The position numbers and the translations under genes are program-made. Positions 1 to 64,000 of a stretch of 64,000 nt of DNA are shown one piece after another. A model generated the notes under the pieces. That model did not search any database, was not told the DNA's origin, and was given only the letters and a program-made list of their open reading frames with translations. This DNA is from Styela clava. Lineage: Eukaryota. The DNA is taken from positions 12,586,001-12,650,000 of the forward strand of contig NC_135259.1 of NCBI RefSeq assembly GCF_964204865.1, in the 5' to 3' direction. Numbering within the stretch: position 1 is the first letter of the stretch; the number at the start of each line of letters is the position of its first letter.

Positions 1-3000
1 AAAGTTGAATGGTTGGTTAACTGTAGTCGAAATAGAAAACATTCAAAGGTCAATTAACTCTAGTTCCGATCCATCGCCAGATGAGCCAGAAAGTTTGCCG
101 GCAGTAAGGACAATTGAGGTGGAGGAACAACTTTGTGATTGCCGCGAAAACACCGAAGAAGTGGAAGTTTTAGATGATGTTACCAGGAGAATTCTTGAAA
201 TAGCCCAAGAACAACGTTTACGCCAAGTTCCTTCAGTTCGAACTATTCCAAAATATAAACTATTCAGAGAAACAAGTGTAATAAACCAGGCCCTAAAAGG
301 AATTAGCTCGACTAACATAACGGAAACAAATAAGTTAATTTATGCCGGAGCAATAGCCGTCACTGAAAGACTAAGCCTCAATGTAAACGGAAGAAAATGT
401 AAAGAGCCAGCCTGGAAATTACGATTACACAATAAGATACAAGAGATGAGAAGAGATATTGACAGACTACAAAAATTTGAAACGATCAAGAAAAATAAAC
501 TGAAAAAAGAATTGATGGAGAAATACAGAGTAAAACAGAAAGGATTGTCATGCGCAACTGAAGAACTTCGACAAAGAATAATTGCAACTGCAGCAAAAAT
601 CAAGAGATATACAGAGAGAACAAGACAATTTCGCCAAAATAAACTGTTTGAAAGCAATCAAAAGCAATTATATCGGGAGTTATCAGGCGATTTTCATACC
701 AGTAAGGATGTAAGTAGAGAACCACAGAATTGCAGAGAATTTTGGAACAACATCTGGGGATCTAAAACCACTCATAATCAAAAATCTGCTTGGTTAAAAA
801 CAGTAAAGAAAGAATTGGAAAATATTCCTACTCAATTAAATTTCACGATAACTGAAGAAATTCTCAAAAGGCAATTGAAAAAACTAGCTAATTGGAAGTC
901 TCCAGGGGTTGATATGGTACAGGCATACTGGGTGAAAAAGTTCACTAGTCTGCATGCACGGATTGCAAAACAACTTGACTACTGTCTTCAGCAAGGCAAG
1001 GTTCCAAGTTGGATTACCGAAGGAAAAGCAGTATTGATTTTGAAAAACGAAAACAAGGGAAATAGTGCTAATAATTTTCGACCAATAACTTGTTTACCAA
1101 TCATATGGAAATTATTTACAGGAATGATTGCAACTAGTATATATGACCACATTGAACAAAACGATTTATTCCCGACGGAGCAGAAAGGGTGCAAGAGAGG
1201 GTCGCGTGGGCCAAAGGATCAACTTTTAATTGACAAAATGGTCTTGGATAACTGCAGAAAACGAAAAACAAGTTTATCCATGGCATGGATAGATTATCGT
1301 AAAGCTTACGATATGATTCCCCATTCATGGATTTCCAAATGCCTGGATTTGTTTGCAATAGCCAAAAATTTGAAAAAACTAGTCATAAACAGTATGGAAA
1401 CATGGAGAACGCATTTGACGGCAAATGGAAAACATTACGGAGAAATTCAAATAAAAAGAGGAATATTTCAGGGCGATACTCTCTCTCCACTTCTTTTTGT
1501 TCTGTGTATGATTCCACTGACGATGGTTTTGAGAAAAACAACACAATCATACTGCATAGGAAAAGGAAAGGAGCGGCTGAACCATCTCTTGTACATGGAC
1601 GATTTGAAACTATTCGGAAAAAACGACAAAGAAATAGACTCTTTAGTGAAAACTGTACACATTTTCAGTCGGGATATTGGAATGGATTTTGGGATAGATA
1701 AATGCGCAGTATTAAGTATGAAAAGGGGAAAAATTACTGACAGTGTGGGAATTTGTTTACCAGATGGGAATAGCATGAGCCAGCTCGAGGAAAGCAATGG
1801 ATACAAATACCTTGGAATATTGGAATCAAATTCGATAAACGAAAATCAAATGAAGAAACTGATCATCCATGAATATACTAAACGATTAAAACAAATTCTA
1901 AAATCAAAATTAAATGGCGGCAACATTATCAAAGCTATTAACATACGTGCAGTTTCGGTAATTAGATACAGCGCTGTTTTTATTGGTTGGTCAAAAAACA
2001 ATCTTGAAAAGCTCGACCGTAAGTCAAGAAAACTTTTAACAATGTACGGAATGCTTCATCCCAGAGGTGATGTTGACAGATTGTATTTGCCAAGGCAAAT
2101 GGGGGGCCGTGGATTAATGAGTGTTGAGGACTGTGTTCAAGCAGAGAAGAAAAGTATGACAGAGTATGCAGAGAATAGTGAAGATATTTTGATGAAAGCC
2201 GTGTATCGCGAGGGTATTTTGTGTGGCGACGAAGACTCAAATGCATTTAAAGAAAGGAAAATAGATGAAAGAATGGAAAGGTGGAAAGAAAAACCGTTGC
2301 ATGGGAAATACCTTCGTGAAACTAAAAATATAATGGTCGAGGACTCATGGAACTGGCTAAAGAAAGGATACCTCAAGAAGGAAACGGAAGGTTTGATAAC
2401 AGCTGCTCAAGAACAGGCTTTGAGAACAAATGTTATCAAAGCAAAAATCGAAAAGCGGGGAGTGTCTGCAAAATGTAGAATGTGTGATGCAAGAGATGAG
2501 ACAGTTTTTCATATATTGTGTGAATGCTCAAAATTGGCGCAAAGAGAATACAAATATCGACACGATAATCTAGCAAGAATTGTTCATTGGGAACTCTGCA
2601 AACTATACGGCCTTAACAGAGAAAATAATTGGTACGACCACACCCCAGAAAAATCACAAAACAATGATAACGTTACGATTCTATGGGATTTTAACATACA
2701 AACAGACCACGTCATTACCCACAGAAGGCCTGATATTGTAGTAATAAATTCATCCGAAAATACATGCTTGATAATCGACATAGCAGTTCCGGCCGATCAT
2801 CGTATTTTATTAAAGGAAAAAGAAAAAATAGAAAAAATATCAAGATTTACGGAGAGAAATGGGAAAAATATGGAATGTAAAAACGAGAATTATACCTGTT
2901 GTCGTTGGTGCCTTGGGTGCAATATCAAACAAGCTAGAAGGGTATTTAAAAGATATGAATTTGCCTAATAGATTGGAATCTTTGCAAAAGGCGGCTCTTT

Positions 3001-3130
3001 TGGGAAGTGCAAGAATACTGAGAAGGGTTCTTGAAATCTAAGGACGCGGGACGTGTCTCGATTTCAAGAAAATATACACCAGTCAAAGAACTGTGAATAA
3101 ATTTAACAAAAATAAATAATAATAATAAAA
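1..3130 (+). mobile_element. Non-LTR retrotransposon, R4/Dong-like clade (RLE type); 5' end lies outside the window
   Basis: Long ORF with RT motifs (RGIFQGDTLSPLLF, LYMDDLK, YKYLG), CCHC knuckle (CRMC..ETVFHILCEC), RHD and RPDIV..IDIAVP restriction-like endonuclease; short 3' UTR ending in (AAT)n at ~3113-3128. Confidence 0.9.
5..3041 (+). CDS. Reverse transcriptase / RLE endonuclease polyprotein with a single +1 frameshift at ~2832-2837
   Basis: ORF 5..2968 is coherent to EKEKIEK. Removing one A from GAAAAAATAT restores KYQDLRREMGKIWNVKTRIIPVVVGALG..LQKAALLGSARILRRVLEI* (ORF 2859..3041), the typical RLE C-terminus. Confidence 0.85.
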
Positions 3131-3256
3131 CACAGGAATACAATAGGTTCCCTGCTGACAATCAGCGGGAAGCCTAATAATAAATAAATAATAATAATAA
3201 TAAAACACAGGAATACAATAGGTTCCCTGCTGACAAGCAGCGGGAAGCCTAATAAT
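3113..3256 (+). repeat. Two tandem ~75 bp units (AAT microsatellite plus hairpin-forming core)
   Basis: AAAACACAGGAATACAATAGGTTCCCTGCTGACAA(T/G)CAGCGGGAAGCCTAATAAT occurs twice. Confidence 0.85.
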
Positions 3257-3460
3257 CAGATTCTGAAGCATATAGTAAAATTGCCAAGAACACTTTTGTG
3301 CATAATACCTTAACATATCGTCTTCTATTGGGAAAATTTCATAGCTTAACTCCAAATTTTTCTCAAACCAAGAATATGATAAACTTCAACTTCAAATTCT
3401 CATTGTTGGTTACAGATGGATATTTTAACATAATTCGTGGTAAAGTAATGTGTATCTTAC

Positions 3461-3640
3461 TTAATAAAATAACCGTGGTATTAACTTCAAAATATGAAAT
3501 GAGCATGAAGCCTCAAAAGTTTCTCCCGACCACGACATGGCTCCTAAACCCTGATCTGAATCTTCAGAATTTTCGTGCACGATAATGTAAACATAGATTC
3601 GCTGGAATCCTGCCATTAACAAAACACGTAAGATCATCGT
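3461..3640 (-). pseudogene. Orphan paralogous terminal exon of a C-type-lectin-fold gene
   Basis: Reads VYIIVHENSEDSDQGLGAMSWSGETFEASCSFHI, nearly identical to the terminal exon at 7493-7720; DNA 3251-3640 aligns with 7292-7660; no upstream exons found. Confidence 0.6.
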
Positions 3641-5259
3641 CACAGGACCTGAAAAAGCTGTGAGAGTCTCTGTAACGTTATCCTGATATAGGTACTGGTA
3701 AGTTACAGCCTATGATTTTTGGGGGATTGATGATGAAATATTTCGTTTTGCCCTCCGTGTCCACATCTTTAAGCATAGCTCTCTTGTTTGCGTAAAAAAT
3801 CGAAATTTGTTCACAACAAGAATTAGAAAAGCGATACAAAGATCCTTCGTTTTCAATTATGGGAAAACTCTGATTTTAATGTTGTATAGTTTGAAAATAG
3901 TTTAAAAATAACCACATGCACACTGATAACGATAACAACACATTTTCTATGCTACAAGTTTACTTTAATAAATCCTATTATCTTTTTTATATATGTTATA
4001 TTCTTTCCTTTTCTCATTTTTCCTGTTTAGGTCCTTGTCAACCGGCAACTACTAACATTACGTCATAAGTAGTGAAGAAGCATGTAAGTGTGATAAAGGC
4101 GGAATAAAAAATATTTGGGCTCGATACATATTCAACATGTCCTGGGAAATTGGTTCAGTTGGTCAGAATATGAACCAGGCAACAGTTAGACGGTTAGACC
4201 ATATTCTCAAAGTGCCAGTGCGATGGATAAAAACACCTATAACCTCAGGGCGATACTCGGGTCTTTCGTCTGTTCGTCGCCGGGTGGTTTGATCTCAGTG
4301 GTTTTAGTTATTCTACGAGAAATATTCTTACGAGATTGAACGCCAGCACAATCGGTGCCACTCTGGTATGCGATTGAGATCACGTTAAGCAAGTGCGATC
4401 GCATACCAAAGTGGCATCGAAAATTGTAGATTGTGAAGCACATAGTGTCTGGTAGTAGGGAGTTTATCACATTTATGTGAAATAGGTTGATCCTGATGTT
4501 GCTATGCTATAAATATTTTGATGACGTCAAATGTGCGTTGCAACTGTCATCAGTACTCTTAATATTTGCTGTTCCGGGCTCATGCCTATGAAATCTCATT
4601 TGCAACCGAGCCTATGTCATAGATACAAAATTTAACAAGTTTATATACGCAATCTATATGATCAGAAAGATACAAGGGTATAATAAAATGTATAAGAAGG
4701 GTATAATGTATTATAAAATGAATCAAATATCCATTTCATTCAAACAATCTGATAATTATTGACGCTAACACCAAAGTAACCTGTAAATGTTTACCATGGC
4801 ATGCAGTAAGGAATTTTATTTTTTAGAAATATAAACGTTTTTACATCGATTAAACCCTAAATGGCTCCAGAATGAGATTACAAAAACATCCAATAATAAT
4901 TAAAATGTAAAATATATTTTCATGGCCGGTTATAATAATAGTAACCTTAATATAACAAGAGCCGATTACAAACATTACTCACAAAAATCAGTTGCTCACA
5001 TCTATGTTCACGGAAAAATCATAAAAATATAATTTTAATGGTCATAACATGGAATCTTTAGAATGTATTTTTGTCCTGCATATGACCAAAGCGTAGCCTA
5101 AGTATGAGCCAATTTATTGTTGTCACCGCCAATAGAACGCAGCTTAATCAACGACGTGTAGTGAATTAAAATAATCAGCTATATATATACTGTTTCCAGC
5201 TAAATATACTAAAGTTATTAAAGTTTAATTTCATTGTACTTTTTACCCTATTTGCAAGA

Positions 5260-6750
5260 ATGAAGTTTCGTTGTTTCCTATTGCTGTATATTATTATCTT
5301 GCCGAACGAGCTGATGATATTTGGTAAAACAGGTTTGTTTATATTTTGTCGTTATTTAAGTAATGCTTGGTCTAAGCTAAAAAATTGAAGGTTAATCAGT
5401 TTGGAAAATTTATCAAATCAACTAAATAGAGCAATGCTTGTCAAAATCTAATCAGGCTGAAAGAAAATATTGATAGAGAATAAAAATCGAAAACATACAT
5501 CTCAACTAATATCTGTGAAATAGCAGGAAATCTGGTCACGTTTTTGATAATGAGTACGAATGCTGGTTTCAACTATGTAAACTTAAAAACAAATAATTTA
5601 GCTCAAAATATATATCGTTTTCCCATAACTTTGATTGATAAAGATGAAAATATAAGAACAACTCAAATCTTTTGTTATATGTTACCGGTGAATTGTTCTA
5701 TTTCATTTTCTACAAACATTTTGGAATGATCACTTTAAGTTTATACGCGTTAGATAAATTATATACAGACAAGGAGTCGTCACGAATAATAAAAACGTTT
5801 GCATTTAGGTGACTTGTGCATCCACAAACTTGTTAAAGGTCGTCTCGTTACTAAAGGTTTCTGTGAGACTCCGAATGAACAAGGTGGGAATATGTATTGA
5901 ATAGCACATTTTTGTCATAATTTTTCTGAAATTTCCATTTTTTTTCTATTTACAACAGAAATGATCACACAACTGCGAAATAATGTAGAAGCTGCAAAGG
6001 AAAGGGGTAAGTAAAAAAGGGGGTGATGGATTAAGAGAGGTTAGGTTTTGTAAGATAATGGTATAAGATGTTAAAAAAAAAATACGTTGATAAAGACGTA
6101 ACGGCCATTCATTCACTAAACTATTTTACAGAAAAACTTAAAACCTGGTATAAAGCAAGCAACAACTTTTACTACAAAATGTTCTTGGACCAGGTATCTT
6201 ATGCGACTGCCAAAGCAAACTGTCAAGAGAAAAAGGCAAATTTAGCTTCCGTTGGTGTTCGCGATTCTTCAATGAGAAAGTGAGTATTGAATTATTGTTT
6301 CAAATACGAAAGCGATGAAGTATAAGTTCGATTACATAATGCAATACACATTGAAAGACCTTGCTATGTTCTATATCAGAATATTATTTATACAAATAGC
6401 TGCATAATATGTTTGCAAAATAGTGTAGTTTAATTACCTATGTTTTTTAAATATCACAAAAACAATATTTTACTCCTATCATCAATAAACATTCAATAAT
6501 GTTTTTAATTCACAGTCATTTAATCAGTCTTGCCAGTGGGGAAAATGTGTGGATTGGATTGAATGATATTGAGCATGAAGGCAACTTTATTTGGGAGGAT
6601 GGCGTCGTTTCCACCGCAGATAATACTCCTTGGATAAATCCGCCTGATGACTATGAAGGAAATGAAGATTGCGTCCATTTGACAGAAACTTCATTAAATG
6701 ACTATGATTGTTCTAAGTTATTACCATATATTTGTGAAAAATTTGTTTGA
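5260..6750 (+). CDS. Secreted C-type lectin, 5 exons (5260-5332, 5809-5883, 5959-6006, 6132-6279, 6516-6750)
   Basis: Signal peptide MKFRCFLLLYIIIL, short helical neck, CTLD with WIGLND, F.WEDG, EDCV, ND..C...YICE; GT-AG phases are consistent; AATAAA downstream. Confidence 0.85.
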
Positions 6751-7492
6751 GCGCAAACTGATTATAACTCTTTTTTTCTCTGCTTCATCAATAGATGTTA
6801 AGTAATTAGTATTTTGGCTTTAAATTGGTTATATAATTCATTCGTTAATTAAATAAAATTAATGATTAACTGCATCGAGACTTTCAATAAATGTTGAGGT
6901 TTCGTTTTACTTTCAATAGCTGTATGTGCTTTTGAATTTTTCACTCAATTTTTGTAATATATAAAACACAAACATCATACTTTTTTTATGCTTATTCTAT
7001 CTGTAAAAAAATTAAAGTTTGTATAATTCTATATTTGGAACTGCAATAATTTCACAATTTATCAGGAAAGTAAAGGGTATTTTTTAAGTATATTGCTATA
7101 TTCACATATTCAATTTGAAGCGTCAAAATCTGCATTTTATAGTGAGATATCAAATTTTTTCCAAACTAGGTTTCTAGGTCTGTACCCGATCAAATTGTTA
7201 CAAAACTTATGTAGTGTACCCCATCTTACGGTTGTTTTAAGCGTGGTGGTGGAGATAAAAGTCAAGATAATTCGTGGGGAAAAAACGAGTGTAATAATCA
7301 GATTCTGAATGCATATATATATAGCAAAATTGCCAAGAACACTTTTGTGTATATTACCTTAACATATCGCACTCTATTGGAAAAAATTCATAGCTAAATT
7401 GCAAAGTTTTCTCAAACTAAGAATATGATAACATTTAACGTTACAAACATATATTCTCACAAATTTCTCCGTAAAATAATGTGTATCTTACT

Positions 7493-9456
7493 TTAAGATA
7501 ACCTGGGTACTGACGACAAAATATGAAATGAGCATAATGCCCCAAAAGTTTCTTGCGACCACGACATGGCTCCTAAACCCTGATCGGAATCTTCGGAATT
7601 TTTGTGCACGAGGATGTAAACACGGGTTCGTTGTGATCCTGCCATTGCCCAAACACTTGGAATTGTCCTAACTTTTTTATACGTTGCTATTTTGCCGTTT
7701 GAAAGAATTGCGTTCCCAATCTAGGAAAAGCAAAATGAAAAAGAGATAAATTATATCTGTAAACAGTTATTATATTTGTTATTTTAAACTATGCTTATAC
7801 ATACAAAATATAAAAAGAGAGAATGGTCACATATATGAAAACAAGTGTCAAATTTAATATAAAAAAATTCCCATGTCGTATAAATAAATGTGTTACCATG
7901 AATTTAATAAAAAAAAAAACAGCAAAACTTTGGGTGAAGTACGGGTTTACGTAGGACCGAGAGGGAAAAAGTAATAGCCTTTTATCGACTTTTCCCGGCT
8001 TCAAGTAGGCCTACTGAAAAATTATCATTAGTAACGATGAAAACAAAAGCAACAATTTAGCCAACGATCCATATCTATATTTTGTGTCTAGTAACTGATT
8101 ACTTAAACTGGCTTAAAAGTTTGATAGCCGATAATTAGTGTCTTCTTTTTATATAATTTCAGAAAATAATAAAATCCAACTCATACTTTATCTTTTTTCA
8201 TTCCTGTCCAAATATGAAATCGCAAACTTTTTGCTGGCATTTGTCTTCTTAGGTATGTCATTATGATGTCATATTGATACATCGTAAAAACATCAGCGAG
8301 TTTGAATCCTTGGGCGACACAGATTTCTCGAGCTTCCTCAAGATCTGTGTCCCGTGTAGAATGAACTTCTGACCAATAGCACATTGATTCAACTATTATT
8401 CCACTTTTGTCAAAGCAGATTTTCTCTGTAATCATGAAGTTTGTTTTCAGCTTTGCAATATTTTCTGATTTTCTTTAATTCTTGATGGAGCATAGTTTAA
8501 GATCGCTAAAAATATTTTTTAAATAATATCTATATCCATTACAGTATTATTTTTTCTGGTATAATTAATTTTACAATACTTTGCATTTCCGAATGAGTTT
8601 TTTCCAGTCTTTCGATTGATGTTGTCAAAATGTTGTTCGTTGCTGTCAATGAATCAATGCGTTGTTCCATCTGCTCAACTTTAACTTTCAAATATTCGTT
8701 CTCTTATGCATTAACAAAAGCATTCATCAAATTTAATCAATCTTTATATTGGGGCCATTATTGTGAAAATTTAACTTTGCCACATACAGCGACCATCGAA
8801 ACTAGTCAAGTATAAAATTCTATGTAGTGAATCCTTTTCAAAATCACCACAATATGTGTTAAACGACGGGATAGAAAAACAATACTTTAGGTACAATACT
8901 AACAATACTAACATTTCATTTTCACGAACTGAAAATTTGCAAAACGATTGGTCTGGAAGTTGATAAGAAAGGACCTTGGTTCGATAAGTTAAACAAGACA
9001 GCAAAGCTCAAATGGGAAGGCCCAAACAAAGTAGTAACAAATCTTTCATACCGGTAGTCTGATCACCAGATCACTGAGATGAGATCATGGTACTACGGCA
9101 CGGTCCCATAGTGCCTTTTTTTTTTTTGAAATAAATAAAAGTATTAGACTTCTAGCAAGAACAATACTCCGTGTCCAACACTGTACTTTTATATTTATAC
9201 CTTTTATATTGTTATACACAAGCTGGAGAAGAGTTGAGCTTTCCCTTGTCACCATCTGTTTGCAAATTATGGGAAATTCCTTTCTTAGCAGATATTTTCT
9301 AATGTCATACTCCGACTGATTCCAATCTGATGCAACTGGATCACAATTGGCAATCTGACATCCAGGTTTTGCAGTACAGTGAAATGTTTCTTCAGTTTGG
9401 CATAATGATATAACAGCAATAATTTGACAAAAAAGTATTGCTTGGATATGTTTCAT
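7493..9456 (-). CDS. Secreted coiled-coil plus C-type-lectin-fold protein, 4 exons (9201-9456, 8580-8702, 8187-8505, 7493-7720); possibly a pseudogene
   Basis: Signal peptide, coiled-coil exon (EYLKVKVEQMEQRIDSL), CYW..EAREIC..LAD..WTGM, terminal exon LSNG..QGL..GALC; in-frame TAA at 8475-8477 with the best acceptor. Confidence 0.65.
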
Positions 9457-12400
9457 TATTGTAGGATATTGTGATCTTAACTATGTTCAAATATATGAAC
9501 ACGAAAACCAAAACAGAGTAATACGGTTATGGTATTACTGTATGGTATCTGTCATACTATACATTAATTAACGGTACCGCAATCTTCACAAATATGCCAA
9601 ACCACTAACGCGAACGCGGAATCGCCGCAAGGTGCTCAATTTTAATTTTGACGACGTCACCGCACATAAAAAAACGATACAATAAAAACACAAAAGTACG
9701 ATGGTTGCATGAAGAACTTATTACGTTGGAATAGGAATTGAATACATTAATTATATCCAATAAAATTTCAAATTGAAATCAAATTTTGTTTGCTTCTATG
9801 GCAATGTGTGAATTCTTAAATTATAATTTCGAAATGAGTTTCGTAATATAGTATATTTAAATATCAGTAAATACAGATTGACACGTAGCTTCAACATTTT
9901 CTTTATTATAGTCAAACTAGTTGATGTACTGAATAAATGTATATCTATCAATTGAAAATATATGCATCAATGTTTTATAAATTACCATAATTTTGAGTTG
10001 ACCTCAAAGAATTAAACTATAAATGTAGAATGATCTCTACAAGTAATTCAACTGTAAAGTAATCTTGTAATAAGGAGTATTCACTGAATATCTATCATCT
10101 AGTTATACATCTGCACCTTCCACAATTAAAAGGCTTACAATCTAACAAATACGTATACATGAATCAATACAAATTCAAAAGCCTTGCGACATGCACTTAC
10201 GCAAATCATGCCGTTATATTATCAAATTTGCTGCTTCGTTAAATCTTATTGCTTTATCGGTCGATCTATTTTTGCATGCAAAATGCCTTAGGGACAAACT
10301 GATGTCATGGACTCATGGAATAAATAATATTATTGTCTCTAGGCGAATTGTGTATTCAGAAGATTGTCCAAGGCCGTCTCGTTTCTTGAGGTTTATATGA
10401 GAATCCGAAAGAACGCGTTAGTGAATATAAATTGAACAGTAAATTATTACACACAATATACATAATAAAAATAATGTGTTCATAAAAACCAAAGTTATGA
10501 AAAACAATTCGAACAGACTGCTGCAAAAGAAATGGGTGGGTAAAATAATAGAACAAAGGAGGTTGACAAATGCTGAAATGTGTTTGAGGGGCTAAAAACG
10601 AATATTATAACAAGTCATATTATATAGAACCGTAAACTTGATACAAAGCGAGTGACAAATTTGTTAAATTTTTTTTTAAATTACTGACTTGGCTGCAAAA
10701 GAAAATTATCAAAACATGAAGCCAATTCTGGCTTCTGCAAGTGTTACATTCATTCCATGTCGTGAATCTGTTTCATGCAAATATCTTTATATTACATTTT
10801 ACATCCCATGACTCAATTTTTTAGTTATTAAGTGTCTAATGAGCTTGAAGTGTATATTCCTATATGAAATTAGATACTCACTTCCACAAGTAAATTTAAC
10901 TCGTTTCTACTCTAAAAAAATGTTTATTCGAATGCTAAGCATGTGCGAATTTCCTTATGACTTATGGGATAGATTTGTTTTATATAAAAAGAAGAACCAA
11001 GTAGAATATCGAATACCATCACACCGTGATGCTCGCAAGCAATTTGCAAATTTTGTTTTTGATAATGAAACATGAAACCAGTTGTCCGGACGCATGGCGT
11101 CGTTTCCATAAAAGATATTATCATGGACATTCTAATAACGTTATGAAAATATTAAAGATAATGTACGTTTTTACGACATGTTGCCAGAATTTAATATCTG
11201 ATATGTGAAAAAAAGTTTTTGTCAAAATCAATTCACATAATTTTTACTTTGCTTGATCAATCGCTATAAAATATGGCATATCGGTAATAGAACATTCATA
11301 TATTTTGTCATGCAAACACGGAGTTTGAGGGACCCGAACGCAGTTTTAGCTTTCAAAGATTTTTTTTTATCATATATCTATCATGTTTTGGCAGCAACAT
11401 AAGGTTGTAGTACAAATATGAGAACTAGAAGATCAATTTTAGCGACTTCGAAAACTGATATGCAAAAGATATTTTGTTGGCGAATTAAGATTATGGAAAT
11501 ACTACTATAGTCATTAGATAAAAACTGAAAACTAACTTCTCTTATTCACGACTTACACCTCAATTTTACATTTGCACTAAATCTCTATCGTAAATTGAGA
11601 AATCTATTAAATAAGACAAGCGTGCAGAACTACAATAGACCGCTATTACTTCTCGGTTCAATTTACTTTTCAACAGCGTACAATATATTCTAAATACAAC
11701 TATTAGCATTTTTTCGAGTATTTTAAAACATTCACAAATAATTGTTCGAGCTTCTCTCAACTCGAGTATTTTTACCATTATATTTTAACTTTTTTTTCTT
11801 GTGTATAACATATTATAATACAACATTTCAAAAACTTTATCACGATACCGACAGCATTTATTTTATCTTTTGCGAAACGTACGACATTTATCATACCTTT
11901 TTGGTGATTCATTTGCCTTTTTATCTCACATCATTAGTATATACCTGGTTAATATACTAAACATTCACCTTAACATCGATTATATACATAAACAACAGGT
12001 TCAAGTTTTCAGTAAGGCGATGTAATATTGACAGCTTTATTATATAAAAGCTGCCTATAATACACAAAATCTACTGAATTTGGAAAAATCTTATGCTTAT
12101 AATTAATTATCAAATGGTGTGAAGGGGTAGGTTTTGTCTAAAATAGTTTTACCCGCCATGAAGATTTGATACTCAATCCACTTATTGCGCCACAAAGTGA
12201 AGCATCAATTGTTCTTATTCCTAGATAAACCTCAGCCAAGTTTAACATAATTTTTGAACCCATTGACCTCAAACAAAAATAAACGAATGATTCATCAAAA
12301 ATTTTACGCGAATGCCGAATTAAAAAATGGAAATTACCGGTGTATAATACTGCCAATTGCAAGTGTTTGACAGTATCAGTCGTAATGCCCATGAGGAAAC

Positions 12401-13536
12401 ATCATTAAGTTTTAACTCTGAATGCTATTGTGGCTAATTGAGTTTAGATCGAGACGGGTCCCGCGCATAGAAGTAGCAAATTATCCATAGTGCTTGAGTT
12501 AGATCGCGTAGATTAAACCAAAGTATAATCAAAATATATCGTGAACGATAAGTTAGCCTTCGTATAGTATAGTTATACAAAAATAGCTACAAAACTTAAC
12601 AAAATTGAATTAGTTTAATGCCCAAAAGTATAAGGTTAAGATATTAATTTAGATCAAATATATTTATGCAATGTTGGGAGTCGACGCGGATTTCTTTCAC
12701 CAAGTCTGCCAGGAAATTGGCAGGTAAAATTACGAATTTTAACTTAGCGGTTTTTTAATCCGACATACATTTAAAATATGTAGTAGTATTATAATATTAT
12801 TAAATATGAAACCAACAAATACTATTTTAGAGATAATCACAACAAAACAAATTTCACTATTACGCTTAACAAATATTGAAGTGAGATTTCGAAGTATTTT
12901 GGAAACGATTCCTTAAACTTACGTATTACTAAAAATCAGAATTTTAATTACATAATCTGCTATCAGTCACGTGAATCAGACTATAAAAGTTGGCCTATGA
13001 TTTCGATACCTTATTTAGACGTAAATCGGTACTTGAGAATCAATTGATTGATTAACTTCCCACATGACATCGTCTATCTTGCACAAAAATTTTACTCGAA
13101 TATGGTTACATATGTATGCGGCCGAGCATGAACGCAATTGATCGGGAAAACTGCGGTGATTGCCTTATCCTTATTTCTTCTCCTTATCAAGTATTCGACA
13201 AATAAGGCTCATACTTAGTTGGTTGTGATTTATACAAACTTATAAAAATTCACTCAAAGTCTCACTATACACAACATTAGAAATGTGTGTGGCATTGACA
13301 CGAAAAATCGATAGAACTATTCATATATTGATAATATGTCAGGTCAGGTTTTGTATTGGAGGTCAGTTCTTTCCATCATACTATAACAGTAAGCCGGAAC
13401 ATCTTTCATATCTATTCGAAACAATGGTTGGAATATTAAAAATATGATATCTACAATGTCATTCGTTTGATTTAATGCAAGAATCAGTTATAGGAGTACA
13501 TTTTTATCTCGTGTTTAGGTAGTATATTGATTTGGG

Positions 13537-13646
13537 GGTACTCCTGAAGTACGCGCAACAAGATGTCGCACAACCTGAACCCCAACCTGGTACACAACCT
13601 GAGTTCAGGTTGTGCGCCATCTTGATGCGTATACTCCAGGAGGTCC
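13537..13646. mobile_element. Palindromic MITE family A, short form
   Basis: GG(T)ACTCC..CAAGATG.CG terminal inverted repeats; related copies at 28724-28832 and 54528-54636. Confidence 0.8.
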
Positions 13647-13970
13647 TATTTAGGACTGTGCTTTTTCATCTTGGCCAGAGTAACACATTGCCAGTTGGAT
13701 CAAAAACAGGGGTTTAATTTCAATAAATTGAAGATATAGCCGAACTACAATTTACACGTTACTTAATAATATTTGCTAATATTTGGTTGATATAAAATGT
13801 TTTAAATAAGAACAGTGATGTTGAAATAATAATCATATGTTAAAAACTTAAAAAAATAAATAATAAAGGTACAAATGTCTCATCTGTGTTGACATTGCTT
13901 TGAGTTTAGACTAAATACGACGAATTTAACTTAGCCTACTTACTTGATATTTGATAAAAGTTTTAACAAT

Positions 13971-15288
13971 ATGAAGTCAGTAGTGTGTGTTATATTGTTG
14001 GTGACAACATGCTCCATGAGCAAAGAGACATCGAATCAGGTATGTAACTATGTATCGTAAGTAAAGTAAACAATTTTTTTAAGCATCCCATATTTTAATA
14101 TGTCATTTTGTGTGCTGTTATATTAAACAGAAAAAAATGTCAAATTTGGCTATTTTAACACAGGAACACTGTTAAATGACATTAGGTACAGACTTTCAGT
14201 TTTGCTGAAATCGTGTTAGTCTTTTGACTTTGTGTTCATATATTTGAGTATTGCTCTTATGTTTCTAATATTTATTTATCCGACAAACATGTTTTAGATA
14301 GATAGCTTAATTCTCGTTGGCACTTATCCACTTTTATTTTTTTTAGGAAATTCATCATATCAAAAAACGAAATATTTATCAACTTGCACATGTCATACAG
14401 TGTGCTCAAGAAAGGAGCAGCTGGCACGTGTTTTGGGCTTTATACAACTACAATAACTATGGATGCTGGTGTGGCAGCGGTGGAAAGGGCGATCCGCTTG
14501 ATGAAAGTGATATGTAAGAAATATGAGTTATCAATAAATAGACAGATAATAAGAGTAACATCTCGAATTAATTCTGCCATCAGAGTATTTTATTCAACTT
14601 TGTGTTAGATATATATACTCTTCTTTTTTTTTTCAATTATAGAATATGTGAATTCGAAGGTTTATCGGGTCAATTTAAAAAGTAGTATTTATTTCGTATT
14701 TTAGGTGTTGCTTTGAACATGACAATTGTTATATAAGAGTAAGAAATTACCTCGCTACAAGAAAATTGAACGAAATGCTTCGATTTACAGGAGTATATCA
14801 TTATAGATGTTTGGATAATGAGATATTGTGCGGTGAGTTGATCATAGATTTTGAAAAAGAATTAAACGTCTTTGTATTTTCTATAAAAATATACAATTGG
14901 CCAAAAGTTACTCATGATGTCACCTCTGATATCTGAGTGTGATCATGTTGTTGATGATGATCAACTCAAGCCTGGATAAATAAAAGATTACAAGTCAAAA
15001 ATATCAATACTTTAAGTTTAAATGGTAGTTTTTGAACGTCCGGGGGAATGATTAAAAACTTTACAAATGTGTTTCTACTAATCTATTTATATATAGGTAT
15101 ATTTCTTTTCAGATGACATGGAATTATGGAAACGTAAATTATGCTTATGCGATAAAATGATTGCAGAATGCCTGGCAAATAACAGACAATCCTACGATAA
15201 ATCAAAGAGAGGGGCAGATTCTGACGGACAGTGTTTCTATCGTGTGAAGTCAGCGTTAAAATCTGAATTTTTTGAAGACATCGACTGA
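13971..15288 (+). CDS. Secreted phospholipase A2 (group I/II/V/X fold), 4 exons (13971-14039, 14347-14513, 14705-14832, 15113-15288)
   Basis: Signal peptide, KKR propeptide then NIYQL, Ca loop YGCWCGSGG, catalytic DMCCFEHDNCY, LCLCDK (Asp99 equivalent); splice phases fit; AATAAA right after the stop. Not visible in the ORF track. Confidence 0.92.
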
Positions 15289-16439
15289 ATAAATAAAAAT
15301 TCATTATTGCACTAGTCCGATGTATCTATGCTTATGAAATTTGGGATATAAACTCATTAGATTGCAAATTTTAACAATCCATGAGGTAGTATGTACTCTC
15401 GAGTCTTGATCCGAGAAATTACGCAGGGCGAAGGGCGTACCAGTAAATATCAAATAGTTCAATACACCCGATGTTGTATTTAATTTTTTAGTTTGATTTG
15501 TGCTATTTTTAATTAGTATGCGTGAACTAAGTCTGGGGATAAATATTTATTCCTAGCTGGTTACAAAGTTAGGGAAAAGACTCTGTGTTATGATGAGAAC
15601 TGTTACAACCAGCAGTATGCAGTTCTTGTGAATACGTTTCGCGTAAATCATCTCAAACTTTAGCCGAGAATACCTATTTATATGTTCTATTTGACTTATT
15701 GAACTATGTATATGTTGTAATTTCATCAAATATACATTATATCTATGCCTATCAGAATTATGTAAAAAAAAAAACTTGCCTATAAAAAAAACAAAAAAGT
15801 TACCTTTAATCTGGCAACCGTCTGAATATTAATTCAAAGTGATTGATTCAACCGCTTTTCTTATGACACAACAATAAGAACAATAGACTATTTTGCTGGA
15901 GATAGCTACTTCTTGACAAGCGTATGTATGGACATTGCTATAACGTTCGGATTTTGCGGGATTGCGACGCAGCGTCTTATGAATCAGTTTTCTCAAATAT
16001 CAGAAGTAATTATTTTAATATTCTTGAATAAATCTGCGAGTCACTGAAATGCCAAAGTCTGCACATTTAAGCAGAATAAGTCCAAGCTATTAGAAGAATA
16101 CTGTAAGTTATCGCTTAGGCAGATTTTACTGACTAATTTGCGTTACTTGACGTTAGTAAAAATATTATTTAAAAATTCGCAATTGCTTTAATTTGGCACA
16201 ATTTCGGCACTTGATTACCTAGCTAAGATGAGTAAATCAAAATTGTTGTAGATGAAACCAGTATTCAAGAATACCGTAACGTTAACTCGTGTCGTATACA
16301 CAAATTTCCCAGTAGGCTAATTTAATTGCAGGATAAAGACATCTTAGCGATATTGTAACCAATTCAAAAACAATGGAAGCAAAAGATCGACAAAGTAAGT
16401 ACCAATCGAAAGTACGGACACGGGGGTTGTCTAACCTTC

Positions 16440-16566
16440 TATTATCATGCCATACCGTACCGGACATGGACTATTAACGGACGTGAGGTCGTGGTTCGCC
16501 ATATGATTAAGCCGTATTATACCCTTTCCTCTCCCTGATATAAAAAGTAAATCCGATCCTAACTAC
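16440..16566 (+). mobile_element. SINE-like repeat fragment
   Basis: GTGGTTCGCCATATG and CTTTCCTCTCCC motifs recur inverted at ~61085-61218. Confidence 0.4.
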
Positions 16567-16667
16567 TTCCTTTTATTAATATCTGGGATGGGGGCTGCGC
16601 TGATGATTGAAATATATATTTCAGGTGAAACATAATCCATGTTTAATATGAAAGGTATCAGTAGAAA

Positions 16668-16854
16668 GGTTCCATTACATTTGAACCCACGTACATTTGA
16701 ACCCATGACAATTGCACCTGTATGCTATTGCACCTATGGAATTTTTTTTGTTACACGGTTAGTTAAACCCATACTAACCCTAACCCATGGGTTTTAGCAC
16801 CCGCATATAGATTGAACCCGTGGATATACGCATGGGTTCAAATGTACGGTCACC
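16668..16854. mobile_element. MITE family B with 9-bp TSD
   Basis: GGTTCC..ACATTTGAACCC inverted termini, TSD CAGTAGAAA; near-identical copy at 38690-38892. Confidence 0.85.
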
Positions 16855-16974
16855 CAGTAGAAAGAATAATTATGCGCCACGCCTCTAAATTAATGTTATT
16901 CATGTAATTGAATTAAAAGGCATGGCATGTTTCCATAATATATTAGCATATAAATTAATCTTTTCTATTTTCAG

Positions 16975-19900
16975 AGTCTCCGAACGACGATTCAACCAAA
17001 AAACTCACCATTTCAGTCGCAGTTGGACTACTGGCTTTGCTTGCTGTTGTAGTATTGGGTGTTGCAGTTATCGGTGAGTGTGATCAAACAGACCAACAAA
17101 AATCTTACTCACCAAAATTCAAAAATGGAATAAATTTGTTACCACTCTCAATCTAGTTTTGAAAACAAGGATTGAATATGATTCGTCTTGATGAATTGCT
17201 ACTGTTCTGAAAATCGCTTTTCTTCGCAATAATGGATGTCAAGTTTTCAGAAACCGATAGAACGCTATGATTTTGCTATTTTATTTTTCAAATTTTTTTC
17301 GACCTGTTAATTTGCACAAAATTTCGCTTTTGTATTTTAATTTATGAGAAAATTTTACATGAAATATAGGAACATTTTAATATAACTTCAAATATTTGAG
17401 CATTGATCTCGTGTTTAAATATAGCACCATCGTAATTTTAGGGTTGATAATGCAGCCATCATCAAACTCTATTATTCAAGTTTTCTTGTCCCTATTGATA
17501 AAAGCCCTAACCATTACCTTTATTTTTCTAGATAAAGAAAACTGTGCACCTATATTGAGTTTTTAGTTAAAAAAAAAAACTTTTTTCTTATCAATTTTGC
17601 TCAGATTCACATAAGATTTTCGTTTTAGGTGGTGCGCCAACCGAGTGTGAAAAATTTCTTGCACAATATTCAGCAGGAAAAAAGATTACAGTTCTTTTAG
17701 ATCCGGTGACAAGACGAGAATGTTTAGGTAAACTCTGGCAATTCTTGTTGATACGCCAACATTGCTCAAAGATAATGTAACTATCACTAAGCATTAATAA
17801 AACTATAAAGTTTTTTTGTATAATTTTGTCGATCTCTACTTGGAGTTTATAATCCGTATTGCTGTCAAAGCATATACTTTCACATCGCTAGCTTGAAATT
17901 GCTGCATAGTCAGATGCAGTACTAATATCATAAATGATGAATAAATACTCTCTATCTTTGTCTAAATATTAACCAATAAATATGATCACATTACCACAGT
18001 AATCATATTTCCCCAAGCCTTCAACAATCAGCCTTTTCGCAGAACATTTTCCACCTGTAGATCGGTGCTCCGTGTTTGAGATATGTTTCGAAAACAAATT
18101 CAAATGCTCCACAGTATTACAGTTATTTTTTTCGTTTGCATAGAAACTATGTGCGATTTTGACTACGGACAATGCGCATCACCCTGCCCATTCGGATTTG
18201 CACAAGACGAAGAAACTGAGTGTCCAAATAGTTGTGATTGTGCTGAATCCGGATCGTTTCAAGGAGATATTCAATTCAACGAGGATGAAATTCCAAAAAT
18301 GATGAAGGTAGGATAAGACTTTGTATCCATTCAGATTCTCTTCGACAATATTTAACAATGCAGTTTAAAATTATTTACGATTAGGACTGAACAAAAAATA
18401 TTCAGAAGGCTATTCCATTTGGTGTAATTTTCGAATCAGTGAAAAACTAAAAATATCGGAAATACAGATGTCAAGCGTCTAAAATATGCTTCTTTATTTA
18501 AGAGTTTAGTTGAAATTACCTCGTAATAAAAGTACATTTAAATTCTTTCCCGTACACTTTCGAAATATCTTTATGTTCGAGGCCTACCGGCAATTTGCCG
18601 ACTTCTTGAAGATGATGAAACGATTCCGAATACTATATTTGAAAATAAACGTTACTGAGAATATAAGATATATAAGACTGCTTGTATAAATATAGATATA
18701 AGACTGCTTGTATAAAACCTAGTTTAAAAAAAGTGCAACCAACTTACATAAATGTATGCGCACATTCAGTAAGCATCGTGATGAGTCAAAAAACACAACT
18801 TTGGGGCTCCTGAAGTATGCGTACCAAGATGGCGGACACCGGAACGTAGCATATGTACCACAAGTACCAGGTTGGGGTTAGGCCATAATTTCATTCCAAT
18901 TTTCCTTATTTTAGTTCTATTACGAGTTCGGGGACTAGCCAAGTGACTCCCGTAGTATTTGTACCTGAAATTATGGCCTAACCCAACCTGGTACACATAA
19001 TACGCTCCGATGTCCGCCATCTTGGTTCACATACAACGGGAGTACCCAACTTTGATAGCAAAAACCTGTTGTTATAGTAGAGAGAGAATATTATTGGTGT
19101 TGTCAAATTTGAGAAATATTACGGTTACATTACTGTAATGGCTAGGCATCTTTGTACCTTTCTTGACCCTCCTGTGCTTTGTCATACTGGGTGATGGAAT
19201 ACGGTTTAAAGCTCTGTTCTCGGCTAATATTTTGTTTATATATATGAGTAGTGAAACCGAAAATTATTCAATTTGTAGGATTTTGGTCATAGCGAAGAAG
19301 ACGAAGATTTCGAACTATTTTACGCGTGGGGAGACAACAAATGGGATAATATTGAAGTCGATGGAAGATATAAAATACCTTACATTCTTGACGAAGTTAT
19401 TAGTGAGTTATACTTTATGATGCTGAAATATGAATTACGTTTATTTATTTTTTATATAATCATGCTTAATAGAGATAATTAACTCAATTTTATATCAACG
19501 CTTTTATTTCATAGCTGAAGATTTTTACAAAGAATTTGACATGTCAATGCGAAATTTATCGCAACGAACTTGCTTGGATTTTATACCAAGAACAGAAAAC
19601 GAACCAGATTATCTCAAAATTATGAGCCGAGGGCAAGGCTGTTCGTAAGTGCCATTTTCACTCCAGAAAAATTTAAAGCGAGTCTGGCAGTATCGTGTAC
19701 GTTTCAGTATGTTCCCAAGCTTTTCATTTTAGGGGGTTTGTTTCCAAATTTAGGAGGTGGGGAATTTGTTGCAACTTTGGAGCGTTTTGGGGTCGTTTAA
19801 TTGCAGAAAGCTATGTAACTAATATAGAATTGAATCGTAAATTCCAATAAATCATGTGGTATTTGGTGCAATTTTAAAATAATGAAAAAAAGTATACAAA

Positions 19901-22900
19901 AACAACAAATTTCAATATTTCATATGTCAATAATCTGGAGACTGAAAAAATAGAATTACGCAGATAGCTGGGATTATTGCTGAAATCAAATTGGCACCCA
20001 AGTTTAATGCCCCAAACACTGAGCAATTGATAGTTTAAAGACAAAACTGGCAGGGCAAGGTGGGGTACGTTGGAAAATCAGCTCTCCGACTCTTACTGTA
20101 CTCGTATTTATGTATGTTTTCGATGTTTGAATCCGCCTTTCGGTGCTGGAAAGACGTCCGTCCGCAAACGACATACTACTGTCCGGTATTTCTTTGCTTT
20201 AGCCCACTTGGGAGTTTCAGTCTGAAATAGTTTGATGCATATGGGGAACAATGCCAAATCTCTCCAAATTTGATGCCCAGAGTTCTTGAGATGCTGATTT
20301 TTAACGGCATGTTTCGTTCAATTTGATCGACCGCCCCATTGTGCACCAGAGAATTTCTTAGTCGAGAATGAAAACTACATTTGCCCCTTTCTGCATTAGT
20401 CCCGTACGGGTCAAATGAATGAATGCAAGTTGAGACTCAAAAAATGCAAAAAAAAAGTGTCCCAACCTTCCTCCTATCTGGAAAACGCAATTTCAAAACG
20501 ACTTTATCAATTTAATATGTGAAATACATGGTAAAGTTTCTCTTCTGACAAATAATAAATCATCCTATTCAAATGATCAGAAAAACGCCGCATCTAGTAG
20601 GCCCATAATGGGGCCATTGGGTCAAAACACGAGTATTCTCAGACATTGTGCGATTTAGGTTGGACTTTATAGGATCACCGCCCAAAAATGTTATTCATAA
20701 TATAGTGAACTTTTGCGCCGCCGCAGATATCCGCCCTCATTGACCTATCAGACTGAAATATTTGGATTTGCAAAATAACCCACATTTTTTTGCTGATATA
20801 ATAAGGGAATAAAAAGCTCAAAATTATGGGGGGGGGGGGTGTAGGGAAATCATTGGTACGTTTAAATAACGGGCCCATTTAGGGCATGCTTATATTTTCG
20901 TATAATGTTTTTAATTGTTTGTAGTAATGGAATGAACTTAAGGTTTAGGATATATAGCTACAATTTGGAGCTGTGAATCGTGCTGAAAGTTTTTGCGTTA
21001 GTTTACTATCAGTGTACAAATATGGTTCCTGTAATTTTTATTTCGAAGTCGCCAATTTATATACTTACTATTCATATTCAGGGCACATATTGGCAGAGCT
21101 GGTGGAAGGCAGTTGGTTAATCTGCCAGAAGGATGTTTTTTTGAAGCAACAATTCAGCATGAGCTGATGCATACACTCGGATTTTATCACGAGCAATCGA
21201 GAAAGGATCGAGATGCATATGTCGATATTCATTGGGATAACCTCGATAAATGTATGTACAATATTTTTTTACCTACAAATCTAGATGGATAGTTCTGCTG
21301 CCCGTGCCCTCAAGAAAACTCATAGCTGTTATATGCTAAGGTTCATGGCAAAGTGGACGAAAAATTTAGATATAACCTAAACAAATTGTTTCGTCTTCAG
21401 AAGAGCTTTATTTTTTATCGCAGTGACGGAAAAAACCGACCCCGAACAAGGATAAAACTAAATTGAAATCAGTTGATATTATTACTTATCGATCTCGATA
21501 AGTATGTTGATAGGTATTTGTCTGTCTGTTTATTTGTTCGTCTGTTTATTTGTTTGTCTGTTAGATGCACGCGATATCTCACGAAAGCGAGATGGAATCT
21601 GCTCCAAATTTGCATGTGCATTTATCATATCTCGGACTAGATGCCTATTGATTTTGGATGAATTATGTCGTATAATTAGTGACGGGACACACGGTGTCAC
21701 TCTTTCGTAAGGGCGGATGAATCGAAACCGCAGTTTCTGTTTTGGGGATCCCCTAACTTTCGATCGATAAGTCTTCGGTCTCCGATCGATATTCTCAGTC
21801 GCTTCAAATGGTGAATTCAAACCAGTTTGCGCTTACTAGAGCGCTGAAACGCTCTGATAGCTAGAGTCCAAGTGGTTCTCAAACTATGTGTCGAGATTAT
21901 CACGTTACCACGGAACTTTTCGACTTAACAAATAAGGGAACTGTGTTTGGTCTGATTAAATACAGCGTTAGGTATATCTAAAGTTTAGATACTTGACGCC
22001 TTGACGGTCAATAATCAACCACTTTATAGTCAAATTTGAAAGTTTCAGCTGAAATTTTAGCTATCAACTAGTAAACGAGAATATAAGTCAGAGACCGAAG
22101 ACTTATCTATCGAAAGTTAGGGGATCCCCAAAACAGCGCTCTTACTCCATAGTGACACCTTGTGTCCCATCACTAATTAAATAATAACTCGCTAAATATA
22201 CCACATAATTCGCCCAAAATCAATAAGCTTCCGGTCCGAAACATGATGAATGCACATGCAAAATCTGGAGCAGATTCAATCTCGCTTCCGTGAGATATCG
22301 CGTGCATCTAACAGACAAACAAACAGACAGACAGAAAGAAAAATATCTATCAACATACTTACCGATTAAAATCGATAAGTAACAAGATAGCGATTGGAGA
22401 CCGCCGACTTATCGATCTGCGGTTCGAGATATGATATATGCACATGCAAAATTTGGAGCAGAATCAATTTCGTGAGATATCGCGTAACATATGAAAGTGT
22501 CTAACAGACAAATACATATCAACATACTTACCGATCAAAATCGATAAGTAATAAATCCCATTCAATGACTGGTTTTGAGGTCCTCAAAATAATGTTGACA
22601 TTCGCAACATTATGGCTCTGCGACTATTATTTTCTGGCCTAAGTATCTTGATTACGATCAAATGCAAAGGTTTAAGATCCATTGAGCTAGAGTAGAAAAT
22701 CCATATTGTTTAATGAATAAAATACTCATTTATATCATTCATGTTTTGCTTGATAGACACATCTCACAATTTTGATAAAGAGGAATCGGACCAACTGATA
22801 GATCTAGGATCAGAGTACGAAATAACATCTGGGATGCATTACATGAGCTTCTGTTGGGCTGTGGATAAGAGTAAGCCAACAATAACAGGGTAAGACAACT

Positions 22901-25900
22901 TGCTTTAACATCTGAATTGTCTTTAGTCGTATTTATAGATTTTAGATTAGATTATTTCACAATTAAACCACTCTATAGGTATTTTTAACTTTGTAAAATT
23001 TGGCATAAATATAATTTGACTTGAAAAGTTGCTGGATAAATAATTTTATTTATTTTTATATTAATTTCGAGTCTTTTTGTGCCCAATATTTTCACCAACA
23101 TCTTGCATATTTTGATTCATGAAAGATATACAAGGAGTCCTCGGGTTACGACGGTCGCGACTTATACGCTGTTTTGGGGTTACGACCGCGCACTCCATAA
23201 CGCTGTTTCGAGGTTACGATAATACTGTACTGTAATATCTAAGCCCTTTTAACTAGATCATTGTGATCAAGAAAATCAGTGCTTTGGGCTCATTGGTTTT
23301 CGTCATTTACATCGTAAATGACGTGTACAATACAGTACGATATGTATAAAGTAACAATCTATGTATATCAATTTATGTACTGTACAGTACAGTACTGTAC
23401 AATGTTCCGACTCACACTGAAATCCGGGTTACATCGCATCTCAAGAACGAAACAACGTCGTAAGTCGAGGACTCCCTGTATTGCATTAGGTAAAATTTAT
23501 TTAACATTTTGTTGAAACATTTCTGTTATCGCGGTAGTCTTTTGATCTTAGTGTCCATATATTTAAATATTATTTCCCAGTGCAAATCACAAATTTTACA
23601 TTGAAAAATGGGCAAACACAGAAAATTAAAAACTATGCCACAACACTTTATTTATTATTATATGGAATTTACCATAAAATATTGTAAAAAATTTTTTAAC
23701 TGATTCATTTTTCATTTATTTCAACTGTTTACATTTCTATACTCATACTTAAGCAAAGGGAATGTAATAATTAAGAAAAAACATGAAGAAAATTTTTTAA
23801 CGGCTGAAGATTTACATGAAATTCGATTGCTTTACAAATGTAAGGACAGTGGGCCGAATAAAAAAACAGGTGAGTTTGACGCATGGTATCTGGAAGAAAT
23901 TTTCCATGTTCTGGACACCCAGTGTGCATACATATGGATTGCTTTGCTAACTTGCTGTTGTTGTTGGAAAATCTGTTGTTTCCGCAACTACGGAAACAAT
24001 CGGTTTTTAAATTTTCAGTCCTCAAAATGGAAGAAGCCGCTTGAAGGACATATAAATTTTATTTTGATAGGAATTTCGTTTTGAAATATTTCACCCAAAT
24101 TTTTGTGTATTTTGTAATCAATGAATTTTAAAGGATACTGCTCAAAGTTACACAAAACACGCAATTTTTGCGTTCAAGTCTTACATGCAACCACACCGAA
24201 TTCGTACACGTGGCATGGTTATGTGTTTCAGCATAATTCAAGTTAATTATTATATACAGTTCCAACTATCTCAATACACGCCAAAGACAAGCGCTATGGA
24301 GTTGGTATCAGAGACTTGAGTCGAAGTTTGACATGTTTTTACCAAAGTCGGATCCAGATTCGCATTTTCAGACTTTCCGAAGCCGGAATCAATTTGTCAA
24401 GCTGGAGTCGGGATCCGGAGCCGACGTCGTTTCGGAAATGGCCTGAAACCGGGTGTGAACTTTCTTCAAATCCGAAACCCTGCGTTCAACACGAACATGG
24501 TCATATTAATGGAGCGTTGGCGCAATATTGTGACCCGTGAAAATATTGAAAAATTTAACGAAACGATCTATAAACAAAAAATATCACATTGCAAACTTTA
24601 TTATTCACAAAAGTCTGAAATTTCAGGTGAATGGAACGAGTGGAATAATTGGAGTGAATGCACCCAAACATGTGGCGATGGGAAAAGGCAGCGATATCGA
24701 CATTGTATACACCAAGCAACTGGAGAAAAACTTGTTGATGGGTGAGTGGCTGGTTCTTAAATTTTAGAAATATCCTATCAACTCTCTTCATGAGTCATTC
24801 AAATTCCATCCCTTCCCAGTAAGCCATGAATGCTCATCTACATTTGTTTTGTTTTTTGACTGGAGGAGGCATCCTTGTTTTTCTAAATAAAAATTTTCTA
24901 ATTCCACTCAGTCGTGTAACGTTCAGCTTCGTCAAGGATCTGTTTTCCTCTTCTAATCAAAATGTTTTATTGTAAAACTTCAATATTGTTTATGAAACAT
25001 ACCGCGGCACCCATTGAGACCCATCGAGGTGTCGAGGTCGCTAGTTTGGAGAGCCTTGCACTAGACCACAATATTCACACTCATTTAACGCTTCAAGGTG
25101 CCCTGGATTGCCATCAGATTACGAAGAATGCAATACTGCTGAATGTCCGCCACCTGATGGAGAATGGAAAGAATGGGGCAGCTGGGCATCTTGCTCAGCA
25201 ACATGTGGGCCAGGACGAATGATGCAGTAAATTTTTTGTAGAATTCTAACAATACTTCAAATAGGAAATAATACAGCATAATAAAATAATTCCCTTGGTC
25301 TTAAAAATATAAAATTTTATTTTCTATAAAATATTTTTTAAATAAAATATACAGTTTGTCCAGCAAGAAATCCCGTTTACACTGAAATTTCTGTTTTTCC
25401 ACCCGTTCACATAGCGATAAATCAAATGTTTGGAAGTGCGGTTAAATACTATTAAATATGAATGTGTATTTCCGGTACTTCCGTAGTATGTGAACCAAGA
25501 TGGCGGACACCGGAACGTAGTATGTGTACCAGGTTAAGGTTATGCCATAATTTTAGGTACAAATACTACGGAAGTCACTCGACTAGTCCCCGAACTCGTA
25601 ATGGTTCTAAAATAAGGAAAATTGGATTAAAATGATGGCCTAACCACCTGGTACACATACTACGTTCCGGTGCCCGCCATCTTGGTTCGCATAATATACA
25701 GGAGTACCGTATTTCCTTGGCAATTACCTTTAAATTATCACGTCTGATTTTTAGATCCAGAGAATGTAGTAAAGTATTGGCTTGCGTAGGAGAATATTTT
25801 AACTACAAACCATGCTATGAGGTTTTCTGTGACACTGGAGAAAGTAAGAACTTTGACTTTTATTCACATGCATTGGACGGGTCTCAACGGAATAAAAACA

Positions 25901-28900
25901 ATAATGTGGTCAAGTGCAAAATTAACATGGATGAGCCTATTGAGATTTTGCACACAATTATTCCTAATAAGGCTAATGAAAACAATCAGCCACCGATACG
26001 GAATCTTTTTAGTCACCTTGCCTAGCCAATGTATTTTTTCTAGGGTAGTGAGATGAGCAAGAGTTTTGCGATGCCACAATATGGCTACTTCCAACAGTCT
26101 AAATTTGTGGTGAAGTTTATCTGTATGAAAATTTGAAACGTCGGCAAAATACATTGTTTTGCTAACACAGGTTTATTTATCCTCGACATGAATATAAACC
26201 AACTATGCGCTAGCTATTCTAAATTTCAATATTTGGAACGCTATACTATACTATAGGTTCAAGCGCTCCTTACAGCGTCTGTGAAGATTCGACTGCAGGG
26301 GAAGTTATTCGATGCAATTTTTGAATGGAATAAATTGTTACGATACTATTTCATACTTCTCTGCTCAGTATTTGACAAGTATTCTCACTGAATTATATTA
26401 ACAACTAAAAAAATAGCGACAGAAAAAGGGAAGCTTTGCTCCGAGCCTAGAAATAACTGTTACATAGCCAGCAAGAGCTATTATGGAACGACCGGAAGCT
26501 ACAGATAATAATAATACTTTCACTGACACGCTACTGATTCAATTTTTTTACCGTTGTTTTGAGTAATACTTACAAGTATAATTTTATTTTAACAATGTAA
26601 AAATAGAAGTCATGACTGAGACGTTTGGAACATGGACTCAATGGACCAATTGGATGGTCTGCGATAAACATTGTGGAAAAGGAAAGCAGACTTCTACTAG
26701 AACGTGTGCTAGAGTAAGTTAATTTTCAGTTTTCTACAATTTCATTTACCGGTACAATTCAAAATCCTACAAATAAGTAAATTTGTGGTTTCGTTAACAA
26801 CAACAACGATAGACGTAACAGATATTATTCCAATTTCATCGAAGAATTTTCATGTTGCTCTCTGGAGCGTTTGAGATTTTCTTACACGCTTTTCACACTA
26901 TGTAAGACTCAACTAGACAAGGAGCTATCATGGTTTGTAAGGACTGTAACACATTTCAGGTACGGTATTTCCTACCCAATTTATTGCACTATAGGTTAGT
27001 AGTTGTGTTACATGAGATCTGAGAACAGGATGTTTCACCTCCGATAACAACATAGCTAAGTCCAACGCTTTAACCACAATGCCATTTTGTTTTCTTATAA
27101 CAATCGCTCTCAATGTCAATGATTCCATGCGGTACATATGCTGGCTAATTTACAATGCTATTTATTGTTAACCCTATTTACGTTGTTGAGTTAGCTTGTA
27201 TTTTTTCAGATTAGACTAATTTTTTTTTTATCTATTACCGGTATATATTTTAAGTATTTATGACGATGTCGATTCCGCCACCGAATCACCTTACTTCAGC
27301 ACTTGAAGTTGTCTTCACGCACTCTTATCCGAACACTGGCAAACATGTGAACACAAAAACATGTGTAATCCTGTAAAATCAAATGACTATCAGTTCCATA
27401 ATGCACTAACGCTGTGATATTAGTATTCTGTTTTCGCGCTGCATTCCTGCTGTCGTTCCCATGGTTACTCGCACATATGTGGTTGGAGTCGTTTTTTTGT
27501 TTTTCCGTGTATTGGGCGTCTCCTGGATGTTCAGGTCGTCTCGATTTCTATTTCTTCTTGAAGTTTTCATTGTATTTTAATTACTGTTAGATTTTATCAC
27601 AGTTGTCGCCGATCGATAACCAGTATTGGTTTCTCGCGACTTCTTTCACTCCGAATTACCGTTTTTCCTCCTTTTTATATTCTGTATCCATTTTGTGTAT
27701 TTCATGTATGGCGAAAAAATAAACTACTGATTACGCTTTCTTATTCAGAATGAAGAATATCTCCCAATCAAACGCTGTGCCATTCCAGATGATGTACCAA
27801 ATTTGAGCGAACATGGCAACGTAAGAGTTAGAGAATGTGAGCTTAGAGCTTGTGCAGGACAACCTGCTGGATCTGGTTCGACAAATTCAAATAACGTTGT
27901 CACAACAGCAGCACCTGGAGGAGCAGTCGGTGGTAAATATGAATTATTAGCTTTCGATGTCAGGTTTACGGTTGTTACTTACGCTTCGATGAGTGTTTGA
28001 TAACTTTTTTTTGAATTCCCTTGGAATAAACCAATTTTAGAGCATTTTTAAATCCTGATATGGATAAACATTGGGTGTCCTCAATATCTCATGAAATGTC
28101 GATAGCTAGTCATGTTTACTATTCCTGGTGCCCTGACACGGAGGTTGCCTTATTGGTCAAAGAATGAAAAACAACAACTCGTTTATATTTTTTATTCAGG
28201 GTCATCCAACCAGTGGGGCGAATGGAGTCAATGGTCAACTTGTGACGTCACGTGTGGAGAAGGACAATGGACGAGGTAACGGCATAGTTAGGAATTATAG
28301 GTCTAGGATTAATGGCAATAATGATATAACACCAACAAGCTTGAATTAGCTTGCCGAAATTTAATATTTTACTATAACTCGAATATAGTCTGTTTCTATA
28401 AATTAAATTGAATGTCCCGAGTCTTGTCGCAAGGTCTATCAACTTCCAATTGAATATTTCATAGATAAGTCGAAAAAAAAACTATTGTACATTACCATAG
28501 TAGTGAGATCAAACTCTTAAGAAAAATGCATTCAAATTACCTCTAAAATAGCAAACGCTTTTTTAGGAATATTCATTTATAGACTGCAAAAGTAAAACTT
28601 CCTTTTAAGTGATTACACTTGAAACAAGTTCATGCATCTGAAACAAACAACAGCTCAAGTACTCCTATACCCGCCATGTTTTGGTAACCGGTCGAGAGAG
28701 AGACGGGGGGGGGGGGGGGGGGGGGGCTCACGAAGTATGTGCAACAAGATGGCGCACAACCTGAACCCTAACCTGGTACAACCACTATGTTCAGGCTGTG
28801 CGCCATCTTGGTGCACATACTTCAGGAGGTCCGACGGGAGTTCACCATATGATTAAATTGTCTTGTCACCTTTCCTCTCTTACTCAAAATAATTTGCGAT

Positions 28901-31900
28901 TCTAATCATTTTTAAATATTTGAATCATTTGCCTAGCCCTGATTGACATTTTATGGAATATTTCGGTTCAGAAATTTCTTATTCGGCGAGGAATGTTTGA
29001 CAATAAGGGATTGCGTTGAATAAACGCTCCTGAGTAAGAGATTCCGTTTCGATACCTACCATGTTTTCCGAAAATAAGTCAGTGTCTTATTTCAATTTTA
29101 TATCGAAAAATAACACCAGGGCTTATTTTGGGGGGATGGCTTTCATTTTTTTTATCAAAAACAAAATTGCAAAGTAGAGATATACAAGATTTTCAAATAT
29201 ACAAAATACGAAAACCGAAATCCATTTACTTATAAATAACACATTTTTATTTTTAAAAAAAAACCTGCTAAACATAGATCAAATGACCATATTATCACCT
29301 CCTGTGATGAATGTCTTGCAAGTCACCAGATTCATAAATTTCGATGAAGATTTCATTTAACTGATCGACTAGATCTTATTTTTGAGGGGAGGGCTTTCAT
29401 CGATTAAAATCATTATTAAAATTCAGACTAGGTTTTATTTTCGGCGGAACACGGTACTAAACTCTAGTTAGTCAGAACCTGATTTAAGATTATTTTCTGC
29501 ACAAATAAAGAAAATATCCACTTAATTATTAATATTAAACAAAGCATTTTTCGTTATTCGCAGGGAAAGAACATGTCCCGTGAGTGGTAGCTGTGTTGGT
29601 GCAAGTCACAGCTTCCAGTCATGCAGTATGAATCCGTGCGGATCTAGTGATTATGGATATGGGGACACATCCGGAAGTGATTATGATAATAAGTTAATTT
29701 TTTCGACACTTAACTACTAAAAAACCAACTTTTGGCCTTTTTTGGTTAAAATAAATTGAAAATGCAAATATACAGAAAATATGAATATAATCTATATTAA
29801 AAAACTTTCTGTTCAAAATTAGATGTATTTTCACCAAATACAAATTTCTCGCTCACGGTTAGTAATTTCAATATACAGGGTGTCCAAAAAGTTTTGCCCG
29901 ATTATAATATCTTTATAATCAAATTTTATTTTATTTTTTTAAAAAGATTTATAGTCAACCTGTTTCTAATTGAATGTTGAATGTTGTAGTCCCCGTTTAT
30001 CATACAACCAAATTTATTCAAATTTGCAATTGGTAATGCTTTGAAATCGGGCGGAACTTTTTGGACACCCTGTATATATTATATTGTGGACAATCAAGAT
30101 ACTTTACGAACAACTAAGATTTGTCAAAGCTCTCTGTTAACCTTCCTGGTTTTTCTTCTAGGTTCTGAATCAAGCGAAACAAGTGCAACAGGATGGGGTG
30201 ACTGGGGTAGATGGACACAATGCGATAAAACTTGCGGATCAGGAACAAGGTTAAAGTAAGTGTAAAGGAGATTGTAAACGCACTGACGTTAGGAGGTTGT
30301 GGCAAATGACAACGCCGTGGAGTATACGTTCTCCTAGTCCCACCTAGTTCAGCAGATGTGATAGTGCAGTGTTCTTTAAACTTTTTTCAGCGCGATCAGC
30401 GATTTCAGCGTAATTAATGAATTATTTAGTCCTCACGAAAATAATTAGTTCGATTCTGTTTTGTAATTTTGTCTTGTTTTTTAATTTGATTTTGTTTTGA
30501 AATATATGGAAAATTAGTAAGCGAACGTTAATTTACATTTTTTGCACGGATTTCGTTTTTATCCGGAATCTGAAAAAAAAACGAATTTCCAGAGTCAAGA
30601 TTCGAAATTGATTTTCAAACAGATTTGGTTATCAGAGTCCAATTTTTTTTCTTCTGAATGAGCCCCGATAAAGCGTTTTTCCCAATTATAACGATAGCCA
30701 TTGGTAAATAAGCAAACACCAATCATTGTATATTCACACTAGAACGAGGAAATGTAAATCGTACTTCTGCGAGGGATCATATAAAGAAACGGAAAGCTGC
30801 CAAGAAAGTCAGTGTTCTTCTGGACGAGATGGTAAATTGTATTTTACTTTCTCAAAGTGTTACTCATTCTAAAAACCATTCAACAATAATTTACTTTATA
30901 GTTGCAGATTTGTTTCAAAGCAAGAGTATCAGCGTTATAAAAAACGTATGTCCTTACGGAAAATTATTTATTGGGAAATTCAATAAAGATATGTTTCCTG
31001 ATTTACTTTGTCTTTACCCAGACGGATTCGCGTAAGTAATGCGGATTATTGTAATTGAAATGTTTAGTTTTGTATTTCCAAGCTTTGAAAAGGACAAAAC
31101 ATCATTGATGAAGTATCAGTATAGTGTTGCGTTTTTTCACAATTCCAAAAATGACTTTTTTCTCTTGATTAGATTACTTTTCCCTACTGTTAGCCTTTAT
31201 ATTACTATTTCAAAATTTGAGTGTTTTTGTAAAAAGGTAAAAAAGAGTTTTTATAAAAAGTTAAGAAAAGGCAAACACTTGGTGCGTTTTGGAAACAACA
31301 GGCTTAGAATATTAGTCAATTGTACGTCGTGCTCATTTATTTCAGCATCGCTCTCTTGTTATATATACAAATGTTGACTTTCAGACGATTGTACTACACC
31401 GACCCATTTAAAGCGGCGATGGGAGCTACGGTGAATTGGGAGGGAACAACTCTACATTGCAGTTTTACTGATGATGATGAAAACACACGTATTTACGTAC
31501 AAGATTTCAATAGAGACGGATTAGATGATTTAGCCTGTCACAACCAAGTGACAAAGTAAGTCGTTTTTATGCATCGATTTCACTATTTCCCAGCCTTTTT
31601 AAATTCGATACACATAAACGTAAAATAATCGAAAGTCAGTTTACAGAAATTAAATTTACTTCGAGCAGTATAATAGGAAGAACGTCCCAGGATATTAAAG
31701 ATCACGCAATGCTATTATTTAATTGTTAACTGCCGAACAATTGCATTGTAATTTCCCTTGAAAGGAGCGGAATAGTTTTCTGATCCGTTCTGACCCAAAC
31801 TGGATCAAATCGCTGGTCGATGTTACTTACCGGTATCACTAGATTGCAATGTGGCAACTCTGTCATCCGTTATTTTTATGCAGGGGAAACTACATTTATG

Positions 31901-32753
31901 TCAGCCAGTGCCAGCCAAAATTAAATTTAAATATTAGATGATAGCGTTTATAAAGAATAAAGCAGTCAAACTCACGTCCAGGGTCAGTGAAATTAAAAAA
32001 TTTGTTGCGCAAAAGACTTCAAGTTAGCTTTACCCGTCCATAGCATTATAAAATACAAATTTGGAATAGTCCCTATACCAGTGGTACCCAATCGTTTATG
32101 GCTCGTGGCCCCCTTCTGAAGGCTTTAGTACTCATGCTCCCCTGTTGATCATTCCAAAAAATACGAGTAATGCGCGCATTGCGCATATTTTACTAGAGTT
32201 AGGCCATCTGGAATTACTTTGATGAAGCCAAAGGTAACGAAATTGTCGTCCCATTTCTGTTTCTCGAGAATATTAGAAATTGAAATTTTTTTCCGGGTCT
32301 ACAATACGTTTACGACGGTTATTCTTGCAGCCTTGTGAAACTGTTATTATAAGTAAACTAAGTCTGTTCGTCATCTGCGAGTCAGATGGCCTGTCAACCC
32401 AACTTTAAATCGGAGCATAATGATATTCATAGTTTTATTTTGATAGGTGGATTTCAAATCCCAGTATGATCAAACAATGCATGCACAAGCAAGTAAAATC
32501 ACCACGTGAAATAACCTTATCAAGTAATAAAACTATATTTACTGTTACTAATCATTTTTTTTAATCTCACAGACAAATCGTGATAACTTTGAACAAGAAT
32601 GGCGTCTTCCAACCATGGATTGATTGGCAAGGAAAGAGAAAGCGTTGCATCGGAGTAGTGGCATATCTTGAGATGGACGGAGACGGGAATATCGATTTAG
32701 TTTGCGGTGACGAAAACAACTCATTCCAATACGTTTATCTAAGTAAACTTTGA
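16975..32753 (+). CDS. Astacin (M12A) metalloprotease with N-terminal signal-anchor, antistasin-like Cys module, 5 TSP1 repeats and 3 FG-GAP/VCBS-like repeats; ~19 exons, start codon unresolved
   Basis: Hydrophobic exon 16975-17073; FQGDI pro-peptide 18144-18307; HELMHTLGFYHEQSRKDRD 21082-21251; Met-turn SGMHY 22757-22889; WxxWxxWxxC..TCG exons 24628-30831; DFNRDGLDDL and EMDGDGNIDL blades; stop at 32753; splice phases are consistent. Confidence 0.88.
18804..19046. mobile_element. MITE family A, long form, 8-bp TSD CAACTTTG
   Basis: Long TIRs with CCAAGATGGCGGACA; homologous to 25474-25708 and 50127-50367. Confidence 0.85.
21482..22552. mobile_element. Three Helentron/HINE-like non-autonomous repeats (21482-~21800 minus; ~22072-22382 and 22381-22552 plus)
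   Basis: Shared ACTTATCGAT sub-terminal motif, (GACA)n microsatellite, terminal palindrome TACTTACCGAT..ATCGATAAGTA; the family assignment is inference. Confidence 0.6.
23131..23478. mobile_element. Tc1/mariner (pogo/Tigger-like) MITE
   Basis: TA|CAAGGAGTCCTCG...CGAGGACTCCCTG|TA. Confidence 0.8.
25474..25708. mobile_element. MITE family A, long form, 8-bp TSD GTATTTCC
   Basis: TIRs GGTACT..CCAAGATGGCGG; TSD present on both sides. Confidence 0.85.
28724..28832. mobile_element. MITE family A, short form, abutting a 22-nt poly-G tract
   Basis: CAAGATGGCGCACAACCTGAAC inverted arms. Confidence 0.75.
29059..29454. mobile_element. Tc1/mariner-type MITE
   Basis: TA|CCATGTTTTCCGAAAATAAG...TTATTTTCGGCGGAACACGG|TA imperfect TIRs. 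Confidence 0.65.
29876..30072. mobile_element. Tc1/mariner MITE
   Basis: TA|CAGGGTGTCCAAAAAGTT...AACTTTTTGGACACCCTG|TA. Confidence 0.85.
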
Positions 32754-34427
32754 AATTTAACTATATTCATGCCATTTTTTACAGACTGCAAACAAAAATA
32801 TCAAAAAATGGTAACATTTTATGACAGATTTAGTTTTTCTATGTACCAGAATCCGAATAGTTTCCTATTGATATTAGTAAATAATAAAAATATTATAGCT
32901 TTGGTTATTATTTGCTTTTTTTGGGGGGGGGGGGTCATGTTATATTGTGAGAGTTTGGGTATAGTATAAATGTTCAGATGTTTTTGTTTGTTTGTTTGTT
33001 TTTCATTCGAACAACCTGATATTTTAAAATAATTCTTATTTCTTTCTATTTCGACAAAATTGAGTGTGATCGCTTGTAGCGGGCTTGGTATTTTTTTTTT
33101 TGTTAATTAATCTACTGCAGTTCAGTATATAGTTTCAATTATTAGAAAACGTAGTAATTTATTATATATCTGTAACCCATGATTTCTACTGTTTGTAAAA
33201 TTACAATTGGTTTTTTCTCGGTAATGATATAATTGCATCGTTTCAGGGAAACTGAACTCAATTCCTATGGTAATAAACGGTTATGTTCTCACTCAAGCCC
33301 CTAGTTGTGTTATTTAGATCGATATTTATAGAGTTTCGACAATTTTGTTCTTTGTCATATATATATTACATACTGTTCTATGTGAAAATATTGGTAGTGT
33401 TCAACATTTACGAGCACTTTATGCTAGTTTGTTTTTCGGACTTCCAAACAAAAGCAGGAGCATATCAATGAAACAATTAATTAACTGTTCAAGAAAGCGA
33501 ATGACGCAATTGGCCATATTACAGGCTAAGTTTTCAACTGACCCTAATGTCATGTTTTACTCGAACCATATTCTCTTTGCAAAAAGGGGGATTAAATCAA
33601 AACCAAAAATGATGTGACAATACGGTAAAACTGTCTATATTTCAAGGATATCTTAGTGTAAAAATAAAAAATAAATGATTGCATACTCTAATCAAAACAT
33701 TAGTTAAGCTGTTATTGTGCTTGGCTGAATATTAGAGTTTTAATCGCTTCATAAATTTCTGTAATTTTGCATAATTGCTGACGCTTTTCCGGGACAAGAT
33801 TTTTTGAAACAAGTGTTGTGTTCCTATCTCCGATTTTGCAAAATTGTTTTGCTAGTAATTTGCTTCCGAGCCAAAAGTGACATGCAAAAAGTTTGTTTAA
33901 ACATACTAAGCTATTTAATTGACTGGATTATTCCAGTTAGAGGACCACTACCACACTTCAAGTAAATATTTTTCCTGTCAGCTTCGGATTTTAATTTTTG
34001 GTTTCTATTTACAAGTGAGCCTGATTCAAACTCTGATGCAAATATATGATATTTTAACTATTGCTCATAAAAACCTATCTACCTAAAACATAGAACTTTT
34101 GTTAACGACAGTGTTTTTAGTATTTTTGTACATTGTTAAAATAAAACACGTTACATTTGTTAATATTCATTGTCATTTTTTCCATGCACAGTTGTTTGGG
34201 ATAAGGGTACAGATTCGGCATGCTATAAACGCAACGATGTTTTTAATTAAATAATTTAACACGAACAGCATTGGCAGTACAAACTAGACAGACGTCTGTG
34301 CGACATTGACAACTACGATGCGGTGTTTATAAAGCAATTTTTACGATATCAATTTCACAACTGAAACCCGGAATGACAATACTACCTAAACACCCTGGAA
34401 ATCTTCTATTCGTTGTTTGTTCCGAGT

Positions 34428-36658
34428 GCGATTCAAAACTTACAGGAAACCACCAACACATGCACGGCCCGTTCCTATGTAAGTTTCATAACGCCTTCTC
34501 AGAATTACAGCTCACCCAAATGGGTTCATTTTCCACTGTTGCCAGATTAGAGACCTAATTGTTCGCTCATAGTTAGTTTTAATGTGAGTAATTGTTCACA
34601 CCACATTATGAAATTTGAGGGAAACAGCGTTACTCACACAGTCACACGGCCTGTTTCACACAAGTTTCAACACGTAACTGGGAATGATCAATGATATTAT
34701 GTGATATCGCTGATATTACAAATGTATATGATGCGATGTCTCCATTGCATGTCGTTTGGTGTTTTAACACTTCTGCACACATTAGGACATAGCGAAATAG
34801 GCTGATGCTATTAAACAGCCATTTCCGTTATGTTCCGACGCGAACGAGTTTGAATAAACTTGCTATTTGGTTCTAAATTAGCCCGTACTTAGTATTTCAA
34901 ATTGATTCTCTGGATTTGATGATAGACTTGATTACACTGCGGATCTACCATGAGCGGGTCTGAATTTATGAAGCCCGTTCCGTGAAAGTTCCACCGTGTA
35001 TCACAAGATTCCTCTACAAAGGAAGGATGTTGTTTCCAATACACGTTCAAACTTGTCTGAAACAGCCAGTGGACACAAGCGGCCTGTTTCACGATAAGTT
35101 TCAGTGCGTATCTGGATAATATAAAATCACACAGTACTTTCAAAGTTGCAGGTACTATATAAACGGTAGTAAATATTATTCTGTTCCGTAATGAGAAGTT
35201 AAGACCCTATCAGTTGATGTCGAAATTGTACGATGGGGGACATAGGAGAAAGTACCGAATAAATTTCAGCCCTTTCCGTTATGTTCCGTATCGGGCATTC
35301 GAGTATAAAACATTATCATTTAATGTTGAAATTGTATTTAAAACACAGAAGAGAAAGTGCCAAACATAGTACAGCCTTTTATGTTGTGTTTCGTACCGGT
35401 AGCGTGAGCATCATAAAACTTCGACACTCGAACTATCGCGAATGAGCAAAAACCTTCCACCCGATTTCCAAATTGTACGCTGTAGGACATAGAGGAAAGT
35501 GCCGAGCACGATACAGCCCTTTCATTTATGTTCCGTTGCGTACATTCGAGTGTATCAGCCATTTTGGCGTATGTTAGATTGACTTAGGAATCACATGAAT
35601 TCATTCGAGGATAATCAAGTTTGCACACTGTGAGACACATCGAAAAAGACTATTGTAGCACAGCCCTTTCCGTTATGTTCCGAAGTGGATCAAATGCAAT
35701 TGTCATCGTCTTCAATTGTATAACTACGAAATGAAACCTGCTTGAAGATAATCAAAATGACACACTGTAGGACACATCGGAAAAGACTATTATACCACAG
35801 CCCTTTCCGTTATGTTCCGTGGTGTATGTTTGAATATACCGAATATCATTGTCAATTTATTCGATTACATGAAGTTTATTTACATCGAACATGAAACCTA
35901 CTTGAAGATAAATAAAATGGCACACTGTGAGACATATCAGAAAAGACCGAATAATTGAGTACAGCCCTTTCCGTTATGTTCCGTAGTGGACTTTCGAAAA
36001 TGCCTAATGTCATTCTTATATTCTTAAATTGCATTATGTTTATCTATCTTGAAAATGAAAACTGAAGATAACTAAAACGGCACACTATGAGACATAGCAG
36101 AAAAGACTGAATACTTGATCAGTCCTTTCCGTTATGTTCCGTAGTGGACTTTCGAAAATACCAAAGTGTCATTCTTACTTTGTTTAAATGCATAAATTAA
36201 GTTTATTTTCCTCAAAATGACAACTGTTTGAAGATAATTAAAATGGCACACAATGAGACATATCAGAAAAGACCGAATATATACTTGATCAGTCCTTTCC
36301 GTTATGTTCCGTTGCGAACCATCGAATCTGGCAACTTTCTGGTTTGTAGCATCATCCCATCAGCGTACCGGTGCCCGGTAGTGCATCGCGCCCTAAAGAA
36401 CTGCAGAAGATAGTCAATGTCGCTCACTTTGAGACATATCTGAAAAGACTTGATAAAAACAGTCCTTTCCGATATGTTCCGTTATGAGCCATTGAAAATT
36501 TGTGAATGTACTTACAAATATTTAACATGTAACTTTCCGTTAAGTTACACGGAAAGCAGCCAATTTGAAAACATTGTTGCGGTATTGAGTTCGGTGGGGA
36601 TCATTCTGGAATGGATCTCGAGTTTTACAAACCCGTTCCAAGAAAGTTCCAAATCGAA
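34428..36658 (-). ncRNA. Predicted polycistronic miRNA cluster L (14 pre-miRNA-like hairpins)
   Basis: 60-75 nt imperfect hairpins. Conserved arms (plus coordinates): family 1 at 34816, 35267, 35514, 35661, 35798, 35962, 36120, 36290, 36460; family 2 at 34465, 34647, 34971, 35080, 36629. A-C oppositions on plus become G:U pairs on minus. Confidence 0.8.
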
Positions 36659-36719
36659 AACAATGAATGTCCCTAAAAGCAGGTCTGTTGCTTGAAGGAG
36701 AGTGAGCAGTTTGCTATCG

Positions 36720-36900
36720 ATTTCGGACTGGATTCTGATTTTAAAGCAAGATCGTTCGCACTTCTTCCGGCATGTAATCCTTTGTCTGGAACATCGGAAC
36801 TACCTGATTGTTTGTTATCTACCACACCTTGAGCCTATAGGTCGATATTTCGAATATTAATTAGCGCTTACGCAATATGCTAATAGGCGGGAGCCGACGC
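36720..36900 (-). promoter_or_regulatory. Conserved leader or promoter-proximal element upstream of cluster L
   Basis: Reverse complement aligns with 40130-40310, including identical ATCAGGTAGTTCCGATGTTCCAGAC, CTCAAGGTG and GATAACAAA. Confidence 0.6.
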
Positions 36901-38007
36901 ATCGCATATCCCGCAGACTTATACGTTCAATTAAGGATTAGCTGCGGGTGGCGTAATAGCAAACAAAAGAATAATAAGTTGAATGAGAGATAGTTCTCTA
37001 ACACAATTGTAAGAGACAAAGCGAACCCACTTAATTTATTTCGTTCAATCAATTATTTAGGTAGTTCATATTTTATGTTCAATACAAACTATATAGGAAA
37101 TTCATAAATCATCGGTCAATGATTCGTCTCCAAATATCTCAATCATTGTCGTTGAAGCTGAGCCAATCACAAATCCAACAAATTTTGACAGTAATACCCA
37201 ATTGCCGTTTCTATGTAGATATATGCTATACCTCGTTTAGGTAGGCTGTCTAATAATATTAATTCAAAAATCCAATAGAAGTAAAGAGAACCTAAAATAC
37301 TGCGAATTAGATAAGATATCCTGATAATGCGCTTTTATCAGATAATCTTATTATCAAAATCTTTATTATTAAAAATATTGTCTAGCGTTATAATGTAAGC
37401 TTCTGTTTACCGAGGGTTTTTACTAATTAGATTTGACGAACTCGACTCTTAGGACTTTGATCTTGTTTTTCAACTTCATAGGGTCGAAAGTTGTTTTTGT
37501 TCAATCAAATGACGATCTCGTTTCTCAACGTTACATTAAGTTTAGAAGAACAGTTTCCAGATACACACAAATTCTTTGAGGTATCTTCAGACCTGAGCCA
37601 TATTTTACCTTTCGAATCTGCTTAGTACTTACTCATGGATAGAGGATTCTATATTATTGGTTTGGATTTAACAGCAACAAAAATGGATTCAATTTGTATT
37701 GAGAGATATTTAGAACAATACTAGATAGATATTTAGCACCACACATATACACCAATCTTTCTAACTCAACTTCTTTCTGCATACGCAATTTAGATACATG
37801 ACATATCAATTAATATAAACTTCTTTTGTCGTATTATGAAAATAAAATGCGAGTAATACGAAGTATAATCATTCTATGTAACATTAGTAACTGAATTGAC
37901 ATATTCTTATGTGATTGGATTGTCATCAAATTCTTTAGACTACACTTGCGCCCAACGGATACTTATTAAAATCGAGTTTCTTATTGGAAACGAAGTGACA
38001 CTATAGA

Positions 38008-38075
38008 TCAGGGTGGTCCAATCCCAGGCCCACGGGCCACATGTGGCCTGCCGCTTCATTATCTGTGGCCCGCTT
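38008..38075 (+). mobile_element. hAT-like MITE end fragment
   Basis: CAGGGTGGTCCAA terminus followed by GGCCC(A/G)C sub-terminal repeats. Confidence 0.5.
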
Positions 38076-38689
38076 CGCATTTGCGCGAAGGTAAACAAAA
38101 ATAGGTATTTGGTGTTGTTTCGTCATAAAAATAACCAGGAAAATATTTTGACATATTGTTACATCACTAATGTCACTGAATTGACTAGTGTTATAGAGAA
38201 GTTGAATAATGTGTTTGGCTAGTCAACAGTATTACAAAAAATGCTGCCTATATGTCAGAAAATTTAGAAGTTACTCTCATGTATCTTAAATTTGGTAAAA
38301 TTCGGTAATCAATCAATCTGCAGGTAATTGTGAGTTATTTTGTAAACATGAATTTAAAAAGAAAGCTGACCAATTCAAACAGATTTTTGACTTGATATGG
38401 GAGGGAAAATATCACAATGCTCGCTTATGTCTGCAGGTTGTGTCGGTGACAATCTGAGACAGCACTTGAAGCACTCACGTTATGAAGAGTTTAAAATCTT
38501 ACACTAAATGTAGATATAGTAGTATTTTTGGTAGTTTTTGCATGTTTTAGCTTAATAAAAGACAAATAATGATCAATTGGATGGATCAATGTTTGGACAA
38601 TAAAAGTGTTTGTTTTGTATTGCATTATTTTTATTGATGTTGTGTCGTATTTAATTTTCATTGGTTAAAGGCTGTTGTTTCTGTAAGAC

Positions 38690-38892
38690 GGTTCCATTAC
38701 ATTTGAACCCACGTACACTTGAACCCATGACAATTGCACCTGTATGCTATTGCACCTATGGATTTTTTTTTGTTTCACGGATAGTTAAACCCATACTAAC
38801 CCTAACCCATGGGTTTTAGCACCCGCATATAGATTGAACCCGTGGATATACACATGGGTTCAAATGTACGTGGGTTCAAATGTACGGTAACC
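38690..38892. mobile_element. MITE family B, 9-bp TSD CTGTAAGAC
   Basis: Near-identical to 16668-16854. Confidence 0.85.
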
Positions 38893-40129
38893 CTGTAAGA
38901 CTATTACCCTTATTTAATTTAAAAATTTCTCTGGGCTCTATGAAATGCGATGACATCATCAAAATTAAAAATTGCGCACCTTGTGGCGGTTTCGCGATCG
39001 TTGCGATCTGGTGGTCAGTCGAAGTCGGGAAGACTACGATACCGGTGCTGTTAAAGATTTGATACCCGTACTACTTCGCTTAGACGTCCGTGTCTATATA
39101 TTTGAATAATGCTCTCTGATTCATTTAGATACTAAAAACATCTGAGTGCATACTCAGCTTCATTAGACTTTGTCTCTATTTATATATATTGTCTTGTCTT
39201 ATAAACTCCCCTGTATAAACAGTTTTGTATACTCCACCCTTACCACTTTCACCACACCAAACGACCCATTGCCCCACCTTGAACAACTGTCTAAATAAGG
39301 GACCATATTATACATATTTAATCTAATGTTCTTTGTTTTATATTTGTCAAAAAGGGTGCATGCCGCACATTTGTGTTTTAGGCCAGTACGGTCTTGTGCA
39401 GGCATCCCGTCTTAAATAATAATAATCGTTCATTTATTTTTTTATCACTATTACGAGACGAATAAACATACATACATACATTCTAATTATAACAATTTGA
39501 AATTGAAATAATTGTTAGTTCACCTAAAACGGCAACAAAAGTCAACTTCTATGTCGCCTTACTGTATTTTTGACGGATTTTTTTATATAATGTATTTCTC
39601 AAACATGGTGTAGAAGGAAATTTTCAGTATTGCTTTTTTAATTTTCATATCATAAAAATTCTTGGACTTGCCAAATATTTATTACCTTGCTTTGGTCGAA
39701 AAGTGCTCTCATTTCAAGTCCAGGTATTTTAGTTTACTTGTGCGTGTGATTTTGATGCTATGTGTGCATCTGGACATCTGAAATGTTTCTTTTTATTTAC
39801 GATGTGAATTATTTGAAGTGAACAATTATTAGTGCCAACATCTTATAAAACACACGCTTGAGAAGACTTCATCAGAGATGTATTTATCTTCGAAGCATTA
39901 GCATTTGGGACAACAATTTTGAATTTTATCACAAATAGTGATGAAATGAAGGCGCGTATTGGGATATTGGAATTAACATTATGCAAGTATGCCTCAGTTC
40001 GTACATTTCTCAGAAGCTAAATTAAAGTTGAAAAGAATAAAATAGCCGCGAAGCTATTGTTTACTCTTACGCCACTTTCTGATATAATCATCTGTTGGAC
40101 ATATCAGGTGACAAGAACTTGAATCCCCG

Positions 40130-40310
40130 GTGCGAACCCGCTTGTTATCTTGATTAAAGCGCGACAATTAATGATAAGAGTTTATACCGCCGAGTCTCAA
40201 GGTGCGAGCGATAACAAATGATCAGGTAGTTCCGATGTTCCAGACGGAAGATTGCATAGACGAAAAAGTGCGAGCCATTTGCTTTATAATCCAGCTCGAA
40301 TTCGAAAATG
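40130..40310 (+). promoter_or_regulatory. Conserved leader or promoter-proximal element upstream of cluster R
   Basis: Inverted homolog of 36720-36900. Confidence 0.6.
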
Positions 40311-40444
40311 ACATCAATCACTTGGGTTCATCCCAAGCAGAAGACCTCTTCCATCTATTGGCATCAGCAAGTATCGGTCTATCACAATGAATTCACCTTA
40401 TGTAAGTAAGTATTAGAACTGTGCATTTTCAAACTCATCTTATA

Positions 40445-41933
40445 ATTCGCTTTGGAACTTTTCTGGAACGGGTTTTGTTTTTCGAACAAATATTCCGAAA
40501 CCCATTTCTAAAAGATCCCGACTGAATATTTGACTATCATCAAACGAATATAAATTTAGACATCGGCTCGTAATTTGGGTATTCGCATCGGAACATAGCG
40601 GAAAGAGCTGTCTTCATATCATTAGCTCTTTACGGTGTGTCCTACTGCGAGTACAACTTACACAACACTAGTTATACTGTTTACTATAAGTCAATGTTAT
40701 GAAGAAACGCAGACAAGAAAATTGATACCTCGCTTCGGAACATATCGGAAAGGGCTGCTATAGTATTCAGCTCGTTCTGAAATGTCCTAACGTGAGTTGA
40801 TCTCGGATATCTTCACTATATCACCTCAACTATGATTACCTCACTATATTTGGAGGTTTACTACGGAACATAACGAAAACGGCTGGTTATTGTATAGGTG
40901 TTCCGCCTGGTCCGCTATGTCCTAATGTACGCTCATCTTGCTTTCACCCGTTTTCCGATTCCTACTTTCCGATCTTTACGTTGAAACTTATTTAGAAACA
41001 GGCCGTGTCTTAGATGGCAGTTTCAAATAAGATTCAAAGCAAATTGAGGACTTTCACGCAACGAAAAGAGAAGAATTATATTTGAATTGTCCATATTTGG
41101 TTTCGTATTGGAACTTACTTGGAACGGATTTGAGGGACATTATGTAAGACCTTTCCGGTAAGATCCACAACGAAGGAAATACTGTCTCCTACTACAAGTC
41201 ATATGTATTTTGTTAATACTGTTTTAAAGTAAGACAACGATTGTTTCGGGTTTTCACAAAGGAACATGGCGGAAAGTGCTGTTTGAAATAAAACTCAGCT
41301 AATTCCATCATGTCCAATGTGATTACACCGTCTATCAGAGATGCAAGAAGAAAATATTGGACAGTGGCCTTCGGAACATAACGGAAAAGGCTGTTCCCAG
41401 TTTCTGCCTTCTGCGATATGTCTCAATGACCGCGGTACTTCAATTTCTACAATCCAAAAATTTGTTTATAATTTTCAAGATACAGGTAAACTAAACATAA
41501 CTTTTACTGGAGTGTGGTCTTCGGAACATAACGGAAATGGCTGTTTTCATCTTCGGTCTTTTCCGGTATGTCTCAACGGCCACGAAACTTCAATTTCTAC
41601 AATTTTTTATGGGTATAATTTAGGAAATCAAAAATCACATTTAAATAATGAAGAGTGGCTTGTGGAACACAGCTATGCTTCAATTTCTACAATCTGCCTA
41701 AGTATGGAACAAAATCCAATACGTGCTGGGATGTGGTCTTCGGAACATAACGGAAAGGGCTGTTATCATATTCTACCTTTTCCGATATGTCTCAATAACC
41801 GCAATGCTTAAATTTCTTCTACAGTGTTGCATTGAAACATCTGTGAATATTTTCTTAAGACGCAATGAAACTTATATTGGAACGGGCCGTGTATTTAATA
41901 AAATGGCGGTTGCTTATAAGTTTTGTAGAGTCT
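40445..41933 (+). ncRNA. Predicted polycistronic miRNA cluster R (11 hairpins plus one truncated unit at ~41655)
   Basis: 5' arms: family 1 (T/A)CGGAACATAACGGAAAGGGCTG-like at 40588, 40735, 40863, 41259, 41371, 41521, 41740; family 2 TG(G/A)AACTT-type at 40452, 40981, 41108, 41865; each is followed by a complementary 3' arm and basal stem. Confidence 0.8.
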
Positions 41934-42728
41934 TAAGACCTTACTCAAATAATGACATAGATTTAATAGAAAACTTGAAAATATTTCATTTTCAAGGCTT
42001 CAAACTGTGTCGTCGTCTGCTCTCTCGCTTTGCTGTGAAGTAGCTCAAATATCGACTTTCTATTCTTGAATTCGGGCATTTTTATGCAATCCAATAGTCG
42101 ACCTCAGTGACAAAGTAATGCAAAAATTAGACTTCAAAAAACAAGCTGCCAATTATCATAAAACGATTCAGCTAGAATATAGTGGGGAGATTTGTCTATT
42201 TCTCACGACCAAATTGCGAAGGATTGAAATTTTGCACGATTAACTACACGCCAGCTTCAATAATAATCCCTCGTTAGCACCGTTATATTGATCATCAGTG
42301 TGCGAATGTACTACAGAGTGTACACAACAGGTTTGTGTGGATGAGGTTTTTAAAAAATCAGCCATTTCCTGTCATTATCAGATGTTCGATAGATTTAGTA
42401 AACTATAGAAGTATTTACAGTAAAAAAAGCACAGATTTCCATAGAATTACAGTTGAATATCCACACAAACCAGACAACAACATCAAGTTCATTAATGAAT
42501 ATTCAGCACGTTGATATTGATCATCGCGAATGTAACACATAATACAAGTTAATTGTATTGAATATATGCCGGTTGTTTTTGCACTTACATCATATGTACC
42601 ACCGTGTACATGTTAAACTTTTTATAAATTACTTATCTTAACAGTTTGTTCTATTGAATTTATTTACACCCACCGTCATCTGTCGTACGCGGTTAGCGTG
42701 ATCTGTCAATAATGTCTAGACACTAGAC

Positions 42729-43617
42729 CAGGGATGTTCCACCTGCGGCCCGCGGGTCGAATGCGGCCCACAGGAAGAATTCGTGCGGCCCACTTGAAGT
42801 TTTTATATAAATACAGACATATAAACATATTTAACGTGAGAAAGTTTCCTGGTATGATATCAAATCTTACTAGAATTTAGGCTATAATTTCACGCGACTC
42901 CGCCATAAAAAAGCGTTGTTAAGCGCCTTAGAACATGATTTTACATTGGGCCACTCAAGCTTGCAACATCTGTGGCGACAATGAACTAAGTCATCGAGGT
43001 TGAAGTCACATACCGGTACTGTGTTTTATCGATGGTAGTTGACGAACCACAAAACCAATTCCACCGGTATGTGTGGAACAAAATAGATGAAGCTTGAGGA
43101 CGAAAATCGGAAATATCAAAAAGATTGAGAAGAGTTGTAGGACAACGATGTATGCCTAATATGCTGTTTCGAGTTTGAAGTCGTATAATTTGAAAATTAT
43201 GAAGTCGAAGCATAGGAGTAAGCTGACGATCGAAAATTTGACAAGCCAGTTAGTTACATTGTGCTATACCAAAACTACCCGTTGGTATGAAACAGTTAAG
43301 AATTGACAATCAAAAGCAAGTTTCGAATTAGTTAAAGAAAAAATGCTGACTCTATTTTATTTCCTGTGATTTTTCACGCCAATGTATGTGCATTTTGCAT
43401 AAAAGCTGAATTGAATTTCATGGTCCATGGTGCGGGCATCTTGTGTTCAGAAACCCGCAAAATTGTTGTGCAATCCAGGCGTTTGAGTTAGTGACGCTCA
43501 AATTCTAACGTAAATCGGAATTAGGTTGGTATCTGAGTTCGGTAAAAACCTTTGCGGCCCGCAATGATTTTCCCCATGTGAAAGTGGCCGCCACACTAAA
43601 AAGGTTGGACATGCCTG
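42729..43617 (+). mobile_element. Non-autonomous hAT (Charlie-like) deletion derivative
   Basis: CAGGGATGTTC...GGACATGCCTG TIRs, 8-bp TSD C(A/T)CTAGAC, remnant transposase C-terminus MKSKHRSKLTIENLTSQL..QKQVSN*. Confidence 0.85.
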
Positions 43618-44914
43618 CTCTAGACAAAAAAAAAGTGATGCCAAATTTTTAAAGCCTCAATTATATGAAGTTCAATACTGTCTTTTACAGTTGAATGTCT
43701 TTCAAATTATTTAATTGCTCACATAGAACTCATTGACAAAGTAACGCAATAATTTAACTTCGAAAAGAGAGCTGCCAAACATCCTAAAACGACCACGTAG
43801 AATATATTAGGGAGATTTGTCTATTTGTCACGACCAAATTGCGGAAGATTGCATTCTGAACGATCTAACTACACGTCAGTCCCAATCGTTGGCACATTGA
43901 TATTGATCATCAGTGTGAGAATATACCGCAGAGTGTATACAACAGGTTTGTGGATTGAATCAAATACAAGAAATTTTTTTTTTTTAAATCGGCCATTGGA
44001 TGTCATTTTCAGATGTCCAAAAGATGGAGCGGAATAGAGTAAATTATAAAAGTATTTACAGTGAAAAAGCCCATATTTCAATAGAATTTTAAAAATAACA
44101 ATACAATTTACAAATAGAAAACTATACAAATCAGACAGTTGTCAACCTCTTAAGGTGAATGCTATTACTTCATCTGAAATAATCCGAAAACATATTTATA
44201 GAGGCAAACATATCTCGCAACAATGATAATCACACGTTAGTCATTCGTTTGATTGCTGAAAACTACATCACGTCATACACGCTAAATGAAGAAATGATAA
44301 ATAGATGTAACACAACCGAAGTGACGCCATGATTATAAAACTAACTCAGACTTTTTGATAAAAAAAAAGACAGACTAAAATAGAACGCAATAAAAAAAAT
44401 TCTAGAGACAATGAAAACGCTTAAAGCTAGAAAAAGAATTGTATTTTGTGTTTGACACTTTTGTCATAAACAAGAACAATGAAAATAACAAACGGCAGCA
44501 ACTACGTTAGTTAATCAGATTATTTATAATCTAACTGAGCCTCGAATGCGAGATCTCATGATTAATGTTGTCGGTAACTTAGGCAGCTTGTCATCCTTCA
44601 TACTTCAAACATTAATACAATATAACGTTTCAATACCATAGATTAAAAACACTTTTTGGGCAATTTTGTAAAATGGTCAACTTCAGATATAGATATTCAA
44701 TCAGTATTTTGGAAATAATATGTGAAATATGCAAAAAAAAATTCATCCGTTTTTTTAATTCGATAAAAATGAAGTTTTTAACTAACGAATTTACACTTTT
44801 TTGTTGAAAAATGGTCGCCGTATTTCATTTTGTTGTCAATTTATAGCGAAAATGCACATATTTCAATATAACATCCAAATGTACCAAACAATTTGCGAAA
44901 AGAAAACACTCAAT

Positions 44915-45793
44915 TCAAACAGTTTTCAAGCCATGTAATGTTTCATCTTTCTGAGTTTTACGGAATACGATTGTAGGATAAACATATGTCAAGATGAAAG
45001 ATAATTCCTCATCTGCAGTATTTTCAACATCTAGAAGTTTCTTGACTTTTTTTGCGAGAACGTCAAGCGGATCATTGCATGAAGTATAGTTACCAATGTG
45101 ATATTCGCCCATACTTGCAAAAAAATCTTTGTATTCTGACATAGTGTATATTGCATTGCTTTTGATTCCACTGATCCACTCTTTTGTATTATTTTTCAGT
45201 TGTTTAAAAATTTCGACATAGAAATCGAACGCCACTGTTGTACGGTGGTGTGCGTTCACATTGCTCAGATAATCACGATGTACTTCTATCAGAGAAATAC
45301 TTTTAATGTTTCCTTCATTACTCTGAGTCACTTTAGTTGCTTTTATAGGAACATAAGTGTATATTGCGCAGCATCCACCAGGCTTTAAAACTCTTTCACA
45401 TTCTCTTTCGAATATTTCCATATCAAGCCAATGCGCGGAACAAGCACACGTTACCAAGTCGATGGTACTATCTTCCACGGGTAACAGATTATCATCAACC
45501 AGTTGAAAGCATACATTTTCGCTTGTGTTGATTTTGTTTGCTAAAAGTATTTGAGCTTCGCTGATATCGATACCTAGAATTGATTCAAAATGATGTGAGT
45601 ACATATGAGTGTTCTGGCCGCTACCGCATCCAACGTCAATCATTTTTCTTGGTTTACAATTAGGTTTGATTCCGTCTTTCAAATACTTCAAAACAGATTC
45701 CAATATTTCTGTAGGATATGTTGGTCGACTTACCATGTACAAATTTGCTAATTTGCTACCTTCATAATATCGATAAATTTTAGCTGGCAACAT
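44915..45793 (-). CDS. Class I SAM-dependent methyltransferase (Methyltransf_11/25-like), intronless
   Basis: 292-aa ORF: RPTYP, IDVGCGSGQ motif I, GIDISEAQI, DLVT..SAHW, ERVLKPGG. Confidence 0.9.
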   Translation of the reverse strand: MLPAKIYRYYEGSKLANLYMVSRPTYPTEILESVLKYLKDGIKPNCKPRKMIDVGCGSGQNTHMYSHHFESILGIDISEAQILLANKINTSENVCFQLVDDNLLPVEDSTIDLVTCACSAHWLDMEIFERECERVLKPGGCCAIYTYVPIKATKVTQSNEGNIKSISLIEVHRDYLSNVNAHHRTTVAFDFYVEIFKQLKNNTKEWISGIKSNAIYTMSEYKDFFASMGEYHIGNYTSCNDPLDVLAKKVKKLLDVENTADEELSFILTYVYPTIVFRKTQKDETLHGLKTV

Positions 45794-46212
45794 ATCCTAT
45801 CGCGTTAACAGCTTCATACCAAACTCGTACTTCATGAATTGAGTCCGTACTTTTTCCTATTTTCGACATCAGTTACTCAAATTGATTTCATTGGCACGCA
45901 AGTTGCAGTTCTCGTGCTCACTAACGAGTCACAGAAGTCACGGTTAACTTTTTTTGAACAACATCAATTCCATTAATGAATATTCAGCACGTTGATACTG
46001 ATCATCGCGAATGTAACACATAATACAAGTTAATTGTATTGAATATATGCCGGTTGTTTTTGCACTTACACCATATGTACCACCGTGTACATGTTAAACT
46101 TTTTATAAATTACTTATCTTAACAGTTTGTTCTATTGAATTTATTCACAGCCACCATCAGCCGTCGTACTCGGTTGGCCGTGATCTGTCATTAATGTCTC
46201 TAGACTCTAGAC

Positions 46213-46786
46213 CAGGGATGTTCAATCTGTGGCCCGCAGGTCGCATGCGGCCCACAGGAAGAATTCGTGCGGCCCACTTGAAGTTTTTATATAAATACAG
46301 ACATATAAACATATTTAACATGAGAAAATTTCCTGGTATGATATCAAATCTTAATAGAATTTAGGCTATAAATTCACGCGACTCCGCCATAAGAAAAGCG
46401 TTGTTAAGCGCCTCAGAACATGATTTTACACAGGGCCACTCAAACTTGCAACATCTGTGGCGACAATGAACTCATTGTGGAGTCATCGAGGTCATACCGA
46501 TTCTGGGTTTTATCGATGGTAGTTGACGATAGATGAAGCTTGAGGACGAAAATCGGAAATATCAAAAGGATTGAGAAGAGTTTCAAGACAACGATGTATG
46601 CCTAATACGCCGTTTTGAGTTTGAAGTCGTATAATTTGAAAATTCTAGACGTTTGAGTTAGTGACGCTCAAATTCTGACGTAAATCAGAATTGGGTTGGT
46701 TTTTAAGTTCGGTAAAAACGTTTGCGGCCGCAATAATTTTCCCCATGTGAAAGTGGCCGCCACACTAAAAAGGTTGGACATGCCTG
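46213..46786 (+). mobile_element. Duplicated hAT (Charlie-like) element with further internal deletions
   Basis: Perfect TSD CTCTAGAC on both sides. Confidence 0.85.
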
Positions 46787-48021
46787 CTCTAGACGAAAAA
46801 AAAAGTGATGCCAAATTTTGAAATGTCTTTCAAATTATTTAATTGCTCACATAGAACTCATTGACAAAGTAATGCAATAATTAAACTTCGGAAAAGAGAG
46901 CTGCCAAACATCCTTAAACGACCACGTAGAATAAATTAGGGAGATTTGTCTATTTGTCACGACCAAATTGCGAAAGATTTAAATTCTGAACGATCCAACT
47001 ACACGTCAGCTTGAATCGTTAGCACATTGATATTGATCAACCATGTGAGAATATACCGCAGAGTGTATACAACAGGTTTGTGGATTGGATCAAATACAAA
47101 AGAAAATTTTTTTTTAAAATCAGCCATTGGTTGTCATTCTCAGATGTCCAAGAGATGGAGCGAAATAGAGTAAAATTATAAAAGTATTTACAGTGAAAAA
47201 GCCCATATTTCAATAGAATTCCAAAAATAACAATACAATTTACTAAAAGAAAACTACACAAATCAGACAGTTGTCAACCTCTTAAGGTGAATGCTATTTC
47301 TTCATCTGAATTAATCCGAAAACATATTTATATAGGCAAACATATCTCGTAACAATGATAATCACACGTTAGTCATTCGTTTGATCGCTGAATACTACAC
47401 CACGTCATACACGCTTATTGAAGAAGTAATATTTTGATGCATCACAACCGAAGTGACGCCATGAATATAAGACTAACTCAGACTTTTTGATAAAAAAAAA
47501 AGATGGACTTAAAGAGAACGCAATAAAAAAAATTCTAGAGACAATGAAAACGCTTTAAGCTAGAAAAAGAAATTGTATTTTGTGTTTGACATTTTCGTCA
47601 TTAACAAGAACAATGAAAATAACAAACGGCAGCAACTACGTTAGTTAGTTGGATTATTTATAATCTGACTGAGCCTCGAATTCGAGATCTCATGATTAAT
47701 GTTGTCGGTAACTTAGACAGCTTGTTATCCTTCATACTTCAAACATTAATACAATATAACGTTTCAATATTATATATTATAAAATCACTTTTTGGGCAAT
47801 TCAGTATTTTGGAAATAATATGTGAAATATGCAATTTTTTTTTCATTCGTTATTTTTTTAATTCGATAAAAATGATAAAATTTTTACCTAACAAATTTAC
47901 ACTTTATTTGTTAAAAAATGATCGCCGTATTTCATTTTGTTGTCAATTTATAGCGAGAATGCACATATGTCAATATAACATTCAAATGTACCAAACAATT
48001 TGCGAAAAGAAAACACTCAAT

Positions 48022-48135
48022 TCAAACAGTTTTCAAGCCATGTAATGTTTCTCTTTCTGAGTTTTACGGAATGCGATTGTAGGATAAACATAATTTGCTA
48101 CCTTCATAATATCGATAAATTTTAGATGACGACAT
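48022..48135 (-). pseudogene. Internally deleted methyltransferase duplicate
   Basis: First ~15 codons fused to the last ~24 codons; ~764 bp missing (equivalent to 44987-45750), frameshifted. Confidence 0.85.
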
Positions 48136-49171
48136 GTCAAATCCGAATCATTAACTAATAACCTGAACATAACAATTTGAACTGATTTTACAATAACGCG
48201 ATTTTATTAACTAGTATTTAGAAAAACGCAAAACGAATTATAATCAATACCTTCACGTTGATAATGATAATCAGACTATAGAATAATTATATTGCATCAA
48301 CCTTGGCTATTGTTGCACGTTCGCCATTCATTTAAAAATTGATTAACATCAACGATCGAAAAGTACAATTAATCCAAATTGAAGAGTTTTTATTGCGTAT
48401 ATCAGTCGTAAGCCGTTGTTCTCATTTGGCTGTGAGCCCTCAATAGTTACGGAATAGATGAGGGTATTGTTATGCCCATTTTTGGAAAATAAATCAAATA
48501 TGTTAAATTCACCACCGCTCCTGATTTGTTAATTTGAACGGCGAATCACATTGCTCGGAAGTCTTTTTTTCTTATGAATGAGAGCGGGTAACTTAGTTCG
48601 AACAAATTTCTCCTAAAAAAATTAACCTGAGTTTGTCGAGTTCAAGAAGGAACCCAAATTACGGTTTAGCTTCAGTCAAAAGTTATGAGGAAGAAAATAT
48701 TCCCACTAAAAAGTTTCTTTACTGTTCTTGGCTGACACCAAACATCTTCGCTCACGTGACATTTTTAGGATTGCGCCACCCCTTCCCAATTGTTCCTTGA
48801 TCGTTTTTTCGTAACTTTATATTTTGTAGTCAACCTTTTCTTGTCAGAACCTTTTTTAATATCATAAATTGCTTGCAAAGCACCAAATGAAAATTTCTGA
48901 TTTGTGTCAACACAAATAACTTTCGACCCGAGTAGCAAGAGAGCTAACAGATTGTAATTCATGGCTTCAAAATCAGCTAATATTCTTAATGCTTTCTGAT
49001 ACTGAGCAAAACAACTCCATAACAAATAAAAAATAATATTAATAATTAGGAAGATGATTTTATTCTCTAAAATTTTTCAAGGCTCAACCTACAGCACAAA
49101 AATTAAACGTATTATTTTTACACCATCACGTCTACTATTATTGTCACAATAATTGATGCGGCACCAATGTT

Positions 49172-52100
49172 TCAGTAACATTTCAATGGTCCTAAAGTGT
49201 AGTATCCAAAATACGATGTCGAGGTATAATAGAATCCAAAGTGCATTCCAGTAACTGGAAGTACATTTTTATCATAAAGATATCCAGCATCGACTCGATC
49301 TGGAGACGAACCGTAGTAATCACAGTTGCACTTGTGACTATAAGTAGTGCCAGGCTGGCAAGATCCTGAAGTGAATGATATAGTTATGACAGATTACGTT
49401 TTGAGTTCCGTCAGAGTTGGCGACAAGTGCAGAAATAGATTCGCTTCAATATGACCGATATCTTACACTGACCAAGACGATTTAAAAAAACAACAATTTG
49501 CACAAGTCAAAGCCAGCTGGGCTAAAATGTCGTTCGCGAAATAGTCATAGAGGTAACTTTTTTATTTCTTCTAGATGTCGACAAGAAACTTAATATTACT
49601 GAAGTGAATAGTTTAAAGTTCAAACAAAATAACAATCAAATCTATTTGGGGTTCAAATCACAGTATACTTTCACAAATTGAATTTGTCAAATTTAATACG
49701 TCTTGCTACTAATTTCGGACAATAAAAAAGACTGAAAGTGACGCCACATAGTGGATTAGAATTGCAGCAACAGAGACAAAAGTTGTTTAAATTGCAACAA
49801 TCATGTGAATAATGAAGAATATGTAATAAATGGTGAGATCGTCAGGTAATCAGGTTAGTCATTGAATAAATGATGGGGAATAGAATTGAACAGGGGTTGT
49901 GAATAGTGATGCCCACCTGTTTCTCCACAAGCACAATATCCATCATGATTAGGATCAGCTCCTCCCCAGTACGTCATATTGTTTCCTTGTCTCGAAATCC
50001 ACCAAGTGTATCCGCCGTACAGCATTCCCGTTCTACGACATTGCCACTAAACAGAGTCGTAAATTAAAACAAGATAGCGAAACTCAAATATATGGATACG
50101 AAGAGCCAATCAATACCTAACCGCAGGGTACTCCCGTACAATGTAAACCAAGATGGCAGACACCGGAACGTAATATGTGTACCAGGTTAGGGTTAGGCCA
50201 TAATTTTAAGTACAAATACCACGGGAGCCACTGGTCTAGTCCCCAAACTCGTAATAGAATTTAAAAAAAAGGAAAATTGTAATAAAATTATGGACTAACC
50301 CTAACCTGGTACACCACATACTATGTTCCGGTGTCCACCATCTTGGTTCACATACTACAGGAGCGCAAACCGCAGTGCCGGTAACCCACGCGAATCATAC
50401 GGAAATATGTCGCAAAAGCTTACAGAACCGAGTTCGCAAAATTAAAACGGAGGACAGCGTTGACGTAGGACGTACCGCATGACAGAATTAAAACGGTGTT
50501 CCCCCGAATAAAAAAGTGAAATTTTGGATGAAATATCTGATCTCATAGAATTCATACAAAATTTAGGACCCATGAAAAGTAATAATAGACTTCTGCCGAT
50601 AACAACAATCTCTAACCACTAAAGATTTCAAGCTAATTGGTCTAGTAGTTGAAGTAAAAGGTGATTTATTTCACGACAACAACAAGAATACCAACAACAA
50701 CAACATAATAACGAAACGATCCTCTCGCTTCATTACAGTTTTTAAGTAGTTTGTAATGTGTGCACAAACGAGTATTACAATAGAAATGATGTCACTATGT
50801 AACAAAAAATCTTATTTTTAATACAGCTAATACAAAGCAAAATTCTTTACCAAGAAAGACGAAATTTCTCCTCTGAGGGAGTTTCACACTAATTGGGAAA
50901 TATGCAGTTATCTGAGCATTCAGAGTCGTAACAATTCATACTAGCAGAGGTAACGCCTTGCTTAGTAGTGAGCATCGGAGTTAACAAAAAGATGGCGGAT
51001 TGGTCTGACGCAACACCAGCACTTATCGTAAAAATAGAACATTTTTGGGTGAAATAACGTGCCCAGTAGAACTGGGGGTAAGTATGAAATAAGATATTAA
51101 TAGCCTTATAGCGACTTCCATCTTTGAATATTGAGAATTATACATTAACCACAATAACAAGTCCCTCAGAAACAACTTGGCAAAACGTTCCATTTCGTAG
51201 CAAACTTCGTGTTCAATAACATTTTAATTAATGACCATGAGCTTTTGACGATCACTATAAAAAAAACGTGGGTTGTTTGTTCAGAACGCGTGGGACGTGT
51301 TGTAGCTACTCGATATTTTGGATTGTTTAAACTTTCCCAGACCATAGTATTCGCGAAAAGCCTTTGCTTGAAGTAAAAAGTAAAAGCTGACCTCAATGTA
51401 TTGCTCGCAGTAATTGGATCCGTTAATAAGAGCACTAATTTGTTCCATAGTTACATTGTAGTTGACTTTAATATCGTTGTCAGTATTGTAAGTAAGTTGG
51501 GAACTCTTACTTTCTTTATCATGATGTACAACTGTTATCCCTGTCCCAAAATAAGATTATGATGAAGGTTGGATTCAACAAGAGTGCAATTACTTGTATC
51601 TTATATTATTAACTTCTGAAGTTGAAAAAGAATGAAACAAGATATATACATAAATAGTTTAGGCTCATCTGGGCTGATTCCCGATCTGTACCGACCTGTT
51701 CCAGGATAAGAATCCATATCGCAATAAACTTCAAACGGTTGAACACCAGCACCAGGAGCTATTGTATAGTTTCCTGATGGGTTTCCGTCTTTCTTGAGAC
51801 CAGCACAATCCTTGGTGCTCACTGAAATTTTAAAAAAACGGTCGAAATATATGTTAGAATTAATTGTATCAGATGAACTTCACCGTAGCAAAGAGAAATA
51901 CCTTTGCTCTCGCACACTAACGTTTCTACTGTTTACTTACCTTTTACACGTGTGAATAGCTTGAAAATCACACTTATTTCGTTGTAACTCACGGGAAGAT
52001 ATAAGTCAACTAATTAAATTTGAATTTAGAGATAAAATGATAAAAGTAAAAATGTTTATGTACATTAAAAAATAATTCTTCTTGCAATTGCATTGAAATG

Positions 52101-54983
52101 AAAATAGTTCTAGATTTCATTTCGAATATGATCTGGGTACCTGTTTTATCTGTCTCTTCTTTTAATGCATATTCAATTAGCTTCAATTAATATTTTATTC
52201 ACAGTTTATTATAGAATTGGTGTCTCGACTTAGCAACTTGGGATAAATACCTTGTCCTTTACATTCCAATTTTCCAAGAGTAAAATATCCCCTTTCTTCA
52301 GCACCTAAAACGTCTCCAAAGAAGAGCTGAGTTACAGGCAAAGTATCCTTCGAAGATATATACCTGTAATATATTCAAATAATCAAGCAACTGGCAGTAA
52401 CTGGTGATTAATATCGGTTTACTCATTGTGATGAACTGGTAAAACGATACAGGTATGAGCTTTTTCAATCACAAGCGATTTTGGACGTACAGGTTGATCC
52501 ACGAATTTCTTAATTACCTCTACGAAAATGGAGAAACTTTATGTAACTCTTAACTTCTGTTTGTGTATGATTGTAACCGGAAGTTTTGGTAATGTGGGAA
52601 TCCTTGCACAAAAATCATGTTCTCTTCAGAGTTTCCAAATGACCTGGGTCCTTTTTTTTATTTTTGAGAGGGAGAGAGAGAGAGAGAGTAAATTGTTAAG
52701 CATACAAAAAACTTCATGTTTGTCCAAACAACAGTCACTTACAAAATTGCACTTATTTAACAGATTCATTACTAAATGGCATCATCTACACTTGCGGTTG
52801 AATACTATTGGAAAAAAAATTGTATCTTCAACACTTGAGATTGCCCCGATATCACTTTGATAATTATATATATACATATGGTTTGATTGGGGTATATTGG
52901 CGACTTACCCGTCATCTTGTCTCCAAACTAAGTCATTATTATCACAGTTACAAGTAGTGGATTTCCCTTCGCATGTTCCTTTTTTTCCGCATTCACACAT
53001 ATTGCTTCCTGCCAGATACAATTTTTTTTAGGTCTGATTAAAAAATCTTGGAAGTAAAACACGAATGATCAAATGTAAACTAAATTTGAACCTGGATCGG
53101 CTCCAGCCCAGTAATGTTGCTCTTCGCCATCTCTCGACACCCACCACGCATAATCATTGTAAGAGAACAGCATTGATCCAAGACATTCGTACTGTTTTTC
53201 ATATTGAAACAAATAGTGATGTACTTTATACATTTGTAGGCACTATATAGTACAAATGTTACCAACAAACCTACGATGTATTTTACCCAAATATTTTTTT
53301 ATAATATACCGAATGTAAGTTTGGAACATAGCATATGAATACAAATTCAGAAACATTTACATTTTAATTGATCTGTTGATTTTTGTCTCATCTCGTTTCA
53401 TATTAATTGTATTTGTCAAGTCGTACAAGAATTATCTGGGATGGTAGAGAGCTTTCATATAAAACTTTTGTTGGGAAGTTCCGAATGAATTCACACAACA
53501 CCCAAAGCTGGCAAGCATGAATGCAAAACTCGATTAACATGAAACCGATTATTTTTTAAAGTATTTATTTCTATTTATAACTTTTTAAGTAACTTACCGA
53601 CAGATATTGTTGACAGGATCTTGATGTCCACATGACAGCTTGGATTTGTTCCCAGGTTTGATTGTATGTGATGTTATGAGAAAAGCAACCTGGATCCTGG
53701 CAGCCATAGACGTACGTCCTTTCTTCAGAATTATGTCTAATTTAATAGAATATATTTGAGAAAAACTTGATGGCTTAGTTATATAATCGAGCCACTTGCT
53801 CGAGAAAATAATTACACCAATGCTTAATCCAATTTACCCCAACATCGTAACTGCCCATTCTGGATCTGATGACATGTTGCAGTAAACTTGAAACGGTGGT
53901 ATAGAACCTTTGGGACCGTCTGGATCTATTTCATAGTATCCGGAATCGTAGCCACTGAGTTTGTAGTGTTCGCATGATATTTTTGCTTTAAATATAGACA
54001 CAAAACTGAATTGTTGTAATTGACTGGTTATTATTAAAAAGTTAATTATGGTTTGTTTTATTTGAAGATGTAGTCACAAGAGTTAGCTGTTATAAAATCG
54101 AATGAAAGACGCTTCAAAAAAGTTTTAAATTTGAATGAAAGAAGCAATAATTTATATAAGATTGATCCATTGCGCAACTTACGGTCTGTGTAGTTGATTG
54201 TTTCTTCTATTTGTTCTACTCTACTTTGCAAGCTCGTCAGTTGTGTTTGCAATGCTGCGACCTTCAATTGGAAGTTGTAAAAATGGTATTATGAATTAAT
54301 TTATTATCCAAAAATTTGTATGAAGTGAACAACTCAAAATCCGGAATGTTCACCACCTGCAATGGCTTCCGTCTATTATCGTCATCAATCAAGGGAAATG
54401 TAAATGATAATACGCGAAGTTGTGGTTTTATTCATTTTATTTGGCGTATTATGGTGATCACTGCGTAGATTGGCATATTTCTATTTTGAAATTGTAAGTT
54501 TTTTTGTCTGCAATGTAATATTAAATCGGACCTCCTGAAGTATGAGCACCAAGATGGCGCACAACCTGAACTCAGGTTGTGTCCAGGTTAGGGTTCAGGT
54601 TATGCGACATCTTGGTGCGCATACTTCAGGAGTACCAATAAATCTGTATTTCTGTGATGGAAAATAAACTAAAATTTCGTGTTGATACATGATAATTTTA
54701 ATCATATATTAACACTCACGTGTCCTTTTAATTCATCGATTTGAGTTTGCATATCGATACAGCACTGTTCCTCAACCGGTTCTGAATCTGCAATGAAGAG
54801 CGGTAGATCAGAAATATGATAACGGGTAAAAATCGATACCTTGCGAAGTTTCAGATGTAAAAACATGTCAAAATGACGAACATACTAACCCACACCAGAT
54901 TCTTCATACGGCAAAACATCGTCAGCTTTGGTTCTAGTTGCCGAAAAGTATAAAGCAATCAGCAGAATGCTCAATCGGGACAT
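49172..54983 (-). CDS. Secreted coiled-coil protein with two Caspr/neurexin-IV-type fibrinogen-like modules, 12 exons
   Basis: Signal MSRLSILLIALYFSA; CC plus heptads; SCEHYK..GYYEIDPDG..PFQVYCNM, WWVSRDG..YW.GA, CNCD, LPVT, TLGKLEC; the module is repeated; stop at 49172. Confidence 0.88.
50127..50367. mobile_element. MITE family A, long form, TSD AACCGCAG
   Basis: Homologous to 18804-19046. Confidence 0.8.
54528..54636. mobile_element. MITE family A, short form
   Basis: Inverted copy of 13537-13646; TSD A(T/A)TAAATC. Confidence 0.8.
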
Positions 54984-56447
54984 ATTAATCGCTTGCATAC
55001 CCTTTCTGCAGTTGTGTGAATCCCGGATAAAAGTATGTGACTTCGAGGAGTAATATGCTTCTTTTATACATTTTTGCCGAGGGCGTACGTGCTGGGGGGT
55101 TGGGGGTGAGAAAAAACACATTGAGTTGCTTAAATATTACGAGGCAAGTTGTTGATTTTACTTCTATATTTGTATCGTTATCGAGTCATTTCCAACTATC
55201 GGTTTGACAGTTGCAAGTATTCCCATTACCGAGCAAATATTGCTTTCAATTGCATAATACCAAAATGTACTGACTTTGACCTCATTCCAGAACGACTCTG
55301 GTAGAATAGTGCTTGTGCATTAGAGTTTTTATATATTTTTCGAAATCTCCTAACATAAATTGCTTCGGAACGAGACTCATATTAGCAGAGTGTACAAATC
55401 AATCTTGAAAATTTTATTTTGAAACCCATTTTACGTTTTATTCGTTTGCTCATACTTCCAAAATAGGTTTTTGCTTAGTAAATCGCATTGGGTGTGGCCA
55501 ATTTATATCTGAGAATAGAAGTACATTCAACAATTGGAAATGAATCCAGATAATAATTTTTTTTTTTTGCTTTTTCCTTATCATATGTATAATATCAATG
55601 TTGCACATTAAGAAAAATTTAATAAAACTTATTGAAATAATCCGTTTTTGGTGATTATCTTTCCTACTTTCCTAATAAGCATGTTTCATTGGGACGTCTA
55701 TTTAACGCCAACAAAAAGGGGGAAGTTGAATAATAACACTTTTGATGTACAAGTTTTTCTCCAGCTATTGTAAAATATAGTAAAGTATTGTAAAATATAG
55801 TAAAGTAAAGTTAAAAATATTTCTTTAAATTGCAATGAGAATTTATCGATACCATATATTGTTTTGAACCTCACAGATGTATCAAATGAAGTAAAAATAC
55901 TTAAACAATTACTGATTGTAAAACAACAAACCTGGTTAAGATATATATATTGGGAACTGACTTCGTAACAAAATTGAAATTGTAAGAGGACTTTATGGAC
56001 ACCCTGTATATCTTTTCTTGCACTTTACGTATCATAGACCCAGTATCTGGAGATGTGAATTTTTCATAAACGCAGACGCGATGTTGTCGAGACAAAAGTG
56101 GCAGACAGGAAATTCTGTATTTTGTTGACTCTTTTGAGTTACATAAGATCGTTCAAAGTTGCACGTAGTCAATATACATTGTTTGTTTTCTCATCTCGTC
56201 TTGTTTTCCCGTTTCCCGTAACTAAGCTGAGAACATGTGCAGCTGTTTAGGTAAAATTCAAATTTCGGGTTTCAAAAATACCCTGTTTTATTTGCTGTTG
56301 CGTGATGCAAAACAAGTCAGCATATGCCTAGCGTCATATTTTCCCATATAGTTACGCAACAGGAAGCAATAAAACCCCCGATCATTTTGAATCTTGTTTT
56401 ATTCAACATAACGTTTAATACAGACGAGTTCTCATTTCAACGCGAAA

Positions 56448-59400
56448 ATGATGAAGAAACCTTTATTGCTGATTTCCTTAGCACTAATGATCAACTGTTG
56501 TTCAACAGCTCCAGAAACAACGTCCAAACCAAGAACGACATTTAAACCAAGAACGACAACAGGCAGGGTCTTTTTATTTTGTAAAATAAATAGCCGGATT
56601 TCTCGAATCCACCCCTATAAGCTTTTGGCGTATGGTCGAATAACATATCTTCGACTTTAATCATATCTAGTCCAGCGCTCAGTTCGTGCTTGATACGTCA
56701 CAACTTGGTCAATGCGATTTCTTCGTAATTTACACTGAAATTCAAATATCGTAACCAAGCCTACCTAAGCCTAAAAAAATCATAATTGTAATTCCAATGT
56801 CGTTAGTTTATTGAGTATAAGATACACTGTAAATAAGTTCAAATTGTTTTGTAACCTGTAATATGTATAATGCGGTTTCTTATTGCATTGTGTGCATTTT
56901 GATAAAGCCTTCAATTCTTTGTTTGGTGAATCAATAAATATTTTCTTGCAGCCGTTTCCACAATCGGGCCATGCTGTCCGTCATTACAAGCTGAACTTGA
57001 CAACCTAACTGCAGAGGTAATTTTATAAATTTATGTTGAAGTGTTATTTTATACATACAATAGATATCTTATGTTCTGCAATATCAGTACATACGGCACC
57101 CATTATTGTCTTCCATAATAAAATGTAACGCGATAGAAATTTGTCATATACACAAGTGAACCACGGAGAAGTATAAAAATGAATATTCCCGAATGTGCAA
57201 ACACAATTTGTGGCGGCGCTCATAGCTATAGTCTGCTGCAATAAAAACTTAAATCCTTGCGCATATTTTCACCTGACTGTATTTCTTTAGGCAGCAGCGT
57301 TGCAAGAAGAAATCATCGACTTTCAAAATCAGGTTGATGCAATTGAAATAACTGTTAATCATCCAGATGGTGAGCAATTATAACTGTATGCTTTTATTTA
57401 CAAAAATATTTTCTTTTCCTTAGTTTTCCTCAATTATTTTATATTGTTCAGCAAAACAATCCTGTGACGAATTCAAAAAAATGGATTTTTCATCCGGTTA
57501 TTACAATATTGATCCAGATGGCCCCGATGGTGAAATGTCTCCGTTTGAGGTTTATTGTGATATGGACTCTGATCCTGAATGGGCTGTTACTATGCTTGGG
57601 TTAGATCTGATTTGATTGTTTATATGTGAAGTCATTTAAAAATTTTACTGTATTGAAGAACTCTCTTTTCTATTAAGAAAATAAATGTTAGAACGAAACT
57701 AATTTTCAAAAGTTTAGGTTTATGTCGTTTATTATTTGTCAATACTATAGTATTGTAACTCAGCAAGAATATAAAGTTACCTAAAAGTAGTACATAAATA
57801 CATAAGTCCATTTTTTCAGTCATGATTCTGAATCGCGTACGCTTGTGAGTGGTTGTCAAAACCCAGGATGTTTCTCACGAGACGTTAGTTATCGGCAATC
57901 CAAGTATCAGATTGAAGCTGTCATTTCAGCATCACAGACCTGCAAGCAATATCTATCGGTAAACATTATTTAATTGTAGGAAATATTTGTATGTCAGTTT
58001 TTCGATATGGTGACATATTTAATACTGACGAAATAGTATATTTTCTATTTACCGTCAAACGAAAAATTTCCAAACCAAAGAGCATTGTTCAAGTATTTGG
58101 TCGAGCACCGGTGCTTCCTGTAGCCATATAAGGCTAATAACACCGACGTAATGGATGCAAGGAATGTCACCTTATATATTGGTAATAGATTGGTAATCAT
58201 TTGTTAAAGCTATATTCACCGGCAAAATATTTTATTTTGCCTTTGCTTTACTTTCTTATAAAAAAATTTTACAGTACGAATGCTACGGATCAATGTTATT
58301 CGAATATTCCGATTATGCTTGGTGGGTCTCACGTGATGGCGTAAACCAGTATTATTGGTCAGGAGCTGATGAAGGTAATAATTTCATTTAGAATTATATA
58401 TACGATGTATTTGATGAAGTTGTGATATGCCGGCGATAATAGGCACAAAAAAGAAATTATTTGATGCTATGCTGTACGTACAGCATATTAAATTTTGAAT
58501 ACGATTACCTTTTGCTAGTCTCGGCCTCCACGCACTGATTTCGTTTTGAATATTTTTTGTTCTATACTTATTGAAGGAAGCAAAATGTGTGCATGTGGAA
58601 AAAATGGAAACTGCAATGGAACATCAACTACTTGCAATTGTGACAACAATGACTTTGAATGGAGACAAGATGATGGGTAAAGTTTACCATTAGTTTTCGT
58701 TCGCCACAAAATTAAATTTGAAAAATAGGTTCAATGAAGCGCAGTTACAATTTATGAAACTGTTTTCACCTGGTTAATGCTCCTTTCTACCTAAACCGAC
58801 ATTGGTAAATGCCGTAATGATTCTTATTCTCGGTGTGGTCTTGGTTTAAGGTATTTGACAAACAAGAATAATCTGCCAGTGACTCAGATAAATTTCGGAG
58901 ATGTTTTAGGAATTGAAGAAAAAGGTTATTTCACGCTGGGAAAATTGGAATGCAAGGGTGATGGTACGAATAAATTAATTTGAAACTTTATTTTATTCCT
59001 ATATCAGCTCTAACAATAGCTAATAGAAATAAAAGATTAGGTTTTTTCCATAAGTTTTTAAAGTTCATGTATGCAGCTCGTGTATATATATATATATAAC
59101 CCATGTCCACCCAGAGGTTAACCGAGTGAGAATACATTGTAGGCTATTGGTATTGTATTGATCACTTTAAATAAACCAGTAAATGTGTTTCCAACGTGTA
59201 GATTCGACATTAATTTTAATGTTTCTGTTTGTTTTTTTAGCAAAAAGCATTTCAACTTGCGCTGGTCTGAAAGAAAGTGGAAATCCGACAGGATATTATG
59301 AAATTACTCCAAGCTCAACCGTTGAATCTTTTTTAGTTTATTGTGACATGGATTCTTATCCGGGAACAGGTTGGTAGATCCCGCTACCGGTTTTACTGAT

Positions 59401-60903
59401 GGTATTTTTTTCTCTGTAGGCGCGTTAGTCATGTGGTTAAGGCGTTGAGAGATTAAAACTCGTAATGGTTCAAGTTTTATTTCCACTACCAAACTCTAAT
59501 AAAAGTGGGTAGGAAATCCAGAATCGAAAAAAGAACTGTCATTGCAAAATAAAGTAACTATTTTCCTATCGGTGGTTGCTTTTATTAACCCTTGTTTGGA
59601 GCATACATTTTTTAGTTAAATATTGTTTAATGTCTGTTCTCTTTGGGCAAAATTTCTCAACATATTTCTTCGACCCCAGCCGCGTACCACATAACTTTGA
59701 CCATCAGTTTTAGATTACATATGCAAAAAGAAATGTGTTAAAGGGTTAACCGATTCGAGAGCATACAAACATAATACAAATAAACGAATCCGCCCTAAAA
59801 CCCTTGGAAAGGTAAACTTAACGTATCTGCACACATAACTAATCAAGTTAAAATTCAACTTATTCATGATAAAAATAACATTTCAAGAACTAGTCCCCCA
59901 TGCATGGAAATATTTTGCTTGCAAACGACGGGAATTAGTTTTTTGCCTACTGCTTGATTGTAAGAAAAGTGGAAAACCCTATTCCACGCAAAACAAAACA
60001 AAACAAAAAGATCTGGGGCAAAATTGTCATTACTAAATTCATGAATATGTAATTTGCTGTGATATCGAATGGTTTTTCGTATTTCATGGAAAATATCCAG
60101 CGTACCGCCTCGGAGGCTTTGCGTTACATCAGTGTCTCGCGCATCGTTGATTGGATACCTTTGGCTTAGAGAATTAGACAACTTCGATTTCTAGCCTTGT
60201 AACATATTTTAATGAGAATTCAACACTATCAGCACATAACTATTATTAAATCTAACCTTTTCCAGGAATAACCGAGATCGACCACGATGAGCAAAGCGGA
60301 AGTCTTAATTACTATTCTTCCAATAAAAATATACAAGTTAATTACAACGTGTCAATGGATCAGATTGTTGCTCTAATGAGTGTTTCACAGCAATGTGAAC
60401 AATATATTGAAGTTAGTAAAAGCTAAATAGAATATTTTTTTTTTAGATATTGATCAATAATATTAGTGATATATATTACAGTCATTTTGATTCATTTCAG
60501 TGGCGTTGTTCCAGAACAAGGATGTTTTACAGTGACAAAAACTGGTGGCTGTCACGTGATGGAGACAAAATGACCTACTGGGGAGGAGCTGCCCCCGGGC
60601 ATGATGGATACTGTGGGTGCGGAGAAACTGGTAAGAGCGTAACCTAGATTTGAATAAAATAAAAATATAGGTCATAAAAATGTTTATACCACAGGAACGT
60701 GTCTGCCTGGAACCAGTTATCTACACAAATGCAATTGCGACTATATTAGCTCCAGTGATGGCACATACCGTGTTGATGGAGGTTATCTGTACGACAAAAG
60801 CACATTGCCAGTAACTGGCATGGCATTTGCATTGGATTACTATTACTCTTCTTCCATTTATTCTCGGGGAGACTACAAACTTGGAAAACTTAGGTGCTAT
60901 TGA
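56448..60903 (+). CDS. Paralogous secreted coiled-coil protein with two Caspr-type fibrinogen-like modules, 12 exons
   Basis: Signal MMKKPLLLISLALMINCCS; same exon count and phases as 49172-54983; SCDEFK..GYYNIDPDG, WWVSRDG, CNCD, LPVT, LGKLRCY*; AATAAA downstream. Confidence 0.88.
59419..59491 (+). mobile_element. Degenerate tRNA-derived SINE head
   Basis: A-box-like TAGTCATGTGGTTAAGGCG and B-box-like GGTTCAAG; no intact cloverleaf. Confidence 0.35.
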
Positions 60904-62341
60904 TGCCTTAACCTGATTAACCTGAAACATGCATCAGTACTTTCTGAAATTATGAAAATAAAATTTATTGAATCTAGTAATAAAATAATTTACTGATGAT
61001 TTCACTCAATATTCTGTATGATATATTTTATTTATCGGAAGGTTGAGGTGAATGTTGTTCAGTTAATATTTTCATATTTAGCTCGGGGAGAGGAAAGTCA
61101 GTGTATAATACAGAATACAGATCGATCGTAAAACGAACAACAACAAGTCAAAAACGTAATCGACCTGCGGCAGTGATAGCCCGACCTATATCGATACCAT
61201 AACCATATGGCGAACCACTATCTTTCACCAGGTTATTAGTACCTGTTCCAGGGGATAGCAATCTGTTTCAAGGTTTTGGATGTATAAAATTGGGTGATGG
61301 GCATTGGTGGGTTTCAGAATGTTCCTGGAATGTCGTCGCTGAATTCATCACTGGATAAGATGGTGACACGCTTAACTAGGAATCCCAGCATTCCGTATGT
61401 TTTATCTTTGCGTCCGTTTTATTATTCATTGCTTCTTCCTGTTTCCCGGCCACAACAAATTGGTTGGGCAAATAAAGAATGTTATGTTATAGAATAAGCA
61501 GAGCGACTTCAGAAAAACATGCAACAACTAAATCGAAGTAGGAAATGCGAACACCACGAAACGTTTATTATAATATTCTCTACCAGGGAAATTCAACTTA
61601 CAAATGAAGCTATTTGAGATTAGGGTTTGATTGCGCTCCTGAAATGCTTGGTTGCATTTGTTCAAAACTTCAAAGATATCCGATAAATCTCATAATATAT
61701 AAATTATAATTAATTATCTATTAATAAAATTAATAACTAAGTTTTTTTCAAATTGATTTGAAAATTTAACTTTTATTTATATTATCGAAAGTAAAGACAA
61801 ATACATGAACTTTGTTATATATGTCTGAGCAAAACTACAATAAAATTCAAACTTATGATCTGGTGACCTATTTCCCAGAAGACCTAATTCTAAAAATTGT
61901 TCGTTTATACCACCATTTATTTTATCAAATTCTGTAGGATCTTGTGCAATTTGTAAGCCGTCAATTATTTCGAGTGTCCGAGCTGGTAGCATTTGAGTTT
62001 TATATTACAAATTGTTTAAATAGTTGCATTTGATTGACACTAAAGAGTGGGCGTTTCAGAGCTTTCTATAGCACGATAGGACCCCATCGAGAAGTCCTAA
62101 CGAGTGGGTAAACCGACATCCCTTGGGTCAACATGGAAGCTCGGTATATATTCAGACACAGCGAAATTTGTATAAAAAAAACTATTTTGTTTTGGCTGTT
62201 TTAATATGCAATGTGATTTCTCGTTTGTTTTAGATATTTATCTGTTGTGAGTGGAAATATTTTGCCGTGCAGTGTATTCAGTTATTTCGGTATATCTATA
62301 TTTTTTTATAATATTTTTGTTTGAATTTGACAACATCTAAA

Positions 62342-62400
62342 CCAGGGCCGCGCTCAATATGTGGCCCGCAGAAGAGTTCCGAGTGGCCCGCGCAGTATTT
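62342..62400 (+). mobile_element. hAT-like MITE end fragment
   Basis: CAGGGC terminus with GTGGCCCGC sub-terminal repeats like the Charlie-type copies. Confidence 0.4.
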
Positions 62401-64000
62401 TTAGAAATTAAATAAACTAAACTTAAACCGATGTCTCGCCCAAATTTGAGTCACAATCGACACCTCCCATAAAACAATTAAGTAAATTATTATTAAAACA
62501 AATTATACTTGGTCGTTCAAACGCGCGAGAGACAGGACTAAATGAATATTTTCGAGACATCGCTTCCAATTTACTTCACTGTAGTGAGCACTGATATGGA
62601 CGATTTGTCCATTTCAGCCTGTTGTATTCAAACTCCCTTAACAACGAGTCGTGAATTTTATATAGGGCAAGGTGTGTTTCGTGATTTGGGTTTGTTTATT
62701 CCGGCCATCTACATTCATATATCGGTTCTCGTTATCACATGTACCAAACCCTGCGCCCTGGTCGACATCGATGTTTGTTTTTATTTCTCGAAGGACCACG
62801 CGCTTTTCTCAACAAAATGAAAGCTATTGTACGATCATTGGTCGAGGAAAATTATAGGAATAAATTTGCAACCCAAATTTAGTTCAATATGATAATTATA
62901 TTTCGTGTAGGCTTTGATCATTCTTATCACCACTGTAAAATAAAAAGTGTACTGTACAAGATCTTTACTACTGGCTTTTTTTGCGTTAAATAGAACTTCT
63001 GAAATTTATTCATTGGTTTAAAAATGCGTGCATATTGTTTTCAGATATTCGCAATAGCTTTGTGCAATAAGATGGCTTGTATTAACTAACCTCTTGATAT
63101 TTAGATTTTTTTTTCCATAAAATATACTAGTTTTGTGAAGAGAAAGATACTAACAATACATCCACTGAATCAAATGCTTAAACAGATTTCTATCCTGGAA
63201 TCCATAAATATTAAACAAACACATTTAAACAAGTGGGTGATGCTTCATTAGATGGACACGAAGACGTATAATTAGCCTACGTCAAGTAGACCAATGGATT
63301 GTTATACAGATTCTTCTCTCAGCAGCAGAAATTATACAAGCAAATTATTGTTCATTCTGAACAACAGGCCAAGAAAAAGAGAAATACTTGTTTGAAGATC
63401 ATTTTTAAAGGATCAGATTTCTTACGACTTGCTTCGGATTAATATTCATCATATAATATAAACACGTCATATTTGAATCACAACGACATAAAGCTTTAAA
63501 TCAGCACTTCGTTGCTGCTATTTGCAAAAATATCTTATTGGTTGTTGGTATTCTTCTTATCTCTGGTTTACTGTTTTTGAATTTATAAAACATCACCGGG
63601 TATTGGCAATCAATTGGCGCCCCTTCGGGTATTTTTACAGTTTGAAACGATATCACACACACTCTAAATAAATCGAAAAACATCTGAATGACGGGACGAG
63701 TTGCAAAATCTTATTCCATTCAATAATTATCTTTCGTACATATGATATATATGAATTTTTCCTTCACCTTCATCGCCACCTCCTTCATATCCATGCCCTT
63801 ACTCTGCCCAACAAGAACCGCCTACGTACGCCCGAATCCCTACCCCCGCGACAGATAAAACATGCTACCGCAGGCCTTAAAGTCGAAACGCAGTAAATTG
63901 CGCAAGCAATGTATATTGCTGTCCAACCTAAACAGTGGTGGAAAAAATATCAGAAAAAAAATATTCTGATACTACGTGGATGACGCACGTCGTCTTTCCC

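Follow-up and report, generated by a model that had tools for sequence, protein, structure and literature searches.

The block between positions 34428 and 41933 of the window (the whole 64,000-nucleotide stretch of Styela clava DNA analysed here) is very probably, at roughly 85%, two divergent microRNA genes with many hairpins each, members of the ascidian miR-4000/4001/4006/4018 superfamily. In the left array (34.43-36.65 kb, minus strand) 14 hairpins are good and one copy is decayed; in the right array (40.45-41.93 kb, plus strand) 11 are good and one unit is the remnant of a deletion. These 15 left and 12 right units bring together the sites of a pattern scan and copies recognised by eye. 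An earlier note on this DNA had counted 14 and 11 hairpins in opposite orientation; this count was exact, because L7 is decayed and R10 is the remnant of an internal deletion. The parts of the locus are the following.

34432-34488, minus: L1, pre-miRNA-like hairpin, 5' arm UGAAACUU..., miR-4000 type
34607-34669, minus: L2, hairpin, UGAAACUU type
34781-34837, minus: L3, hairpin, CGGAACAU type (miR-4006/4018 type)
34938-34993, minus: L4, hairpin, UGGAACUU type (miR-4001 type)
35045-35103, minus: L5, hairpin, UGAAACUU type; tree partner R5
35234-35288, minus: L6, hairpin, CGGAACAU type
about 35337-35401, minus: L7, decayed copy (CGAAACAC...); poor fold (z -0.17), partial match (22.4 bits)
35482-35535, minus: L8, hairpin, CGGAACAU type; basal stem UGUACGC/GCGUACA
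35629-35682, minus: L9, hairpin, CGGAACAU type
35767-35819, minus: L10, hairpin, CGGAACAU type; opens a 160-bp tandem repeat as its unit one
35926-35983, minus: L11, hairpin, CGGAACAU type
36086-36141, minus: L12, hairpin, CGGAACAU type
36252-36311, minus: L13, hairpin, CGGAACAU type; z -6.9
36428-36481, minus: L14, hairpin, CGGAACAU type
36595-36651, minus: L15, hairpin, UGGAACUU type; opens the left array, counterpart of R1
36737-36836, minus: left leader, non-hairpin block shared with the right leader; homology extends more weakly over about 36560-37000
36837-40192, no strand: centre between the leaders, unique, non-coding
38690-38892: MITE-like inverted repeat in the centre
39170-39481: SINE-like insertion in the centre
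40193-40291, plus: right leader, 80% identical to the other strand of the left leader; weaker homology over about 40030-40545
40453-40521, plus: R1, hairpin, UGGAACUU type; opens the right array
40589-40645, plus: R2, hairpin, CGGAACAU type
40736-40790, plus: R3, hairpin, CGGAACAU type; top Rfam mir-4018 match (23.2 bits)
40864-40925, plus: R4, hairpin, CGGAACAU type; minimum-energy fold takes another form (z +0.59), alignment-based hairpin retained
40982-41038, plus: R5, hairpin, UGAAACUU type
41109-41169, plus: R6, hairpin, UGGAACUU type
41260-41318, plus: R7, hairpin, AGGAACAU type
41372-41426, plus: R8, hairpin, CGGAACAU type
41522-41576, plus: R9, hairpin, CGGAACAU type
about 41664-41700, plus: R10, remnant (UGGAACAC...); hairpin body deleted, unit flanks retained
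41741-41796, plus: R11, hairpin, CGGAACAU type
41866-41927, plus: R12, hairpin, UGAAACUU type; closes the right array

With up to three mismatches allowed, 15 matches to an 18-nt core of the conserved arm were found in the window, against 0.01 expected; those at 34.8-36.5 kb share one strand, and the others, at 40.6-41.8 kb, the opposite one. A looser scan with the arm pattern gave 21 sites within the two arrays, compared with two unrelated chance matches in the other 56 kb. When the units were folded with the conserved arm placed 5', 25 of the 27 formed a single imperfect stem-loop, with minimum free energies of -19 to -35 kcal/mol and z-scores mostly between -2 and -7 (above -2 in five of the 25). 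The predicted pre-miRNAs measure 53-69 nt, with loops of 9-25 nt. Below the predicted start of the 5' arm the median number of basal pairs is 10 (range 3-14), and the basal stem that the earlier note had singled out at 35474-35544 was recovered in the fold of L8; within the 5' arm a median of 17 of the 22 bases is paired. CNNC motifs numbered 20 over the five positions 17-21 nt past the predicted end of the 3' arm and about one per position elsewhere, although these counts, like those of covariation below, are not independent events because the copies are paralogues. The units thus fit what is expected of canonical animal microRNA precursors: a single hairpin of about 55-70 nt whose arms measure some 22 nt, a lower stem of about 11 bp and a downstream CNNC. 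Hairpins of comparable quality numbered 25 in the 3.75 kb of the arrays, where they are spaced by 110-250 nt (median about 150), versus one to four on each strand over some 16 kb of flank and centre. Three seeds, GGAACAU (16 of the 25 hairpins), GAAACUU (five) and GGAACUU (four), are interleaved in both arrays.

Constraint within the units was concentrated on one arm, as had been claimed from the sequence. Among the 16 GGAACAU-type copies the mean pairwise identity was 0.91 for the 22-nt 5' arm and about 0.46 for the 3' arm, the latter value being an underestimate because the 3' arms are imperfectly in register; identity of the flanks was 0.28-0.45 in these copies, and 0.22-0.45 at its widest. 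The partner arms drifted yet continued to pair: 91.6% of pair cells were paired, against 35-50% with the partners slid, and eight pairs (among paralogous copies) had changed on both sides, four of them in the basal helix. None of 500 shuffled controls reached any of the five pairing measures. Compensatory changes keep the pairing, including that of the roughly 10-bp basal stem.

Outside the hairpins, only the leader can still be aligned between the left and right arrays, the non-hairpin spacers having diverged beyond detection. The leaders, of roughly 100 nt, lie at the inner side of each array and hold sequence related to the conserved arm on the other strand, without a hairpin. The leader is a candidate promoter-proximal or first-exon element and the centre a candidate shared control region. 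Promoters, cap sites and polyadenylation signals were searched for at the locus and none was identified; AATAAA is absent from the 2 kb past the right array.

The seeds (nucleotides 2-8) are identical to those of named members of the superfamily: GGAACAU to csa-miR-4006 and 4018a, GAAACUU to miR-4000e/f and GGAACUU to miR-4001. In Rfam, mir-4000 and mir-4018 accounted for 11 of the 19 weak matches in the region. Scores (19-23 bits in the window, 27 on a second contig, C17) fell far short of the gathering scores of RF03485 (mir-4000, 58 bits) and RF03660 (mir-4018, 66 bits), models which we take to contain Ciona sequences only. The kinship to Ciona miR-4000/4001/4006, which the earlier note had raised, is thus borne out by the three shared seeds, by similar 3' halves and by concordant weak Rfam matches. 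Seeds and 3' halves also fit Ci-mir-2203, 2200 and 2201 of C. intestinalis. The family rule of Hendrix et al. (PMC2884542) requires an exact seed at nucleotides 2-7 and at most four mismatches in the mature sequence. Aligned by hand with Ci-mir-2203-3, the main type has four mismatches in 20 positions and falls within this rule, whereas the UGAAACUU and UGGAACUU types are borderline, because their alignment requires a 1-nt gap plus three to four mismatches.

We then considered the rest of the 377-Mb genome. No further copy of the arm core (with zero or one mismatch) or of a 25-mer of the leader was found, and the centre is also unique, one SINE-like insert excepted. The many dispersed copies expected of a foldback transposon or MITE were not found, arm core, leader core and centre being unique apart from that insert. 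Related arms occur at only two other loci, both on contig C17, so that the family totals three loci in the genome. One, covering roughly 220 kb, is an array in which about 790 hairpins carry the GGAACAU seed. The other, 345 kb before it, is a small Ciona-like cluster with near-identical miR-4000 (21/23), miR-4001 (20/23), miR-4018b (20/25) and mir-1502-like hairpins; C17 copies differ from family members at 2-3 of 23 positions. The label of microRNA paralogue cluster given to the window locus agrees with its constraint and homology, but that of mega-cluster suits the C17 array better. At somewhat less than even odds, the C17 array may be a functional amplification of the GGAACAU type with the window cluster as its older relative, the two together forming an independent tunicate counterpart of miR-430/miR-427 that acts at very high dose in maternal or early embryonic stages, with the leader marking a shared bidirectional control region. 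If so, C17 would carry possibly the largest microRNA gene array known in any animal.

The orientation of the arrays was assessed from the folds. The predicted sense strand was the more stable in 18 of the 27 units (by 3.6 kcal/mol on average over all units; Wilcoxon p 0.016), while the opposite strand folded equally well or better in nine. These nine units, together with weak antisense matches to the covariance model and in Rfam, are what would be expected if the arrays were real microRNA genes transcribed on the opposite strands (convergently or by read-through) or on both, the functional RNA being the complement of the arm or antisense products adding further seeds. In Ciona, antisense products are known from 44 of 380 microRNA loci, three of them in the related scaffold-20 cluster. 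We consider such transcription unlikely: the mean difference in stability favours divergent reading, the mature sequences published for the family all derive from the 5' arm and read as the conserved arm does, and in each array the conserved leader is found at the inner end. Stability of the folds and orientation of the published sequences support arrays that are read divergently, away from each other, in agreement with the bidirectional layout first proposed.

Even though the 160-bp tandem units, the decayed and deleted copies (L7 and R10) and the satellite-like array on C17 would suit a decaying repeat (foldback transposon, MITE array or satellite) with units palindromic by chance and without small-RNA function, such an origin is very improbable. 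Block, arm core and leader have no copy elsewhere in the genome, randomised spacers beside a 91% identical arm with compensatory pairing are not a product of neutral decay, and the Ciona homologues are expressed microRNAs. Slightly less credible still is that the conserved 22-mer is a protein-binding site repeated at the DNA level or that the hairpins feed an endogenous siRNA or piRNA pathway. The repeated GGAA core of the arm and the arm-related, hairpin-free sequence of the leader would fit a DNA site; however, covariation that includes the basal helix, outside the arm, indicates RNA structure, and hairpins of 53-69 nt with a lower stem of about 10 bp and a positioned CNNC fit Microprocessor substrates and not sources of long hairpin RNA or piRNA.

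Returning to a pair of divergent microRNA genes, we infer transcription, start sites, processing, guide arm and timing of expression as follows. Transcription of each array would probably begin at or near the conserved leader and lead outward, away from the unique 3.4-kb centre. The left primary transcript would start at about 36.84 kb and end at 34.4 kb on the minus strand, the right one start at about 40.19 kb and end at 41.95 kb on the plus strand. The hairpins, each built of a lower stem of roughly 10 bp, an imperfect upper stem of roughly 22 bp and a loop of 9-25 nt, would be cut by the Microprocessor (Drosha and its partner) and then by Dicer, and the conserved 5' arm would be loaded into Argonaute as the guide. 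Three seeds that differ by single bases would provide a high dose of few overlapping specificities, with predicted target sites AUGUUCC (for GGAACAU), AAGUUUC (for GAAACUU) and AAGUUCC (for GGAACUU). By homology with Ciona, the setting is most likely the oocyte and early embryo, and possibly the larval mesenchyme. The commonest guide would begin with C, which is unusual for Argonaute loading; csa-miR-4018a likewise begins with C and has been detected by northern blot and in situ hybridisation. Its probable origin is an array of mixed families that underwent an inverted duplication long ago, after which each side expanded separately in tandem. The tree contained three seed clades with side-specific subclades, and the cross-array pair L15/R1 had good bootstrap support, that of L5/R5 being weaker (SH-aLRT 0).

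Judged by sequence, the locus is a further example of the ascidian-specific type of microRNA cluster known from Ciona and Halocynthia, since seeds and 3' halves match and Ciona holds a 25-hairpin, three-family cluster. New here are the arrays pointing apart, the shared leader and, on C17, both the array of about 790 hairpins and the small Ciona-like cluster. In Hendrix et al. 2010 (PMC2884542), Scaffold_71 of Ciona intestinalis (robusta) carries 25 microRNAs in roughly 4 kb, in three families one seed base apart; Ci-mir-2200/2201/2203 correspond by sequence to the miRBase families miR-4000/4001/4006, and in the examples given there 5' arm reads exceed 3' arm reads more than 1000-fold. One member of the cluster gives about 10^4 reads in the egg, in the early embryo and at gastrula, against about 10 in the adult. 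The window locus resembles Scaffold_71 in its about 25 hairpins at roughly 150-nt spacing, its three seeds one base apart, its short pre-miRNAs and its 3' halves (...GGAACRGGCC and ...AAGGGCUG). It differs in that the Scaffold_71 members listed there lie on one strand over about 4-5 kb, whereas the window has two opposed arrays 3.8 kb apart with a shared leader; the mature sequences also diverge in their middle, with at best 16 of 20 positions identical. Hendrix et al. viewed the Ciona cluster as a recent species-specific expansion (PMC2884542); the window locus argues for an older origin.

The miR-4018a/4000f/4018b cluster of Ciona savignyi shares the GGAACAU seed of miR-4018 with the main type of the window, and miR-4018 has a validated site, AUGUUCC, in Lefty (PMC5831862, PMC8965075). 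That cluster and the 11-microRNA cluster on Ciona scaffold 20 have 3-11 members and are expressed in larval mesenchyme; their counterpart in Styela clava is the small C17 cluster and not the window locus. In Halocynthia roretzi, the predicted Harore-miR-5021, 7238a, 5009, 4000a and 4000b on scaffold S4 link GGAACAU and GGAACUU hairpins within 5 kb, like the mix in the window, but only 5-6 members are annotated, their support is mapped Ciona (not Halocynthia) reads and a mirrored layout is not reported (PMC5399378). Harore-miR-5021 and the main type have GGAACAUAAC and GGAAA..GCUG in common.

Many tandem copies with few shared seeds also characterise miR-430 of fish and miR-427 of Xenopus, whose arrays deliver a high dose in early development, and the C17 array equals or exceeds them in scale. 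The miR-430/427 seed is AAGUGCU. It was not found here, where the seeds are GGAACAU, GAAACUU and GGAACUU, and the likeness is one of analogy and not of homology, because the seeds are unrelated. The timing differs too: miR-430 is a zygotic product, but the unfertilised egg of Ciona already contains the RNAs of its cluster. A miR-430-like early role, possibly with clearance of maternal mRNA, is supported for the locus only indirectly, through a member of the homologous Ciona cluster that is abundant in egg, early embryo and gastrula and nearly absent from the adult.

Two arrays of hairpin units were delimited in the window, which lies on contig C13 of the 377-Mb assembly and is AT-rich (GC 0.30-0.39):

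34.43-36.65 kb, minus strand: left array, units L1 to L15
40.45-41.93 kb, plus strand: right array, units R1 to R12

A scan of the window with the 18-nt core of the conserved arm returned 15 copies with at most 3 mismatches, against 0.01 expected, nine on one strand (34.8-36.5 kb) and six on the other (40.6-41.8 kb). With a looser, family-wide pattern, 21 arm sites were found within the two arrays, the only exceptions being 2 unrelated chance matches. When copies added by eye were joined to these matches, the left array totalled 15 units and the right array 12. Folding gave a single imperfect stem-loop with the conserved arm on the 5' side in 25 of the 27 units, with minimum free energies of -19 to -35 kcal/mol and z-scores against dinucleotide shuffles mostly between -2 and -7 (above -2 in 5 of the 25). 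The two exceptions are L7, which has decayed, and R10, from which the hairpin body is missing; the count of 14 + 11 hairpins in the earlier note is therefore exact. Between L14 and L15, a short inverted repeat (36520-36560, CUUUCCG...CGGAAAG) is possibly the remnant of another family hairpin.

Predicted pre-miRNA length is 53-69 nt, including a loop of 9-25 nt. The lower stem, beneath the point where the conserved arm begins, has 10 pairs (median), and 17 of the 22 bases of the arm are paired (median). A CNNC motif occurs 20 times at the five positions 17-21 nt past the inferred end of the 3' arm, against about once per position elsewhere, these anatomical counts being non-independent because the copies are paralogues. 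In lower stem, arm and CNNC spacing, the units have the proportions of a Microprocessor substrate.

Three arm types, named here by their seeds, are present in the window, and each matches published ascidian sequences. The main type (GGAACAU) has the seed of miR-4006/4018; the two others, compared with C. savignyi mature sequences from the supplement of PMC5831862, are as follows:

GAAACUU type: UGAAACUU...GRAACRGGCCG, 5 hairpins, matching csa-miR-4000f UGAAACUUCGCUGGAACAGGCCGG
GGAACUU type: UGGAACUU...GGAACGG, 4 hairpins, matching csa-miR-4001 CGGAACUUUCCAAGGAACAGGCU

In the supplement of Hendrix et al. 2010 (PMC2884542), the matching families carry the provisional names Ci-mir-2203, 2200 and 2201. 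Between the main type and Ci-mir-2203-3 there are 4 differences in 20 positions, within the family rule of these authors, an exact seed with at most 4 mismatches. The closest mature sequences found for this genome came from Halocynthia. In Halocynthia roretzi, miR-5021 (UGGAACAUAACAGGAAAUUGCUG), miR-5009 and miR-4000a/b are predicted within 5 kb on scaffold S4, with the support of mapped Ciona reads (PMC5399378). These families are otherwise reported from ascidians only. At gathering thresholds, Rfam gave no match within the window; at an E-value setting, the mir-4000 and mir-4018 models provided 11 of the 19 weak matches in the region, all full-length and far under gathering. A full-text literature search for the mature sequences returned no match.

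Constraint was measured on the 16 main-type copies.

Mean pairwise identity among the GGAACAU copies
5' arm (22 nt): 0.91
3' arm: about 0.46, an underestimate because the register is imperfect
Spacers and basal flanks: 0.28-0.45, and 0.22-0.42 when the left array is compared with the right

Of the cells in the 23 pairs of the consensus structure, 91.6% are paired, against 35-50% when the partners were slid, and none of 500 shuffles attained any of five structure measures. Changes on both sides were found in 8 pairs, 4 of which belong to the basal helix, beyond the mature duplex. A BLAST alignment of the left side to the right recovered nothing but the hairpin bodies and the leader described below. 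From the contrast in identity, the kept pairing and the restriction of the alignment to hairpins and leader, it follows that the array duplicates are old and that one arm and the fold are under purifying selection. These results support the proposal of the earlier note that this is a miRNA paralogue cluster related to Ciona miR-4000/4001/4006. The locus is an ascidian miR-4000/4001/4006/4018 cluster, of an already known kind, whose expression, processing and function in Styela are predicted from sequence.

In 18 of the 27 units the strand carrying the arm on the 5' side was the more stable (mean difference 3.6 kcal/mol, Wilcoxon p 0.016), an effect of G:U pairs that turn into A:C on the opposite strand. 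Mature sequences published for the family have this same orientation. Taken together, fold stability and this orientation suggest that both arrays would be read outward from the centre, the left one along the minus strand and the right one along the plus strand.

The order of the families from the centre outward is common to both arrays. Each begins with a single GGAACUU hairpin and continues with a series of GGAACAU hairpins; a single GAAACUU hairpin and then a single GGAACUU hairpin follow, after them at least one GGAACAU hairpin and, last, one or two of the GAAACUU type.

A maximum-likelihood tree separated three seed clades. It paired L15 with R1 across the arrays with good bootstrap and L5 with R5 more weakly (SH-aLRT 0), and it also contained side-specific subclades and terminal branches that are long (0.51 changes per site in the median). 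The youngest expansion on the left shows as 3.5 repeats of a 160-bp period. The shared order, the tree and this period fit an inverted duplication of old date, after which each side expanded in tandem on its own.

Between the arrays lie the following features:

36737-36836 and 40193-40291: leaders, just inside each array, 80% identical over 100 nt
36784-36808 and 40221-40245: 25-nt invariant core of the leaders
36837-40192: centre, between the leaders
38690-38892: MITE-like element, with 40-nt inverted ends (90% complementary) holding a 16-nt tandem repeat (TGGGTTCAAATGTACG)
39170-39481: SINE-like interspersed repeat, 312 bp

The leader is the sole non-hairpin similarity between the two sides, and its homology extends more weakly over about 450 nt. 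It does not behave as a hairpin (z-scores +0.2 to +1.2, both strands) or as coding sequence, the two copies being open in different frames and matching no Pfam family above threshold. Its 25-nt core has no other occurrence in the genome, although perfect identity over such a length is only slightly unusual: at a background identity of 75-80%, we estimate that about 0.3 such runs would be expected over the aligned stretch. On the inferred sense strand the core reads ...GUAGUUCCGAUGUUCCAGAC, including AUGUUCCA, which matches the cluster's GGAACAU seed as an 8-mer; read on the opposite strand, the core looks like a family arm but lacks a hairpin. Possible explanations of the core are a relic or a target site of the cluster itself. 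Because all other spacers are randomised, we infer that the leader serves each transcription unit as a functional element, either promoter-proximal or in the first exon.

A transposon origin of the array block was rejected, the arm core, the leader core and the centre (bar the SINE-like insert) being unique in the genome. Of that insert, at least 40 copies (88-97% identical) were scored across many contigs, and there were thousands of candidate copies on first look; aside from it and the MITE-like inverted repeat, the 3.4-kb centre is unique. Two other elements of the window were recorded. A near-perfect 80-nt palindrome at 28738-28817 (-48 and -54 kcal/mol by strand), unrelated to the miRNA family, is probably a transposon end or MITE, and an open frame of 987 aa at 5-2968 (plus strand), which has a reverse-transcriptase domain (RVT_1, E 7e-26) and extends past the window start, is probably a retrotransposon.

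No recognisable coding exon was found within several kb of the cluster. Open reading frames over and around the arrays contained no Pfam families, and a 156-aa frame at 41341-41811, which passes through hairpins, was rejected as spurious. The nearest recognisable gene, 3 kb to the right, is an intron-less 292-aa frame (44915-45793, minus strand) with a class I SAM-dependent methyltransferase domain (Methyltransf_11, E 8e-19). We found no published report of a mirrored, diverging arrangement with a shared leader; this architecture, with its single conserved non-hairpin leader, offers a concrete starting point for a promoter search.

Genome-wide, matches to the main arm core (0-1 mismatches) were restricted to the window locus, and related arms clustered at only two further places, both on contig C17 of the same assembly:

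17,297,100-17,299,900, minus strand: small cluster with miR-4000-, miR-4001-, miR-4018b- and mir-1502-like arms or hairpins
17,642,611 to beyond 17,829,951, both orientations: large array with the 5' arm UGGAACAUUUGCGAAAGAGCUG

The small cluster carries UGAAACUUCUAUGGAACAGGCCG (21/23 identical to csa-miR-4000e), UGAAACUUCCAUGGAACAGGCCG (22/23 identical to Harore-miR-4000c) and CGGAACUUCCGUAGGAACAGGCU (20/23 identical to csa-miR-4001). It also has a mir-1502-like hairpin and a miR-4018b-like arm, AGGAACAUUC..., which gave no simple hairpin in the span tried. The same linkage is found on Ciona scaffold 20 and Halocynthia S290, and this cluster is likely the counterpart of those two. Outside the three clusters, isolated single arm matches occurred at C2:11,165,348, C9:633,142, C9:13,040,278, C9:18,035,118 and 18,036,049, C14:4,540,297 and C16:5,385,480. 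Elsewhere on C9 (16,179,895-16,180,164), an exon matched glycoside hydrolase family 6 (GH6) with 35 bits, above the Pfam cut-off; GH6 is known among animals solely from tunicate cellulose synthase, and this exon, together with the Ciona-type miRNA families, points to a tunicate genome.

The large array, located by pattern search, has the seed of the window's main type. Its core GGAACATTTGCGAAASAGC occurs 792 times genome-wide with at most 1 mismatch (control, 1), and 662 of these copies lie within the 200 kb analysed. The array continues at 17,829,951, and from the copies left unaccounted we estimate that it ends about 35 kb further on. A hairpin with the arm on the 5' side was present in 650 of the 662 copies, at a density of about 72 per 20 kb (~3.6 per kb). 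Four orientation switches divide the array into blocks of 22, 106, 59, 4 and at least 471 copies, and in one block segments recur at an offset of about 7.26 kb. The hairpin varies less than its flanks, with major-allele frequencies of 0.97 (5' arm) and 0.92 (3' arm) against 0.70 (flanks), and the maximum-likelihood tree placed the array inside the GGAACAU clade. A genome search with a covariance model (150 candidates scored) recovered the window copies and one C17 hairpin and missed the array, whose copies score only 20-24 bits. We found no published report of this sister array of about 790 copies.

The closest precedent is in Ciona. Hendrix et al. 2010 (PMC2884542) describe a cluster of 25 linked miRNAs in about 4 kb, with three families one seed base apart, and a second cluster of 11, both deemed recent and specific to C. 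intestinalis. In examples from their tables, products of the 5' arm exceed those of the 3' arm by more than 1000-fold. One member, mir-2200-10, yields about 10^4 reads each in egg, early embryo and gastrula, against about 10-30 in the adult. Larval trunk mesenchyme is where C. savignyi expresses its miR-4018a/4000f/4018b cluster; expression drops at metamorphosis, and the cluster represses Lefty via an AUGUUCC site (PMC5831862, PMC8965075), which is the complement of the window's main seed. The Ciona 25-miRNA cluster, once held to be recent and private to C. intestinalis, has a deep counterpart in another tunicate: the window shares its three seed families, similarly interleaved. Since the spacers here are fully randomised, this type of cluster is old and under selection. 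If the C17 array is expressed, extreme miRNA gene dosage near the egg-to-embryo transition would have been reached independently by tunicates and vertebrates, and such an independent origin, if true, would make the purpose of this dosage testable in a second chordate lineage.

What the first reader, a model, noticed from the sequence alone, without database searches (positions are those of the whole stretch)
36720..40310. Homologous ~180 bp non-hairpin leader in front of both clusters
36720-36900 (minus) aligns with 40130-40310 (plus): AATTAAT, CTCAAGGTG, GATAACAAA, an identical 25-mer ATCAGGTAGTTCCGATGTTCCAGAC, then AAGTGCGA..TTGCTTTA. Spacers between hairpins are not alignable between the two clusters, so this block appears to be under selection. 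Inference: shared core promoter, 5' exon or splice donor (CAG|GTAGT) of the pri-miRNAs.
Basis: partly seen in the sequence, partly recalled or inferred. Interest (0 to 1): 0.7.

Follow-up and report, generated by a model that had tools for sequence, protein, structure and literature searches.

The report
MicroRNA clusters carry their own target
Two back-to-back clusters of predicted microRNA hairpins, likely from a sea squirt, each start with the same conserved leader, whose one unchanged 25-base stretch is complementary to the clusters' own main microRNA and so likely lets that microRNA act back on its own precursor, and in two RNA assemblies the end of one leader is joined to unrelated genes, likely by trans-splicing.

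Summary
The homology is real: 77% identity over a 105-column core, an identical 25-mer, exactly two copies in the 377-Mb genome, and spacers that align no better than shuffles. The 25 hairpins match the tunicate miR-4000/4006/4018 family. Shuffled arms gave an 8mer plus at least 5 supplementary pairs in 10 of 300,000 trials. One RNA-type contig reads through the + copy, so CAG|GTAGT is not an obligatory donor. Two contigs leave at GTAAGT donors (40401, 40405) and join canonical acceptors just before ATGs of genes on two other contigs, which looks like trans-splicing. Best reading: a duplicated promoter-proximal/5'-exon module with a self-target site for feedback (0.45). Main rival: a transcription-factor module only (0.27). 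Missing: TSS, small-RNA reads, Argonaute data, an outgroup, and any RNA over the - leader.

The parts
40056..40320 (+). Homologous leader block of the + cluster (promoter-proximal region and 5' exon)
   Evidence: alignments; RNA-type contigs X1 39971-40286 and X2 39963-40408
36700..36967 (-). Homologous leader block of the - cluster
   Evidence: no RNA-type contig over it in 4 of 4 runs laid
40221..40245 (+). Invariant 25-mer, predicted binding site for the clusters' GGAACAU-seed miRNAs (8mer at 40235-40242)
36784..36808 (-). Invariant 25-mer, second copy (8mer at 36787-36794)
40058..40064 (+). Fox-like word TGTTTAC; the minus copy (36959-36965) reads TGTTTGC, a change that keeps the recalled consensus
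   Evidence: consensus recalled, binding untested
40283..40290 (+). TATA-like word (minus copy 36738-36745), with a CA dinucleotide about 31 nt on in both copies; possible start near 40316 / 36712
   Evidence: and direct reading; inference only
40402..40411 (+). Two tandem GTAAGT splice donors (exon ends 40401 and 40405), joined in RNA-type contigs to acceptors on contigs C3 and C14
40453..41930 (+). Cluster of 11 predicted miR-4000/4006/4018-family hairpins
   Evidence: family by Ciona savignyi and Halocynthia supplement tables
34420..36651 (-). Cluster of 14 predicted family hairpins plus one decayed copy near 35393
33093..34311 (-). RNA-covered stretch downstream of the - cluster, likely the 3' part of its host transcript (strand inferred; AATAAA at 33163)
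   Evidence: contigs of depth 24-68 in 4 of 4 runs
41687..43841 (+). RNA-covered stretch downstream of the + cluster with a GT..AG joint near 42330/42960, likely the 3' part of its host transcript; overlaps repeats
   Evidence: joint in 4 of 4 runs, short side only 28-30 letters; no ORF of 90 aa or more in 42.1-43.8 kb

Best explanation
The block is the duplicated 5' region of two head-to-head clusters of predicted miR-4000/4006/4018-family hairpins, and its invariant 25-mer is a sense-strand complement of the clusters' own main microRNA that likely serves as a feedback site on the primary transcript. Shown: the homology, the two-copy status, the pairing pattern (miRNA nt 2-8 plus an A opposite nt 1, a 2-nt bulge at nt 9-10, nt 11-15, nt 20-22), and RNA-type contigs across the + copy whose strand is fixed by a canonical splice junction. 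Inferred: one leader-plus-cluster unit was duplicated and inverted long ago; the flanking short words are transcription-factor sites that give both clusters the same expression; Argonaute loaded with the GGAACAU-seed miRNA binds the leader 130-210 nt upstream of the first hairpin and most likely damps output of the whole cluster by destabilising the primary or host RNA or slowing its cropping. The direction of the effect is a guess. Also inferred: Drosha cropping of the first + hairpin leaves a capped 5' piece whose donor has no downstream acceptor, and that donor is occasionally trans-spliced to the unpaired acceptors of other genes.
For: 16 of 25 arms carry seed GGAACAU; of these 14 of 16 pair at nt 11-15 and 16 of 16 at nt 20-22 in exact register. 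[quoted passage not shown] The invariant run starts one letter before the base that would pair nt 23 and ends 3 letters after the 8mer, so it covers one miRNA footprint. Shuffled arms: 8mer in 3.8e-4, 8mer plus at least 5 supplementary pairs in 10 of 300,000; 0 of 112,550 background 25-mers for any of three arms tested. The 13-nt core occurs 18 times in the genome, 2 of them in these leaders. 0 of 16 of the hairpins' own 3' arms hold the perfect 7mer, so the site is not a plain star-arm copy. It lies on the cluster's sense strand in both copies. X2's contig spans 39963-40401 with no listed difference inside 40013-40401.
Against: The test was chosen after seeing the match. Duplex energy (-18.3) is ordinary among the 18 genomic copies of the 13-mer (-16.7 to -22.8). 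The site is predicted to be partly buried (8mer unpaired 0.28 and 0.48; opening cost 9.0 and 6.8 kcal/mol). Letters that would not pair (the GTAG loop, the 3' GAC) are invariant too. A TATA-like word downstream of the site in both copies could put the main start past it. The 3' arm of one Halocynthia family hairpin resembles the site (miR-5021), and the minus block's downstream part weakly resembles a 5' arm (p 0.03-0.04), so a hairpin-relic origin is possible. Deleting the comparable lin-4 element in C. elegans changed nothing at the endogenous locus (PMC5764303 abstract). The two copies share one origin and no second species was available. The runs are contigs whose RNA status is a guess, from one study.
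Confidence: 0.45

Rival explanations
1. The whole block is a DNA-level promoter or enhancer module. The 25-mer is a pair of factor sites (a GTTCC direct repeat next to CAGGTA), possibly recruited from an old hairpin arm, and the complementarity is a leftover of ancestry with no function.
For: Many short conserved words at fixed spacing; Fox-like word with a consensus-keeping change; TATA-like word and CA about 31 nt apart in both copies (motifs recalled); 3 kb upstream of the C. savignyi cluster drives mesenchyme expression (PMC8965075 passages); GGCTCAAGG also occurs about 1 kb upstream of the C17 cluster; unpaired letters are invariant.
Against: It does not explain an exact 8mer with in-register supplementary and terminal pairs. 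No recalled factor consensus covers the core. Contigs carry the + block in spliced sense RNA.
Confidence: 0.27
2. The leader RNA is a decoy or a trigger of target-directed miRNA decay that selectively trims the GGAACAU-seed members, and so sets their ratio to the GGAACUU and GAAACUU members made from the same transcript.
For: Seed plus asymmetric bulge plus pairing to the last miRNA letters; a perfectly conserved island of about 20-25 nt in a non-coding RNA, as described for Nrep/libra and Cyrano (PMC6175985 passages).
Against: 3' pairing is 5 + 3 bp around a 4x4 loop. The review says seed plus small supplementary pairing does not trigger decay, though tolerance varies. Leader contigs have low depth (about 3-4).
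Confidence: 0.13
3. The site works at the promoter, through DNA or upstream-initiated nascent RNA, as proposed for the lin-4 complementary element (RNA activation).
For: Position upstream of a possible TATA/start; low-depth RNA across it from further upstream; precedent described in PMC4013156 (whole text).
Against: The precedent failed at the endogenous locus (PMC5764303 abstract).
Confidence: 0.07
4. The conserved CAG|GTAGT is a functional 5' splice site that recruits U1 to help crop the cluster.
For: 7 of 9 match to the recalled donor consensus, present in both copies, and the minus copy has no other donor between it and the first hairpin.
Against: Contigs in X1 and X2 read through it and no loose end or joint was listed there; it accounts for 9 of the 25 letters.
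Confidence: 0.05
5. The 25-mer is itself a mature small RNA from the opposite strand (a 22-mer starting with U and seed GGAACAU).
For: Length and perfect conservation match a mature arm; two 22-nt arms are also identical between the clusters.
Against: No precursor hairpin on either strand. No such sequence seen among the known miRNAs of C. savignyi Table S1, and no hit for the core word in the Halocynthia table.
Confidence: 0.03

Closest known systems
Tunicate miR-4000/4001/4006/4018/1502 family clusters (C. savignyi miR-4018a/4000f/4018b; Halocynthia scaffold S4 and S290 clusters)
   Same: Same 5' arms and seeds; clustered; expressed in mesenchyme in C. savignyi (PMC5831862, PMC8965075 passages).
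   Different: Here 25 hairpins in two head-to-head arrays with a duplicated leader. No leader element or self-site appeared in the passages read.
C. elegans let-7 autoregulation through a site in pri-let-7 (Zisoulis 2012, known here only through PMC4013156)
   Same: A miRNA-complementary site in the miRNA's own primary transcript.
   Different: That site is at the 3' end and promotes biogenesis. This one is in the 5' leader of a 10-15-hairpin polycistron, kept in two paralogous leaders, and untested.
lin-4 complementary element (Turner 2014 via PMC4013156; PMC5764303)
   Same: Conserved self-complementary element just upstream of the miRNA, near the promoter.
   Different: Single miRNA; the endogenous deletion had no effect. 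Here RNA-type contigs carry the site in sense.
TDMD triggers (Nrep/libra-miR-29b, Cyrano-miR-7; PMC6175985)
   Same: Short perfectly conserved island in a non-coding RNA with seed, bulge and 3' pairing.
   Different: 3' pairing is interrupted and shorter; the site is in cis in the miRNA's own host.
Spliced-leader trans-splicing in Ciona (PMC11155486)
   Same: Joining of a 5' donor exon to an acceptor in the 5' region of an unrelated mRNA on another chromosome.
   Different: The donor is a single-copy exon of at least 439 nt in one contig, not the 16-nt exon of a 46-nt SL RNA; seen in only two contigs.

Membership tests
miR-4000/4006/4018 family (the hairpins) | 5' arm with seed GGAACAU, GGAACUU or GAAACUU and a GGAA..GGC 3' half | tested here: met
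   16, 4 and 5 of 25 arms; matches csa-miR-4018a, -4006, -4001, -4000e/f
miR-4000/4006/4018 family (the hairpins) | Pre-miRNA-like stem-loop | tested here: met
   15-19 of 22 arm letters paired, -18 to -35 kcal/mol; 41260 hairpin -31.7; 40864 folds less cleanly
miR-4000/4006/4018 family (the hairpins) | Mature and star small-RNA reads with precise ends in this species | not testable with these tools
   only assembled contigs were offered
Canonical miRNA target site | 8mer: match to nt 2-8 plus A opposite nt 1 | tested here: met
   40235-40242 and 36787-36794
Canonical miRNA target site | 3'-supplementary pairing | tested here: met
   nt 11-15 in 14 of 16 arms; this is shifted 5' of the usual nt 13-16 (recalled)
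Canonical miRNA target site | Present in a transcript in sense | tested here: inconclusive
   + copy inside contigs of X1 and X2, strand from the splice junction; RNA status is a guess; - copy uncovered
Canonical miRNA target site | Accessible, in the 3' UTR of an mRNA | tested here: not met
   lies in a 5' non-coding leader; predicted opening cost 6.8-9.0 kcal/mol
Canonical miRNA target site | Argonaute binding and seed-dependent effect | not testable with these tools
   needs CLIP or mutagenesis
TDMD trigger | Extensive, nearly continuous pairing to the miRNA 3' end beyond a central bulge | tested here: inconclusive
   5 bp + 4x4 loop with at most one or two extra pairs + 3 bp against the criteria in PMC6175985
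Pol II core promoter | TSS within the block; TATA/Inr at fixed spacing; open chromatin | tested here: inconclusive
   TATA-like word and CA present; contigs reach back to 39618; no CAGE or ATAC
5' splice donor at CAG|GTAGT | Junctions at this position | tested here: not met
   contigs read through; junctions are at 40401 and 40405; contigs drop rare forms
Pre-miRNA (the block itself) | Long stable hairpin on either strand | tested here: not met
   z -0.1 to 1.3
SL RNA gene | Short leader exon on a short RNA, donated to many mRNAs | tested here: not met
   donated part 39 and 439 nt; 40320-40440 single-copy; works like a leader donor in 2 contigs only
Dispersed repeat | Many copies unlinked to hairpin arrays | tested here: not met
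   2 copies

The most novel reading that the evidence does not exclude
A tunicate microRNA polycistron encodes, in its own 5' exon, a conserved site for its dominant microRNA, and the Drosha-cropped 5' exon behaves as an accidental spliced leader: its orphan donor is trans-spliced onto unrelated mRNAs (an Arf-family, SAR1-like gene and a C3 gene), which would carry that exon, and in long forms the miRNA site, onto them in the cells that express the cluster.
Probability: 0.2. Interest if true: 0.85.

Novelty: new variant of a known kind. Interest (0 to 1): 0.66.

Why it matters
MicroRNA feedback on its own primary transcript rests on few cases, and one of them (lin-4) failed its endogenous test. 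Here a site of full miRNA length is held unchanged in two old paralogous leaders while the spacers are unalignable, in a family tied to tunic-cell and mesenchyme fate in ascidians that take electroporated reporters well. That makes the question directly testable with a seed mutation and a compensatory change. The junctions to other genes, if confirmed in raw reads, would show that any capped RNA with an orphan donor can compete with the spliced leader in a chordate. That bears on how SL trans-splicing picks its donor and how it could arise.

Tried and rejected
Rfam at gathering threshold: 0 matches. Block as a hairpin on either strand: rejected. More copies of the leader: none, and none within 20 kb of the C17 family cluster or 16 kb of the C1 hit. 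The C17 cluster has no GGAACAU arm, so it is not a test of the self-site idea. The 13 dispersed near-identical hits: 4 were scanned (L023, L024, L026, L038), none gave a family hairpin, nor did the C1 hit L022. Metagenome scans: 0 hits for the 22-nt arm; 78 single hits for a degenerate pattern, none with more than one hairpin-like match, 71 with none, mostly GC-rich, judged chance. No outgroup locus was obtained. No RNA holder on record; runs were 'RNA?' contigs. No contig over the minus leader in X1-X4 and nothing laid for X9: neither shows silence. A cis joint from 40401/40405 to the candidate acceptor at 41996 was not among the 15 of 49 joints shown. The loose ends are not in the window. 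The C19 one-mismatch hit was dropped because its upstream letters and continuation differ from the loose end. Hairpin-relic alignment: + block not above background, - block marginal. In one search three UGGAACUU arms were offset by one base; their starts are taken. The 25-mer slice was shifted by one base but holds the same site. Earlier findings of the scan: nothing by place, sequence or words. Supplements of bioRxiv preprints were closed, and the original Ciona miRTRAP paper was not read; either could bear on novelty.

Full report
Observation. The two stretches align as described. The identical 25-mer lies at 40221-40245 on + and 36784-36808 on -. The block has two copies in the 377-Mb genome. 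The upstream regions with the first hairpin score 220 against a maximum of 108.5 in 200 shuffles, while hairpin-masked spacers score 108 against a shuffled mean of 96 and maximum of 121. The 105-column core is 77% identical, and a 25-nt run within it has permutation p 0.014. Homology is visible from about 40056/36967 to 40320/36700. Neither strand folds better than shuffles and Rfam finds nothing in the window.

The clusters. A folding scan found 14 hairpins on - (36651 to 34488) and 10 on +; a duplex scan added one on + at 41260 and a decayed one near 35393. Of 25 arms, 16 have seed GGAACAU, 5 GAAACUU and 4 GGAACUU. All 13 genomic hits of the main-arm pattern are in this window. [quoted passage not shown] The Halocynthia supplement (rows) shows a comparable cluster on scaffold S4. 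The organism is therefore inferred to be an ascidian; the C17 cluster holds a 20-mer identical to Halocynthia miR-1502. In C. savignyi the cluster is expressed in mesenchyme and 3 kb upstream drives that pattern (PMC5831862 and PMC8965075, passages).

The 25-mer is the complement of the main arm. Read on the clusters' sense strand it holds ATGTTCCA, the 8mer for seed GGAACAU, directly preceded by TTCCG, which pairs nt 11-15 with nt 9-10 bulged, and four letters further by CAG, which pairs nt 20-22. This holds for 14 of 16 and 16 of 16 arms respectively, and none of the 16 hairpins' own 3' arms has the perfect 7mer. Duplex energy is -18 to -20 kcal/mol for most arms and -12 to -13 for two variants. 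Shuffled arms reach an 8mer plus at least 5 supplementary pairs in 10 of 300,000 trials, and 0 of 112,550 background 25-mers do so for any of three arms. The test was chosen after the match was seen, so these figures overstate the case, though not by the factor needed to make it chance. The 13-nt core occurs 18 times in the genome (control 3); the other 16 have similar or better energies and some lie in repeats, so the site stands out by place and invariance, not by strength. Against it: predicted local stems bury part of the site, unpaired letters are invariant too, and anything complementary to a 5' arm resembles a 3' arm, as the Halocynthia miR-5021 row shows. A relic origin is thus possible, but a relic without function would not stay identical while the spacers became unalignable (inference).

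Transcription. No run on record as RNA holds the stretch; four 'RNA?' contig sets from one study were laid on 32000-45000, and X2, X3, X9 and the DNA-like X5 on 39900-41990. Low-depth contigs cover 39618-40286 (X1) and 39953-40142 (X3), and a 1,217-nt contig of X2 covers 39963-40408. Both X1 and X2 read through CAG|GTAGT. The hairpin arrays are almost uncovered, and contigs of depth 24-68 lie just downstream of the - array in 4 of 4 runs, as expected if cropping leaves a polyadenylated 3' piece (inference). The minus leader has no contig in these four runs, which shows nothing either way. Contigs cannot show a start. A TATA-like word at 40283/36745 with CA about 31 nt on, and a Fox-like word at 40058/36965, are kept in both copies (consensus motifs recalled), so a main start near 40316/36712, downstream of the site, is not excluded.

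Junctions to other genes. The X2 and X3 contigs leave the window at tandem GTAAGT donors, while X5 continues through them in a 2,438-nt contig. Their loose letters are not in the window but match single places on C3 and C14. On C14 the loose end begins exactly after TTATTTAG, 24 nt before the ATG of an Arf-family, SAR1-like frame; the window side ends at 40405. On C3 it begins 7 letters after TTCTACAG; those 7 letters match 40402-40408 at 5 of 7, so the junction is inferred at 40401, 12 nt before the ATG of a frame with no Pfam match. Neither gene has a donor scoring 8 of 9 in the 1.5 kb upstream, and 40320-40440 is single-copy, so cis-splicing from another copy is unlikely. Two donors and two acceptors, all canonical, fit spliceosomal trans-splicing better than template switching or a DNA rearrangement (inference). 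About half of Ciona genes take a spliced leader at such first acceptors (PMC11155486, passages). Drosha cropping at 40453 would leave 47-51 nt of intron behind these donors. The evidence is two contigs from one study, with no read counts; an assembler would favour such a long rare 5' branch over a short leader, so the events may be rare noise. The minus leader has no matching donor.

Mechanism. Most likely the unit of leader plus cluster was duplicated and inverted, and two kinds of constraint keep the leader: factor sites for shared expression, and a site by which the dominant miRNA binds its own primary or host RNA and damps the cluster. The pairing, position and copy number are shown; binding, effect and direction are inferred (0.45). 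Rivals: factor module only (0.27), decay trigger or decoy for the GGAACAU members (0.13), promoter-level RNA activation (0.07), U1 site (0.05), antisense small RNA (0.03).

Known comparisons and novelty. let-7 acting on pri-let-7 and the lin-4 complementary element are the nearest cases (PMC4013156, whole text; the primary papers were not read), and the lin-4 element proved dispensable at the endogenous locus (PMC5764303, abstract). TDMD triggers need more continuous 3' pairing (PMC6175985, passages). pri-let-7 is itself trans-spliced (PMC4509930, search listing only). Ten searches listed no paper, by title or abstract start, on a self-site in a tunicate cluster leader or on a pri-miRNA exon acting as trans-splice donor; only 3 of the 17 papers naming miR-4018, -4006 or -1502 concern ascidians. 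The library lacks most subscription papers. Verdict: real feature, new variant of a known kind, interest 0.66.

Noticed in passing
window 40401/40405 to G000:C3:2840362 (-) and G000:C14:13072023 (+), approximate; L018, L019: Apparent trans-splicing of the + cluster's 5' exon to canonical acceptors 12 and 24 nt before the ATGs of an acidic low-complexity protein gene and an Arf-family, SAR1-like gene.
   Followed up: partly
G000:C17:17296850-17300201 (-), L142/L143: Third family cluster: at least 6 hairpins including one with a 20-mer identical to Halocynthia miR-1502; no GGAACAU arm seen, no homologous leader; GGCTCAAGG and a CAAG|GTAAGA donor about 0.8-1 kb upstream.
   Followed up: partly
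window 35330-35393 (-) and 41660-41715 (+): A decayed family hairpin and a truncated one inside the arrays; neighbouring units 35607-36489 and 41355-41822 are recent tandem duplicates.
   Followed up: partly
window 35600-36460 (-), 41440-41820 (+): A CTTC (CNNC-like, motif recalled) word recurs about 10-20 nt behind many 3' arms and explains the conserved TTGAAGATAA seen on the + strand between hairpins.
   Followed up: no
window 44915-45796 (-): Intron-free 293-aa frame with a class I methyltransferase domain (Pfam Methyltransf_11, E 7.6e-19), inside a region tandemly duplicated at about 3.1-3.5 kb spacing (42.0-48.1 kb).
   Followed up: partly
G000 loci L023-L031, L038-L040, L043: A 20-mer resembling the miR-4000 arm occurs near-identically at 13 dispersed places on 9 contigs; 4 checked form no family hairpin, probably part of a repeat.
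   Followed up: partly
window 49915-53195 and 58271-60632: Several 70-82% inverted-repeat arms suggest an inverted gene duplication; a fibrinogen-like coding fragment is suspected from the ORF text at 51281-51879 (recalled resemblance, not tested).
   Followed up: no
window 13524-13652, 18797-19052, 25474-25702, 28727-28834, 50126-50369, 54522-54649, 21495-22365, 38009-38900, 42715-43625: Several miniature inverted-repeat elements; the last carries a splice acceptor used by the RNA downstream of the + cluster.
   Followed up: no
G000 loci L044-L061: The 13-nt seed-plus-supplementary word occurs 18 times against 3 for its reversed control; some of the 16 other places might be real targets, three share a repeat.
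   Followed up: partly
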